Shown in pieces: positions 1 to 64,000 of a stretch of DNA of 64,000 nt; position 1 is the stretch's first letter, and every line of letters starts with the position of its first letter. The stretch lies in assembly GCF_964204645.1 (NCBI RefSeq), contig NC_134030.1, positions 18,312,210 through 18,376,209 of the forward strand. Direction: 5' to 3'. This stretch comes from Tubulanus polymorphus (Eukaryota; Animalia; Nemertea). Position numbers and translations under genes: made by a program. A model generated the notes under the pieces. It was not told the DNA's origin. It saw only the letters and a list, made by a program, of their open reading frames with translations, and ran no database searches.

Positions 1-1179
1 GGAGTGCAGTCTCCAGTGACAATCATTGTATTTTCGGTCAGCAATTGCTGTAGAACAGGACACTCCTAATTTACACTTTGTTTTACATGGTTCCATCGCG
101 GAACCAAACGTGGTCACTGCGACATCTCATTCCCTGGCAATCAGCGGTGCAGTTGGTCCAGAGAGGGGACAGCGTGAAATAAGTTGATAGGCGACTGTTC
201 TAGCCCTTAAGCTAGGGGATCGGCATTTCACTAAGTAATTAATCTTCTCCAGCGCACTCGATAGTGTCCCTGAAAGTAAAAAAAAAAGATAATAAGGTAA
301 CTGAATTCGCATAGAAGTTCAAACGATTCAGATATTATAATGAATGATCCTAACAATTACCTATAATCCTAAGTAACAAATTTTGATAATGCTATTGAAA
401 ATTCAAATGCATTAAAGACGTACTTTCAAACTATCGATTAAGGAAACATTAGATTCGGCCTTAAGATAAAATGCAGTTTATAGACTACTTTACAAATACA
501 AGAAATATTCACACTTTGACGATAGAGTGATTTTGAAATGCGAGACTTGAAATATGCATATTTGGGCCGATGTCGAGTCTACACATAACGCTCAGTCTAC
601 ACTATACCCACACAGTATATCACAGTTTTTTCATAGTCAACTGGAATTCAGTACTATTGTATATCACTCAGTCTATCGAGGTAAAAAACCACTAGGAAGC
701 AGAATGCAGAAAAAGTGCAGTATGTGCAAATGTGCTAATTTATCTAAGGAAGTGTTTATTTTAATGTTTAATAAGCCTTATTCAGTACATTTCTTTTTGA
801 ATGACGTTATAAAAACGAGATGTATCGAAGAAGGCTATGGACAGATTATTACAACAAATGAATGGGCATACAAGCGCCACGCATTTTACATTGATTCTGC
901 AATTGAATAGTTCGGTAGAAATGTCATTTTTTCAAATTAGGGCGTCACCAAACTAGAGCTAAGTGAAGTGAACTAAAACTGGTGAATTATTGAATTAAAA
1001 GTGGTCCATCAATACTAACCTGTCAAAAATATATTTTGCTGCATACTAATCAAATGTCCCGAATTCAGGCTCAAAATCACGAAACGACGATCTGAAAGAG
1101 AATGTGTGCATGTATGAATGAACAGATCGATCTAGCGTAAAAGCTGACTTCCAAATAGATAGATATCTATCAGTTTGAA

Positions 1180-4100
1180 TCACCGCAATATACATGTACT
1201 TACTGAAGGATTCGGTAACTCAACGTGTTTTTCATTGATATCCTGTTCAATGCCTTCCTGTGCCTTCAAAAATGGAAGGTACCATACAGCGGAATCTGCT
1301 AGCTTGACTGTCTTAGTTTCAATGGTATCGAGGAAATCATTCCACCAGCATTGTTTTTCCTGTGGTAAAAAGCTTTTCCATTTCTCCATATTCTTTTTCA
1401 TATCCTTGATTTCGATGTTTGAATAATTTAAATCGAGCACTGAAGGAGTACCAGTTGGTATACTTGTCAATACACCGCCTTCCATGCAGTGCCATTCCTG
1501 AGTTGATGAACACCTATAGTACATGTTTATTTGGGATTGATCTTGGCTGTCCCTTCGAAATAGAAAAATCCTTGGTTTCGAATGGTTCTTCATGTTGACG
1601 ATATGTGGAGCAAGCCAAGATCGAATATCCAACAACCCCCCCCAACTCGATACCATCGCACAGTTTGAGCAGGCCAGCCATATCGAATGCATCTTCTCTT
1701 CTCAACCTACCGGCATACACGCTAAACAGCTGGTCGATGTCTTCGTGCGTATGACCAACGAAGAGAAAACTCAACTGAATCTGAAATGATTGAAATAGTT
1801 CGTCTTTAGAATTTTCGATCTCATAACCCACACAATAATACGGGTGCGATGTATGGTTCTGAATTCAAGTTATAAGTTCAAAAGATATACCACATGGAAA
1901 TATATATGAGACATGATATCTATTGCAGTAGAAACTGAACAACTTGCCAATACATGTAGTTAGTTACAAGTTTGTCGATATATGTAATCTCTACCGAACA
2001 GAGGTACAAATAAGTGAGTATTTGCGTTGCTTCTTAATTGAAAGCCTCCATTAGTAGCCTGCAACTAGCAGTTTCCTCACCTCGTTAAATATTTTCTTCT
2101 CTACTAGAATTTGCAAGAGGGCTAAAACGTATTTGTTCTTATTTTCGCGGCCACAGTTGTCGGCTTGTAAATACAAATGCGGTGGCAGTTGACCATTCTA
2201 AAAAAGTAAATAAATGAATTAAACATAAATAAATGGATTTAACATTTCTTTTCACATTTGCTGACATAGAAATGTGTACCGGTATTGAATTGTTTATATT
2301 CGTCTTACCTTAGATATACACCATAATGTCTTGAGGATAACATTCATCGTCATGTTGCTGTTGTGTGGATAAAGATGATAATCGACATACGACTGAGATA
2401 TTTTATGACCATGACTTATCAAACTGTTATGTGTGTTTTTAGTAAGTTAGTAGCTGTCATGAACTGAAAAGAGAAATACCGGTAATTAGGAAATATAGTG
2501 CAAAAAGGCTATGATAAATAATGCAGATTAAATATGTTTTACAGTGGGTTTTTGTTTATTATCAAACAGTTCATTTTCATTGTACGCCATTGGAGGTTAA
2601 TTACTGGTGAGTTCTATAGAATGGTTTGTGTACCGGGTAATACAACTGGATTGGATTTATGGGAAATTTGCGATAAATCGTAAGTTAAATGACAATAAGG
2701 TGGCTAGACGAGTTGCTCACCTTTCCTTTTTCTCCGGCAAAATGTGGAAGAAATGACTTCGTTTGGTCCATACCATCGACTATCAAACTAACGTAACGGT
2801 TCGGATTCGTCTGCGCTCTACTAACGCGTGCATAATAGGCGAGTCTCTCAGTCCTGAAGCAGAGAAATACATGATGGTTTTTTACGTAAGAACATTGAAA
2901 TTATCAAACACTGAGATTGGAACAACATTCCAAGTGCGGTATGGAAATTCAAACAGCCTCCTTATTAGATACGATGAAGATAGCATTTACATGTACTTAC
3001 ATTACTGTAGAAATGTGGCGTTGTTTTTCTGCCATTATTTCCTTGCGGGATATCGGGTTCTGCGTCGATTGAAGTAATCGTTGGATTCTCACACAATCGT
3101 CACATTTCGAGAATGTACTACCCTATAAACATTCAAGCATCATTCATATTAGAAAATGTCAATATATTTTTTAAATATATAGGCAAAGTGAAGTAATAAG
3201 TTACCTTCTTGATTTTGACAAATGAGAACAACTCTGACCAGATCCGATAAAATGTAGACTGACTGACATATCTATCATTGTTGTCACTTTTTTCTGTTTT
3301 GTACTCCCGGTAGAGGTCAATTTTTCGGAATATCTGTGGAAGCCATTTTTCAGTCTTATCGGGAGCAGATTGTGCTGTATTTTCCAAATAATTTGAGAGC
3401 CAAGAAGTTGCTTCAACGAATTCAGGGCTAGATTTTCGGATGGATATATTCTCCGGGCATTCTGACTTATTCTGTTTCGACTTGATTTTGTAAAGCGTCG
3501 ATTTACTGATGCCATAGACATTTAACCAGCAGCCTTGGCAAACAGATCTTCCCATGACAGTAAGGTTAATGCGCGATGTATTCTGCGTACATGTTTACAG
3601 AGTGTTCACGATAAACTGATGACGATCCGAAATATTGCGACACCAATAGGATTCCCGCAGGACTGGTTCTTTATATCAGCCATGTGCAGAAAATCGGTAC
3701 AATTTTTTTTACAGGTCACATGAAGAGATTTCAATAGCGTTGTCGATGATGTTTTTTTTGTTAAAAAGACTTTCTTTGGGATATCCTGAAAAGAGATTGA
3801 TGCATGAATAGAGATTATGGAATTGTGTTTTACCACGCGTATCCAATGGATATTTCCAAAATCATTGTGATTTCTCTGTTTTTGATTTTCAACTTCCATT
3901 TCAATATTAGAGAAAATGAAATTCGTGAGAACATTCTTCTTAGAAACGAATAGAAATACATAAAGGAATTGGATATGCTTCTAGTTCCGTTTGATATCTG
4001 ACCGTCAATAGCCGCAATCTCTGCCGTCAACGGATTTACTGGACTCCGCGTTGACAATATAAAAGCGTAGCTTATCGCCTTTAATTGACTGTATTATCTC

Positions 4101-6110
4101 TTATAATTATTGATCGTTTCTCAAATGGCATACTTATACACTGTAAAGGCTATCAGTAAATATTTTGGATTGTCATGTAGGCTACTGCTGTAACATCAAC
4201 AGAAGGAATGGGTTATTTGAAAGTTTAATACATGCACACTGTCCCTTTTAACAGAACCTCGAGTGTAAATTTCTCGACGTTTATGGCAGTGGCGCCCCCA
4301 TTGGCGACGGTGAAATATTAGACTACCCGTTTGGTTCTGTTATATTTCTATGGGCTTCATCAGAAAATTCGTTGCAATAATAAAGAGATATGCTTCATCG
4401 GGTTAATGGAAAATATTTTAAAACGATTGAAACCAAACTATGTAAACTGCATAAATTCCTAAATTGAAATTGCTTATTTTCTCCCCTATTATACTTACTG
4501 CTAGATTCGGCTATACGTGACTTTGAATGAGGAAGGATAAGCGAGCTCTCGGTATTCGGTAAATACAAATGAAACAAAATTGATAATTGCACTCTTTTGC
4601 TTTCATATTTCATCCTTATTAGATAAAATTTTTAATATTCTGTTTAATACCATATTGATTTTCTCACTTTGCCGTTGGTTGGAAAACCAGAAAAACCCTT
4701 GAAAAAAAATATATTTTACCTGAACTGGTCGCATGTTCTTCAAATTCTATATCTTCACTGCTGTCCATTTCACAACTCGCATTGCTTGGTGACTCTAAAT
4801 GTTAATTGGTAGAAGTGTTCTTTTCTATGAATAAGTTGCTATAATTAATATTTAGATTATTGTCTGAGGAGTGAAAATCATAATACATATATACCTGAAC
4901 TGATGCAAAATTCTCCAAAAACACTTTCTTCGATTTGACCATGGGGTAAAACTACAAGTATATTTTAGGAAATGTCGTTTCACAAAGTTCGATCTAGATG
5001 TAACAGAAATTATCATTTTGGGAATATCAGAATATCTTACCTACTCCGGCGCTTTCCTCAAAAACACTTTCATCTAGGATATCATTCGCCTTAATCGGAT
5101 GAGAGGGTAAAACTATATAGCACCCTGAGATTTCCGCCTCGGAAGCCCAGGGTAACTACGTAAAAAATCCGACGATCAGGAACCAACGACGAGAAAACGT
5201 TCTTAAAACTTCAAACCGTAAATTTCACTTTATTTCCTTCGATCTGCTATAACTACAAGTAGATCCATGAAAAGAATTGTTTTACACCATGGGTTTATAA
5301 TCATAATAACATTATTTGGAAAAATTCTTCTATATATATTTACCCAAACTGAGGACGCTTTCTTCAAAAACACTATTATCTTCGTTCCCTCCACTCAGAT
5401 TGCTGGGTAAAACTAAAAGTATATTTCAGAAAAGGTCGTTTACATACAGTACGTGCAGGATCTTGATGAAACAGAAATTTCTGGGAATATCAGAATATCT
5501 ACCTGTACTGATTATGCTTTCCTCAAAAACACTTTCATCTAGGACATTTCTCCCTTCACTCAGGTTGCCTGGTAGAACTACAAGTACATTTTCGCTTAAG
5601 TCATTTACAGGTATCTTGATATAGAATAAATGTGAATTATCCTATTAGAAATATCAGAATATCTACCTGAATGACACTTTCCTCAAAAACACTTTCATTT
5701 AGGATATCTTTCGACTCACACGGATTTCCGGGTAAAGCTACAAGTAGAATCATGAAAAACAAATCATTTTATGGTATGAGTGCATCACAGTTATGTTAAT
5801 ATACATTATTTATGGAAAATTCCTCAGAAAATCTACCTGAACTGAAGACGCTTTTCTCAAAAACACTTTCTTCAACGGCGCTGTTTGTTTCATTGCTCAG
5901 AATGGCGGTTAAACCTGAGGAGATTGATAACATGCGTTTAAAGTAGCTATCGATACATCAATCAATACAGCGGATATTACTCCTAAAACGACAAATTGTA
6001 GATGCATAGAAATAGTAAAAAGTAGGTCATGATAGGTACCTGGAGTATGGTCTGATACACTCAGTCTGGATTTCTTAGGAGTACTAGCAGAAAACATGCT
6101 TGTGTCAGCT
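1180..6110 (-). pseudogene. Intron-rich DUF7869-like (Sola1-like DDD) putative transposase gene, disabled
   Basis: Hand-spliced GT-AG exons: ~3785-3205 (..VCQGCWLNVYGISKS..VSQSTFYRIWSELFSFVKIKK), 3122-3001 (FSKCDDC), 2853-2721 (SLIVDGMDQTKSFLPHF), ~2463-2309 (HIT/LISHGH, frameshift ~2424), ~2197-2081 (LYLQADNCGRENKNKYV), ~1780-1180 (FLFVGHTHEDIDQLFS, frameshift in C-run ~1636-1643). Further acidic micro-exons lie upstream to ~6110. Several frameshifts and stops. Confidence 0.8.
4720..5915 (-). repeat. Tandemly duplicated exon+intron units (57-78 nt exons encoding ESVFEES-like peptides) at the 5' end of the DUF7869-like gene
   Basis: Motif ttcctcaaaaacactttc and variants recur at ~4912, 5054, 5361, 5519, 5679 and 5853. 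On the minus strand each lies between an AG acceptor and a GT donor, mostly phase 1-1. Confidence 0.7.
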
Positions 6111-6519
6111 GTAAAATAGAAATTAAGACAAATGAATTACAAAATGCTAATATACTTCAAAAACTGAACTAAATATATTTTCATCCTGTTTAGTGAATTC
6201 TTATACATAGGCCCTAAAGTATTTGATGCCGACGAACAAAAATCGCATATTCTTGCATTTTCGTGTATTGGAGCTTCATATTTCCACCGTAATAAGGAAA
6301 TGATGGAAAAACGTGTGAAATGAATTATTTGTAGAGAAGGTTGCAGGCTCGTTGACCCCTCTCGCTGTCCGTTACTATATTATCCCTTAAATCTAGCGTA
6401 TATCAAACTTTTAGCAACTGACTTTGGTGCGCGCGTATCGATGGATATGACCGAAAAGATCACAAAATAATTTCACAAGGCCTGGGTATCATCTATAAAT
6501 GCAGTCAAATTCTAAACCA

Positions 6520-7915
6520 AAATCAACTCATCCTCGATCGATGCTCATATAAACTATGGTTTATTATCATGGGGTCACTCACCATAAACACAAACAAGAA
6601 AATTAATTTTAGAAAATTATTTGACGCCTGGGAAAAAAATGTAGAATTTCTGGGCTAAGCTAATGTGGAATTGCAAATTTGAAATCGAAGTTTTAAGAAA
6701 TTTGGGGAATGATGAGATTTGGCGATTGGGTAGATGATACAGGTCTTCGACTCTAGTAGTGGTTTAAATTTTTTATTGAAAATTCTCAATAATTGATCGC
6801 GAACTTGCGACCGACTTCATTTACTTATGCCTCTAAGCTGGTCTGCAACTGCATTGCCTCCATGGATGAAGAAAGAGCTCTTCTGATGTCTGCTTCATTG
6901 TGACTTCGAGCATATCGTGTGGCCTAGCCAGCCGGCCCGGTCCCCGGGCCCGGGCCACGCGTTTGGCTGTCACTCGATTTCCTAGAGTCTTGAGTCTGGG
7001 TGGGTTGAAGTAGACATTGTCATTTAAAATAACATGCTTATGTTGTTCTGTATGAATTACCCGTGTGTCATGTATGTTGTATTAATTTATTTTAAAATTT
7101 GTATTTATTGAATTTGGGAATTTTATCCCGGAATTTCAATGTAATAAGGATCAATAAAGAATTGAATTGAATTGTCACCTAATACACATGCCATCAGAGG
7201 ACACGGAGCCGTATATGACAGCTATGCTATTATAAATTGCTAATCTCACGAAACTTGCATACTCCTAATATCAAACATATTTTCACAAACGATTGAATAT
7301 TGAAATTATACGTTTACACATTTTCATATTGACCGCTTGTAGCTGCTGATGAAATTCACGCCGGCCCTACACACATCGTAGATAGCTTCGTCATTCCACC
7401 GGCATGCCCACGTCAGGGTCTGACTTTTATATCAGACTTCCGCATCGTGTATACATCCGCCATTTAACCGAATAATCCGATTTACTTATCATTTCTATTT
7501 ATGCCTGCCGCTTCTGATATAATCATTCATCCTTTACTATTACAATACGTCTTCTAATGATATTCAATGCAATATAACATTTCGACGTTCAAATATAGGT
7601 CATTATATAATCACAGGAAGCCATTCTACATCTATGTCAATAATATTTTGCCAGATAGCTTGTTTGTGTACACATAAACCTGTGACGTTTTGCACATCGA
7701 TTTACGGCTGTCGTTTGTAAAATGACGCTGAATGGTTAGCATTGTTTAGGTTTCATAATGGTAACGTTTTATAAGGCGTCAAAAAATATATTTCACTTCA
7801 AAAACAACTAACCGAATTATTACCAAGCCTAACTTCACTGCTCACTCTGAACCACGCTTCAAACAGCTTAAACTTCTCAAAATAAATGATCTCTACACAC
7901 TTAAAGCCACTTTTC
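6520..7915 (+). mobile_element. Degenerate LINE (L2/CR1-group) RT C-terminal fragment, split by a HINE-like insertion
   Basis: HINYGLLSWG at ~6546-6575 and AHSEPRFKQLKLLKINDLYTLK at ~7840-7905 are consecutive motifs of non-LTR ORF2 tails. Confidence 0.6.
6593..7786 (-). mobile_element. Non-autonomous Helentron/HINE-like element, copy 1
   Basis: Highly similar to 18614-19765. Subterminal inverted repeat TTTGACGCCT/AGGCGTCAAA, hairpin TAATTTT-AG-AAAATTA next to terminal AACAAG, A/T-rich insertion site. Confidence 0.75.
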
Positions 7916-10900
7916 ATCTATGACACAACCTTTGAAAGAATTGAACTGTGTATAGAGCAGAACAATTCTAGCACATGTTGTAAACAATGACTTACATAGT
8001 TCTTCCCGCTCTACAAAAATAAATCCAAGCTTAAGTTCGCGTTCTGTTATATGTTCTTTTAATTACTCTTGCTCAATCTTCCAGTGACTGACCCGTAGTA
8101 GCTGTGACCCTGATCTCCGTTCAATATTGCATTTTATCAAATTCATTATTCCAAATTATGCAACTATTCGTTGAATAAGTTCCTAAAAATGTCTACGATT
8201 GGAGGGTTCGATGTGCTACCCGAGTGAACATTCTCAAATTTGTATCCAAACTTCTTAGTGTCAAGAGGTTGAGAGGATTTATTGTCAATGTGTCAGAGCC
8301 AAAGTCAGAGCAATTGTTTTGCTAATGTACAAATTGTTAACTGAATAGTTATCCAAACAGTCTTAGATGTTCACACTTCCCGGGCTTGAGGCCATATATT
8401 CAAGAGTTGTCTAATAATGATAATCTATTCACTATACTATATACACTGCCGTCCCTAGATATCCCAATTACACATTTTCTAATTCTTATTTGCTTTATAA
8501 TCCTAGTTCCCCTAGTCTAATGTCCTAGCGTATCATCTAATATTATTCATTCAATCTGAATCTAAACTAAAAACCCTTATTTGATAACTGTTGGCTCAAA
8601 AAGTTACAAAAGCTAGGATTCACATTGAGCTATTCAATTAAATTACTAAAACATTTTGATATCTTGTATCCATTTAGACACAGCTAGTTCCCCAAGTCGT
8701 ATTTTTGTGTTTTCTCATCAATTTCAGGAACAGTCAAAACAATTTTTAAAACGCTATATATAAGGATTTCGGTACACGAATTAACCTGTATGATTTTAAT
8801 CTGGAAGTTCATGAAATATCTTTCCAATTACACATGTATTTTCATCGAGAGATTAAAAACCTAATAATGTCATTCAAATCTAGTAACAGCTAACTAATGG
8901 GATTGATTTTCCTTTTTTTGATTGTCCCAGATCTGTGAAATCGTCAAGGAAGCTAAGCAACACTTATAGTGGTGGTTTAAATGTTTCCCAGACCCTATTC
9001 AATACTGCCTGCGGACGGCTATGGCTCTTCCATACTGCTGCCTTTTATCTTTCGACAAACAATTTTTTTCACGTAAAATGATTTAAATGATTCGTGAAAT
9101 AGAGATTATTTTTATAACGCATATACTAATATCACTGGTGCCGTCTTTGCTGAGCATTTGTTCCTTTTTACGGCTGACTCCTACAAATGTTGATTTAATC
9201 GTATATCAATGATTTATGTCAGTCTAGATATTTTCATTTATTCAAATGTATTACTGAAATGTGTAAACATCCTATCCCGGGCGCAAAATTTAACATCTCG
9301 TAGAAACCCAGGAGAGAAGTACACGCAACATAGTATTAATCGGGTCAAATAAAACCTATAGTACCCACTGCTTACCTCAAAGCCTTCCACTATTCATAAT
9401 GAATGTTCCACTGCGCCTGACTTGTAATACCAACCCCAAACTGACACAAAATTAGATACCCTTTTGTCTATAAGTATCTAGCATTTAATTGTTGGAACGC
9501 GGTAAAGTCTTTTAAAGTCTTAAAAGCGTAAAGTAGTTTTGAAATTTAAATATTTTTGAAATATCAGTTTAATTTCCGTGTTTTGCCTGAAAAATGCAAG
9601 TTTATGCATTAGGTCATCAAAAAGTGTCGTATGTTGAACGGTCGGGTCTTTATGCTTATGTTCCTATTAAAACAGAAATCCCACTTGCCCTTTGCCTATG
9701 TGTGTAGCTACTCATTTGTCGCCTCTCTTCGATAGAGGAAATATTCTTGTTTAAAACATACACGTAATAAGTGAAAAGTTACCCACCTCAAACTATAAGT
9801 ATTAGATTCGTATCAATCCTTAATCCCGTTCCGGAGAAACTAAATGATACGGCGGCTCGAATCCAATCTCCCTTCGTTCACGATCTCCATACAGCTCACT
9901 GCGCATTCAAAAAAGCCCGCGCATTTACACTAGATATGTAAATGTACCGATATAACTCATCACCACTCGTAGGCGTATCGTATCACTGGCCTGGATTATA
10001 CATCCATGCTCATACATTTTATGTAAAACAGGTGGAACTTGGAATCTCCAGATATAGGAATTAAGCCCATTCGAAGTCCAGATTTTGCCACTGAAATTCC
10101 ATTACTTATCAAAGTGTCAAGAAATAAAGAATTCCTTAATTTTCTTAGGCCTATGAGGTTTCTATAATATCGAAACATGAACTGAGATATAATTTGATAC
10201 GCAAGCAACTGTGAGAGAAAATACCGACACAAGAATTCAAAGTGGAATTACTGCATTGACGGTGTTGAGATTTTCTGAACGTGCGTTACTACAGCAAATC
10301 ATATTTAGATCAACACACTGAGACATTTTTTTCAAATAGTGAATACTACTGTTTTAGAATTAGTTTTTGTCGGGCCTGTTCCGATCTGAGAAATAAAGAA
10401 TACGACCACACTTTATTTAACCTTGATCGAAAACACATTTTGATACCGAAGTATGTGGACTCCTTATATTTCTTCAGTTTATATTTCGCTGAGTTTATCA
10501 AACCAATGTTGTAGTTGTGGAGAGCCTCTGTTAGTGATGAATAAGTTTAGACAAGATGGGATTCGATTTAACTATTGGTTTAGACAAGTCTTAGGAAAAT
10601 GAATTCTAGCTGTGAAAAAACGCGAACTGGATATTGTTCTTTTTGTCTAAAATGCACACATAATGGACATTATCACATCTCTCTCAATCAACTCTATAAG
10701 ACAATTCTTCCGTTTACATATGATCACTGAGGCATAAAGGAATAATTACTGTTACTGTTATATCGTTCATATTCAATCTATATTCATGAAAGTAATAATA
10801 TGTGAAAAATTTCTAAATCATATATACACACATTTTAAATTTGACGATATACTCAAAAGCAAAACACTGCTTACTTTCGCTATTAGATATTATTTTTATA

Positions 10901-11561
10901 ATTAGCGCTCCGTGAATTCTAGTGATGGAGAGGCAAAACGTTTCATTGTGGACTTAATATAACGATCGAAAAAATTGTATGCGATAAAACTGGACTAAAA
11001 GCGATCATATATTACGTACAGGGCCCTGAAACTTCACAGACAGATAGAGGGGGTCTAATCTAAATATGCAATGCTTAAAATTGGACCATAGACCCCCGCG
11101 AGCAGGATCCGACCCTTAGTCCCGCGGCCATATCTGTAGTCGAGACCTTCCATTCTACTTTTTGGGGGTTGGCAAGACCTTTTCTAGCGAGTAACTTCTC
11201 AGATATAGCAAGCATATAACTATAAAAACCTTACTCGCGGGTTCCTGTGGATGTGAGCCCTATCCAAATTGGAATAGGTTTGTTATACTAAATACATCAG
11301 CCAATCTATAGTATTCGACATTAGTGAATTCAAATTGATGGAACCTCGGAGCATTCAGACTGGATGAGTTCAGTCTGATTAATCCAAGATGGAACAGTTC
11401 CCTTCCTCGATGATGTTATGATACATATGATTATTTGTACATCGTTATGTCTCTACGGTTTATCCACTTTCGTTTGACACATTTCTTCCCTGAATCTGTT
11501 TTCAAGAACTTTTTGATAATGAATCAAACATCTTATTTTATCCAAACTGCAAACATCCCCA

Positions 11562-12030
11562 GCAGGGGCGGATCCAGACCTAAGTGTAGACAGTCTTTTT
11601 GATTTGAAGGGGCACTTCATTGAAGTTGCAAAATTCTTAGCCTATATTCTTACCAGCAAGGCGCGTAGCGGCTTGTCCGGGAGGAGCTCGAGGGGGGTGT
11701 CCCCCATCGACGGTCAAGATTTTTTGAAATTTGGTTCCGATTTGGTGCGATTTCCGCGAACTTAAAGCCACAATTTCTCCCTGTGATGCTGCTTGAATAT
11801 AACCATCACTTGAATAATCCGAAGAACATTTGATTTACAACATAGTCTATAATAATCTGTATGTTAGTTTTAAGATTGTATTTTTAGGTAACATGAAGCC
11901 CGATTTTTGCGCGATAGGCCCGGGAAAATCGGTCATAAAAAAAAATTGCGGCGCTTTGAAAAGGGCACTCAGTTTTCTAGACTGTCTTTTTCAAAATCAG
12001 GAGCTGTACCGTAGCAGGATTCGATGGTTC
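11562..12030. mobile_element. MITE-like element with CAGGGGCGGATCC terminus (related to 46453-47307)
   Basis: Left end caggggcggatccag and internal AGGGCAC motifs; right end poorly defined. Confidence 0.4.
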
Positions 12031-12189
12031 AAAATCGGTAACAATTTTGTTCATGTTATAACTTCTTGTCTTCGCCACATACCAGCTGACATCGAATGAT
12101 TGTCTTTTTCAATGTCACCAACACTTGCATAAGAATGTTTTTTCTTTTATTGACTAAATAAGTTGTGTTAGCAGCATGCGGCTAATATC

Positions 12190-12740
12190 AGGCTGGTTAC
12201 TTTGTCGCGGAGAGATTAATTGTCATCGAAAATACTCTAAAGCGGTTGGATGCCAAAAGCATTTTCAAAAATCGACGAGCCCTTGAAAGCCGATGATTAA
12301 AAATCTTTTCCTTTTGTAAAGGTTTCTATGTGGGAAGGGCTTCACCATCGTATCTTTAATGCAAAGGCATCATCGCCGACTAGATGTTAGTTAATTTTTG
12401 ATTCCGATTCCCCAATACATTTTGCATCGGGAAGGTTTAATGAATTATCACCCAGTGCGTTCTTTATTGTTGAATCATTGAATACACCAGCATCACCAAC
12501 CAGCCCTCTCCGCTGCCCTAACATCAACATAAACAAATCTGTAATTGCTATCGGCTGTAGCTAGAAGTAAAACACTGAAGAAATGTTTGTAATTGAAAAA
12601 TTCGGATCCACTGCTTGCAGGTTGTTTTATGGCAATATGCTTGCCATCAATTGCCCCACTGCAGCATGGGTAATTCCATTTTTCCTCGAATCGTTCAGCA
12701 ATTGCTAACCATTCTTCAGAAGATGTAGACATCTGGATTG
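12190..12740 (-). pseudogene. PIF/Harbinger transposase (DDE_Tnp_4/HARBI1-like) relic
   Basis: WNYPCCSGAIDGKHIAIKQP..FFNYKHFFSVLLLATADSNYRFVYVDV, then VGDDAF and FNHRLSRARR further along, with stops and frameshifts. Confidence 0.85.
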
Positions 12741-13794
12741 TAAATGAGATTTGTAAATGAGATCGACGACGACGACGACGACGATCAAAATGACCAGACT
12801 CAGCAGATACGCTCGACAAAAAAGCCGACACAAAATAAGAAAGTCACATTATCAAGGAAGTGACAAGCTGAAAAAGATTGAAAAAGATTGAGAAATTCAA
12901 TCCTCTCCAAACCCTCACCCTGTCAATGCAAGAAAAACAAAAAGCAAGGGCCCTGAAACGCGAAGAAAGCTCTTTTGCAGTCTAATGTTATGGCCAATAT
13001 GTATCAACCACATTGTCAGATTTGGATCCAAAACTAAGTTTTCTAGCTCAAAATAGAATGAATGAAATACTTTGTCACGCTCAATGTGAAACTTTAATGG
13101 AAACACAAAATTACAGCCATTTTCCGCAAAATCAACAGCAGCCTTACATTCAACCGAACTAACACAACTGGACACAATCAGAAGATAACATTTCAACACT
13201 TCATCAAGTGTAATAAATTGTGAAGATATGATGTCATATTTCTTCAATCATTCAGTCATCGAGTCAGTACCAATAGTATTCAATTCATATTCTGTTTTTA
13301 TTGTCATATATCAATTCTATTTTTTTATCATTCAGTCATCGAGTCACACCAAATAGTATTCGATCCATATTGCTATTACATCAGGCCGCTTCTTTTAACG
13401 ACTCTCCAGGGATTTTAAATTCTATAACAGCATTCTTTCTCGAGTGTCGAAAAACAGAGTTTCAGCTGCCCGTAGTTTCTCTACCGACGTAAGGCTTATA
13501 TCAATGGAAACCTCTGCCCCTCGTATTCCTGCATCAAGGTACCGCCTATACCTGCGGTACCTTACAGCTAGGAATGAACTTAACATCGTCAACGCGAATT
13601 TTCCGTTTCGTTTACGTTTAAATTGGAAAATGGTTGGCGTTTGGAAAAGACATTAAACGCGTACCGGCCATTGTAACCATGTTGTATCGGCTTTAAAACG
13701 TTCCAATCGCGTGTACGATGCGTTTCAATTGGAACGATAAACGAAGTTCATTCTCTGCTGCCATATCGAAAATACATCCGAACAAATAATGAAA

Positions 13795-13884
13795 AACTAT
13801 GAAAGGTTTGTTAGAATCCGGAAATTTCAATATTGGGCGTGAAGCAATTTCCTCTTTTAACACGTAAAATGATCGACGCTCCAC
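13795..13884 (-). mobile_element. Ty3/Gypsy-like RT-RNaseH linker fragment
   Basis: SFYVLKEEIASRPILKFPDSNKPFIV matches the F..LK.....PIL.FPD..KPF pattern; short, no LTRs seen. Confidence 0.45.
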
Positions 13885-15589
13885 AACAATTTATAATTCG
13901 GTTGATTCTTCCGCATCATGTCGGTGAGAGGAACACCGATATTAGTATTCTCGTCAACTACAGATCAAACAATTCATCATACGACAATTTAATCTGACAG
14001 AATTCACCCATCTGTTAAATTAGCACCCTAGTAGCAAATTGTCGAAAGGTTTCTCCACATTTGTTAGTTTCCGAATTACGGAATTACACAAGGTTCAAAT
14101 GGCTTTTTTAAACTCATTTTCACAAACAGTAACAGAACCAGGCCACCTCAAAATTAACACACCGTAACTCTATACTGAAAATCACACCACGCACACTCAA
14201 ATCCCCTCCTTTCACGCACCACAAACTACATCTGACATACTTCGTATACACAAATCATTGATAATAAACATTATTCATGTAACTATTAAACCCACGACCA
14301 CGAGACAATCAAAGGCGAACACCATCCCCCCCCCCCCCCCGATATAATTCAGATAATTCAGATTCACCTATACGATGCTCAAACACATTTATTGATCAAG
14401 AAGTTTACGTCTTGTGTACATGCGTTTTCGGTGAATAAAGCGATTATCCACTTCTCTGGAATCGCCGGGCTACTCTAAACAATTCAGCTTCGGCCAATTC
14501 TTCTTTCCGATTTTCGTCGTCTGCTATAGCGAAGGCCCAGGCGGCGGCAAACATCGTGCATACCGGAACAGCCAGTTTAATCAAACCTGCAACGGAAAGC
14601 AACGCGTGTTTTTGAACTGGTTGATTACTCTGAAACCTATTTCCATTGTAACGCGGTTTTACGTTGACTGTGCACCTAGTACCTACGTTGTATACGTTTA
14701 ATTCAATCATTTGGCAATGTCTGTGTTGTGCCTCCACGATTTGATTATTATCATACATATACGTACAGAGCACGGGACAAGACACGGGGTAGTAGATAGG
14801 GTGCTCCATATTTAATGCATTTTTATACAATATCTTTTAACCATGTCGTGCAAGGAGCTATTCATCAAAGTGTTATTCTTCGTGTACGTTGAAATGATGG
14901 AATGGCGGGACTCAAACCTACTTTAGTTATAGCTGAGTCACTGAATACAAAACAACCTCAACGTAGTTTTAAACTGGTTTCGTAAAGCATTGCGTGCCAT
15001 TCAAACTTTCAATGTGCACTTAAACACCTTTGAATCAGTTTATGAATATAATTTATGTTTTTTAATATCAACTTCCCTTATGGGCGGAAACTATTCTAAA
15101 AAGGCACGTACGTGAGATGTACGTACCGTACAGTGACCCAATAAACTACCCCACGTTTTATCCTGACCCCCATATATACAGTGGCGGATTTAGCCTACCG
15201 CACTTGTCGCTAATGCGGTAGTCAACATTTTTCCTCTAACAACATTTTATTTATTTCATGGATGGACTTGACTTAGCTGATTTCTTGGAAAAAAGTACCC
15301 ATATTAAAACAGGGTTTTTCTCTTCCATAACCCATGAAATGTCATCTCAGCACTATAAATTTTTCAAAATTTTCATTATAATGTTGGTTTAATTTGATAT
15401 TTGATAAATCCTTAAATTTGTTGGTTCCAAACAGATGAGTACAAATATTTAAGTAGTATACTTACTCAGCATTTTTAGTAGCCAATCTGGAGAATCCGAT
15501 AATAATGCCTAGAAATGCGAATATTTTCATATAAATCAAATGTTAACTCATATCTATCAATTCCGCAGTCACTTTTCTACCCCCTTTTT

Positions 15590-15795
15590 CAGACCTTACC
15601 ACGTTCCACTCTTGCATGGATTCGAAGCTAATGGTATCGAGAGACTCTGCCAAATTTCTCTCACGCTGGTATTTGGATCTGATAGCATCGAAAAACTTTA
15701 TCATATTTCCCCCTCGCAAGAATTCGAACCTGATAACATAGCCAGACTTTACCATATGTTCGTCCCTCGAAGGGATTCGAACCAATTTACATAAC
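15590..15795 (-). repeat. ~50-58 bp degenerate tandem repeat with B-box-like GGTTCGAATCC cores
   Basis: ggattcgaagc (15618), gaattcgaacc (15720), ggattcgaacc (15774), each preceded by a tttaccatat-like segment. Confidence 0.45.
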
Positions 15796-17379
15796 GAGTC
15801 TATGTCATGTCTATAAGGGATTTGAAGAATGTCGGGGTTCTTGCTTATCATGTTCGAATCACCAATCTTAATACTTACGTTGCAATGAACGGGGGGTGAG
15901 TACTCTCTCTTCTAGCGAAATGTTTGCTAGAAATAAACGGTGAATATATTGAAGCAAGAATCCATGAATTATTTAAACAGGCTTCGGCTTGAACAGGAGT
16001 GAAGAGATATTAACACGTTTGTTAGATGAGAGCAAATATTTCATAATTCACATCTGTTTTATCAAACACGGAAGTCTTTCGTCGATTATTGATTGTAAAT
16101 CTACTCAGCACTATATAATTTTGTACATATCGAAATTTATCGAAGAACTTTCCTTTAAGTTAAATGTACTGTCGTTTTAGTGTTATTAGTAAAAAGCTTT
16201 GGGATAGTTGACCAAAAGTTGGCTAGAGTTAACAAGTGAATAGTTGACTTGGTGATTATTTAAAATTCATTGTTATTATGATATTTTATCCACCGGTTAT
16301 CTTTTACCAATTTTTGAGCAACTTTGAAAATGAACTAATTTTGACAACGAGACTGCGAATTCGTCACACCACCTGGTGGGCCAACCTGGCGTTGCACCTC
16401 CCATACCGAGAGCCCGAAACTCCCCGGGATGGCTTCGGTGCTCGCCTTGCCGATGTAAAATAATTTGGAAAGGAGCCCCATTGAATAAAAGCACTTAAAT
16501 TTGGTTTTAGGCTCTCCCCTGAATTAAACCGAAGCCAGCCACTGCATGTTCCTAAAATATTGTTTGAAAAATTGTTTGTAAACTTCAATTTGCAATCTTG
16601 AAATATTTCATTAACATTAGGAGAAGAAAACTTGATAAAAAAGTTCTTTAACATTACTTTTAAGCATTGGTTGACGTCTGTGATGTAATGCCAATGCTAG
16701 TAAAATGGATCGAAAGTCGAAGTAAAAATAGCGCCGACGCTTCTCATTTTCATAACTTTAAATTGAAACTCAGTTGAAATCACGTAAAACATTAGACACA
16801 GCTGAAAATGAATCGACATAATGTTTCGATGATTCACTATTATCTATTCAACATAGCGTCGCCAGATGTATAACGCCAGTAGTAACTCTGCCTAGCTGCA
16901 AAGCTATCGTTAAGTTATACATTCCTACTCGTACTGCAGAAGGAATTAATTGATTAGACGTCCGATCAAGAATCCCTTTACCTAAGGACTTTTGCGTTAA
17001 GAGAAGACCATATTTTCGTCAACTAACTGAGTTCCGAAGACAGATGCAAAATGACTTTAAAAATTTGACGAATATTTTTTTCGAAAGTGTAAAGAATGTA
17101 TTTTTGCGGTAATGCCGTCGATCCCGCCCCGAGATCTCGCGGAAAGCTCCGCGGACAGGCCACGTTGAAGGACTGGGTGAATAATACATATGCAAGTAAT
17201 CTAGTCTTCTATAATTCAATTAAAAAACATTAACTAAACTCATTTTGGTCTAAATACACCAATTAATGGTGCCTCATTTTTATTGCGTAGACAAACAGCA
17301 TCAGTGGCAGTGTTTTGCTGGCGAAGCCGGCAGCGCGTTGTACATTCGCGTCAGCAACGTCTCTACATATGCAAATGTC

Positions 17380-17510
17380 ATTCACAGACTGATGATAGAA
17401 AAAATCTGGCACCTGGGATTGGGTAGAGAAAACAGGCTTTGTGATACGTGTAACTGTGTGGAAGATGAGCTGCACTTCATACTAACGTGTAGCAAATTCA
17501 ACAACCCCAT
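17380..17510 (+). mobile_element. LINE ORF2 3' Cys-rich tail fragment
   Basis: LMIEK..RENRLCDTCNCVEDELHFILTCSKF. Confidence 0.6.
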
Positions 17511-18613
17511 GACGAAATTTGATTTGGTAAATGTCGGTGCAAATGATATGAATGGAATTTTTGATGATGTAGGTACGTAGTCAAGCGGAATTGGTAAATT
17601 TGGGAAGTACGTTCGATCGGGATATGAATATTATATTCAATTGATGCTTAAAGGTACAGTACTTGTCCAATGCACTGTTCCTATAAATATTTTTGAAATT
17701 CTGGTATTGTATATAAAGCATACATTGTTTTCTTTTTCTCCTGATTTGTTGTTCATGTCATTTGATTCGGGCTCGGACAAACCCCTTTTTAGTGAAAGTT
17801 CCCTTTTCAAATGACGCCTATTTTTTAAATTTTCTAAAAAAATTTCTCGAAAATTAGAAAGGGCACATGAAGTCGTTCCCATCAATCACAAACGTACAAA
17901 AGGATTTTTAAGGATGATAATTTCAAAGAAAAAGACACATTCAGTCGTCTATCAATACCGAAAAAAAAAAACAAGAAAGGGCACTTTTAGTCGTTTTCAT
18001 CAATCTCAAAAGTAGGTAAGTGCAAATGGCCCCCCATGATCAATTCAGGATCAATTCTGAAGAATATGAAACGGAAAATAGGTAATAGATTGACAGGATA
18101 ATAAAACGGAAAAAAATGTTAGTTGTTGACATCCAACAGGACAAAAAATGATATAATGTTTTGTGCGTAGAAATATGCTGATGCTGGTTGTAAAACACAT
18201 TTTACAGGTTGTCAGGCTCATAGGGTTTAATCTTGAAGCGAGGAAGTATATTCAATGCACATTCGAGAATTTTTTTTAAGCGTGAATGTTAATTGTACAA
18301 TACAAAGTCTGTGGTTCTATCACTCACATTTGATAACGTACCACAGTATAATTTACCAATGCTTCAAGCCCACTTGGGTCCCTTGTTTTGTTCTGTCTAG
18401 TCATATCAAGGATTGTATAGGTCACAGCTTGCTTTGTTTCCAAACCAATAATTCGTAAGGACATGGAAAATTTGTCGTCAAAGAAACAAAGTAAATTTAA
18501 GCAGTGAAAATAGTTGAAAGTAATACCCATTTGAAATGAGAAAATGTATTACAGACTATAAGAATTTTCAAGAATTACGAATACTTATCATCCGTCATTT
18601 GTCAATATGTTTT

Positions 18614-19765
18614 AACAAGAAAATTAACTTTAATAAATTATTTGACGCCTGCGAAAAAATGTAGAATTTCTGGGATAAGCTAATGTGGAATTGCAAATTT
18701 GAAATCGAAGTTTTAAGAAATTTGGGGAATTATGAGATTTGGCGATTGGGTAGATGATACAGTATTCGACTGGTCTAATTTAAAAAAAAAAATTGTCAAC
18801 TTGTGACCGACTTCGATTCACTTTTGCCTCTAAGCTGGTCTGCAACTTCATTGCCTCCATGGTTGAAGAAAGAGCTCTTCTGATGTCTGCTTCATCATGA
18901 CTTCAAGCATATCGTGTAGCCAGCCGGCCCGGTCCCGGGGCCCGGTTTGGCTGTCACTCGATATCCTAGACTTGAGTCTGGGTTGAAGTAGACATTGTCA
19001 TTTAAATAACTTATTCATGTTATTCTGTATGAATTACCCGTGTGTCTTGTAATTTGTATTTTCTTAGTTTAAAATGTGTAATTTTATTGAATTCGGGAAT
19101 TTTATCCCGGAATTTCAATGTAATAAGGATCTATAAAATATTGAATTGAATTGTCACCTTATACACATGCCATCAGTGGACGCGGAGCCGTATATGACAG
19201 CTATGCTATTATAAATTGCTAATCTCATGAAACCTGCATACCCCTAATATCGAACATATTTTCTAAAACATTTGAATATTGAAATTATATGTTTACACGT
19301 TTTTATATAGACCGCTTTTAGCCGCCGATGAAATTCACGCCGGCCCTACTCAGATCGTAGTAGCTTCGTCATTCCACTAGCATCCCCATGACAGGGTCTG
19401 ACTTTTATATCAGACTTCCGATTCGTGTATTCATCCGCCATTTAACCGAATAATCCGATTTACTTATCATTTCTATTTATGCCTGCCGCTCCTGATATAA
19501 TCATACATCCTTTACTATTACAATACGTCTTCTCATGATATTCAATGCAATATAACATTCCGACGTTCAAATATAGGTCATTATATAATCACAGGGAGCA
19601 ATTCTACATCTTTATCAATAATATCTTGCCAAATAGCTTGTATGTGTACACATAAACCTGTAACGTTTTGCACATCGATTTACGGTTGTCGTTTGTAAAA
19701 TGACGCTGAATGGTTAGCATTGTTTAGGTTTCATAATGGTAACGTTTTATAAGGCGTCAAAAAAA
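18614..19765 (-). mobile_element. Non-autonomous Helentron/HINE-like element, copy 2
   Basis: Colinear with 6593-7786 from AACAAG to AAGGCGTCAAAAA; flanks differ. Confidence 0.75.
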
Positions 19766-20305
19766 CAATTTCTGTCCCGGAGCTGGCGGAATGCCATATA
19801 TTTTACTTTTACAACACGACGTACGTAGATTCTGATAGAGGGGTTATCTATACACTGATAGTATCGAGCACTGAAGTTATATTGAGTAAGATATGTAGGC
19901 AGTAGGTGATGTGTGCCCTGAAGCTCATGCTAAGTGTTTGTGCGCACACTACTAGTTGATCGGAAAAAGGAAGGGAGTTTCCTGGGGAATTGAGAAGTTA
20001 CTATTATTTAAACATAAAAACTTATATGGGGTGGTTATTTGATTATTACCTTGACTATTTACTACAAAATAACACTAACTTTGCATTGCAATAAACAGCA
20101 AATGAGCTATTCAGTATCATGATGATCTGGGATTTTACCTTGAATTTTATGAGGAGTTATTGACACTACATATTGAAATTCCTGAGTGCTAACGGGTTAA
20201 ATTGTTGACCTACCTTTAACTGAAAACGCTAGTCGCTTTTGATAGCGATGATGAGTCTATTGTATAAAATCGTGTACATCTTAGGAGTAGGTTGATATTA
20301 GGATA

Positions 20306-22600
20306 TTTAGGGTTTTCTGTTATTTCACAGAAAACCCTATTGGTATCCGCGTGATTATTATTATTATTATTTTCTTCCACACTATTTTTACCAAAAGAAC
20401 ATAGGCTTTGTTATCTTACCGCTGTTTCATATACAATCCATATAATATCGTTCAGCTCACTGAGATCTACAAATAGCCCACGTGTTTTTTCACGAATCAT
20501 CGTTACAAAAGCGCTGTCGGGCCGTAAACATCGAAAATTTAGCCCCATTCAATGGGGCGACATGTTTTTCGAGTCGTCATCCCGAAATCAACCCGCAGGC
20601 CGACTGTCACTTCGATTATCAATTCAAGTATAAATGAACTAATTTATTGCCGCAGACTTCAAATTCAGTCGCGGTCTTCAAACAGTGATTTTAACAATAG
20701 CCCATTTTCCTCATCAAATCATATTACCGATACACTGGAAATTTACTACTTTAGATTTTAAAAGCACTGTCGAGCCGTAAACATCGACGAATCGAGTGTT
20801 ACTACATCGTCGTTCCGGGGATCAGCTGCGAGTTTCTCCTCATCATGAGAATCAAATCGAGTACAAATTAATTTATTACTACCAGTGATTTGGCTGCGGG
20901 TTTCAAGGAGTTAGTATAACAATACCTATTTTTCTTTACCGAATTAACTAAGATAAATCGTTAGTGTGTTAATTAGTTGTATTTACTAGATAAATCTTTA
21001 GTGTACCGGGGAATCGTAGGCCTGAACTAAACACGCCGAAGAGATATAGCGGAGAAAAGCTGTTATGTCGACGAGGTATCAAAATAAAAGAATATATTAT
21101 TTTATTCGGCCGAGGGCTTCAACCTCTATATCAATACCATCAATACTCTATATTTCCTACAGTACATACCGATCATTGTCAAATGCACAAGGTATTTACT
21201 AAATACAAGTATATAACACACTCCTATCCGTATGCTGGACTCACACTTGACATTCGGAGTAAGCGTTCGCTGTGGGGGAAAGGGATCGTTCGCTGTGTCG
21301 CTTGAAGTGTTTATCGAGTTTGACGCGGCTTTAGGCCTACCGGTACTGAGCTTTACTGTATCAAACAAACACAGTACAATTGTTGCGTTTATTAACGGAC
21401 TCATTGGATTGAACTTCAAAACAAAATTTACGATATCTAGGTGGGTTGTTAAATTCAATAGGCCTACGACCAATCTGTCCGGATGTTAGGCCTACGCATA
21501 TACATAGGCCTACATAGGCTAGTAGCCTCTACTAGGTTAAGCGTTCGCTGTGGGGGAAAGGAGATCGTTCGCTATGTCGCTTGAAGTGTTTATCGAGTTT
21601 TACGCGACCTTAAGGCTTTAGTATGGTGGCTGATAAGGGCCATGCGTAAAAAAAACACGTATATGCAAATGAGGGCGACATTATGACAAAACGTCAAAAC
21701 TAAAATAACGCGACAAAACAATAATTTTGGTTTTGTCGCCCGCGACAATTCATTATTTTGATTTTATCGCCCGCGACAATTCATTAATTTGGTTTTGTCA
21801 ACCGCAACAAATCAATATTTTGGTTTTGTCGCCCATGACAATTCAATATTTTGGTTTTATCGCCCGCGACAATTCACTATTTTGGTTTTATCGCCCGCGA
21901 CAATTCATTATTTTGGTTTTATCGCCCGCGACAATTTTTTTTCTGTCGCGGTTTTATCGCCCGCGACAATTCATTATTTTGGTTGTATTGCCCGCAACAA
22001 TTCATTAGTTTGGTTTTGTCGCCCGCGACAATTCAAGATTTTGGTTTTTCTGCCGCGACAATTCATTTTTTGGATTTGTCGCCCGCGACAATTCAATATT
22101 TTGGTTTTATCGCCAGCGACAATTCATTATTTTGGTTTTATCGCCCGCGACAATTCATTATTTTGGTTTTATCGCCCGCGACAATTCATTAATTTGGTTT
22201 TGTCGCCAGTGGTTTTGTCGGAACATTAAGTTTTTTGGTCGAACAGTGTGTTAAGGTCGTTTTGGAAATTTACTCGGTCTGGAATATTTTGGATTACTGT
22301 GTATGTCATTTGTCAGGACATTAAACAGAAGACGACTTAGGATACTACCTTGCGTGACTCCACTAGTTAGACCGTCTCATTCCAAGATGAGGTGTTCCGT
22401 TGATTTCGGTTACAAGTTTCCGTTCAGAGATAACTGCTGAGCCATTTGGGCGACCTATCATTGATACTGTTTCCTAATAGCCTGTTTAGTAATGGCTGAT
22501 GTTGAGCCTTATCAAATGCTTTGTTGAAATCCACCGTTGAACAGGATTCTAAGACTGTGCAGAAAACCCGTTATCGCTGCTTTGCAGCTATATTCTAATT
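20306..22600 (+). mobile_element. HINE/DINE-1-like element with internal satellite
   Basis: 5' hairpin TAGGGTTTTCTG..CAGAAAACCCTA, (TTA)n microsatellite at ~20354, 3' subTIR CAGAAAACCC at 22560 followed by hairpin GCTGC-TTT-GCAGC and a T-rich end. Confidence 0.75.
21722..22210 (+). repeat. 31-bp tandem minisatellite (~15 copies), unit ttcattattttggttttatcgcccgcgacaa
   Basis: Direct inspection; no unique spacers. Confidence 0.95.
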
Positions 22601-24749
22601 TAATATTTTGCATCACACACGCACGTAATTTTTGACATCTCTCGTCCACTTAGTGCGTAAATTTGTAAGAGACCCACTATCGGGAAGGTAAGTTTAGTTT
22701 TTATTAAACTCTCTCCCGTCCGAAAATTTGTACATTTTGTTTACCCTTTCCGCCAAAAAACCGTACCGGGAACGCATAATATTTGAAAGCTCCCTTACCT
22801 TGTTCGATTTAACTCACTTCTGGATATCGAAACTCCTTCATCCAGTGATATTCTAAACACATTATGAGCAAAGTCAACTCTAAGTGTGAACTAAAACAGT
22901 CCATCTAACGAATCAATGCGTAGTGAACGAATGCAACGAGTCAAATGAGGCAAAATTGAGAAGACTTCAAATATAATTGTTTATCTTTGAGATAAGATTT
23001 TTTTTCTAAAGCCAACCACGCCCAACCTGCTAGCTATTTCTATATCAACGGACAACTACAAGCTAGTCGCAAACTGTTCGCCGAATAACAATAAGAAACC
23101 ATATATATTGATACGCAGGCTCTGTCCCTTCCCTATGCGGTCAAGATAGATGACGCTTTTGGGTATGGATGATCAAATATAGTCAGACATATCTAAAACT
23201 TTTTTTAACCATCAAGAATTATTGTGGATTCAACAAAAGGGAACAATAGAAGAAAAAAACAAATGCTTAACATTATTGCTAGAGATAAAAGTAGAATTTC
23301 AAATAATTTCCCTATAGATAATTAGACATAAGTTACTTGCGGTCAAAATTTGCACTATGAATACTAGGTCTCTGATTGGCTGGAATTCCTGCGATCGGAA
23401 GCAACTGTCGGCCTAATCGGGTTGGTTACCGTCGCAAGCCGGCTTTTGTCGAAATGATTTAGGAGTAACTGGCGGCCTCTCGTAGGCCGCCAGTTGCCGG
23501 TAACCGGCGATATACCCAGTTTTGTCGGTAGGTCGCTTGTTTTGAAATATCGATTTCAATCATTGAATGTGAATGGATCTCAGATATTGATTCACGTATC
23601 ACGAAGGAGGTTGTAATATTCAAAATACGAATGACACAATACTTTAAAATGCATTTTGAAAATATTCTTTTATATCCGTTATTTTTTATATTTGGGACAT
23701 ATTGATATCGTAACCCAAACGGTATTTCTACGGATCAATTGATTCGCGATTCCTTGATTGGTGGGAATAGATAATTCTGTTAAGAATGCCATGTCGGATG
23801 ATTTTGTTTTTGAATACTTCATCTTATTCAATTCATTGTTATGACGAGGACACCGTGCTATCCAACTAGATGGCGTGCGAATATCAGTGCGACAACCATG
23901 TCAAAATCTAGTTCATTTTTAAAGAACTTTCATCCAGATGTTTAGCCTCCATCATCAGAATACACCATGATTGACCACAATACTAAATTTCAAGGCCCAG
24001 TTGGTACGAAGTTTCCTATTGATATGTACCGCATATGCGCTCATAATTTAGATGAAATATTTGCCGAAACATGTTAATTATTCCATATTTACGTAGGTTT
24101 AAGTTAATCTCGTACAGTCAATTCATCACACTATCAGTAGAGGTGGCGCCTTTCTTTTCTGAACTGTTGAATCAATGAATAATTTGTTTAGAGGTTTATC
24201 TCAGCCAGTCAATGATTCATCACACTAACACTGGAGGTAAAGCTTGCAAAATAAATCCTACCACAGCTTCGATTCGAATTTCTATGTGGTTTTCGTAATT
24301 ACGTTGAATTCTTTTGAATTGGAATTTATTGCATCACGGTAATTTTTAATAACTCATAAGATTTACAAATGATCGATGGATTAATCATTAATATAGAACT
24401 AGTGTTTAGATTCAAGAGCACAATGTATAAAACTGCAATCAGTGTAATAATCTAAACAGTAAAGGAAATCACCGAGAAACAAAACGCTCAGATCTACGAC
24501 TCGCCATAATCAGGAAAGTACCCGAATTCTCGAAAACTCCTACAGGAATAAGATTGGCAGAGTAACCAGTAACACCAGTGTTATTTTTGGATGATACGCT
24601 GCGGTTATTTAGCGGGGCGTTCAATGTCGTTGTGAAAATTATTATGAACAAAATAATTGTGGGAAGGTTTTGAGCATTTAGTTTAAAATTTCAATGATTA
24701 CGAAAAGGCATAAAATTGAGTAAAAACAAATCATAACTAAATGAAAGAT

Positions 24750-25012
24750 CAGGTCCGTCGGAACAGGGGCGGCAGGGGCGGCCAAAGCCGCCCCACTTTT
24801 TTGCTTAACAAAAATTGTTTCAAAAGCACGCTCGTCGTTCTCAGCACTATGTGGTTGGCTCAAGACTTCTCATGCTTCTGTGAATGAGACCGTGAAATGG
24901 CCCCAAAACGCATCTCCGGCGATTGAATTTTCAAAATTTTTCTAGGGGAGGGCCCCCAGACCATCCTTCAGAAATAAGCCTCGCCACTGAAAAATACCTT
25001 CCGACGGCTCTG
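24750..25012. mobile_element. MITE with CAG..CTG termini and 5-bp TSD AAGAT (hAT5-like)
   Basis: caggtccgtcggaa / ttccgacggctctg imperfect TIR; aagat at 24745-24749 and 25013-25017. Confidence 0.7.
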
Positions 25013-25675
25013 AAGATAAAACATCATCAGTCATTTTATTGGATGGATTTCCTTCTGTGAGGAAATTGAATTAGTGAACTATATAGCCTACCATTGGCAG
25101 CTCAGTGAGAAAGTTCATGACGATGCCTTCTTTAATGATTTTTCTCATTCAACCTTTGGCAGTTAAGTCCAGAAATTACAAGATATAAATCCTAAATACA
25201 TATTTCATCACGAATGCATGACAAACTATTTCGCTCTTATTAAGTCTTCGTATTCTTGCAGATCACATTCGAAAAAAAATGATGAGCCTCGACGATGAAA
25301 TCGCTTTAGAAAAGCTTGGTACTCATAGTACACCCATCAAAGAATACTTCGAAAGTCTTACAAATGAGTAAGCAATTTGAAAAATACTGATCTTAACGAA
25401 CTCTGGAAATAATATGAACTAATGACATATGAATTTATTTCATTCGCAGAACGTCAAGAAAACGATCATTTGAAGATGTTGGTCATGCCGAATAATTCAT
25501 TGATCGATCAATGACAGCCGACATTTTTGTTGTGTATCAAGTTTATCATATTGACTGGGCTTGCCCCCTCTTATTAATAAAAGTTATTTTCGTATTGCAA
25601 TTCATAATTCATTGCATTCAAATTCGTCTTTAAACCGCGATTGATACGGAGAGATATCTTCTGGAATTCTGCCCA

Positions 25676-26222
25676 TCTAATCCTCTAAACCCTAACACAT
25701 CTAAACCCTAACACATGGAAACCCTTACACATCTAAACCCTAAACCCCCCAAACCCTAACCCCCAAACCCTAACCTCTACACACCCTCTAAACCTTAACA
25801 CATCGAAACCCTAACCCTCTAAACCCTAACATATCGAAACCCTAACGCTCTAAACCCTATCACATCGAAGCCTAAAACCTACCCCTCTAAACACTAACAC
25901 ATCTAAACACTAACACATCGAAACCCTAACACATCGAAACCCTAACCCTCTAAACCCTAACACATCGAAACCCTAACCATCTAAACCCTAACATATCGAA
26001 ACCCTAACGCTCTAAACCCTATCACATCGAAGCCTAAAACCTACCCCTCTAAACACTAACACATCTAAACACTAACACATCGAAACCCTAACACATCGAA
26101 ACCCTAACCCTCTAAACACTAACACATCTAAACCCTAACCCTCTAAACCCTAACCCTCTAAACCCTAACCCTCTAAACACTAACACATCTAAACCCTAAC
26201 CCCCTAAACCCTAACCCTCTAA
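25676..26222. repeat. Telomere-like minisatellite: 15-17 bp units AAACCCTAAC+(acatct/cctct)
   Basis: Many CCCTAA cores; a block recurs at 162-bp offset (atatcg at 25831 and 25993). Confidence 0.9.
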
Positions 26223-26728
26223 AGGCTAATTTGCGACCGTAAATGAAAGAAATACGACTCGAATATTTTTATTTTTATGATGCGTGACACGCAAATCTCC
26301 TATTAACACTAGTTATGAGAGAAGAATCCACACGAATGAAATGTATCAGCTTCATAATGATCGTTAATCCTTGAATGACGATTCTTAATTAACACAAAAA
26401 ACTTAATATAAATGATTTGTATCGATTGCTATAGAATTTCCATTTAAAGAATGCATTTATCAAATTACGTCCATTGACTCCGAAAATGAACCTTTAAACC
26501 CGTAAATTAGCTAAACTCGTGCCGTATTAAGCTATTTAGATTTATCGCAGTCTTGTGAAAATTTGTAAGGAGTCCTAATATATTCCCTGTATAATCAAAA
26601 CTTAATTTCTATGTAATGCACGTGTTTTAATTTATTTATTTAGTATTTATTTATTTCTGTCAAAGTTGTTTACAAACTTGTAATGACAATAAATAAAAGA
26701 TGATGATACATATGACGGTTTATGCGAT

Positions 26729-27290
26729 TTAGAGATCATGGTCCCTGAGTAGCAATTTTCTTCTTTTAGATAATTGATATAAACACTTGCCTAATTTCAT
26801 AATGGTGGCAGGAGAGTTGGAAGTTAATAAGTTAATACATTTGAAGACAGATGGATGGTGAACATAATAGTTCGAAAGAAAATTGCTTCTCAGGGCACTG
26901 TAAGCATTGCAATTAAGTAATACGTGGTACTCATCTTCTACTTGGTCAGTGTTATAAAAGCTACATACACGCTGTTCTCTGGGTGTGATGGGTCGGGCCC
27001 ATCTTCCAGTTTCAACATGCAGGTTATGATTACTACACCTAAATTTACTTATAATGTTAACCAAATGATGATCGCTGATATCTAAATATCCCTCATACTT
27101 GAACATAGTTTTGAAATTTTTATAATAGATACATTTGGAGCTATTCTCCATTGAGCCGTACCAGTTCTGGATAAACATATCTTTAACTTTCTGTTCCACT
27201 AATTTTAAGAACAGAGTTTTATTGTATATAGCCTGTTCTAGCCAAAAATTACCTTAACCTAGGCGGTTCAACAAATCTCGCATAGTTTTT
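26729..27290 (-). mobile_element. 5'-truncated LINE, ORF2 C-terminus
   Basis: SKFRCSNHNLHVETGRW..REQRVC..VEDEYHVLLNCNAYSALR, a typical non-LTR ORF2 tail. Confidence 0.8.
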
Positions 27291-27589
27291 TTGCATTTGG
27301 AACATCAATAACGATTTCCCCTCTACATGTTTATCGAGAAGGGCCTGATTACAATCTGATTACAATTGATTGTAAACATAGTTATAGCAATTTACTGTTA
27401 GACAAAGAAAATAAAAAATTTATTTTTCTCAAATTGTATGTATGTCTCATACCGTCTCATTACCTCAAACAATGTGTATCGTATCACTCGAAATTCATAA
27501 ATCTACCTGGCTTTATGGCTTTAAAAAAACTAATTACACCCAAAACACCAATACCTATCTTTCTAAAAATTCAGGTTATAGCGTTTAGT

Positions 27590-27890
27590 GGTGGGAGGAA
27601 AAATTCCTCCCTAAATCAATATACTTTGAATCTAGGACTCGGGTTCATTTTCCTTCAGTTGACATATGACAATATTTGGAATATCAGACCAGGTCAATTT
27701 TCCTTCGTTTGACATTCGGAGGAACATTCCTCTCGAAGTCGATACTTTGAATATCAGACCTGAAGGTCAAATTCTCTTCGTTTGACCTTGGGAGGAATAC
27801 TCCTCCCAAAGTCAATTGTTAAAATATCGGACCCCTTGGTCAAGTTTCCATCGATTGACTTTGGGAGGAATATTCCTCCCAAGGTCAATT
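27590..27890. repeat. Tandem ~70-bp units each containing palindrome GGAGGAATATTCCTCC
   Basis: Copies at ~27594, 27718, 27790 and 27863. Confidence 0.6.
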
Positions 27891-28756
27891 TTCACAATAG
27901 CGGTCCTCTTAATTGGTGACACTCAAAGAACGCGCGGCTCAGATTTCTATTGTGCGCCTATCGCGCGCTGCGCGTGAATCACTTACGTAATCTTTTCTGT
28001 AAATGTGAAGACCTCGGGGGCATTATGTTCTCTAAAGCCCAATATTATCCCAAATTCCGGAGTGTTAATAGGTTGATTTTACGTCAGAGTCGACATGTTT
28101 CAACAATTTTTAACTGTTCATTTATGAATATTTGAGGACTTATGAACTAAAAATTAGTTAAATTTTTGATAGATTTTGAGAAAGTCACAAAACAGTTGAG
28201 ACTGCGTTTATTTTCTTCTACCTAACACAACTACAGTTAACAGCCATTTTAATTCAAAATATCAGATAATCGATTATTTATTAATCGAAATTTATAATTG
28301 ATAAATAATTCCAATAAACGTAAAAGATTTTAGAGCATGTAGTTTTAGCGAACTCGGATTTTTCTGAATTAAAATTTGAAAACTTTATTATTTTTAAATC
28401 AATTGAGATGATAACTAATTCAAATCAAATAATTATTAAATCAAATTGAGTGTTTTGAATAACTTAACTTTTAATATTGTATGAATAATTTAAAGAATAA
28501 TTAACTTAAATCAAACTAACTGCAGGCCTTGTAATATCGCAGCAATATTGTTCATGACTTCATGAAAGGAACTATCGCCTATAGGGCTGCTACGATGTGC
28601 TCAGAAAGGTCCGACACTTTTATTCATCAAACGTTTTTACTTTTCGCTTCCTCCGTTTGCACGCGGATATATTAAACATTATCATCTAAATAATCTGTTA
28701 AACTTCCTCAACCAGAGTGAGTGTTTTAGATGTGAATCAATCCTTTCGATATCACG

Positions 28757-31700
28757 ATGACGAAGACAAGTTTGTTCTTAATAATCTGCACAGTTTTACT
28801 ATTGGGAAACTTATACATAGCACAAACATCTGGAGCTAATACGAATGAAATAAGTAAGTTACTGCGACCGTTACCACTCGTCCTAGTAATTATATTTCTG
28901 TCAGATTTGCAAATTCGGTCGATGACGTCAGATTCAGTGCAGTAGATGATAGATTTACTACAGGCCCTTTCACATTTTATTGACAACAGATCAGGGGCTA
29001 ATTCTATAGACTGGTATTAAATTTAACTCGGGGTTCAATTCCAATTCATTTTCAATTAAGTTAACCCAGGGGTTTAAGTTAATACCAGTCTATAAAGCCG
29101 GGCCCTGGGGCCAGTTGCACAGTCATGACTTAAGTCCAAAAGTGGTCTTAAATCTTAAGACTGGTCTTTAGTTGTTAGATTAGCTATAGAACGAAGTTGG
29201 TCTTAGACTGGTCTTAAGTCTAAGCCATGACTATGCAACTGGCCCCTGGAGATTTACAAAGTATTCGAGTCTGTCTGTCATACTTTATTTCACATGAAGT
29301 ATGTATATCTTGATGTCTGGTTGAATAAACACGAGTCTTCTAGCTCGAATCGATCACATTAATTGCTTTCCGGTTAATTACTTAATTAATTACCAGTGAC
29401 TTTTCGGAAATGAATCCGAAACGGTTAAAATTTGCAATACATACATATATATGTATTTTTTCAGTAATTCATTCGATGCCTGTCCCTGATCCTGATGGAG
29501 GACCCGACATTAAAAACGAAGAGGAGATGATTGAATATACTTGTATAACAACAAGTGTCGGAAATTCTTCTACTGTTATATTCCAACAGAAGAGAAGAGG
29601 TTCTGAACAATGGAAAACAATTCCAGACGAAAAGCTTAACAGAACTCAAGACCTAAAGAATATTAATTCCGTTAAGCTAGAATTCAAAGCTGATTTCACA
29701 CTGCACAATGGAACAACATTTAGATGTCTAATAAAGGAAAACCAAACAGATCCAGAACCTATTCAATTTGATCTAATCGTAGTTCATCGAACTGGTAAGT
29801 AACAGTTTGTGTAGCTTATTGAAATAGTAAAAGAATTTAGAACATTAACTTGCGTTCTCGATTTTCCTAAAAATATCATAGAGTCGAATTGCGCTGATAA
29901 AATGTCTAATGTCTGGTGTTTGTAGTTCATTTTCAATGAAAAATGTCTCAGATGAAGCACTGAACACACGTGAAGTGTGGACCACCATTTTTGAAAGTAT
30001 TCTGATAAAATGTCTAATGTCTGGTGTTTGTGGTTTATTTTCAATTAGAAATGTCTCAGGTAAACCATTGAACACATGTGAAGTGTGGACGATCAGTTTT
30101 TGAAAGTGTGCTGATAAAATGTCTAACATCTGGTGTTTGTAGTTCATTTTCAATTAATGTGTGAAGTTTTGAAGTTGTGATATGCATATCAGTAGGTTAT
30201 TTAAAAAAGGTAAACCAATTCAGATACATTTCTAATGCATTCTTGAATTTATAAAAATATCCTCAAATTGGCGACCCTACGATTCAATGTCAAATTAATA
30301 TCTCTGTTTAACGGATGATTATAGCCGGTTTAATTTGGTGTAGCTTCCTCCTTGATATGAGTATTTATTTATACATCTATCTATTCCATCTCGGTACAAA
30401 AAAATATCTTGTGTCAACTATTTTACAAAGATATCTTGTGTAAACAAATTGCCCTCTCAATTTCAAGGTCGTTGGTTTTTGATTCGGTATATTTGATACG
30501 CTGGTAACATGCCGGTCGATATAATGCTTCATTCATCACCAATCTCATCTTTTATTTATCTTTCTTCTATTTCTGTTGTTTATTCAAAATTATGCAATTT
30601 AAAAATTGGCTACTTTGCATGCATTCTCCATACGTTATTAGATAACCACCAATCAAGACGAAATGAAGTGGAATATCTAAATTCAATTTACGTAGCAAAA
30701 TGAGAAGATCTCGCGCAATGGCCGAGTAGTTTAAGCCGCCAGTTGCTGGTCTCGTTAATCCAGGGTTTGAACCCTCAAACCCTGGTGGCGACAGAGTTTC
30801 TTGGTCGAAGGTTCGTCTCTGGTCCCCTCTCCCCCAATTGGGAAAAAGAAACATCGAACCCGCTAATAATGCCCTGCGTGGCGCCTAGCGGGCTGTTGGT
30901 GTAAAAAAACTGTATTTCTTACTGGGTATGCAGGAAGTATTGCGATAATTTTCATTCATTGTCTCAATGTTTCATTCATTCATTCAATTCTCATCGACAG
31001 TTCTGTGCGTTACTTTTCATTTTTTGTTGTTGTTTATTTCATGGAAATAGTTTTTAACCCTCCGGTTCGCAGATCAGATATTTTGAATTTAGAATCAGGA
31101 AATTTCTTGACACATTTATCGAACAGGTGATGGAGTAATCCCGAAATCGATTTGTGTCTTGTTATGTCAATTTAGAAATCGCTACCGAAAATTTTACTGT
31201 AGTTTTTGTCGTATAAAAATGTTTTCCGCTTGAACCAGTCAACAACACAAATTTCTTTCTAGTTCCGTGATAATATCACATATTACACGGATAAATTCGT
31301 AGATATATTATATCTATGAATTTATCTCTGAATATTCCAAAATTTTGCACTATATCTACTATCGAAAGTCCATTTCAAGAATGTTTAGCTTCCTCATTGC
31401 CCCATTCATGAATCACAAATTCAGAGGTATAGATGATTTAATTTGTGGATGTAGACAATTGCGACATAATAAAACGTGGTGGTTAATATGTATTCAAAAA
31501 TGTCCGAAATGATTAAATAGATTCATTTTCGGAAAAAATTACGCTTGTGATGAATTTTTTTTTGTGTGAAATATTGCCGCTTTAATTTCGCTTTTAAGGG
31601 GTCGGGGCCCAGTTACAAAAAGATGTTTAACTCTTAAATCGATTTGATTTCTTCATCAATTCAGTTTATCTAAAACCGAGTTAGGCCGTTTTTGTTAAAC

Positions 31701-33937
31701 TGGAGTATAAGTGGATCTTCTTCAGTCTTTAACTTTCAGCTAAAACACAATTTTGCACGCGTCAGTAAAATCCAACCAAACAGTTATGCAAATAACATCA
31801 CGTGACTAGCGACAAGTCTACTAGTCACGTGATGCTGCGGCTTCTTAACATTGCGGATTTTCTAAATGGTGCGGCCTTTAACTTTCAGCTAGAACACAAT
31901 TTTGTGCGCGTCAGGTAAATCCAACCACAAACAGTGAAAGTTACGTTCTGTATGTAGTTTCCTTGTCTCATTTCAGATCGACGTTCAGGTTTGAATCAAA
32001 TCCCAACGACTGAAATCACTACATCAAGGTCAGTATCTTTTTCACTTAGCGCACTATCGAATCAATTCCATCAATACGAAACGATCTACGGGTTAAGGAA
32101 CAACGGCTGATACTAAACTAAACTATCACATGTAAATCATTTCTTTGTGATCGATGTGTTTTTTTTTTGGATTAAATATTACTTTGATTTTATATCTCGC
32201 TTGTCTCATTGGTTTCCGATTTAGAATACCGGACCCGTTTTCACAGTTCAGGGCTGGATTTGAGTAAAACATTAAAAACATTGATATTTAACTAAATCCA
32301 ACTCAGGATCGGGTCCTAGTTGGTGTAAAATGAGGAGGTCAATGAACAATAATAAAAACGCGATGTCATTTTCCACAATCTGCGGAAAAGGTAACAGCAA
32401 GGACAATCGCAAAATGCTTAACCTCGATGCAGCTACCACCAGCCCTGCCTTTTCATTTCTGTTCTGCTGATTTATTTTAATTGTAAATTGCATCATTTTT
32501 ATTCAGAGTTCGCCTGGTGACTGCTGTTGGCTCGAAAATTTACAAGGTCATTATGAAATTAAGTAATAATCGAAATTTCATGTGAAATGTAGACCCCGGA
32601 TCCCAGACACAGAGTCGAATTAAATCCACTTAACTGTGAACCTTGATTTGGGGTAAAACGAAATACACTCTATAATTATTCAAACCGAATGATTATTTGC
32701 AGCTTCTGTAGAATTTGTAGTATACGGTTTGATTCTATTCTGTTCTAGTTTATACCCGCGAATTGTATCCAGCATATTCTACATCCTTCGAGTTTTCGTT
32801 TTTTATATCTCAGACTGGCCACATCGATCAGACTGTCCTGGACGACAATGACCGGACCACATCTGACCGGACCACATCTGACTGGACCATGATGATAGTT
32901 TCCATCGCTTGTGGAATTCTCGGTTTCCTCCTCTTCATCGTTATTATCGTTGTCATCATCATCGTCATCGTCATTTTAAGGTATGTAGGCCTAGTGAATA
33001 AACACGGCAGATGATTTCAGCAGGGATTATAACTGATTGAGCCATCCTCGCTTGCCCTTTATTGGTCTATTACCTTCAACAGGTTCCCGTTCAGCGCCCA
33101 CCAGTCTATTTCACGTTCAATGTCAAAGTAGATTGTGGAGCTCGATCGCTGATGATAAGCGGTCGCCATTAGTTCAAAATCAAAACGGTGACGTCATATG
33201 TAAATTTCTATCGTCATAACAAAAACCACGTGTGCGTGTCTACTCCCTTTTCGGTTAAGACACGAAACATCATGATATTGTGGACCTTCCCGGCAAAATG
33301 GCTAGTCACCGAAAAACTACTAGTAGTAAAACTTCTTTTTTCCCGTCCGGGTTTATGCGGAGTTAAGAAGGGTTTCTGAAATGGGTTATTTCAACATATC
33401 TTTCTTCGAAATCAATTGATTTCATCAGCGCAAAATTATCCATTTTTCAGACGCAGGGTACTTTTTGGTGAAGGTCGTGTGGACACTACAACACCCCAGC
33501 GGCAAACCGAGATGGTTTATGAAGTATATGACGAGTTGTATGATGACATTGATTCTGTTACTGAGACTGACAAACTGCACACCAGCGATCAGAAAGTTAC
33601 TACAGATCCGTACGCGAATATCGAGGCAGGGAACGGCAAAGATACAGCTCGGTACATGGATATGACAGCCAGGAAGGGTAAAGACACAACTTCATATATA
33701 AATATGGAAGCCGGGAAGGGTAAAGATCCAACTCCTTACTTGGACATAGAAGACGGAGACACTGATACAACTCCTTACATGGATATGGAAGCCGGAAAGG
33801 GCAAAGATACACTAGCTCGTTGCATTGATATGGAAGCCGGGGAAGATACAGATCGGTATATGAATCTCCAAACGGAAGATACTGATGAACCTGTGAAACA
33901 TGATAATCAACTTTATTCTAATGCTACTGTTGAATAA
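28757..33937 (+). CDS. Gene A: single-Ig type-I membrane receptor with tandem tyrosine-motif tail (~380 aa)
   Basis: Exons 28757-28853 (signal peptide MTKTSLFLIICTVLLLG), 29465-29794 (Ig: YTC..W..FRC), 31977-32028, probable micro-exon 32507-32516 (needed for phase), 32814-32980 (TM MMIVSIACGILGFLLFIVIIVVIIIVIVIL), 33451-33937 (RRR stop-transfer, Tyr repeats). AATAAA overlaps the stop. Confidence 0.8.
28993..29245. mobile_element. Two abutting palindromic Harbinger-type MITEs
   Basis: 29108-29245 has TIR gggccagttgca/tgcaactggccc with CTG TSD; ~28993-29105 is a second foldback (tatagactggtattaa/ttaataccagtctata). Confidence 0.6.
29893..30152. repeat. ~109-bp tandem repeat (~2.4 copies) in a gene A intron
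   Basis: ctgataaaatgtctaa at 29893, 30002 and 30111. Confidence 0.85.
30711..30910 (+). mobile_element. tRNA-derived SINE-like element
   Basis: A-box-like TGGCCGAGTAGTT (~30718), B-box-like GGTTTGAACCC (~30764), A-rich end. Confidence 0.5.
33600..33870 (+). repeat. Coding ~42-bp (13-15 aa) tandem repeat x7, consensus D-T-x-x-Y-M-D-M-E-A-G-K-G-K
   Basis: YANI, YMDM, YINM, YLDI, YMDM, CIDM, YMNL in ORF 33416-33937. Confidence 0.9.
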
Positions 33938-34007
33938 ACTTGCGATAAAGTTCCGTTTGTGGGCACCACTGATCAAACAACTGCTGATACAAAACATACT
34001 AGGTTTT

Positions 34008-34229
34008 AGGCTAAACAAAAATGATACCTTGTTTCTCCGCAGCGGCTGGGTCATTTTTGTAAAATATGATAAAATTTGTAAACAGTTCACTTCTATAGCG
34101 GCCGGGTCTGTTATGGTAAAATTGATCACGATTTAAAAAAAAGTAATGTATAGGGTAGATAGGCGGCTGGCCGGGTCAACATTTAAGCTCAGCAGAGCGG
34201 AGAAACAAGGTATCAATTTTTTTTAGCCT
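34008..34229. mobile_element. MITE-like inverted repeat downstream of gene A
   Basis: aggctaaa..gataccttgtttctccgc / gcggagaaacaaggtatc..tttagcct; partial third copy at ~34400. Confidence 0.55.
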
Positions 34230-36599
34230 TATCATCATTATAATGGTTATGACGATTGCAAACCGAAGAACACTTAATCTACTGCAATAATAATTCATTC
34301 CACTTTTGGCAAATGTTGATCCACCAGGTGTCATTAGTGTGGAGTGCAGCAGATCCGTCCACGTCACTGTATCACGTTACTGACCCGTGCTGTCCTCATA
34401 AGGCCAAAAAGACCTTGTTTCTCATTTTCGGTCGGGTGCAATAATCTTAGACACCCGGTAAAATAAAAACTGAATGCTGGAAATTAATTCTCGGTTCATA
34501 GAAAATTAGATAAAAAAACGTTCGGTGGGTGTCGGAATGTCTTCTTGTCGTTGTTTTTTTAGGTTTGGGCTTACCAGTACTAGGAGCCACTAGTTACAAA
34601 GTTAAAATGTTATTTCGTCATAATTCGTTTGACAAAATATATTAAATATGGTGTTGTTGTGTGCAGGCACCCGAGATCTGTCTGCCTTGGTCCTTCGTGT
34701 CAATCAATCAATACATTCAAGAAAGTGTTGAAGAATGTAAAAGACATTTTGACAATGTTTTCATTCAGTGGGAGTAAATAATGTATAGTTATTTCTCTGG
34801 GTCTGGTGTGAGTGAACCCGCAAACCCCGTTAATAGTAACGGCTGGGTAGCTTTAGCTTTAAAAAACAAAGAAGGGTTGCTTCCAGATATTTTGACTGGA
34901 AATGCTGCCTGCCTGGTCAATATGATTGTGAAAATGAGAAACGTATCATTTTTTCGGCCTTATTCAATCTTTACGTGGGTCCCCATCACCAGAATAATTC
35001 GATAATATTTAGCAAATGTATATTTTGGTCGCATTTTAATCAAACTGTAATTTAGAAATACCAAAAGTTTATCTGCAGAAATTAACCTTTTGAATTGTGT
35101 CAACTTAAATGAGTAAGCACTAACTTGTAGGTTAACTAGTTTTTTGGTTTTTTTTGTAAGTATAACAATCGATGAAATCTCGTACTGATTATTTTGAGAT
35201 AAGGATTTAGAAATAGATGAAATAGGATTCTTAAATTTAGGATAGTTTGTAAATAGATTTGTATTTAGGTATGCTGGAAAAACGCCGTTAACATCACAGT
35301 CGGCACTAGATTATGAAAAGATCGTTAAATTTAATTAGTAAGCATGAATTCAAAAAGTCGTACATTCTTTTTTGTACGTAAGTACTCGTGAGCATTCGGT
35401 GATAATGTTTCGGTTTGGTAATGTTATGAGACAAGGATTACTTTTAGAATAGATAAGATAGAATTCTTAACTTAAGGATATTTTGTAGATAGATATAATC
35501 ATAACATAGTTTAGGTATACTTACGTAGTGCTGTCCTAGTGGGGGTATAGAGAGTATGGCGGTATATCGGTGGTGTTTTACTATGTATTTGTATAGAAAT
35601 GTACATTGGGAATACCTGTCGGTAGGCGGGGGTGGCGCTATATGGGAGGGTGGTATATTGGGGGTTGACTGTATTTTCAAAATAGAATAAACCAATAAGA
35701 TAATCTTATGTAATGTCCTAAATCATTTAGTTAAGGACACATCGTGGTAGATGTAAATATAAGCGACTTTTTTGGAGATCAGCATTTCATATTCGAGAGA
35801 CAAGTAAAAGAACAGCATATAACGATAATCTGTAACTTGTTGGCCTCATTTTGTGATTTAGGATTCCCAGATGAAAATATTTCATTATATGATTTTTATT
35901 AATCTCAAAAATTATTATCATTTTCATGTTTCGTATGTATTTATATTTAATCATTCATTTTATTTTGTATCTTCTTGTCGCAAACTGAAGATGTTTTTTA
36001 TTACTCAAGTGAGCATCGACTCAGTGTTTGTTCCTGTTTTTACAATAATTTGACATCTGTTTCTGTACAGTACTAGTAATGTCTTGCAGACATGTCATGA
36101 ACGTGTCTAGTTTATGAAAGATATACATTAATGTTCCAAGGTTTTCTAAGGAGTCAGAGTTAGATTTTCATCTTGTATGGATCCTTTCTGTAAATTGGAA
36201 TTCACATACCAATATTTGAAAAACACCAAGATTTTGTTCACCTTGATGAATTGGCTAGTTGAAATAAACTACGGTTCGTAGCGTAATCATCGGAGCTTTG
36301 TCGTCTAATTTATCGAGGACATGGAGCTGGAAGAAATCAAGCTAGTTCCCAACTGACAACCTACGGAAATTCAAAAATGGACTTCCCATAGAAGCCTAAC
36401 CCATTAGATTCCTGATAAGAAAATATAAAAGTGACGTCAGTTTGAGAAAAGTCGATAGACAATTGTGGTGTGTTGTGAAAGTAAAGTAAGGCAACACTCT
36501 GACTGAAATCCAACACAATGTGTCATCTAATCAGCAGTCTCTTTGTTTTCACACACAAAAAGTGATATACCGAGATCTCCGATTGGGCAGAGATGACGG

Positions 36600-36738
36600 C
36601 ATTGCGCCACACCACGTGATTTTTATTATTCATGACATCACAGTTGCGCAGGCGCACTCTGACGAAATATTGTTTCGGAAGAGTTGACGCCTGGCGCAGC
36701 TAACGACGTAGCGAGAGAAAGTGAAAGAAACCAACAAG
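36600..36738 (+). promoter_or_regulatory. Probable promoter and non-coding first exon of gene B
   Basis: CpG-richer patch with NRF1-like TGCGCAGGCGCA (~36644), CACGTG and CGGAAG; donor AAG|GTACT at 36738; acceptor before the ATG exon at ~37549. Confidence 0.35.
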
Positions 36739-37143
36739 GTACTTTTTGTTAACGAAAAATGGTAATAAAGCTGATAAATTTCTGTTGATTTTTGTAGGCC
36801 TACAATTAGGCGATATTCATCACCGATAGAAATCAGGCCTAAAAAGGTGCCCTGACGACGTGGCGTGTGCGTATCACCTTGAGAGTTGACCTTGTCCCGC
36901 CTTAAATAGAATGCCTTCTTAATATTTTTTGGTGTATTTAGTTGTTCAGTGTGTTAAAGGACGAAATTACTATTACTAAATCCTTGTTACACCTGAAGAG
37001 AGATCATAGGTCTATTTCACTCGTTCGTATTTTGATGCACAGAATCAGTAACCATGATACACTTTTATTAATGCACCCTTTTGGGTCGAGAACACTATGT
37101 ACAAAGAAGTACATGACGTATTTACATATGTTTCAAATTTTTC

Positions 37144-37277
37144 AATAATAACAATAATAATGCGTATTTAGAAATACCCTTGTTTCTCATCAGCTCTTTG
37201 TTTCTCATCAGCTCTTTTTTGAATAAGTGACAAGGGGCAGGATTTTAATTTTATCTCCCTTTTTACCTCCCTTAGTA
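37144..37277. repeat. Dispersed ~120-bp repeat, second copy at 40446-40557
   Basis: aataataatgcgtatttagaaata..gcaggattttaattttatctccctttttacctcccttagtag in both places. Confidence 0.75.
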
Positions 37278-37570
37278 GAAAGATTGCGCGAGTATTTGTT
37301 CAAAGAACACTAAATTGTGTATAGTTAAATCATATCTTAAATAAGGTTCGTTATATTAAGGTGACTAATATTGATTGGCGGATAATAGAAACTACTCTAC
37401 AAGAAAGAATGATATAACATATAAGATAACATGTATTTAGGGAATAGATTACGTAAAATGAAAACAACCGATAAAAACTGGTTGTTGAACTTTAGATAGT
37501 AATAAAGTATTTTCATATATTAATTCTGGGCCGTTTTCATTTACTCTAGTCTAAAGGTAACGCATTGAAG

Positions 37571-40500
37571 ATGAAGAACTGGATCTGGTTGGTAATCGAT
37601 GTAATTCTACTGCTGACAATCTCGTTCCATTCAGAAGCTGTATCGGTACGAAATAAGAGAAATACTGGTGAGTTAAAATGATGAACTACTTTTAAACTGC
37701 AGCGTCCGGTCCGTATATTGTGTATTTGATATTTCAGCACCTGATGGAGTTGTACTGGACAGTGTGAATGTATTACCGGGTAAAAGAATATTACGTATAT
37801 TGTGTATTTGATATTTCAGCACCTGATGGAGTTGTACTGGACAGTGTGAATGTATTACCGGGTACACGTGTATTACTGTCGAAGGAAGGTAAAACTGTTA
37901 GTATTACCTGTAAACAGAGCAGCTCTACAGCGACTGGTGTAGAATTCCAGCTACAAGTGAACAGTGGAGCAGGAGGCACCTGGACTCCAATACCTACAGC
38001 ATCATCAACAGTTTGGGTTTTTGAACTGGAGGCTGGAAAACAGTATAAATGTGTAGCCATTAATTCAGCAGGAACGAAAGAAAGTGAAATCTACAAATCA
38101 GATGTAATTAGTGAGTATTGGCGGAAACTCGATTGTTCTCGTAAATAAAATGGTCATGTGATAATCTATTTTTTTCTTCAAAATACAACTGAACCATCGC
38201 GCAAAGAAAAAATATAGAAATAAATTACTGGCTTCGGTGACAGTTACCACTATCCTTCAAATACATCCACTGCTTAAATTATTCCATGCGTATGATAATT
38301 CAAATGGCCCCTCACGCATGGGCAGTCCACACTGCTAGAGTTACAGCCTCTAGGCTTCTTGGGCTGTCCATCATAGACTATAATTATAATTTGGTTATTG
38401 TATTAGAGTGTTAAAATCTTGTAATGTACATACATAAATGCTTAGTTTCGTACTTGTATTTTATATAGTTCTATGAAAATAAATCAATAATTAGTTAAAA
38501 ATAACTTTGGATGCGAGTAGGCCTAACCTTCCGGTGCATTCAATTCAGCATTAATCGATTCAAACTGAAGGAAATAGGAAAACTTAAGATTTGTTTTATA
38601 TCATTCTCATTATAGGTATAAAGATAAATGAAAACCCGTGTAAACTGCATGAATTCCAATCGCTGGCTTGTACTTGTGAAGCCACTAGTAAGATCGGTAA
38701 TCCAAACATCAAAGTAAAATGGTACGCTGATGGATTTACTGAAGGATCAACAGAAATTGTAAAAATATATGATCAAGGCGTAAATACTCCGGTGAAAGAT
38801 GGAGTTATCAACAGGAATCAGATGCGGTTTAATCTAATGATGCATGCAACATTGATTCAATGTAAATTGAGTAGATACAATGGTTTAATACTACCGAGAC
38901 CACTTCAAAATCAAATATTTTATGAAACAAAAATGGACGTTACGTGTAAGTTAAAAAATATTATTTTTTTTATCGTTCGTCTTTCGTGTAGTTTGAGCAA
39001 TTTGTTGAAACCACAGTTAGAGATTTAGGAGTTACTTGGATAACACTTTTACAATGATTTCATATCCTTTCGTTTTGATATTTCATGTAAGAAACTCGCA
39101 ATGAGTATTTATGCATGTGTTTATTTGCTATGTCAAATCTAACCTTCTAGAAACAGATTATATCTATAGAGTTTGATGCAGGGACGGATTCATCCCCAAA
39201 ATACGGTATAAATCCCTTTCAGCGCGTCTACACCGCAATGCAGTGTATAAATCGGTGATGGATTTTGCTAGTACACCGCACTGTGGTGTATTGATGTCAT
39301 TAGTAATTAGTAATTATCTCTTGAATATGGCAGCACCTGACAAATATAGTGAAATATCAGTAACTAACGATACATCGCGCTACTGTGTAGACGCACTATG
39401 TGGTATTCCCGTTATTCAACACACTAGGGTGGAATTTTTCAAAATGTTCAAAATATCTCCAGCACTATAGGGGATTAATTAGTCAGCACTGAAAGGGAAG
39501 GGCAAAACTAATCAGAAAACATAAACTCACTTATGGAAATAAAGAAAATAAGCTTATGAATTTTTAAACTTTTCAAGGTATCTGTTTAATTTTTGGTTTA
39601 CCTATGCTGTCACTTTTGAGCGGGTGCGTCCGCGTTTTGGTGGTACTTTTGTTTATGCCAGTAGTGGTGCCGATTTGTATGAGCAAAAACGGTTCATGAC
39701 ATGAGCGCCTAGCAGCATGCAAAGAACCGGATTCGTAGCTTTCGATTCCTCAAAGATTTCTGCCGAAAACGATATTTTTGACGGCAGATTTTTCAGATCC
39801 TCGGTTTTATGGCATAAACATCCGATGACCTACATCTATGACGTTTTGACGTAGATTCCTCATTTACGGGGTTCCCTATGCATCGCAACAACCAATCAGA
39901 TCTACGCGCACCTGCTACGGAGTCCCGTCGATACTCTATTTAGTAACACATTTTCTTTGCCAAACTTGTATTCTAAATCTATATTGTATGAATAGAAATA
40001 TCAATTTGAAAACATCTTGCTTTCTAAAATTGATATTTGGTGCACCAGGGCTTATTTTGGTGACTAAAACGTGCGTATGAATATGCCGATGAATTTTACG
40101 CAATACTTATTTGCATATAGAAAACACCGACAGGGGAACTAGTATTGTTTAGGATATATATAAACGTCATTGTGTGTGTTAAACCACTGCTAGTCCTCAG
40201 CGATCCCGTCGATGAACACGCATCTTGGTGGATATAAAAGAGCGATTTGCTTACATATCATCATGACGGTTTCCTCACCGCATCGTCACGGCTGCGGTAC
40301 GACCAACTCGGTTTTAGCTTACTGGCGGGTTTCACGGTGAAGAGTAACGGCGGCTCTGCCGTGGTTTCGTGACTCTGTTCATCTATTTGACTGGGACTGA
40401 ATTTACTCGTAGGGGCACACGACTCAATCGCCCGGTTTGCCCGCATAACAATAATAATGCGTATTTAGAAATATCCTCGTTTCTCATCAGCTCATTTTTG

Positions 40501-43500
40501 GAAAAGTGACAAGTGGCAGGATTTTAATTTTATCTCCCTTTTTACCTCCCTTAGTAGCAAGATCGGGCGAAAAAATACGCTCGTGTGCCGTTGGCTTTTT
40601 CGTTTTCTGATATACGTTCAATTATGTCGAGCATTTCATAAGGCTGTGGTAAACCTCTTGGCCCGTGGGCATTTATTTTCATTTTCCCGTAAAATTTCAG
40701 GGCAACTTGACTTTTTCAGGGGCGTGCGTCCCCTTGGATCCGCGCCTGTATTACCTACTGGAACACCTAGGTTCATATTGAGGCAACTTAAAATTTTCAG
40801 GGGCGTTCAAACGGCCCCTGCACCTACCCTTGGATCCGCCCTTGTACCTATTGGAACACCTTTCATATGGTTTTATATTGAGACGAATAAGCAAAGTGTT
40901 CCATGAACGAATATTTGTTGATATGAGGTTAAAACTTTTTCAGTAAAATTGTGAAAAAAACAAAAATAAAACATATCAATGATAAATTAAACATAATCTA
41001 TAATAATTAATAATCAATAATAAAAAATGATATCCATTAAATACATGTACACCTTTCTTTTTTCAGATTTTCCTGATGAAATTCAAACACGAGGTACTTT
41101 CACTGGACAGCCTGACATTAGAACTGAAGGAGAAGTTGTAGAATATATTTGTAGAACAGAAGGTGGGAGGCCCGATCCTACAGTGATATACCAACAAAAG
41201 AGAATAGGTTCTGAACAATGGCAGCCAATTCCTGATCCACAACCTCGTAAAGTACTTCTCAGAGGGAACTTAAAAGGCTTTGACACGACGTACAAGTTCA
41301 AAGCTAATTTCAAACTGCACAATGGAACGTCATTTCGATGTGCTGTAAAGGAGAACCTTACGTTTCCAGAACCTCGACAATTTAATCCAATCATTGTTCA
41401 TTGTAAGTAACAGTTTAATTTGTCGAATTTGAGAAATCTCTCTGAAAATATCTTCTTTAGAAGTTTGCATTGGGTTTAAGCAGTTTTCCTTGCAATGGGT
41501 ACAAACCACTCACTCTAATAGACCTATCCACCCTGAACATGTCACGATAACATCAGGTTTGACTCCCTGTGAGGGAGGAACGTGGCAGAGTCTCAAGATG
41601 TCATCAGGTTCGAATCCCTGCCGAGGGAGAAACGTGGCAGAGTCTCGCGATAACATCAGGTCCGACTCCCTGCAGAGGATGATGGTTCTACTATAACAAG
41701 GGTTCAGACTCTGCTAGGTCGGATATTTGTAACAATTTTCACTTTTTTGTTTTTTCAATCAGATTTTGCTGCACCAGTTTACAAGAAATCCAGTGAAAAT
41801 GAAACAAATGCAGCGTATATTGTAACAGTTAATAGTAACCCATTGACTCAACAAGTTACCTGTGACCCTCCAGCTGTCGTTCAAAAACTATCAAACTCTC
41901 AGTGGAATATAACGATACCTATCGTAAATAGTACCACAACTGACTATAGAGGGCAGTGTTTGGCTGATGGTATCAATGAAAGGGTCATTAATGTCGCTGG
42001 TTATCATCACGCCGGTCCAACTGATGAACCAGGTAAGATTCCGGGCCACAACTGGATGGATTTGATCTGAATCTGAACATTCAAATGATTTACTCAGATC
42101 ACTAGAAAATCTTCTGTGTCTGTACTTTTCAAAATCACTCGCCTTGAATTGGGCTTTGAACCTATATCGAGGTTGACGGCAGTTGTATGAAATCATCTAT
42201 TGTGATTACCAAATTGCTGATTCATTTAAATCGATTGTGCTTAGTTCCAGATGAATGGAATGGAGGAATAGTGTTTGGTGCTGTAATCGGTATACTGATA
42301 TTACTGACTCTGATAATACTGTTTATACTGTGTCTTTGTGGCTGCTGTAAGTTTTACCTAAAACCATCATTTAATCTAAAAAACAGTACAGACAAACTGC
42401 AGAATCAGAATATTGTATTATTTCTAATTGACAGTGCGGTGCAGAAAACCTAATGATCAAATGTGTAGATGTGGAAATTGTAAGTTTTGTAAAAATTCAT
42501 ATACGTTATGCTTAAGATTGCAAAATGGTTTACAAGGCTGGAGGGATTCGAGGGTCTATTCAAAAGTATTCACTTTCCATTTGTAAATATGTACGGTAGT
42601 GATGAAAGAGTACTTGAAATTGAATTCAAGGTTGGGTTGAGTATTAACAAACGTTTGTGTATGTACATTTTATGAACTGCACATCATCAAAACAAAACGT
42701 ATCATTAAGTTACAGTAAAATAAGACGATTATATTATATTTTGTTTTCCAGTTAACTGTGTTTGTATAGAAAACCTTATGATAAATATTGTTTAGTTGGA
42801 ATTGCTGCATCGAGGGCAATGAACTATGTGTTTATTATTGCTAAATTTCCATAGAAAAAGACCATCAGATCAAAATGAAATACCATATCAATCTGTTCTT
42901 TTGTTGTCGTTTGTTTTCAGTCCCTTCTTTCCGCAAAAAGCCTGTTGCTAATGATACAGTGGATCCTGCACAAGGTAAGGAAGATAACTACTTTAGTAAC
43001 AGTATTTTCCTTATGAATACGAAATTATTAGATTGGTATATGATACTTGACTGTCTTTGACACTGTAGCATGCTTTTATGATAATCTAGTTGCGCATTTG
43101 TTTTGCTAAATCCTTCCACACTTCTAGCGGAAATTTGCCCGCAAAAAAACTTTGCTAAACCCGCACTCATATGAACTGTGTTCCTGTGGCTTCAAGAACA
43201 TTTTCCCTAAACAGAACTCACAACTTTCTATACCTTCTTTCAAACTGATGAAGATTATCAGTCAGGTACAATGAAGTGCTGTATTATTTTTCATTTGCAG
43301 TGCCGTTAAGACCAGTTGCGAATGAACCAGGTGGATCTACTGATGATAATGAGGATGCCTCCTCAGATGAACTGTGTCACTGTTTTTGCTGTGAGTTCTA
43401 TATATAAGCTGATAAAGATTAATATTCAGTAACTGTAGAATAAAATTTTGTATAATTTTCTATTTGCAGTGCTGTTTAGAAGTGAGCCGTGTTCATGTAA

Positions 43501-43505
43501 TTGCT
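37571..43505 (+). CDS. Gene B 5' part: signal peptide, 4 Ig-like domains, TM, Cys-rich cytoplasmic micro-exons (no stop codon)
   Basis: Exons 37571-37667 (MKNWIWLVIDVILLLTISFHSEA, RNKR), 37820-38110, 38616-38945, 41067-41402, 41763-42032, 42251-42346 (TM GIVFGAVIGILILLTLIILFILCLCGC), 42435-42479, 42921-42974, 43215-43265, 43301-43390, 43470-43505. All GT-AG, all phase 1, all internal lengths multiples of 3, frame open throughout. Confidence 0.85.
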
Positions 43506-46500
43506 GTAAGTTGTATTCATTTTGAAACTTTAAACATCAATAATCCTACAAAATCAAATGTATTGTCGTCAAACCTGTGTCAAAAAGTGTTGATATAGGG
43601 CGAAGGAATCTCAGCATGTCCTTATCTTCTAATCGCCATGATCAGTAGTACACTTCAAATTCATTTTCACAAAGCTATTCAAAAGTTACCCAGCTGCCAA
43701 AGTCTTATCATGCATTTTACGCCCCTACAACGCGTTGTCACTCTCGTCTGTCCGCCCGTCTGTCCGTGCGTCGGTCCGTCTGTCCGCTGTGGTTTCCGTG
43801 CCCTAGCACCTAAACCCATTATTTCAAACCCAGATATTCTTGACCCCTTTTGCGCATAATCTCAAACTCAAGCGGGTACAGATCAGTCGTCAGGTAAGAT
43901 ATTCAAAAGATTTTAACGCAGGCTTAAACTGCAAATAACCCTCTTTAACCTCTGTGAAAATAGGAAATATAGCTTGAAGAGATACTTAATATTAAGATAA
44001 TAAATATTGCGATTTCTTTTACGCACGGTTTAGATATGCGGTCCTTGGTTTCACATCGTCACTGTTCTCAATTGTTGAGTTCAAAAATTCCAAGAATCGC
44101 CAGCAAATATCTGCATTTCATTTCCTTTAAAATGGTGTATAAATTGATTTCGTCGAGCACGGGACTGCAGAACTATATGATATTCAATCTAAACTTATGT
44201 TTTAAAAATGAGCGCAAATTATCGCAACAATAGGGACCTCGAGGGACCGCCACAAAATGGCGCCTAGAAACTGGAAACTTCTTTATTCAACAATTGCGTT
44301 GTACTATATGGAACCCTGATGCCCCGGCGCACGTTTTCGATGGGGGCATACTGTATTCACTTTCGTCTTTCCGTCTGTCCGCAGTGGTTTCCATGCCCTA
44401 GATGTACTATAGATGAGGTTAGTAACTGATAAGATTTTGGGTCATGTAAGGCCAAGGTCAAGGTCATAGGAAGCCATTTTGTAAATTTCATTGCCGGGCT
44501 CTAACTCAGTAAACAGTTTAAGATAACTGAGTGAATTCTGTAGATGGGTTATCCGTGAGGATGACTTATTAGATTCCAGTCAGTCAATGGTCAAGGTCAC
44601 TGGTAGCTGTTTTGTATTTTTCATTTTCTGCCTTCATAAACGGGTCGATATACATTCGGGGTGTATTTTACACACAGACATTTCACCTAATCTTATCACA
44701 GAGCGGTCGCACCAGTCTTCAGAAATATTCTAGTTATTCCAGAGATATTATAGTTCATAGCCGAGGACGTCCCTTTGATAAACGCGTATATGTGGATTCT
44801 AGAAAGTGTCTTCTTAACCGATTCTGACTTACTGACAAAGTCAGAAAAAAATGACGTCAGAGTACGTCCGGTTTGAAGTTCATGGGGAAATCGGAAGTAG
44901 AATTACGTCACGCTAAAATCCGGCAGCAAAGTAACTAAAATCCGGCAACTTTTGGATCTGGAAATTTAGTCCAAGATTGGGTCTTTGAATAGTTTAACAA
45001 TGAACCGCGTCGATCGAACGAGTTCAAAATAGCTGAAATTCCCTTAGCAACGGAAGCGAATTCATGATAAACAAACCACGCGCCGGGGCCCGGTTCAGCC
45101 ATCGCAGGCTCGAATCCCGGAGAATTACGCTCTCGCGCGCGCGTGCGACAGTCAACCCCAGCCGCAGCGCTGAAATATGTAATCATTTATCAAATATAAT
45201 GACCCTAAAACTGCGATGAGTCGCGTTGCCGTACGATTTGCTTAAAATTTCACGGCAGCTCGGCGGCTCGCGGATGGATCGGCACGCCACGGTCTCGCTC
45301 CGAGGAGCAGCGACATCGCGGTCGGCAAAAACATTAGTCTCCGCCCCTTCTTTCACCAAATAAAGAATTCGGTACCGCTGGCCACGTGCACTATTAATAT
45401 TGAGCCGTAGATTCTCGGTACTCGACATTCCCCGAGAATTAGAAACAAATAAATATTTTTCGCGAGAGAAATCAATTTTTGTATTTGACATTTCAATTTT
45501 ACTGCTTCTAATTTTCGATTTTTTTTCTGGCAGAAAAAAATTATGCGATTGATGCGTTTCAACGTGTCTTTCATTTTTTTCTCGTCTTCATTTACTTTTC
45601 GAATGGAGCTAATTTCTAAATTAACACCAGGTCAAATTCTTCACTATTGCAAACCGTCTCAGTTTCACCATAATGTCGGTTTTTACATTTCGGGTTTTAC
45701 AAAGTGGTTTAAACCATTAAAAAATTCCTGATACAATCTAAATCGAAATAGTAATCTTTTTAGCAGTTTCTTCAATAATTTAATGCTCGGGGCCCAAATC
45801 TACAGAACAATTTCAATATCGAAATAAAATTCATAGTCTTCAAGAGTTTCTTTCCAGTTTCATTGACAAAAATCAATTATCTCGGTGTTCGTTTAGTCAG
45901 TGACATTATTTTGAGTGTTTTTGTTACACTCCATACGTGAACGAGGTTGTTTTCGAATCGTTATGATTTCTTAATCTTAGTATGAAAAATTAAATCAAGC
46001 TGCGGTGACGAAGCGTCCGTCACTTAGATTTCATCTATTACATATTAAGCGCACAGCGAGCGCCGAAGGCGCGAGCTGGAAGCTCCTTAAGTTAATCGCG
46101 CGTATGAGGCAAATTCAAATTTTCAATATTTGAGCTCAGACCACTATTCCAAAATCTTCTATATCCTATAGTAAAAACAAGAAATTCGAGAGTTTAGTTC
46201 ATATATAAGCGCGTAAATTCAGGGGAAATCCTGCTTATCGCTCATAGGCCAGCATCTTAGCTACGCTAAGTGGTTTTCGCCCCACATGCCCAACCTAACT
46301 TTTGAAATAATCAAACCTTTAGAAAAGAGGGGTATCCCAGAACAGGTATGCCAGTACATCCGAGCTAAATATCTAAGGGAATCCCCCACCGTGTTTGGTA
46401 CCCTTACTCCAAGCAAAAAAAGTCCAGGGAATCCCTTATTTCATCATCAATCCAGGGGCGGATCTAGGGGGATGGGTAGACAGTATTGGAAGGAAATTTA

Positions 46501-49500
46501 AGGGCACCTTTCTGATCTTAGGGCACACCCAGTATCCAGGTCAATGCGAGCGCCGAAGGTGCGAAGTCCTTAGAGGGCGGTCTGGGGGCCCACCCCCAGA
46601 AAATTTTGAAAATATGGTACCATTTAAAGGCTTTTAGAGGGCTTCTAGAGGCTAGCAGAGCAATCCAGAATTAACGAATAACGAGACAAGATTTCAACAC
46701 ATGCGGATAAAAAATGAAGCTGGCGAACCCATGAAAGAATGGTTGTCGTCAACTTCGCCTAGTGCCCCTATAATCTTTAAAAGTGCCCCTTAACAATTAT
46801 ACAGAATACGGCTAAGTGTCCCTTCATTGTTAACAATCGGCAAAAATTGCCTCGTCTTCACATTTATCCTTATGTCGTGTGCCATCTGCCAAACCAAAAG
46901 TGCCCCTAAAATTTTAAAAATTAGGCAAAAAAGTGCCCTTTTCTTCAACATTTTCCGCGTATAGTGCCCTCTTCTAAAGTACGAGTGCCCCTTTAGCCCT
47001 CCCTGAAAAGGCAAGGAAGGACAAGGTGCCCTCATCTAAAGCATGAGTGCCCCTTGCAAAAGGAAAGTGCCCTTTTTAATTTATCATGATTAAAGGCTTT
47101 ACAAATATGATTATCTCTCCTCACTTTCTCGGCAGCAGTATATACTAACCGATTAATTTTATAATTATGCCCGGATTACGGACACGGAATTAGCGGAACT
47201 TGCTGAAATAATGCCGTCAAAAATATTGCCGGTGAAATTTCGAAGGGCACTTAAAAATTCTAGACCGTATTGGGCAATACGGCTAATACGGTCTGGATCC
47301 GCACCTGCAATCTGTCTCTCAGGATCAATGGATTTCATACATATAACCGAATTTCGTTACCTATCCCATTTGCAGAAATTATGGCAACATTTATGGGGGA
47401 CCTCTTCTTCACTCTAGGTACTATTTTTGGGGTCCGGCCCTACGCATCTTCGAGCTACTAACCTAATTGTGGTCTGATGCCATTTCTCCATACCGTCCTT
47501 CTCAAAAAGGGTAAGCGATTTTTTCTACCGGCCACAGTTAGGTTTCGCTCTGCGCATGTTCTGAATATACCGGAAGTTAACAAACCGTGACGTACGCGGA
47601 AGTAAAGTTCAGCACATGTAAGTCGCAATTGAAATTAATTCTTTTTCTCTCTTTCTTCTACATGAAATACGTGTGCCACAAATGATGTTTTTTTCATGTC
47701 AAATGTATTTTGGACAAAAAGGAAGATCCAATACTCAGAACAGTAGTTGCCAAATCTGGTAGTCATCTCTTGACCGATGAGGGATTGCGGTCCTTAAAAT
47801 TAAATTCCTAAACATGGCCCTAGCCCTTGAAGCTGAAAAAAGTATGTATGACTGTACGGTTATTGATTCTTATATAATAACCCCGATTGTCGCAGGAAAC
47901 AAATCACGATACAAATATAGTCTATTCAAGAAAGTATGTAGTACTTTGATAACTTTTCTCGTTTTTCATTTACTCTTGAGACTCCTCATAAAATCTATTT
48001 GATTACTAGATAAATTTTGAAAACAAATATATTATGATCATTGGCGGCTACAACAAGGATAGTAATCATTGGGTTCTGGTTGTAAGTAGAATTATAATTA
48101 TTTGATAATTTCGGTATTTATTTGTCAAATATTAAGTATTTAGAAATAATGCATTTTTTTATTCATATTAGATGATCAAGCCCAAAAACTATGAAATCGT
48201 CTACCTTGATCCGTTTGGAGCATCTGATTTTAAAAAAGCTCAAGCACTGAAGAATATTAAGTAAGAAATCATTATGAAAACTGCGTTATTCTCTATCGAT
48301 GTCAATGTATTATGTATAATTTCCAAACTATTTCTCATCTCAATGTAAGGTCTTACTTGACTTACTGAGCCACAGCCCTTGGTAGACATGACATTGATGA
48401 TATTGAATGGTCCATAATCGAACCGCCTCACCAGAAACAACTTGATGGGCATAGTTGTGGCGTGCTGACTATTTTGGTAGGATTGATTTGTTTAATTTCA
48501 ATATTATTGATTATTGTTTAACAAATTTCATTCAATTACATATGTGTATTCAACAGCATGCTGGCAGTGTTCTTCAAGGTACTGACACGACCCATATTTC
48601 AACAGTAAATGCAAATTCACATCGTTGGACATCAGCCGCTGCACTAGTTAATGAATCAGGTAGGCCCTCGACCTTATAGTTATTAAATTCAAAGTTCATT
48701 ATAATGCAATCCTTTTTAATTTTAGTGCCAGTATTAATGAACATTAATCAATATCAATATACAGTTCTGTTATTTCTTTTCTAGGAGGAATGCAACTATT
48801 GCTATCAATGGTACCATGTGGTGTGTCTACCTCATACTTTAAACCGAAAGATAATTCTAAATTTTGATTGGAAATGTATTTTCTGCAAGCAGTACTGTAC
48901 TAAGTAAAGAAATAAACACTTAAATTCATGATAAGAAATAAACACATTAAATTCATTATATATGCTGAATTCCATTTTATTTTTTGTCTTAATATTTACA
49001 TCCTGTCATAGAAGGAAACGGATCGGAAATCTTTTCGGATTTTAACCTTAAAATTTCGATTTTATCATCGCAGAATAACGTATACCTATTGACACTGTAA
49101 TTGATTTGACTAGCCATGTGCTTTACTTCCGCGTACGTCACGGTTTGTTTACTTCCGGTATATTCAGAACATGCGCAGTGCGAAACCTAACTGTGGCCGG
49201 TAGAAAAAATCGCTTACCCTCAAAAAGTGTAGTTTACATCCGGGACACATGGGCATTGGCTAAATCGCGGCGACGAAAATGACGGTCAGGGACGGACTTT
49301 CGTCGAAACTAGCGGGCCGCGTCACGCGGTTAGTTTGTTACGCGAATGAAGGATAACAAAATGATTTTGTGTAATTTCAGAATATTTACAAAGAATGTAC
49401 ACAATATATTGTCAAAAAATGTTATTTTTAGTTCGTATTCCTCCGTAGAAACCGATTGGAAGACTGGATTCGAATCCCACAAAAAGCACAGTCCCTTAGC

Positions 49501-52500
49501 AACGGGTCGAATTTTTTAGAATAACAAGCGCGCCGGTTTCACAGCATCACTAAGGGTCGAGTCCCGGAGAATAACGCGCGCGCGGTCCGCGTGTTACAAA
49601 ATGACCGTCCCGCTCCACACAAGTACTGAATAATTAACTCAAAATTTTGCCAATCCCTGGGAGTAAAATGCCGTTCGTTTTTTAACATATCGTATCTTTT
49701 TTTTACTCTCGTTTTTCAAACGTTATTCACCTTTTCCGCTTCGAGTAAAATACGTATACGCTATAATCCGTATTTAAAATACCGTTGTTCCATTAATTCC
49801 GAACCCATGCAACCCGTTGTAATACTTAGGAACAAATCTTTAGTGTAAAACATATAAAACTATTGAAGCCATAAGATTTAATGTAGAAATCTGACGTTTT
49901 TTAACTACAGAAAAATTTATTCTCGTGTAATCGATAAAAACAATAGGCTCTCAATATGTAATCAACATTCCCAAACTCCCACGTTGTTTTTCGCAGAAAA
50001 TGATTTCTTTTTGATTTAATCACGGGTCCCTTAATTCGCTCGAAGGTTTATCATATTTTGGGTGATTTTCTTTGGTCACGCCACCGGGTGCCTTCCTTCA
50101 GCAAAACCTACATTTTTGCAATGTAGAACTTGGGAACAAATTTCTTGTGTAAAACATAATATGTCAAAGTCGAAACTTGGTGAAGCGCAAAGCCAGTCTT
50201 AAGTTTTAATGAATAAATAGAGGCGAGTGCCCTTTCGGCAACTTATATAGAATTCTACATTGTAAAAAAACATAGGTTTCGCAGGGGCACCTGTGTTCGA
50301 TGTGGTCCGTGGCCAAAGAAAATCACCCAAAATGTCGAAGATCCATTTGAGCGAAGATTCGCCGTGATCAAATACATGTATAGAAAAGGAATTCATTTTT
50401 TGCGAAAAAACATGCTTTGGGAGTGTTGATTACAAATTGAAAGCCTTGTTTGTTTTATCTTTCATACGACAATAAATCCTTCTGTTTCGTCAGATATGTT
50501 CTTCGAACGGCTTTAACAGTTTTATATGTTTTACACAATAAATTTGTTCCCGCAAGTTCTACATTGGTTTTGCTGAAGAAAGGCACCCGGTGGCGTGACC
50601 AAAGAAAGTCACCCAAAATACGATAGACCTTCGAGTGAATAAAGGGACCCGTGATTAAATTTTTTTTTTAAATCACCCAACATATGATAGACCTTCGAGC
50701 GAATGAAGGGACCCGCGATTAAATTTAAGAAAAAATCATTTTCTGCGAAAAACAACGTGGGTTGGGAATGTTGATTTCATATTGAGAGCCATTGTTTTAT
50801 CGATTACACGAAAATAAATAGTTTTATATGTTTTACACTAAAGATTTGTTCCTAAGTATTACAACGGGTTGCATGGGTACTTAATTAATGGAACAACGGT
50901 ATTTTAAATACGGATTTTTACTCGAAACGGAAAAGGGGAATATCGTTTGAAAAACGGGAGTAGAAGACACATAAAGATAAGATATGTTAAAAAACGCGGC
51001 ATTTTACTCCTAGGGATTGGCAAAATTGTGAGTTAATTATTCAGTACTTGTGTGGAGCGGGACGGTCATTTTGTAACACGCAGACCGCGCGCGCGCCTTA
51101 TTCTCCGGGACTCGACCCTTAGTGATGCTGTGAAACCGGCGCTCTTGTTATTCTAAAAAAATTCGACCCGTTGCTAAGGGACTGTGCTTTTCGTGGGATT
51201 CGAATCCAGTCTTCCAATCGGTTTCTACGGAGAAATACGAACTAAAAATAACATTTTTTGACAATATTTTGTGAATATTCTTTGTAAATATTCTGAAAAT
51301 TACACAAAATCATTTTGTTATCCTTCATTCACGTATTAAAACTACCCGCGCGACGCGGCCCGCAAGTTTCGACGAAAGTCCTTCCGTGACCGTCATTTTC
51401 GTCGCCGCGATTTAGCCAATGCCCATGTGTCCCGGATGTAAACTACACTTTTTGAGAAGGACGGTATGGAGAAATATTGAAAATTTGAATTTGCCTCATA
51501 CGTGCGATTAACTTAAGGAGCTTCCAGCTCGCGCCTTCGGCGCTCGCTGTGCGCTTATAAAGGCGAGCCAGTGCCTCTTCAGTCATAGAATTCTACATTG
51601 TAAAAAAAAACATAGGTTTTGTTGAAGAAGTCACCTGTGAGTGTGACTGTGTTCGGCGTGGCCCGTGGCCAAAGAAAATCGCCCAAAATATCGAAGATCC
51701 GCTATGAGCGATGGTTCGCCGTGATCAATAGAAAAGAATTTCATTTTTGCGAAAAAAATATACTTTGGGAATCTTGATTACAAATTGAAACTGAAAGCCT
51801 GTTTTTGTTATCGTTCATGCGTGAATAAATCGTTCTGTGTCGTCAGTACGTTCTACATTAAATCTTCACGGCTTCAATAGTTTGTTTTGCACAAGAAATT
51901 TGTTCCCAAGTTCTGCATTGTAAAAAACGTAGGTTGGAAGGTACCCGGTGTTTGGCGTGACAAAGAAGATAACACAAAATATCATAGATCTTTGAGCGAA
52001 TTAATGGACCCGTGATCAAATTTCAAAAAATGAAAATCATTTTCTGCGAGAAACAACGTGGGAGTTTGGGAATGTTGATTACATATTGAGAGCCTATTGT
52101 TTTTATTGATTACACGAGGATAAATTTTTCTGTAGTTAAAAACCGTCAGATTTCTACCTAAATCTCGATCATGGCTTCAATAGTTTTATATGTTTTACAC
52201 TAAAGATGTCTTCCTAAGTATTACAACGGGTTGCATGGGTACGGAATTAATGGAACAACGGTATTTAAAATACCGGATTAGCGTTATACGAGTTTTACTC
52301 GACACAGAAAAGGGGAATAACGTTTGAAAAACGGGAGTAAAAGACACAAAAAGATAGGATATGTTAAAAAACGCACGGCATTGGCAAAATTTTGAGTTGA
52401 TTATTCAGTACTTGTGTGTAGCGGGGCGTTCTTTTTGTAACACGCGGACCGCGCGCGTTATTCTCCGGGACTCGAACCTTAGTGATGCTGTGAAACCGGC

Positions 52501-55500
52501 GCGCTTGTTATTCTAAAAAATTCGACCCGTTGCTAAGGGGGACTGTGCTTTTTGTGGGATTCGAATCCAGTCTTCCAATCGGTTTCTAAGGAGAAATACG
52601 AACTAAAAATAACATTTTTTGACAATATTTTGTGAATATTCTTTGTAAATATTCTGAAAATTACACAAAATCATTTTGTAATCCTTCATTCACGTATTTA
52701 AACTACCCGCGCGACGTTGCCCGAAAGTTTCGACGACAGTCCGTCCGTGACCGTCATTTTCGTTGCCGCGATTTAGCCAATGCCCATGTGTCCCGGATGT
52801 AAACTACACTTTTTGAGAAGGACGGTATGGAGAAAATATAGAAAATTTGAATTTGCTTCTTACGCGCGATTAACTTAAGGAGCTTCCAGCTCGCGCCTAC
52901 GGCGCTCGCTGTGCGCTTAATATGTAATAGATGAAATCTAAGTGACGGACGCCTCGTCACAGCTTGATTCAATTTTTCATAGTAAGAAATGATAGCGATT
53001 GGGGAAAACAACCTCAAGTACGGGGTAACGAAGTCGAAAACATATTGTCAGTGACAAGAAGAACACTTAAATGTTGTTAATGAAACTGGAAAGAGAATCA
53101 ACTCCAATATTCCATATTGAAATTGTACTGTAGTTGAGCCCAAAGCAATGAATTAATGAAGAAATTAAATCAACTTAGTCAAAACTTGGAAAATTTAAAA
53201 TCAATGCTCGAGTTAAGGGGTGGGAAGAAAGAAGATGAAACTGTAACTCTGTAACTGTAAGTTTTGATTCATTTCTGAAATTTGGGCTTGATATATTATA
53301 AGTCCAAATTTCAGAAATGAATCAAACCTCATAATTCTTTAATCTTATATTATAAGATCAAATGAAATTTAATATTCTAATTTTTGCGAGAAAAAAACTT
53401 GAAAAATTTCTTATAAATCAGGTCTCGGTACCACTGTCTGCTAAAAAGATTATTCTTTCGATTTAGATAAAGTGTCATTTTTTAATGGTTTAAAACTCTT
53501 TGTGAAACCATAATGTAACCAATGACATTTCGGTGGGAACTGAGAGGGGTTTTTGCAATATTGAAGAATTTTGACCTGTTAGTTAATTTAGAAATTAGCT
53601 CCATTTGGAAATAAAAGGAAGATGAGAGAAGATTACAACGCATTTCTTAATTACCTTCAAAGAGAAAAAAAATCGAATACGCGTTGAAACGCACAAATCG
53701 GAAAATTATTTTCTGCTAGAAAAAACTCGAATTAGCAGGAAATGCGAATGTCAGTACAATAATTGATTTCTCTTGCGAAAAATATACATTTCTTTTTAAT
53801 CCGCCTGGAATACGGTTCAAAATAAGCAGTGCACGCGGCCAGCGGTTCCGAATTCCTTATTTGGTGAAGAAGGGGCGGAGACTAATGTTTTTGCCGACCG
53901 CGATGTTGCTGCTGCTCGAGAGCGAGACTACGCCGTGCCGATCCGCCGCCGCGCTGGCCGAGAAATTTTACGACTCTAACGCGACTCTCACCGCAGTTCT
54001 TAGGGTCGTTACTTTTGATTAAAAAAGTGTATTTCAGTGCTGCCGCTGAGAATGACAGCTGCGCGCGCGAGAGCGTAATTCTCCGGGATTCGAACCTGCG
54101 CGCCGAACCGCGTGGAACCGGGCAGCGGCCGCGTTTTGTTATTATGAATTCGCCCCTGTTGCTAAGGGAATTTCAGCTATTTTCAACTCGATCGATCAAC
54201 GCGGTTCATTGTTAAACTATTCATCAACCCAATCTTGTTCGAAATTTCATGAAATAAATACATTCTGAAATAACCCGATCCATAAGTTACCGTATTTTAG
54301 TTAGTGGAATGCCGGATTTTAGCGTGACGTAATTCTACTTCCGATTTCCCCATGAACTTCAAACCGGACGTCAAGTGACGTCATTTTTTTCTGACTGTCA
54401 GCTAGTCAGAATCGGTTAAGAAGACACTTCGTAGTACCCACATATACGCGTTTACCAAAGGGACCTCCCCCGGGCGCCTTTGGCGCCCGGCGTCCGTCTA
54501 TTAAACTGTTAAAAACAAAGCCGTTCGTATAACATATCTGACGATACAGAAAGATTTATTGCCGTATGAAAGATAAAACAAACTACTGTCTGTCACACAT
54601 GCTCTTCGTGCGACGTTTTGGTCCGTAATTTCGTTAATAATCGGTTGATCTGTAAATATTATGCATCAATTTGTTCAGTAAGGAATTTGCATTCAGAAAT
54701 AAATCATGAACTGGCAGAAATTTGTTTGTGTTTTCTTCTATCAGCGATAGTTTACCTAGCATACGCTCGCGTAATGCTGAAAAACGGCTTTTATGGCCCG
54801 TCACGTGGCGCTACCTACTGTATTTTGATATGCTAATGAGCAGGTGATGACGTCACTGTAACGTTTCCGAGCGTCCGCGGAGCGGATTTTTCAGCATTAC
54901 GCGAGCGTATGCTGAGTAAACTATCGCTCATAAATGAAAACAAAAACAACTTAAGTGAAAATTGTTGTTTATTTCTGAATGCAAATTCCTCACTGAACAA
55001 ATTGATGCATAATAAAGGTAGATAAACCTATTATTAACGAAATTACGGACCAAAACGTCGCACGGAGAGTAGGTGTGACATACAGTAGAGTATGCTTTAA
55101 TTTTGTAATCAACACTCCCAAAGCATTTTTTTCGCAAAAATGATTTCCTTTTCTATACATGTATTTGAACACGGCGAATCTTCGCTCCATTAGATCTTCG
55201 ACGGCATTTCGGGTGATTTTCGTTGGCCACGGACCAGACCGAACACAGGTGCCCCGCAAAACCTATGTTTTTTTTACAATGTAGAATTCTATATAAGTTG
55301 CCGAAAGGGCACTCACCTCTAGTATTTATTCATTAAAACTCTGGCTGTGCGCTTCACCAAGTTTCGACTTTGACATATTATCTCCATCAATATTTAAGGG
55401 GTATATTCAAGATTGAATTTTTTGATTGTTCTTAAAGTGTTTTTCTCAGCGTTGAGAAAATTACGAACACTTTCAAAACTTTTTTCCGCAGTCGCCTCGC

Positions 55501-58500
55501 AGAAGGGAAGTTTGAAAGAAAAGACGGATACGGTCTCGGAGCGGAGTAGAACCGGTCGAGGTGAACCGTCGATGCCCGGTTCTATATTAGCTGAGAATGA
55601 ACCTAAACCCGATGAATTAGGTTAGTACTAATCTTTCTTAATCCATTCCTTGAAAGGTAATTTTGATTTTCCTAATAAAGAAGTTTCCAGTTTCTAGGCG
55701 CCATTTTCGCAACAATGGGGACCTCGAGGGACCGCCACAAATTGGCGCCAAGAAACTGGAAACTTCTTTATTATAATTTGCTAGTCACGTGTAATCTAAT
55801 CAAATAAGATTTGCACAACAGGATGAATTTGACGCCTTGTTCTAAACAGCTGAGAAGAAACAGCCGGTTTTTAAGATATTATTTCCTATGAATGAGTTTC
55901 AGGTTTCTCTTTCAGTTTTGACATTAATATCAGTTTTTCGAAAAAGATCTGTGAATCCACCATCTTCAAATCGTATGAATCACCTCTCAATGTGATTTGA
56001 TGATTTGACGATTTTACTAAAAATCAACTCTTATTTGACGAGATAAATTCGCCTCAGGGGTACCCTCCAAACTTTGTGGGTACCTAGGTGTAAGGGCTTT
56101 CCATTACATTCCGTTGATGGCTACTCATCATTAACCAAAATAAACTATACAATAATGTTTTATGATTCAGCACAAATTACATGATGTGGAATCATTATAT
56201 CCACAGTGGAATCAATAGTTTATCCACAGTGGAATCAGTTGTTATTGTTTGATATATTTGCCGTTAATTCAACATTAACATGAATTTTGATTTCGATTAA
56301 ATCGAAAATTTTGTTTTAAGCAAAATTGTTCTTAATCGATTGGAAATTTTGTGGCCCAAATCTTCTACCATATACTTCCAAAAAATCGCCAAAATTTGTA
56401 TCTTTTTTACAGACGTTGCTACAATTCAGAAATGTCTGAAAGAAACATACAAACGAATGATCGATGTTGAAAATTACAAAGAGGTTTGGTGGAGCGAAGA
56501 ATTCATCAATTTCAACAAAATCTTCACCAAAGAACACGCGAAAATTCGACCCCGAAAACAGAGACGCGAGGAGCAGTCAGTGATTTTACCCAATGATTTT
56601 GAGAAGCTTTTCACTTATGACGAGCAGGATGCGAAACGCGTGTGCCTCGTAGGTGAACCCGGTATGGGTAAAACTACACAGATTGTTAATCAAGTGTTGT
56701 CATGGGAGCGATCACCGTTTCTAAAGAAGTTCCGTATGTTATTCTATATACCGTTAAATGCTCTGCCCGCTGATAACGCATGTATTTATACCTACATTTA
56801 CAAAAATATTTTGAGTCGGGAAATCGGAGAGGGCCTGTCGATTGATGATTTTAAGAGATTCGTACTGGAAAATGAAAAAAAATCGATATTTTTGCTAGAC
56901 GGCTTCGACGAGTTGAAAAACGATAAAGCGAAGGAAGACATCGTACAAGTGACCTATGAATTACCGGAAGCGCATATTGTCATAACAACACGTGAGTCCG
57001 GAGGCACCGATATCGTCAATGATCAAAAATTCATTATTGCATCCATTTGCGGCTTCAAACAGGAAGAAGTCATCGATATTATGAAGAGAAAATTCCCCCA
57101 GTGTGATGCAAATAAGCTATTCGAGAACCTCAAAAACGCAGCACCACTTTTATTTAAAAGTATCTACTACAACCCGTTCATACTACATATGTTTTGTTTT
57201 CTGTATATGAACGAGGAAGAAATAACGATACCACCAAAACTCACCGATATCTACATCGATTTGACATGTTTTCTGATCAGTAAACGCAAGGGTATCGAGT
57301 TGTCGAAGGAATGTTTCTTCGACGACATCGAAAATTCGGAAGCGCTTAAAGAAATTTGTCAAGTCGCGTATAAGACGCTCATCGCGCGTCATAAAAGCTT
57401 CAGTGGAAATCGTCTCAAACTCGACGAATCGAAGATGACGGCTTTGACGTGCAAAGAGGTGTCGCCGCGACGGAAATCAGACAGCTCCGTCCAGCTACAG
57501 TTCATACATAAATCTGTGCAGGAATTTCTGGCGGCGGTACACTCGGTCGTGCAATTCACCAACAGTAATGAAATACCCTGGAAAACACCCTGGAACAAAT
57601 GCACGTTTGAACAACTACCGGACGAACTTGAAAAATATGGTGAATTATACCCGAGATTCGTGGCAGGGCTGCTGCATCGTCACAAGCGTAACCCCGGCCT
57701 CGGTGAACTGTTCAAGACTTTAATGGATAAACATTCATTAATATTAGAGCATGACTTCTGGCGCATGGAAAGAAGGAGCGTACTATTTGATATCGAAATG
57801 ATGCTCATCCCCGATTACGAACGCTTTATCAAACTCCAATCCGAAAGCTTTTGGTTATCCGATCAGTTTTCAATCTACCTGGATGAAACCGACTGTCCGG
57901 ACGACGCCATTAACGAAATAGTTGACTACATGGGAAAAATGTTGATTATAGATCGATATAGCATGTTCAAGAAAATGAACATACTCGCAAAAATACTCGA
58001 ACACAAACAATGCCCGATCGAGGTAGTTTATTTCAGATATATGAGTAACGAACTGAAACCCGGCGGAGAGTACGCTGATGAATACCGCGTATTAGAAACA
58101 GCTATAGCGGGTAACACTAGTCTTCAGGGTATGATAATCTATACACTCGAGTCAATAGACAAGAATAATCTGTACTTTACTTTATGTCAGGAGAGCAACA
58201 GTATAAACTGGTGCATGTGCGTTAATCTAAACGACTTCGGTAACGTATGTTACAAGAAACTCGATTCTGAATGGATTGAGACGAGTCACGTGATTGAATC
58301 TGAAGATGCAGTAGAGTTGACAAGTCGTGATTCTTCCACCCAAAACAAAGAAGAAATTCTGTTCATCAGAACTGCGGCTACTGCGAAACTTTTAGGCAAC
58401 ATTCAGAGATCGTATCCGTTCCTGAAGCATCTGTATCTCTGGGTAACTCCCGATAAAGACGAAAATATATACGGAGAACTAACAAACCTAATGGCGGGGT

Positions 58501-59093
58501 TGAAAAGCTTACATCTTCTAAACAATTCAACATTCGAAAAGTATTTTTCCGATGAAGAATCGAAATCTGCAGAGATCAAAGGAATTGCGCTCGTGCTAAA
58601 TGAAGTAATGACAGATCAATCGACAGAAGTCAGTTCAATGAAGGAATTAAAGCGTTTCACATGTCGCGGACAAGATTTTGAAAAGAGCCACATTCTAGAT
58701 CAACTGCCGCGGCTGACTGTATTGGCAGTAGATTTGCGGTCAAAGGACGATGTCGATGCACTTGTTCGATATCTATCATCGGATGCGGTAAATCAGCTGC
58801 GAGAAGTCAGTATTTACAGCTTCCTTAAAAAAACGGAAGAGTACATCGCCATTTTACGAACACTTAAAAACGTCTCATCGCTTCGTCGGTTAAAGTTCCA
58901 CTATCACAAAGTGAGGTTTGATCCAAAGGATAATATCGATATATTTGTCGAATTAATCAAAGATCTTCCGCACCTATCATACCTGTTTATCAGTTGCCGC
59001 CAGGGTAGCGACTTAACTGTGGTAAAAGACTGCATCACATCAAACGTCAATAACCTCAATGAAAGAATTAGAGCATTCTCGTATTGGCATTAG
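37571..59093 (+). CDS. Predicted full gene B: Ig(x4)-TM-Cys-rich-NACHT-LRR-like receptor, ~1470 aa
   Basis: Phase-1 donor at 43505, candidate micro-exon 55934-55972 (FFRKRSVNPPSSN) and phase-1 acceptor tcttttttacag|ac at 56412. Summed coding length 4416 nt = 1472 codons including stop. The join is inferred. Confidence 0.6.
37712..37864 (+). repeat. 82-bp-offset tandem duplication of the intron/exon boundary of gene B Ig1 exon
   Basis: cgtatattgtgtatttgatatttcagcacctgatgg..ttaccgggta occurs twice (acceptors at 37737 and 37819). Confidence 0.9.
41545..41680 (+). repeat. ~52-bp tandem repeat with B-box-like GGTTCGAATCC core
   Basis: catcaggtt(c/t)ga..ccctg..gaggga..aacgtggcagagtctc in ~2.5 copies. 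Confidence 0.6.
43715..44690 (+). mobile_element. HINE/pearl-like fragments with (GTCC)n-like microsatellite
   Basis: gtctgtccg repeats at 43746-43790 and 44372-44382, shared gtggtttcc(g/a)tgcccta, and ggtcaaggtca motifs. Confidence 0.45.
46453..47307. mobile_element. MITE with CAG..CTG termini and 5-bp TSD CAATC (hAT5-like), nested in another insertion (46132-47484)
   Basis: caggggcggatctag / ctggatccgcacctg; caatc at 46448-46452 and 47308-47312; many AGTGCCC subterminal repeats. Confidence 0.7.
47510..49218. mobile_element. Mutator-like (MULE) non-autonomous element, ~100-bp TIRs, 9-bp TSD CTCAAAAAG
   Basis: TIR ggtaagcgattttttctaccggccacagttagg..; TSD at 47501-47509 and 49219-49227; the empty site is visible in the inverted paralogous arms (~51447, ~52808). 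Confidence 0.85.
47755..48907 (+). pseudogene. Spliced Ulp1/SENP-like (C48) cysteine protease + partial PHD finger carried by the MULE
   Basis: Exons encode HWVLV (48067), YLDP (48202) and QLDGHSCG (48438-48461), the His-Asp-Cys triad with oxyanion Gln. Last exon is CNYCYQWYHVVC..WKCIFC. In-frame TGA at 48366. Confidence 0.75.
54618..55060. repeat. Palindromic element with near-perfect inner arms
   Basis: agcgatagtttac..catacgctcgcgtaatgctgaaaa (54743-54784) inverted at 54887-54928; outer arms 54612-54703 / 54968-55062. Confidence 0.7.
55675..55772. repeat. ~100-bp palindromic MITE-like element; partial copy at 44222-44287
   Basis: aataaagaagtttccagtttctaggcgcc..ggcgccaagaaactggaaacttctttatt. 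Confidence 0.65.
56413..59093 (+). CDS. NLR-type NACHT domain + winged helix + C-terminal degenerate LRR, single large exon
   Basis: Walker A GEPGMGKTT, Walker B IFLLDGFDEL, sensor-1 IVITTR, NPFILHMFC, WHD FIHKSVQEFLAA, LRR-like LKHLYL/LKSLHL/LPRLTVL/LRRLKF/LPHLSYL. Confidence 0.95.
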
Positions 59094-61130
59094 CTTCCCT
59101 ATGGACGAACGAAAGACAACTAAACGATATTTTCCTAATTAAGAATTATGACAACTTTAAACATGGAACATGTTCTAAACAATTCTTTTGAATCTACAAT
59201 AGAGTGTGTATGTCAATTTCTGTATATAGATTCTGACGGTGATGGTTCGAGGTACTATCATCACCCCTCCCTTCCCATGATAGTAGACCGAGATATGCCC
59301 GTCAATCTACGACCAAATTCATTTTTTTTTAAATATTATACAGTGTAATTGTGTAACTGAATTTAAGCCTAGATGAAATACAGTATAACTGAATTATAGT
59401 ATAGCTGAAATACAGCGTAACTGAATTATAGTGTTGATTAAATACAGTAACTGAAGCTAAGTGTATCAATTTAAATTCAATTTCAATTTCAATTTATTTC
59501 ACAGTAAAGCGTAACATTGTAGAGATTAAAAACAGTGAAACTGAATTGGTGTACCGTAGTTGAAATATAATTTGTAACTATATCGAGCAGAAATACATTC
59601 AGTGGTGTACATGTAATTACTTTTTGCAGAATTATCAGTGGTATTTCTTTCATCCCTTAATCTTACATTGTATCACTGTATTTTGATTAAAATACAATGT
59701 AACGAGTTAACAGTTTAACTATATAACAATATATCTTAAGTTAAAAAATGTGCTTTTTATTTCATTTGAAACAGTTTTGTAAAACATAAGATTTTTGGAC
59801 TTAAGGACCACTTTTGGACTTAAATCTCGACTATGGAACCGGCCCCAAGCTGGTAAAAATGTGCTGCTAGAAATTGCTAATAATGTAACGTGCTTATTTT
59901 ATTCGCTTAAATAAAAAGGATTTATATAGGCATATAGAGATGTTCTTATGTTAACTGCAGCTGGGGTAAAATCAAGTGAACAGCATTTTCTGGTGGAGGA
60001 TAAGTCACAATTTAAAAACTAACTACAATTTCTATTTTATAGAGTTGATTCCATATTTTTCTGAGTTTAAAATCGATAAATATTCTAATATATAAAGAAT
60101 ATGATATAAACTGATATGTCTTATGCAGTGTTCAATTCTCAAATCAATTGATGGATGCAGATGTTTAAATCTGTTATAAACTTTATGCATGGCGGAGAAT
60201 GGATTGATTTTAGTAGAGAACCGCGGTTTATAGAGCGAAGATGCATTATAACAGTTAGTGTAATGTAAGTTCATTGATCCCAATGAAACGGGACACTTGG
60301 TTGTTCGGCCATTATTGTTTTACGTGGCGCTGTACCATTCACCAAGAACCTGCGAGTGTCTGATGTTACTGCAGTTTTGATTTCACTAGGATCGTAGAGA
60401 AATTGAAGGTGATTTCTGTAGAGACAATCACACTGCCAGGACTATGTGTAGATTGTACCATAGATCTGTTTTACTACCGGTACGTATATCTTCACATCTA
60501 GAGGTGTTTGTACATATCTCCCGTAAAATCAGACAAAATATCTATACTTACCTCTTGTGAATATATGTAAGATCAACTAAATACAAGATGTAGGTTGATA
60601 AAGGTGAGTTATTGAAGTTTCAATTTCTACTACATGTGTGATGAATATTCTCTCTTCTAGAAAGCGCTGCTACAAACACTCTGAAAATGTCTTATTCCAG
60701 GTAATTGTTACAGACCAGTTTTGGAAGTAAAGGCTATCTGAACATGAAAGTGAAACTCTGCATGATCAGGATTAGAGGGCGGTGATGAAATATCAAATGT
60801 CTGTCACAGGGATGGACAGAGACTGCTCATCTATTGGTTAAACACATTAGAAATGAACTACATTGTACATTGTAGGTATTTGTAGGTATTGCACAGACTA
60901 CAATGTTTCATGTATCGAGTCAAATCCTGATGGTGATAGTTGCAATTTTTTCAGATGAGCTCTTCTTCCTCAGGATCTGAATGCTGCCAATACGAGCTGA
61001 CGAAACCAACCCGCCCGGATAGATAGGTGGTGAGTAGATGACCAGATCATAAAGTGTTACATGTATCGAGTAAGATTAAAAGTTCTAATAGTGATCGTTA
61101 CGTTTTTATTTCAGAACCAGCTCTTCTTCC

Positions 61131-62732
61131 TGTTAAGGTGTTTGGGTCCGCTGGACCGTTAGAGGCTGGGCAACACAGCCAGTTCCACGAGGGTGTAGCA
61201 ATATGTACACATTAGTATGTAGTTTAAATATCCACAGTAGAAAAAGTTGTATTTAGGTCCGTAAGACCGTTAGAGGCTGGGTGATGCAGCCAGTTCACGA
61301 GGGTGTAGCAATGTAACAATTATATCATTCACAGTAGAAATAAAAACGAGTAATTCATATTGAGAATGTGAGGTACACATTGTGTTGTTTCTTTTATATA
61401 TAGTAAACCGGCGTCGGTGTATGACTGTATTATATTGCAAGTCATTGCAAATAGTACTGATAGCCTAATCAGATAGATGGCGTGTGTATCAGCAACACAT
61501 TCGAGGCCTTACGGTGGCGGGTAGTGGTGAGAACCGATATGGATGTTAGATTTGTGCAAAGGTGGGACGGGCTTTCCTCGTCTCGTGTGGAGATTACTTT
61601 CCGTCCTGTCAAAACAGGGTCCGTTGGTGTTGCGAGGGTAATCGCACCGATCATCTGTCGGCGTATGTATCAACTACGTCTATATTTCAATCTGTTTGGA
61701 TTGAGGGGGTTCTTAAAATCATCGATCTGATGTGATCTGAAGCGATTTTTTGTGTGACCGCCGGGCGGTATCGATTCGACCAGGTATTCCTTGGTTGTCG
61801 AATATTGATATAGCGTTATGTTGATAAAACGACACGTCGGGAGTAAATTGACTGCCCTTAGCATCAGTCCGAGCGGCTGTATATCGAGTCCTGAGAGTGT
61901 CTATACATGAGCGGAACGGAAACTGATTTATGTTAAGGTGTTTGGGTCCGCTGGACCGTTAGAGGCTGGGCAACACAGCCAGTTCCACGAGGGTGTAGCA
62001 ATATGTACACATTAGTATGTAGTTTAAATATCCACAGTAGAAAAAGTTGTATTTAGGTCCGTAAGACCGTTAGAGGCTGGGTGACGCAGCCAGTTCACGA
62101 GGGTGTAGCAATGTAACAATTATATCATTCACAGTAGAAATAAAAACGAGTAATTCATATTGAGAATGTGAGGTACACATTGTGTTGTTTCTTTTATATA
62201 TAGTAAACAGGCGTCGGTGTATGACTGTATTATATTGCAAGTCATTGCAAATAGTGCTGATAGCCTAATCAGATAGATGGCGTGTGTATCAGCAACACAT
62301 TCGAGGCCTTACGGTGGCGGGTAGTGGTGAGAACCGATATGGATGTTAGATTTGTGCAAAGGTGGGACGGGCTTTCCTCGTCTCGTGTGGAGAGTACTTT
62401 CCGTCCTGTCAAAACAGGGTCCGTTGGTGTTGCGAGGGTAATCGCACCGATCATCTGTCGGCGTATGTATCAACTACGTCTATATTTCAATCTGTTTGGA
62501 TTGAGGAGGTTCTTAAAATCATCGATCTGATGTGATCTGAAGCGATTTTTTGTGTGTGACCGCCGGGCGGTATCGATTCGACCAGGTATTCCTTGGTTGT
62601 CGAATATTGATATAGCGTTATGTTGATAAAACGACACGTCGGGAGTAAATTGACTGCCCTTAGCATCAGTCCGAGCGGCTGTATATCGAGTCCTGAGAGT
62701 GTCTATACATGAGCGGAACGGAAACTGATTTA
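61131..62732 (-). repeat. Two tandem ~800-bp near-identical repeats (pLTR-like) at the 3' end of the Penelope-like element
   Basis: 61131-61930 and 61931-62732 differ by about 5 substitutions and one GT indel. Confidence 0.9.
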
Positions 62733-62835
62733 AACGGTTTTCACCTTATTTTGCATAAATCTTGATTGAAGGATTCGTATGAAGCACATAAAACCGACTA
62801 TTATTACGGTATTGAGGTTGAGATGGTGGTGTGCC

Positions 62836-64000
62836 TTACACACATCTCGCGCGGACTAGAATGTCTCTAAGATTTTTGCCGCGTGTAAATAGTATTCTAG
62901 GAGGTTCCTTGAATATTATTCTCAGAGTCGCGTTCGATTGGATTATCTTCCAGTGTTTTGTAAGCGACTGACGGATATTATCCGTGTTCGGATGGTATTT
63001 GGTGATCAGTGAGATTGAATCAAATGAGCGCTTTTTTGTGCGCGTGTGTAAGAGATCCGTACGATATCGTTGGTCCGCTTTGTAGATTTGAGCGCGGATT
63101 TCGCGAGCACTATAGCCTCGGGCCCGGAGGTAACCCTGTAGTTTTTTACATTGTGAGCGGTATTCGCTTTCGTCCGAGCAGATTTTCTTAAATCTGAGAG
63201 CCTGTGCGTATGCAATGTTGTTGCTGCAGTGAGGCGGTGACACGATTCTTTGTGTAGGAGCGAGTGTGCGTCCGTGGGTTTTGTGTACACCCTTGTTGAG
63301 AGTTTACCTGAGTTCTCAAAATCTTTCCCTTTGTAGACTTCAACGTCTAGGAAGGGTACCTTCTCCCTTGATTGTGTCAGTTCGTATTGGATGGTACGGT
63401 GTGATTGGTTCATATGTTCGAAAAATTCGAGTAGTTTATCTTCACCGTGGGTCCAGATTGAGAATATATCATCTATATATCTCCAATATAACATGGGTAT
63501 AGTATTGTTCGGTGCCGAGCGGAGACATTTAGTCTCGAGATAATGCATGAATATGATCGCTAGACCCGGGCTGACTGTTGAACCCATGGCGCAACCCTCT
63601 ATTTGAAGGCGGTGTTCGTTTTTCCCGAAAGAGAATTCATTTCTCTTCAGTATTAGATTCAGGAATTGAACGAAGCGTCTTTTGTCTGGACGGCGAACTG
63701 CGTATTGTAGCGGGAAGTCATCTAGACTTCTTAGGATGCTACTGATGGCTTCTCCGTGAGGGATGTTGGTGTATAGACTTTTGACATCCATTGTCACCAA
63801 TATCGCATCTTTCCGGAGGGGAGGGAGGGAATTGATTTTGTTGAGAAAGTCATTGGTATCTTGGATGTATGTTGATACTCGACTCGCGATTGGTCTCAGA
63901 AAATAGTCCAGATATTTGGATATCTTTTCCGTGGGGCCATTGTTGCCGCTTAGGATCGGTCTCCCCGGGTTGTTGACCTTGTGAATTTTCGGTAGAAGGT
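62836..64000 (-). mobile_element. Penelope-like retroelement reverse transcriptase (5' part outside window), one frameshift at ~63240
   Basis: PKIHK..PGRP, LVTMDVKSLYTNIPH, GCAMGS, YWRYIDDIF, FLDV, YTKPTD, then thumb IAYAQALR..RARGY..RGKNLRDILVRA followed by stop. Confidence 0.9.

Follow-up and report, generated by a model that had tools for sequence, protein, structure and literature searches.

NLRs are textbook cytosolic sensors, and to our knowledge cell-surface NLRs bearing Ig-like domains have been studied only in the sea cucumber, by one laboratory. The membrane NLR AjNLRC4 of Apostichopus japonicus (PMC8699970; also PMC13133943) sets the precedent for an Ig-TM-NACHT design, in which a single protein carries Ig-like domains on the outside of the cell, a TM helix and a NACHT domain in the cytoplasm. 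In the window analysed here (the whole stretch of 64,000 nucleotides, from the nemertean Tubulanus polymorphus), gene B (LOC141906642) has the same design according to its RefSeq model, with a similar layout (residues: Ig ~250–350, TM ~450–500, NACHT start ~600–700), and lies downstream of gene A (RefSeq LOC141906643). On the other hand, AjNLRC4 comes from a different phylum, is without an LRR and is predicted to cross the membrane a second time, whereas the Tubulanus design occurs at 5 loci and carries an LRR-like C-terminus; moreover, function has been tested experimentally only for AjNLRC4, the Tubulanus version being known from sequence. In a word-based search with the gene B NACHT, the best non-Tubulanus matches were ~25% identical and none was from an echinoderm. 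The Ig-TM-NACHT design itself was already known, and what is added here is its predicted occurrence in a ribbon worm and its setting in a multi-copy, tail-swapping family.

Classical paired receptors have near-identical ectodomains and combine an ITIM partner with a charged-TM partner that uses an ITAM adaptor; in plant sensor/helper pairs both partners are NLRs, usually placed head to head. Genes A and B had been likened to both arrangements from their sequence. KIR, PIR/LILR, SIRP and CD200R do resemble them, as IgSF genes that lie in clusters, are related in parts of the ectodomain and differ in their cytoplasmic outputs. However, A and B have one common domain at 52% identity, B has three extra domains, both TM helices are uncharged and A contains no canonical ITAM, so that the two fall outside the classical paired-receptor definition. 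The plant comparison holds for the adjacency of two immune-type genes, but NACHT is absent from gene A, and A and B are oriented in tandem. We know of no NACHT fusions in the Alr genes of Hydractinia. The Alr family (PMC9546547) is, like the Tubulanus cluster, a large, lineage-specific and atypical IgSF set with poor sequence-model scores and cytoplasmic tyrosine motifs, a likeness that carries no demonstrated sequence relation. From the data below we consider it likely that genes A and B are neighbours within an expanded IgSF receptor cluster and not a private pair.

The RefSeq proteins of gene A (P0077) and gene B (P0001) were threaded onto the window with GT-AG introns, and both fitted the DNA exactly. 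Searches were run with individual exons or with RefSeq proteins, and exons were concatenated solely for this fit. Gene A encodes a product of 390 aa with a signal peptide, one Ig-like domain, a TM and a tyrosine-rich tail, in six exons on the plus strand. Exon 1, located by threading and by reading the sequence, provides the start codon and signal peptide (28757..28853, 97 nt, ending in phase 1), and exon 2 the sole Ig-like domain, of A-type (29465..29794, 330 nt, phase 1-1), followed by the flank GTAAGTAACAGTTT. Exons 3 (31977..32028) and 4 (32507..32546) encode the stalk, exon 5 (32814..32980) continues it with a 15-bp coding repeat and adds a TM helix that has no charged residues, and exon 6 (33451..33937) encodes the cytoplasmic tail and ends with the stop codon. 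A four-exon model using an acceptor at 32773 was dropped, as the six-exon RefSeq model with its two small stalk exons threads exactly.

The tail of gene A has ten tyrosines (YMDM twice, YINM, YMNL, YLDI, YANI, YSNA, YDEL, YDDI and YEVY) and is underlain by a 14-aa repeat, with at least 62 matches at other sites of the genome. It showed no canonical ITAM spacing and matched no Pfam family. With YMDM, YINM and YMNL, its repeated unit recalls YMNM of CD28, YINM of DAP10 and the YMXM arrays of IRS-1; the likeness is limited to the short motif, and SH2 docking is accordingly putative. Gene A would be phosphorylated on its YxxM/YxN tyrosines and would then dock SH2 proteins of the PI3K-p85 or Grb2 type. 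Many more copies of the tail repeat unit are found in gene A paralogues, with arrays longer than that of gene A in P0029 and P0033.

Gene B encodes 1486 aa, comprising three Ig-like domains, a fourth domain, a TM and then NACHT. Its 12 exons, all on the plus strand, are joined by GT-AG introns, of which 11/11 are in phase 1, as fits exon shuffling. Exon 1 of isoform X2 (37571..37667, 97 nt) encodes the signal peptide; isoform X1 uses an in-frame ATG lying 24 nt before that start. The ectodomain follows as Ig1 in exon 2 (37820..38110, Pfam Ig_2 below cut-off), Ig2 in exon 3 (38616..38945), Ig3, the shared domain of B-type, in exon 4 (41067..41402, 336 nt, phase 1-1, then GTAAGTAACAGTTT), and a fourth extracellular domain with two Cys in exon 5 (41763..42032), which had no Pfam match. 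Exon 6 (42245..42346) encodes a TM helix with zero charged residues, and exons 7–10 (42435–42479, 42921–42974, 43301–43390 and 43470–43505) a Cys-rich juxtamembrane linker.

The paralogy of the Ig exon of gene A and the Ig3 exon of gene B, proposed from the sequence alone, was borne out by tblastn (52% aa identity over 100 aa, E = 2.7e-23) and at the DNA level (71% identity, E = 4e-24); the gene A exon matched Ig3 only, and neither Ig1 nor Ig2. The motifs listed as shared turned out to be invariant columns in an alignment of 12 copies, and both signal-peptide exons (28757–28853 and 37571–37667) indeed contribute 97 coding nt, the gene B figure depending on whether the start codon of isoform X1 or X2 is taken. 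The donor flank GTAAGTAACAGTTT is common to both exons, as had been noticed, and is found at no other site of the window, but it is family-wide and not private to the two genes, being retained by most of 35 copies, A-type and B-type alike. A private similarity of A and B through homologous introns or gene conversion was rejected, as only the first 14 nt of the intron are alike and these are kept across the family.

The shared exon probably encodes an Ig fold. As a single domain, the gene B exon scored 18.2 bits for C2-set_2 against a Pfam cut-off of 21 and the gene A exon had no Ig match, whereas the whole protein of paralogue P0021 passed the cut-offs (C2-set_2 30.8, I-set 38.1, Ig_2 36.6). 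Outside the family, the family profile matched Ig_3/I-set proteins. C27 and C90, 63 residues apart, as well as an F-R-C motif and W50, were invariant in the 12 copies. The AF2 model of the domain has 7 strands at a weak pLDDT of 61; all of the best 50 structure matches (VIA) were Ig domains (top Z 8.3, rmsd 2.9 over 95 residues), and the top Foldseek matches were BTLA, VNAR and I-set domains (TM-score ~0.57, E >0.001). With moderate confidence, the modelled domain would thus be a beta-sandwich of the Ig fold.

Regarding the family as a whole, at least 55 intact copies of the shared exon are spread over three contigs, the copy lists of the genome search being lower bounds. The gene B exon has at least 22 copies on its contig (88–94% nt identity), and the gene A exon one copy at 98% and at least about 23 at 76–79%. 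In a domain tree of 55 copies, A and B fell into two deep clades, A-type and B-type, each with 100/100 support. The closest copies among the matches listed, both located elsewhere, were 95% aa identical for A and 93% for B, whereas B is 52% identical to A, within the range of other B-type copies against A (50–55%). Since closer relatives lie elsewhere and A and B show no excess similarity, they are not close relatives within the family, which is the outcome that the sequence-only reading had named as speaking against its paired-receptor idea. Its proposal of exon duplication or shuffling held for the paralogy, and the phase-1 introns fit shuffling, but a local duplication giving a matched pair was not supported. 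The further suggestion of related ligands for A and B was weakened by domain conservation among gene B paralogues, in which the variable Ig1 (78% mean identity) and Ig2 (67%, the most variable) have no counterpart in A, and the shared Ig3 (85%) is among the conserved membrane-proximal domains together with the fourth domain (93%, the most conserved).

The genomic arrangement was found to be regular. An A-type Ig lies 8–12 kb upstream of 16/24 B-type copies in the same orientation, from which we take a two-gene unit, A then B, to be the repeat unit of the cluster. Contig C9 carries a second series of A-type, B-type and NACHT in identical order. In the A/B copy near 18.38–18.39 Mb, just beyond the window end, both partners are sister to the partners near 22.29 Mb, so that here A and B were copied together. 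Only 5 B-type loci, on two contigs, are followed by a NACHT exon; the other B-type tails are short and Cys-rich (P0027, P0030) or helical (P0026, P0024). The helical module shares 60–72% identity with the N-terminal part of P0004, a NACHT paralogue. It had no match in Pfam and no lead in a structure-atlas search, and was modelled by AF2 at pLDDT 44. Beyond this genome, only 17 of 1.84 billion cluster representatives matched the family profile below 1e-10, and of the 8 that were identified 7 were from Tubulanus and one (P0035) was a metagenome protein. Among the sequences searched, the IgSF cluster thus appears to be confined to Tubulanus.

We hold it probable that the best explanation of these data combines family membership, modular exon shuffling, an A-then-B unit and a membrane-NACHT gene B. 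A signature Ig-like exon would have split into A-type and B-type lineages before the family expanded, and the genes would have arisen through the shuffling of exons in phase 1. A-type genes carry one or two Ig domains, followed by a TM helix and by repeated YMDM/YxN motifs in the tail. In B-type genes Ig1-Ig2-Ig3-d4 and the TM helix lead into one of three tails, namely short Cys-rich, helical or, at 5 loci including gene B, probably a single-exon NACHT-LRR-like tail; the A-type gene followed by the B-type gene is the tandemly amplified unit. Gene B would be a type I membrane protein whose variable distal Ig domains may bind ligand and whose clustering may gather the cytoplasmic NACHT modules, as reported for the sea-cucumber AjNLRC4. 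Of the split outputs first proposed, phospho-Tyr for A and NACHT for B, the tyrosine-motif tail is present in A, and NACHT belongs to B in the RefSeq Ig-TM-NACHT model; signalling through either would follow from these parts by analogy.

The membrane-NACHT part of this explanation depends on the junction downstream of exon 10. Intron 10 (43506..55491, plus strand) is 12 kb long, enlarged by high-copy repeats, and is followed by linker exon 11 (55492..55620), preceded by a strong pyrimidine tract and a CAG acceptor, and by exon 12 (56413..59093), a single exon encoding NACHT, helical domains and the LRR-like C-terminus up to the stop codon. The NACHT assignment is clear (PF05729 at 54.9 bits, cut-off 26.7; Walker A GEPGMGKTT and Walker B LLDGFDE in P0001), while the C-terminus scored 17.4 bits for LRR_14 against a cut-off of 40. 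The splice from exon 10 to 11 (43505 to 55492) is predicted from RefSeq models and sequence logic. The foremost rival reading, clearly less probable than the fusion, is that gene B is a short-tailed Ig receptor ending after exon 9 or 10, that the NACHT exon is a separate downstream gene, and that RefSeq chained both because all exons are in phase 1. Read-through beyond the exon 9 or 10 donor reaches a stop after 5–6 codons, an AATAAA is present at 43999, some paralogues are short-tailed (P0027, P0030), in-frame Met codons lie within exons 11 and 12, and probable chimeric RefSeq models occur nearby, such as P0028, in which one A-type Ig exon is fused to a ubiquitin hydrolase. However, the fusion is present in both gene B RefSeq isoforms and in two more annotated paralogues (P0003, P0021), the exon 11 acceptor is strong, and a search of the 12-kb intron revealed no recognisable stand-alone N-terminal exon for NACHT and none of the cassette exons used by stand-alone NACHT paralogues. 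The NACHT exon begins at a constant point across paralogues, whichever N-terminal module precedes it. Order and orientation are kept at five loci on two contigs, but since adjacency is conserved for the separate genes A and B as well, it does not by itself prove that ectodomain and NACHT form one gene. In a read check with a 5,901-letter query against Logan contigs, run X1 behaved like DNA and run X2 like RNA (zero depth in unique intron bins, NACHT exon and 3' UTR covered); no joint 10–11 or 11–12 was listed and the depth of run X2 on exon 11 was zero, as the separate-gene reading expects, but these contigs are short and break at paralogue-shared sequence, so that a missing exon joint says little.

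A-type and B-type genes might still cooperate as a functional co-receptor unit, for instance by an Ig-domain heteromer or by co-regulation, with A as a YxxM scaffold supplying tyrosine signalling, which we regard as unlikely. In favour of a functional pair, the same-orientation unit recurs with A-type partners drawn from several deep A subclades, which could reflect selection for linkage, contig C9 holds a further pair of A-type and B-NACHT, and the many short-tailed B-type proteins (P0027, P0030) might need a signalling partner. Nevertheless, the TM helices of A and B lack the charged residue of known receptor-adaptor pairs, and the B of the window resembles the A of the window no more closely than other B-type copies do. 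The closest NACHT-bearing paralogue of B (minus strand, ~22.277 Mb, NACHT exon at ~22.260 Mb) has a B-like gene ahead of it and not an A-type one, and the next Ig-NACHT locus, 58–71 kb beyond the window end, has no A-type partner. Conversely, at least 13 A-type genes have no B-type neighbour; they lie on contig C9 at 4.2–5.07 Mb and on contig C19, and one is a truncated copy situated 116 kb upstream of gene A. Segmental duplication of whole units is by itself enough to account for the pattern.

Starting from the helical module that recurs in the tails of P0026 and P0024 and at the N-terminal end of the cytosolic NACHT protein P0004, one could imagine the unit as a conserved functional module of a YxxM-repeat co-receptor and a multi-Ig sensor with swappable output, in which the helical module would be a homotypic adaptor linking surface receptors to NLRs and B a fused, short-circuited version; we think this quite improbable. 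Tubulanus is a solitary worm, and we know of no fusion/rejection biology in it. An allorecognition role is unlikely, and a polymorphic self/non-self locus of the kind represented by Hydractinia Alr and by the receptors of Botryllus is the least probable reading by far, as the lineage-specific IgSF cluster, tyrosine-motif tails, variable distal domains and comparable clusters elsewhere (PMC9546547, PMC12582321) would suit it, but NACHT and PI3K-type motifs suit pathogen sensing or phagocytosis at least equally.

Under the preferred explanation of a shuffled receptor family, the multi-copy design, the relatives with other tails and the fact that no sequence link to echinoderm genes was found suggest that membrane-anchored NLRs can arise through simple exon shuffling. 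The cluster offers a natural experiment, in which one ectodomain scaffold is combined with differing signalling outputs, and it cautions that an exon common to two neighbours is no evidence of a matched pair before the whole family has been counted. As a minor feature of the gene B ectodomain, a perfect 82-bp tandem duplication (37712..37864, plus strand, 1.9 copies) spans the acceptor and the first 42 nt of the Ig1 exon, and this unit reaches up to 8 copies among paralogues.

The window corresponds to C6:18312210-18376209 in an assembly of 268 Mb, and its strong protein matches were all RefSeq entries from the nemertean Tubulanus polymorphus. Gene A (LOC141906643; XP_074652020.1, protein P0077, 390 aa) was threaded exactly onto six GT-AG exons (28757-28853, 29465-29794, 31977-32028, 32507-32546, 32814-32980 and 33451-33937). 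Gene B was threaded as isoform X2 of LOC141906642 (XP_074652018.1, protein P0001, 1486 aa) onto twelve GT-AG exons (37571-37667, 37820-38110, 38616-38945, 41067-41402, 41763-42032, 42245-42346, 42435-42479, 42921-42974, 43301-43390, 43470-43505, 55492-55620 and 56413-59093), with phase 1 at every intron on the window DNA. According to these maps, the interval 28757-43505, in which the sequence-only reading had placed paired receptors, extends from the gene A start codon to the exon 10 donor of gene B.

The observation behind that reading was confirmed, and its interpretation stood in part. The coordinates of the shared exon were exact (29465-29794 in gene A and 41067-41402 in gene B), and the single Ig exon of gene A proved paralogous to Ig3, the third Ig domain of gene B, with 52% identity over 100 residues (tblastn E = 2.7e-23) and 71% identity in DNA; Ig1 and Ig2 gave no tblastn match to it. 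The motifs noticed earlier corresponded to invariant columns of a 12-copy alignment, among them a Trp, an F-R-C motif and a pair of Cys separated by 63 residues. The donor flank GTAAGTAACAGTTT directly followed both exons and occurred nowhere else in the window. Both signal-peptide exons contributed 97 coding nt, a figure that for gene B depends on the start codon (isoform X1 starts at an ATG 24 nt upstream of the X2 start). An Ig fold for the shared exon is probable rather than proven: single-domain Pfam scores were under the cut-off and the AF2 model had a pLDDT of 61; the best 50 VIA structural matches were Ig domains throughout (50/50, top Z 8.3), the best Foldseek matches were BTLA, VNAR and I-set domains, and beyond the family the domain profile gave weak matches on Ig_3/I-set proteins.

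The exon belongs to a large family. The B exon had 22 copies on contig C6 at 88-94% nucleotide identity, and the gene A copy ranked 26th (71%). The A exon had one 98% copy 116 kb upstream and ~23 further copies at 76-79% on contigs C6, C9 and C19, all outranking the B-type copies (71-72%). In a maximum-likelihood tree of the 55 intact copies collected, two clades were resolved, B-type (24 rows) and A-type (31 rows), each with support of 100/100. The nearest relative of gene A was the copy 116 kb upstream (95% aa), which lies in a truncated gene (P0023, 163 aa), and those of gene B were found at C6:22765942 (4.4 Mb off, 93%) and C6:22277305 (3.9 Mb off, minus strand). Gene B was 52% identical to the gene A domain, compared with 50-55% for other B-type copies, and GTAAGTAACAGTTT was retained in most of 35 copies, A-type and B-type alike. 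The reading of A and B as a tandem pair, which was to be given up should their Ig domain belong to a large family without close kinship between the two, was therefore not supported. The duplication that split the A-type from the B-type exon is older than the expansion of the family. A profile search of 1.84 billion proteins with the domain returned 17 cluster representatives below 1e-10; among the 8 identified by name, 7 were from Tubulanus and one was a metagenome protein (P0035).

Mapping of the A and B modules onto neighbouring stretches indicated that the cluster is built of repeated two-gene units, with the A-type gene first and the B-type gene second. Of the 24 B-type copies, 16 had an A-type Ig exon and its tyrosine tail 8-12 kb upstream and in matching orientation, including ten units of a ~37-kb tandem array (21.75-22.09 Mb) and a pair on C9 (294753 to 306060). 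One unit was clearly copied whole, in that the A and B partners near 18.38-18.39 Mb grouped with their minus-strand counterparts near 22.29 Mb (100/98, 100/94). The arrangement is not obligatory, because the closest NACHT-bearing paralogue of gene B has a B-like rather than an A-type gene in front, the next Ig-NACHT locus, 58-71 kb beyond the window end, is without an A-type partner, and at least 13 A-type genes have no B-type neighbour. An inverted segmental duplication was observed on C6 between ~18.38-18.47 Mb (plus, from just past the window end) and ~22.23-22.30 Mb (minus); it carries A-type and B-type genes, with pairwise matches between its blocks for each Ig type and for the tail exons.

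The suggestion of related ligands for A and B was weakened by the variability of the ectodomains, evaluated as mean pairwise identity among five annotated B-type proteins (Ig2, 67%; Ig1, 78%; Ig3, 85%; fourth extracellular domain d4, 93%). Since Ig3 was at 85% whereas Ig2 and Ig1 were at 67% and 78%, the shared domain in gene B is a conserved membrane-proximal scaffold, and gene A has no counterpart of the variable distal domains of gene B. The transmembrane (TM) helices of A and B have no charged residue, and thus the usual signal of receptor-adaptor pairing is absent. The defining features of classical paired receptors, and likewise those of plant sensor/helper NLR pairs, are absent from A and B. 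The two genes are ordinary neighbouring members of a modular IgSF receptor cluster that these searches found only in Tubulanus.

The gene A tail has ten tyrosines (YMDM twice, YINM, YMNL, YLDI, YANI, YSNA, YDEL, YDDI and YEVY) and is built on a 14-residue repeat unit, with many more repeats in the paralogues P0029 and P0033. YxxM is the SH2 consensus of p85 and YxN that of Grb2, and we infer that these motifs may be used as such sites through phosphotyrosine. Exon 12 of gene B in the RefSeq model encodes a NACHT domain (54.9 bits, cut-off 26.7) that contains both Walker motifs (A and B), and ends in an LRR-like region scoring under the cut-off. Across the genome, 18 intact exons encode this type of NACHT, and only five of them follow B-type ectodomain exons (C6 near 18.35, 18.44, 22.26 and 22.31 Mb; C9 near 0.32 Mb). 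Other B-type proteins carry a short Cys-rich tail (P0027, P0030) or, as cytoplasmic tail, a long helical module (P0026, P0024) that shows 60-72% identity with the N-terminus of P0004, a NACHT paralogue. This module of ~300 residues (P0004:1-315, P0026:667-1380, P0024:691-1130) is all-helical and had no Pfam match, and its AF2 model (pLDDT 44) was too poor for fold assignment. The start point of the NACHT exon was constant whether short repeat peptides, the helical module or Ig-TM preceded it, which together with the uniform phase-1 introns gives a picture of few modules combined by exon shuffling. The stand-alone NACHT paralogues P0005, P0012 and P0013 have N-termini of repeated short cassettes, MAESNPGINAEN...(I/V)Q(I/M)G..., none of which occurs in the window.

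The ectodomain and NACHT of gene B probably form one gene. The fusion is encoded by both RefSeq isoforms and by two paralogous models (P0003 and P0021), exon order and orientation are kept at five loci spread over two contigs, the acceptor of exon 11 is strong, and the N-terminal exons of stand-alone NACHT paralogues were looked for in the 12-kb intron of gene B and not found. On the other side stand chimeric-looking RefSeq models nearby, such as P0028 (LOC141911244; C9:4400818), in which a ubiquitin C-terminal hydrolase domain is followed, at the C-terminus, by one A-type Ig exon; this model is probably a chimera produced by read-through and a warning on gene models in these clusters. Assembled contigs of an RNA-like sequencing run covered the NACHT exon and 3' UTR but showed neither depth on exon 11 nor a joint. 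Gene B may also end early as a short isoform, because reading past the exon 9 or exon 10 donor meets a stop within 5-6 codons. High-copy repeats (54485-55075 and 55667-55863), assigned to the 12-kb intron, had a contig depth of ~1,000-2,000x that of unique sequence in a DNA-like run. At one Ig-NACHT paralogue lying shortly past the window end, ~4 kb separates the last mapped linker exon from the NACHT exon.

An Ig-TM-NACHT receptor has been described in the sea cucumber, where AjNLRC4 acts as a membrane pattern-recognition receptor whose Ig part binds bacteria and which drives actin-dependent phagocytosis (PMC8699970); the family has a second member (PMC13133943). Our literature search on nemertean NLRs of this kind found no paper. 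The Tubulanus design has a likely, if not proven, origin independent of echinoderms, since no echinoderm sequence was among the NACHT matches. Gene B, one of five NACHT-carrying B-type copies, is probably a variant, not seen before, of a design known from echinoderms.

Several tandem repeats lie within the two genes. At 37712-37864, an 82-bp repeat (1.9 perfect copies) duplicates the Ig1 exon's acceptor and its first 42 nt, and 6-8 copies were found in paralogues (C6:21760054-21760523, locus L018; C9:303256-303971). Each extra unit consists of AG, 42 nt and then GTAAAA, so that it could serve, in frame, as a phase-1 mini-exon for a repeat of 14 residues. A 52-bp repeat (41542-41678, 2.7 copies) sits in the intron that separates the exons of Ig3 and d4, and its GGTTCGACTCC box resembling a tRNA T-arm suggests a tRNA-derived SINE; the same intron at L018 has a repeat-built ORF. 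In gene A, a 15-bp coding repeat (32849-32889, 2.7 copies) gives DRTTSDRTTSD in the stalk just before the TM helix, and intron 2 has a 108-bp repeat (29893-30157, 2.4 copies, 87% matches). The genes are flanked by transposon remnants at 1180-1692(-), 12493-12831(-) and 63006-63800(-), comprising a DUF7869 transposase-like ORF, a DDE_Tnp_4 fragment and a reverse-transcriptase fragment.

Follow-up and report, generated by a model that had tools for sequence, protein, structure and literature searches.

The window, the whole stretch of 64,000 nucleotides that was analysed, corresponds to C6:18312210-18376209 in the 268-Mb assembly of the nemertean Tubulanus polymorphus. The NACHT exon in this stretch showed a 100% match to the T. 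polymorphus RefSeq gene LOC141906642, for which the proteins P0001 (1486 aa) and isoform X1 (1494 aa) are modelled. The RefSeq entries XP_074652018/017 unite the Ig, TM and NACHT-LRR parts in a single chain. For whole-protein searches the RefSeq proteins were used as queries; the exons were searched singly and the junction codons were checked individually. A neighbouring gene at 28.8-33.9 kb combines a domain similar to D3 with a tail of Tyr repeats. The following features were determined for the gene:

37571-37667, plus strand: exon 1, encoding the signal peptide and, behind it, a basic RNKR motif that may be a convertase site, from exon anatomy and hydropathy
37712-37864, plus strand: 82-bp tandem repeat that includes the acceptor of the D1 exon and its first codons
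37820-38110, plus strand: D1, Ig-like domain (Pfam Ig_2, E 0.0045 alone and 8e-5 in P0001)
38616-38945, plus strand: D2, Ig-like domain (Pfam Ig_2, E 0.026)
41067-41402, plus strand: D3, Ig-like, C2-set-like domain (Pfam C2-set_2, E 0.004)
41763-42032, plus strand: D4, membrane-proximal beta domain, putatively Ig-like
42245-42346, plus strand: TM exon (Kyte-Doolittle 3.39; acceptor from RefSeq)
42435-42479, 42921-42974, 43301-43390 and 43470-43505, plus strand: four small phase-1 exons, juxtamembrane tail
43506-56412, plus strand: long intron, its ends homologous to an intron of the sister gene
55492-55620, plus strand: linker exon of the RefSeq models, 43 codons (129 nt), phase 1-1, in DNA absent from the sister gene
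55934-55972, plus strand: originally proposed 39-nt micro-exon, inside a high-copy repeat
56413-59093, plus strand: single terminal exon of 2681 nt with NACHT, HD2 and LRR-like solenoid

The 10 exons between 37571 and 43505 form an open chain with GT-AG introns and phase 1-1 borders, and no stop was found in any junction codon. The last of them (43470-43505) runs without a stop up to a strong GTAAGT donor at 43506. This is what the original prediction had described, except that it counted 11 exons. RefSeq takes these exons as well, with the acceptor of the TM exon set at 42244/42245, 6 nt upstream of 42251. At the 5' end, isoform X1 comprises 8 extra residues upstream in exon 1. The first unit of the 82-bp repeat (37738-37779) could serve as an optional in-frame exon of 14 aa; in paralogs this repeat reaches up to about 13 units.

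The Ig Pfam scores of the LOC141906642 protein fall below the curated cut-offs. Nonetheless, the ectodomain can be assigned to the immunoglobulin superfamily based on the weak Pfam Ig matches of D1-D3, on the paralog P0037, which lies above the Pfam cut-offs for ig and Ig_2, and on the ESM Atlas matches, all of which are Ig-clan clusters. The AlphaFold model of the ectodomain was poor (pLDDT about 36.5), and a fold search with it returned no match at E<=0.001. D2 and D3 showed 33 and 68 matches in the genome, respectively. D4, for which no Pfam match was obtained, is present in all members of the family, with one copy per member. Past the signal peptide, hydropathy revealed a helix at residues ~455-473 as the sole TM-grade segment, and a type-I topology is inferred for the protein. 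The following tail is Cys-rich and partly acidic, with 12 Cys within residues 470-552, and is probably palmitoylated. The same series of small exons recurs in the sister gene LOC141906641.

The NACHT ORF (56340-59093) has its strong phase-1 acceptor at 56412/56413, and no in-frame ATG precedes this acceptor; a downstream in-frame ATG is found at 56457. The NACHT domain scored 54.9 bits compared to a Pfam cut-off of 26.7, with Walker A at 56652, Walker B at 56889, sensor 1 at ~56979 and the winged-helix His at 57507, and its P-loop motifs are invariant or near-invariant across 12 paralogs. From ~57744 to the stop a beta-alpha LRR-like solenoid follows. In the AlphaFold model of the intracellular part, regular beta-alpha repeats start at about residue 1040, with pLDDT mostly 60-89. 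A Foldseek search with this model gave NLRC4 (4kxf) as the best PDB match, with an E of 9e-12 at low TM-scores, and the Atlas gave NLR and LRR proteins; NLRP and F-box/LRR proteins were also among the fold matches. Since Pfam LRR_14 (E 0.002) stays below its curated cut-off, the C-terminal LRR is assigned by its predicted fold and not by the sequence cut-off.

Pfam detected no death-fold, BIR or TIR effector domain in the protein, as originally predicted for the NACHT ORF with regard to death-fold and TIR domains; signal peptide and TM take their place. A RHIM-like motif was not found in the linker either. Like NLRC4, NAIP and NLRP proteins, LOC141906642 comprises Walker A/B, sensor 1, winged-helix His, HD2 and an RI-like LRR. 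In contrast to these, it has no CARD, PYD, BIR or DEATH domain, and its N-terminus consists of ectodomain and membrane anchor. It thus differs from the canonical tripartite animal NLR, which is cytosolic and bears an N-terminal effector.

Between the two halves lies the intron of 12.9 kb, whose origin can be explained by comparison with LOC141906641. The sister gene shares D4, TM and the four small exons, the last of which splices directly to the NACHT exon over 3841 nt. Three segments of the window are homologous to this 3841-nt intron (43506-43609, 43617-43709 and 56305-56412), whereas the middle part (43710-56304) is absent from LOC141906641 and full of nested inverted-repeat elements. Since the ends are shared and the middle is not, the gap is interpreted as one intron enlarged by insertions. 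Accordingly, the older join would lead from 43505 to 56413, and both candidate linker exons sit within inserted DNA.

The reading frame is kept on all three routes, which result in 1443 aa for the direct join, ~1455 aa with the micro-exon and 1486/1494 aa with the RefSeq exon 55492-55620; the predicted length of ~1470 aa lies between these values. For exon 55492-55620, one similar stretch exists elsewhere in the genome (C6:22.525 Mb). The micro-exon at 55934-55972 is open and in phase 1-1, as had been stated, and the acceptor at 55915, which had been said to give an immediate stop, reads in phase 1 in frame into it. As a linker, the micro-exon is probably wrong and no exon at all: it is part of a dispersed repeat (55764-56009; ~85% identity at >=40 scored sites, 609 candidates in a genome search), has the weakest donor of the set, shows no counterpart in four paralogous loci and is not used by RefSeq, which takes 55492-55620.

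The order of Ig, TM and NACHT on the same strand was found at five loci on two contigs, namely the window, C6:18.44 Mb, C6:22.26 Mb, C6:22.31 Mb and C9:0.32 Mb. At four of the five, RefSeq contains joined models (LOC141906642, 641, 708 and 709), which are the output of one automatic pipeline. Each of them enters the NACHT exon by a canonical phase-1 GT-AG intron. The acceptor is common to all 11 distinct NACHT exons that were checked, again with no upstream in-frame ATG. In the tree, the NACHT of LOC141906641 is the sister of that of LOC141906642 (95/95; bootstrap 86-89 without outgroups), and dN/dS values below 1 between these two genes in both halves (D1-D4 0.33-0.55, NACHT exon 0.61) indicate purifying selection. 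As far as sequence comparison can tell, the strongest point for a fusion is the direct splice of LOC141906641 together with the intron homology.

A different explanation would be that annotation has merged two genes, an Ig-TM receptor with a short tail and a cytosolic NACHT-LRR protein whose translation starts at the ATG at 56457, downstream of a non-coding first exon. If 43506 is read through, the frame closes after 6 codons, and an AATAAA lies at 43999; a short isoform ending past 43505 is possible. Models of short-tailed paralogs exist, and in at least 12 paralogs this ectodomain is joined to a non-NLR tail, so ectodomain and NACHT need not occur together. In the Logan contigs over 55380-59300, no splice junction was spanned on any route. 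Run X2, which counts in favour of a single gene, is RNA-like, with exact contigs over 57664-59300, none over unique intron parts and its 5' part masked by paralogs, and run X1 is DNA-like, with unspliced contigs across exon borders. Against two genes speak the five loci with identical order, the conserved donor and acceptor, the short homologous intron in LOC141906641 and the gap itself (43506-56412), in which neither a homolog of the paralog terminal exons nor one of the cytosolic-type first exons was found. Two merged genes are thus considered very unlikely, and LOC141906642 is very probably one gene whose parts are spliced into an Ig-TM-NACHT-LRR fusion. The proposed single type-I protein is well supported by the RefSeq models, the five loci and the intron homology with LOC141906641.

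The NACHT-LRR exon is present in the genome about 22 times. D1-D4-TM occurs with four kinds of tails: short Cys-rich, long helical, NACHT-LRR, and helical plus NACHT-LRR (P0189). The long helical tails are built from phase-1 micro-exons (at least 12 models) and gave no match in Pfam. The number of ectodomain domains ranges from 4 in LOC141906642 up to 11 in paralogs, with no V-set match among them, and no ectodomain homologs were found outside Tubulanus. The NACHT-LRR exon is also found behind short N-termini with RHIM-like cores, a resemblance judged by pattern; the NACHT-LRR parts of these cytosolic paralogs are about 60% identical to that of LOC141906642. Some of the models with short N-termini could be truncated.

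On the NACHT trees, at least three changes are required to explain the Ig-TM copies, and a single Ig-TM clade was rejected with an AU p of 5.8e-11 (outgroups left out, root uncertain). This pattern would fit heads that were swapped repeatedly, Ig-TM heads that were lost, or gene conversion. LOC141906642 seems to originate from phase-1 exon shuffling that brought together an Ig-TM receptor family of Tubulanus and a NACHT-LRR family with a single exon. A transposon-rich insertion would later have lengthened the last intron to 12.9 kb.

The Ig-TM-NACHT-LRR gene is unusual; it is already modelled in RefSeq and uncharacterised, and a literature search found no papers on nemertean NLRs or LOC141906642. 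The design itself is rare and was already known from sea cucumbers, while the original prediction was not aware of a described family. In AjNLRC4 of Apostichopus japonicus, two Ig domains lie outside the cell, the TM spans 483-503 and the cytosolic NACHT spans 600-757; CARD and death domain are absent, and a second TM behind the NACHT and the lack of an LRR are reported. Its Ig domain binds microbes, and the protein drives actin-dependent phagocytosis (PMC8699970). AjNLR-new (PIK48001.1) from the same species is of the Ig-TM-NACHT type, reportedly with an inverted topology (PMC13133943), and V-set NLRs are described in Chiridota heheva (PMC8913654). At the level of the gene model, LOC141906642 resembles AjNLRC4 and AjNLR-new in combining Ig, TM and NACHT in one chain. 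It differs from AjNLRC4 by its one TM, Cys-rich tail, LRR-like C-terminus and four ectodomain domains, and it does not show the inverted topology of AjNLR-new.

The top two ESM Atlas matches to P0001 were echinoderm clusters with NACHT and V-set Ig (65 and 54 members; 0.95 and 0.94), values that express feature similarity with no alignment. Unlike LOC141906642, these clusters have V-set Ig domains and belong to deuterostomes, not spiralians. No sequence kinship to echinoderm Ig-NACHT proteins was detected, the A. japonicus proteins being compared by description only. Anthozoan TM-NLRs, with 3-5 N-terminal TM helices and a gap-junction-like domain (PMC3879445; PMC5094078), share the N-terminal TM location but have more helices and no Ig ectodomain. 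The RHIM-NACHT-repeat proteins of amphioxus and the fungal NWD2 (PMC4262963) resemble the cytosolic Tubulanus paralogs and not LOC141906642.

The closest NACHT relatives outside Tubulanus (starfish, amphioxus and coral) are distant, and those examined bear death, DED, ubiquitin, CARD or glycosyltransferase N-termini. An Ig-TM N-terminus outside Tubulanus was found neither among the best 150 NACHT relatives by hydropathy nor among 10 long N-termini by Pfam. The N-termini of these relatives favour convergence with the echinoderms, and the spiralian family is probably independent of the echinoderm one, where the A. japonicus proteins entered by their descriptions. New compared to the known systems are the spiralian family, the C-terminal LRR fold, the combination of one NACHT-LRR exon with Ig-TM or RHIM-like heads, and the occurrence of the ectodomain on non-NLR tails as well.

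Altogether, a type-I membrane NLR formed by phase-1 exon shuffling is regarded as the best explanation for LOC141906642, and as a likely one. Ligand binding to the Ig domains would cluster the receptors, and clustering, a plausible driver, would promote the oligomerisation of NACHT at the plasma membrane or the phagosome membrane. As the protein itself lacks an effector domain, the output would have to run through partners. It may nucleate the cytosolic paralogs with RHIM-like N-termini, forming a sensor/helper pair like NAIP-NLRC4, or, alternatively, recruit cytoskeletal proteins as reported for AjNLRC4. This chain of steps from ligand to partners is put forward tentatively, with somewhat less than even confidence.

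The main rival to the clustering mechanism is a tethered sensor working from inside to outside. Here, the Ig-TM part would anchor the protein at the membrane or a cell contact and the LRR would sense a cytosolic or phagosome-derived ligand, while the NACHT ring would cluster the ectodomains as output or signal to a helper. Canonical NLRs deliver their output through the N-terminus, which is in line with this reading. The same holds true for the divergence between LOC141906642 and LOC141906641, which is highest in the C-terminal LRR (51% identity, dN/dS 0.70) compared to D1-D4 (79-92%, 0.33-0.55). However, the low ectodomain dS between the sister genes suggests gene conversion, which could explain the conservation of D1-D4, and microbe binding by the Ig domain of AjNLRC4 (PMC8699970) speaks against this model. 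A tethered sensor appears rather unlikely.

A further possibility would be a paired-receptor or guard role, in which the copies with NLR tails are alarm versions of the Ig receptor family, fired by a pathogen or non-self ligand at the shared ectodomain. The four kinds of tails behind D1-D4-TM, including P0189, and the neighbouring Tyr-repeat gene would agree with this, but the argument draws on gene structure and the helical tails have no known function. Such a role, considered quite unlikely, is compatible with the best explanation as well as with the tethered sensor and does not exclude either. Going beyond the clustering mechanism, one could also imagine an independent spiralian system, in which the NACHT-LRR exon was switched repeatedly between Ig-TM and RHIM-like amyloid heads and surface Ig-NLR sensors nucleate cytosolic RHIM-NLR helpers; this is a speculative view of low probability.

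With LOC141906642, membrane-anchored Ig-NLRs reach from echinoderms to a spiralian, probably by convergence and with an LRR-like C-terminus. Swaps occur naturally in this family, since one ectodomain occurs with four kinds of tails and one NACHT-LRR with two kinds of heads. This gives access to two questions: whether clustering outside the cell can activate an NLR, and how an NLR that lacks a death domain passes its signal on. If the sensor/helper reading is true, extracellular Ig recognition would be wired directly to an NLR/amyloid signalling platform.

The long intron of LOC141906642 (43506-56412), which separates the Cys-rich tail exons from the NACHT exon, contains two inverted-repeat pairs in a nested arrangement with an overall span of 44765-54468, as well as one further element:

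44765-45588 with 53660-54468: inverted-repeat pair
49219-50162 with 51877-52817: inverted-repeat pair
47510-49218: element whose terminal inverted repeats are nearly perfect

Within the latter element, a fragment at ~48372-48480 resembles, by eye, an Ulp1/C48 protease motif. The stretch containing the linker exon used by RefSeq (55492-55620) has a single other genomic copy at C6:22525377-22525635 (minus strand), near which no NACHT was found among the matches listed. Transposon remnants were also observed elsewhere in the window, as was a CCCTAA-rich tandem array, telomere-like but degenerate, at 25684-26223:

62836-63800, 1180-1831 and 12493-12831, all minus strand: RVT_1 (reverse transcriptase), DUF7869 and DDE_Tnp_4 fragments

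At C6:21.68-22.82 Mb, at least 12 Ig-TM genes (P0190-P0202) lie in tandem, carrying the same ectodomain as LOC141906642 and helical tails of 650-1280 aa that match no known family. In the paralog LOC141906708, a helical tail from ~25 phase-1 micro-exons is placed before the NACHT. P0004 (LOC141914492, contig C19) is modeled as helical-NACHT-LRR, has a same-strand TM-exon match lying ~51 kb upstream, and may represent a sixth, truncated Ig-TM-NACHT gene. A D3-like exon resembling that of gene A was also detected upstream of several Ig-TM genes.

28758-33937, plus strand: gene A, a neighbour of LOC141906642 encoding a signal peptide, a single D3-like domain, a TM and a tail with ~7 repeated Tyr motifs (YMDM-like)
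37712-37864: 82-bp minisatellite duplicating the D1 acceptor and first codons

The minisatellite comprises 2 units in the window compared to up to ~13 in paralogs, and every unit could form an in-frame 14-aa exon.

The NACHT-LRR paralogs P0002, P0005-P0009, P0012, P0013 and P0040, spread over C6, C8, C9, C12, C32 and C56, showed short repetitive N-termini with RHIM-like cores (e.g. VQMGGNNTM in P0005) and are candidate amyloid-signalling NLRs.
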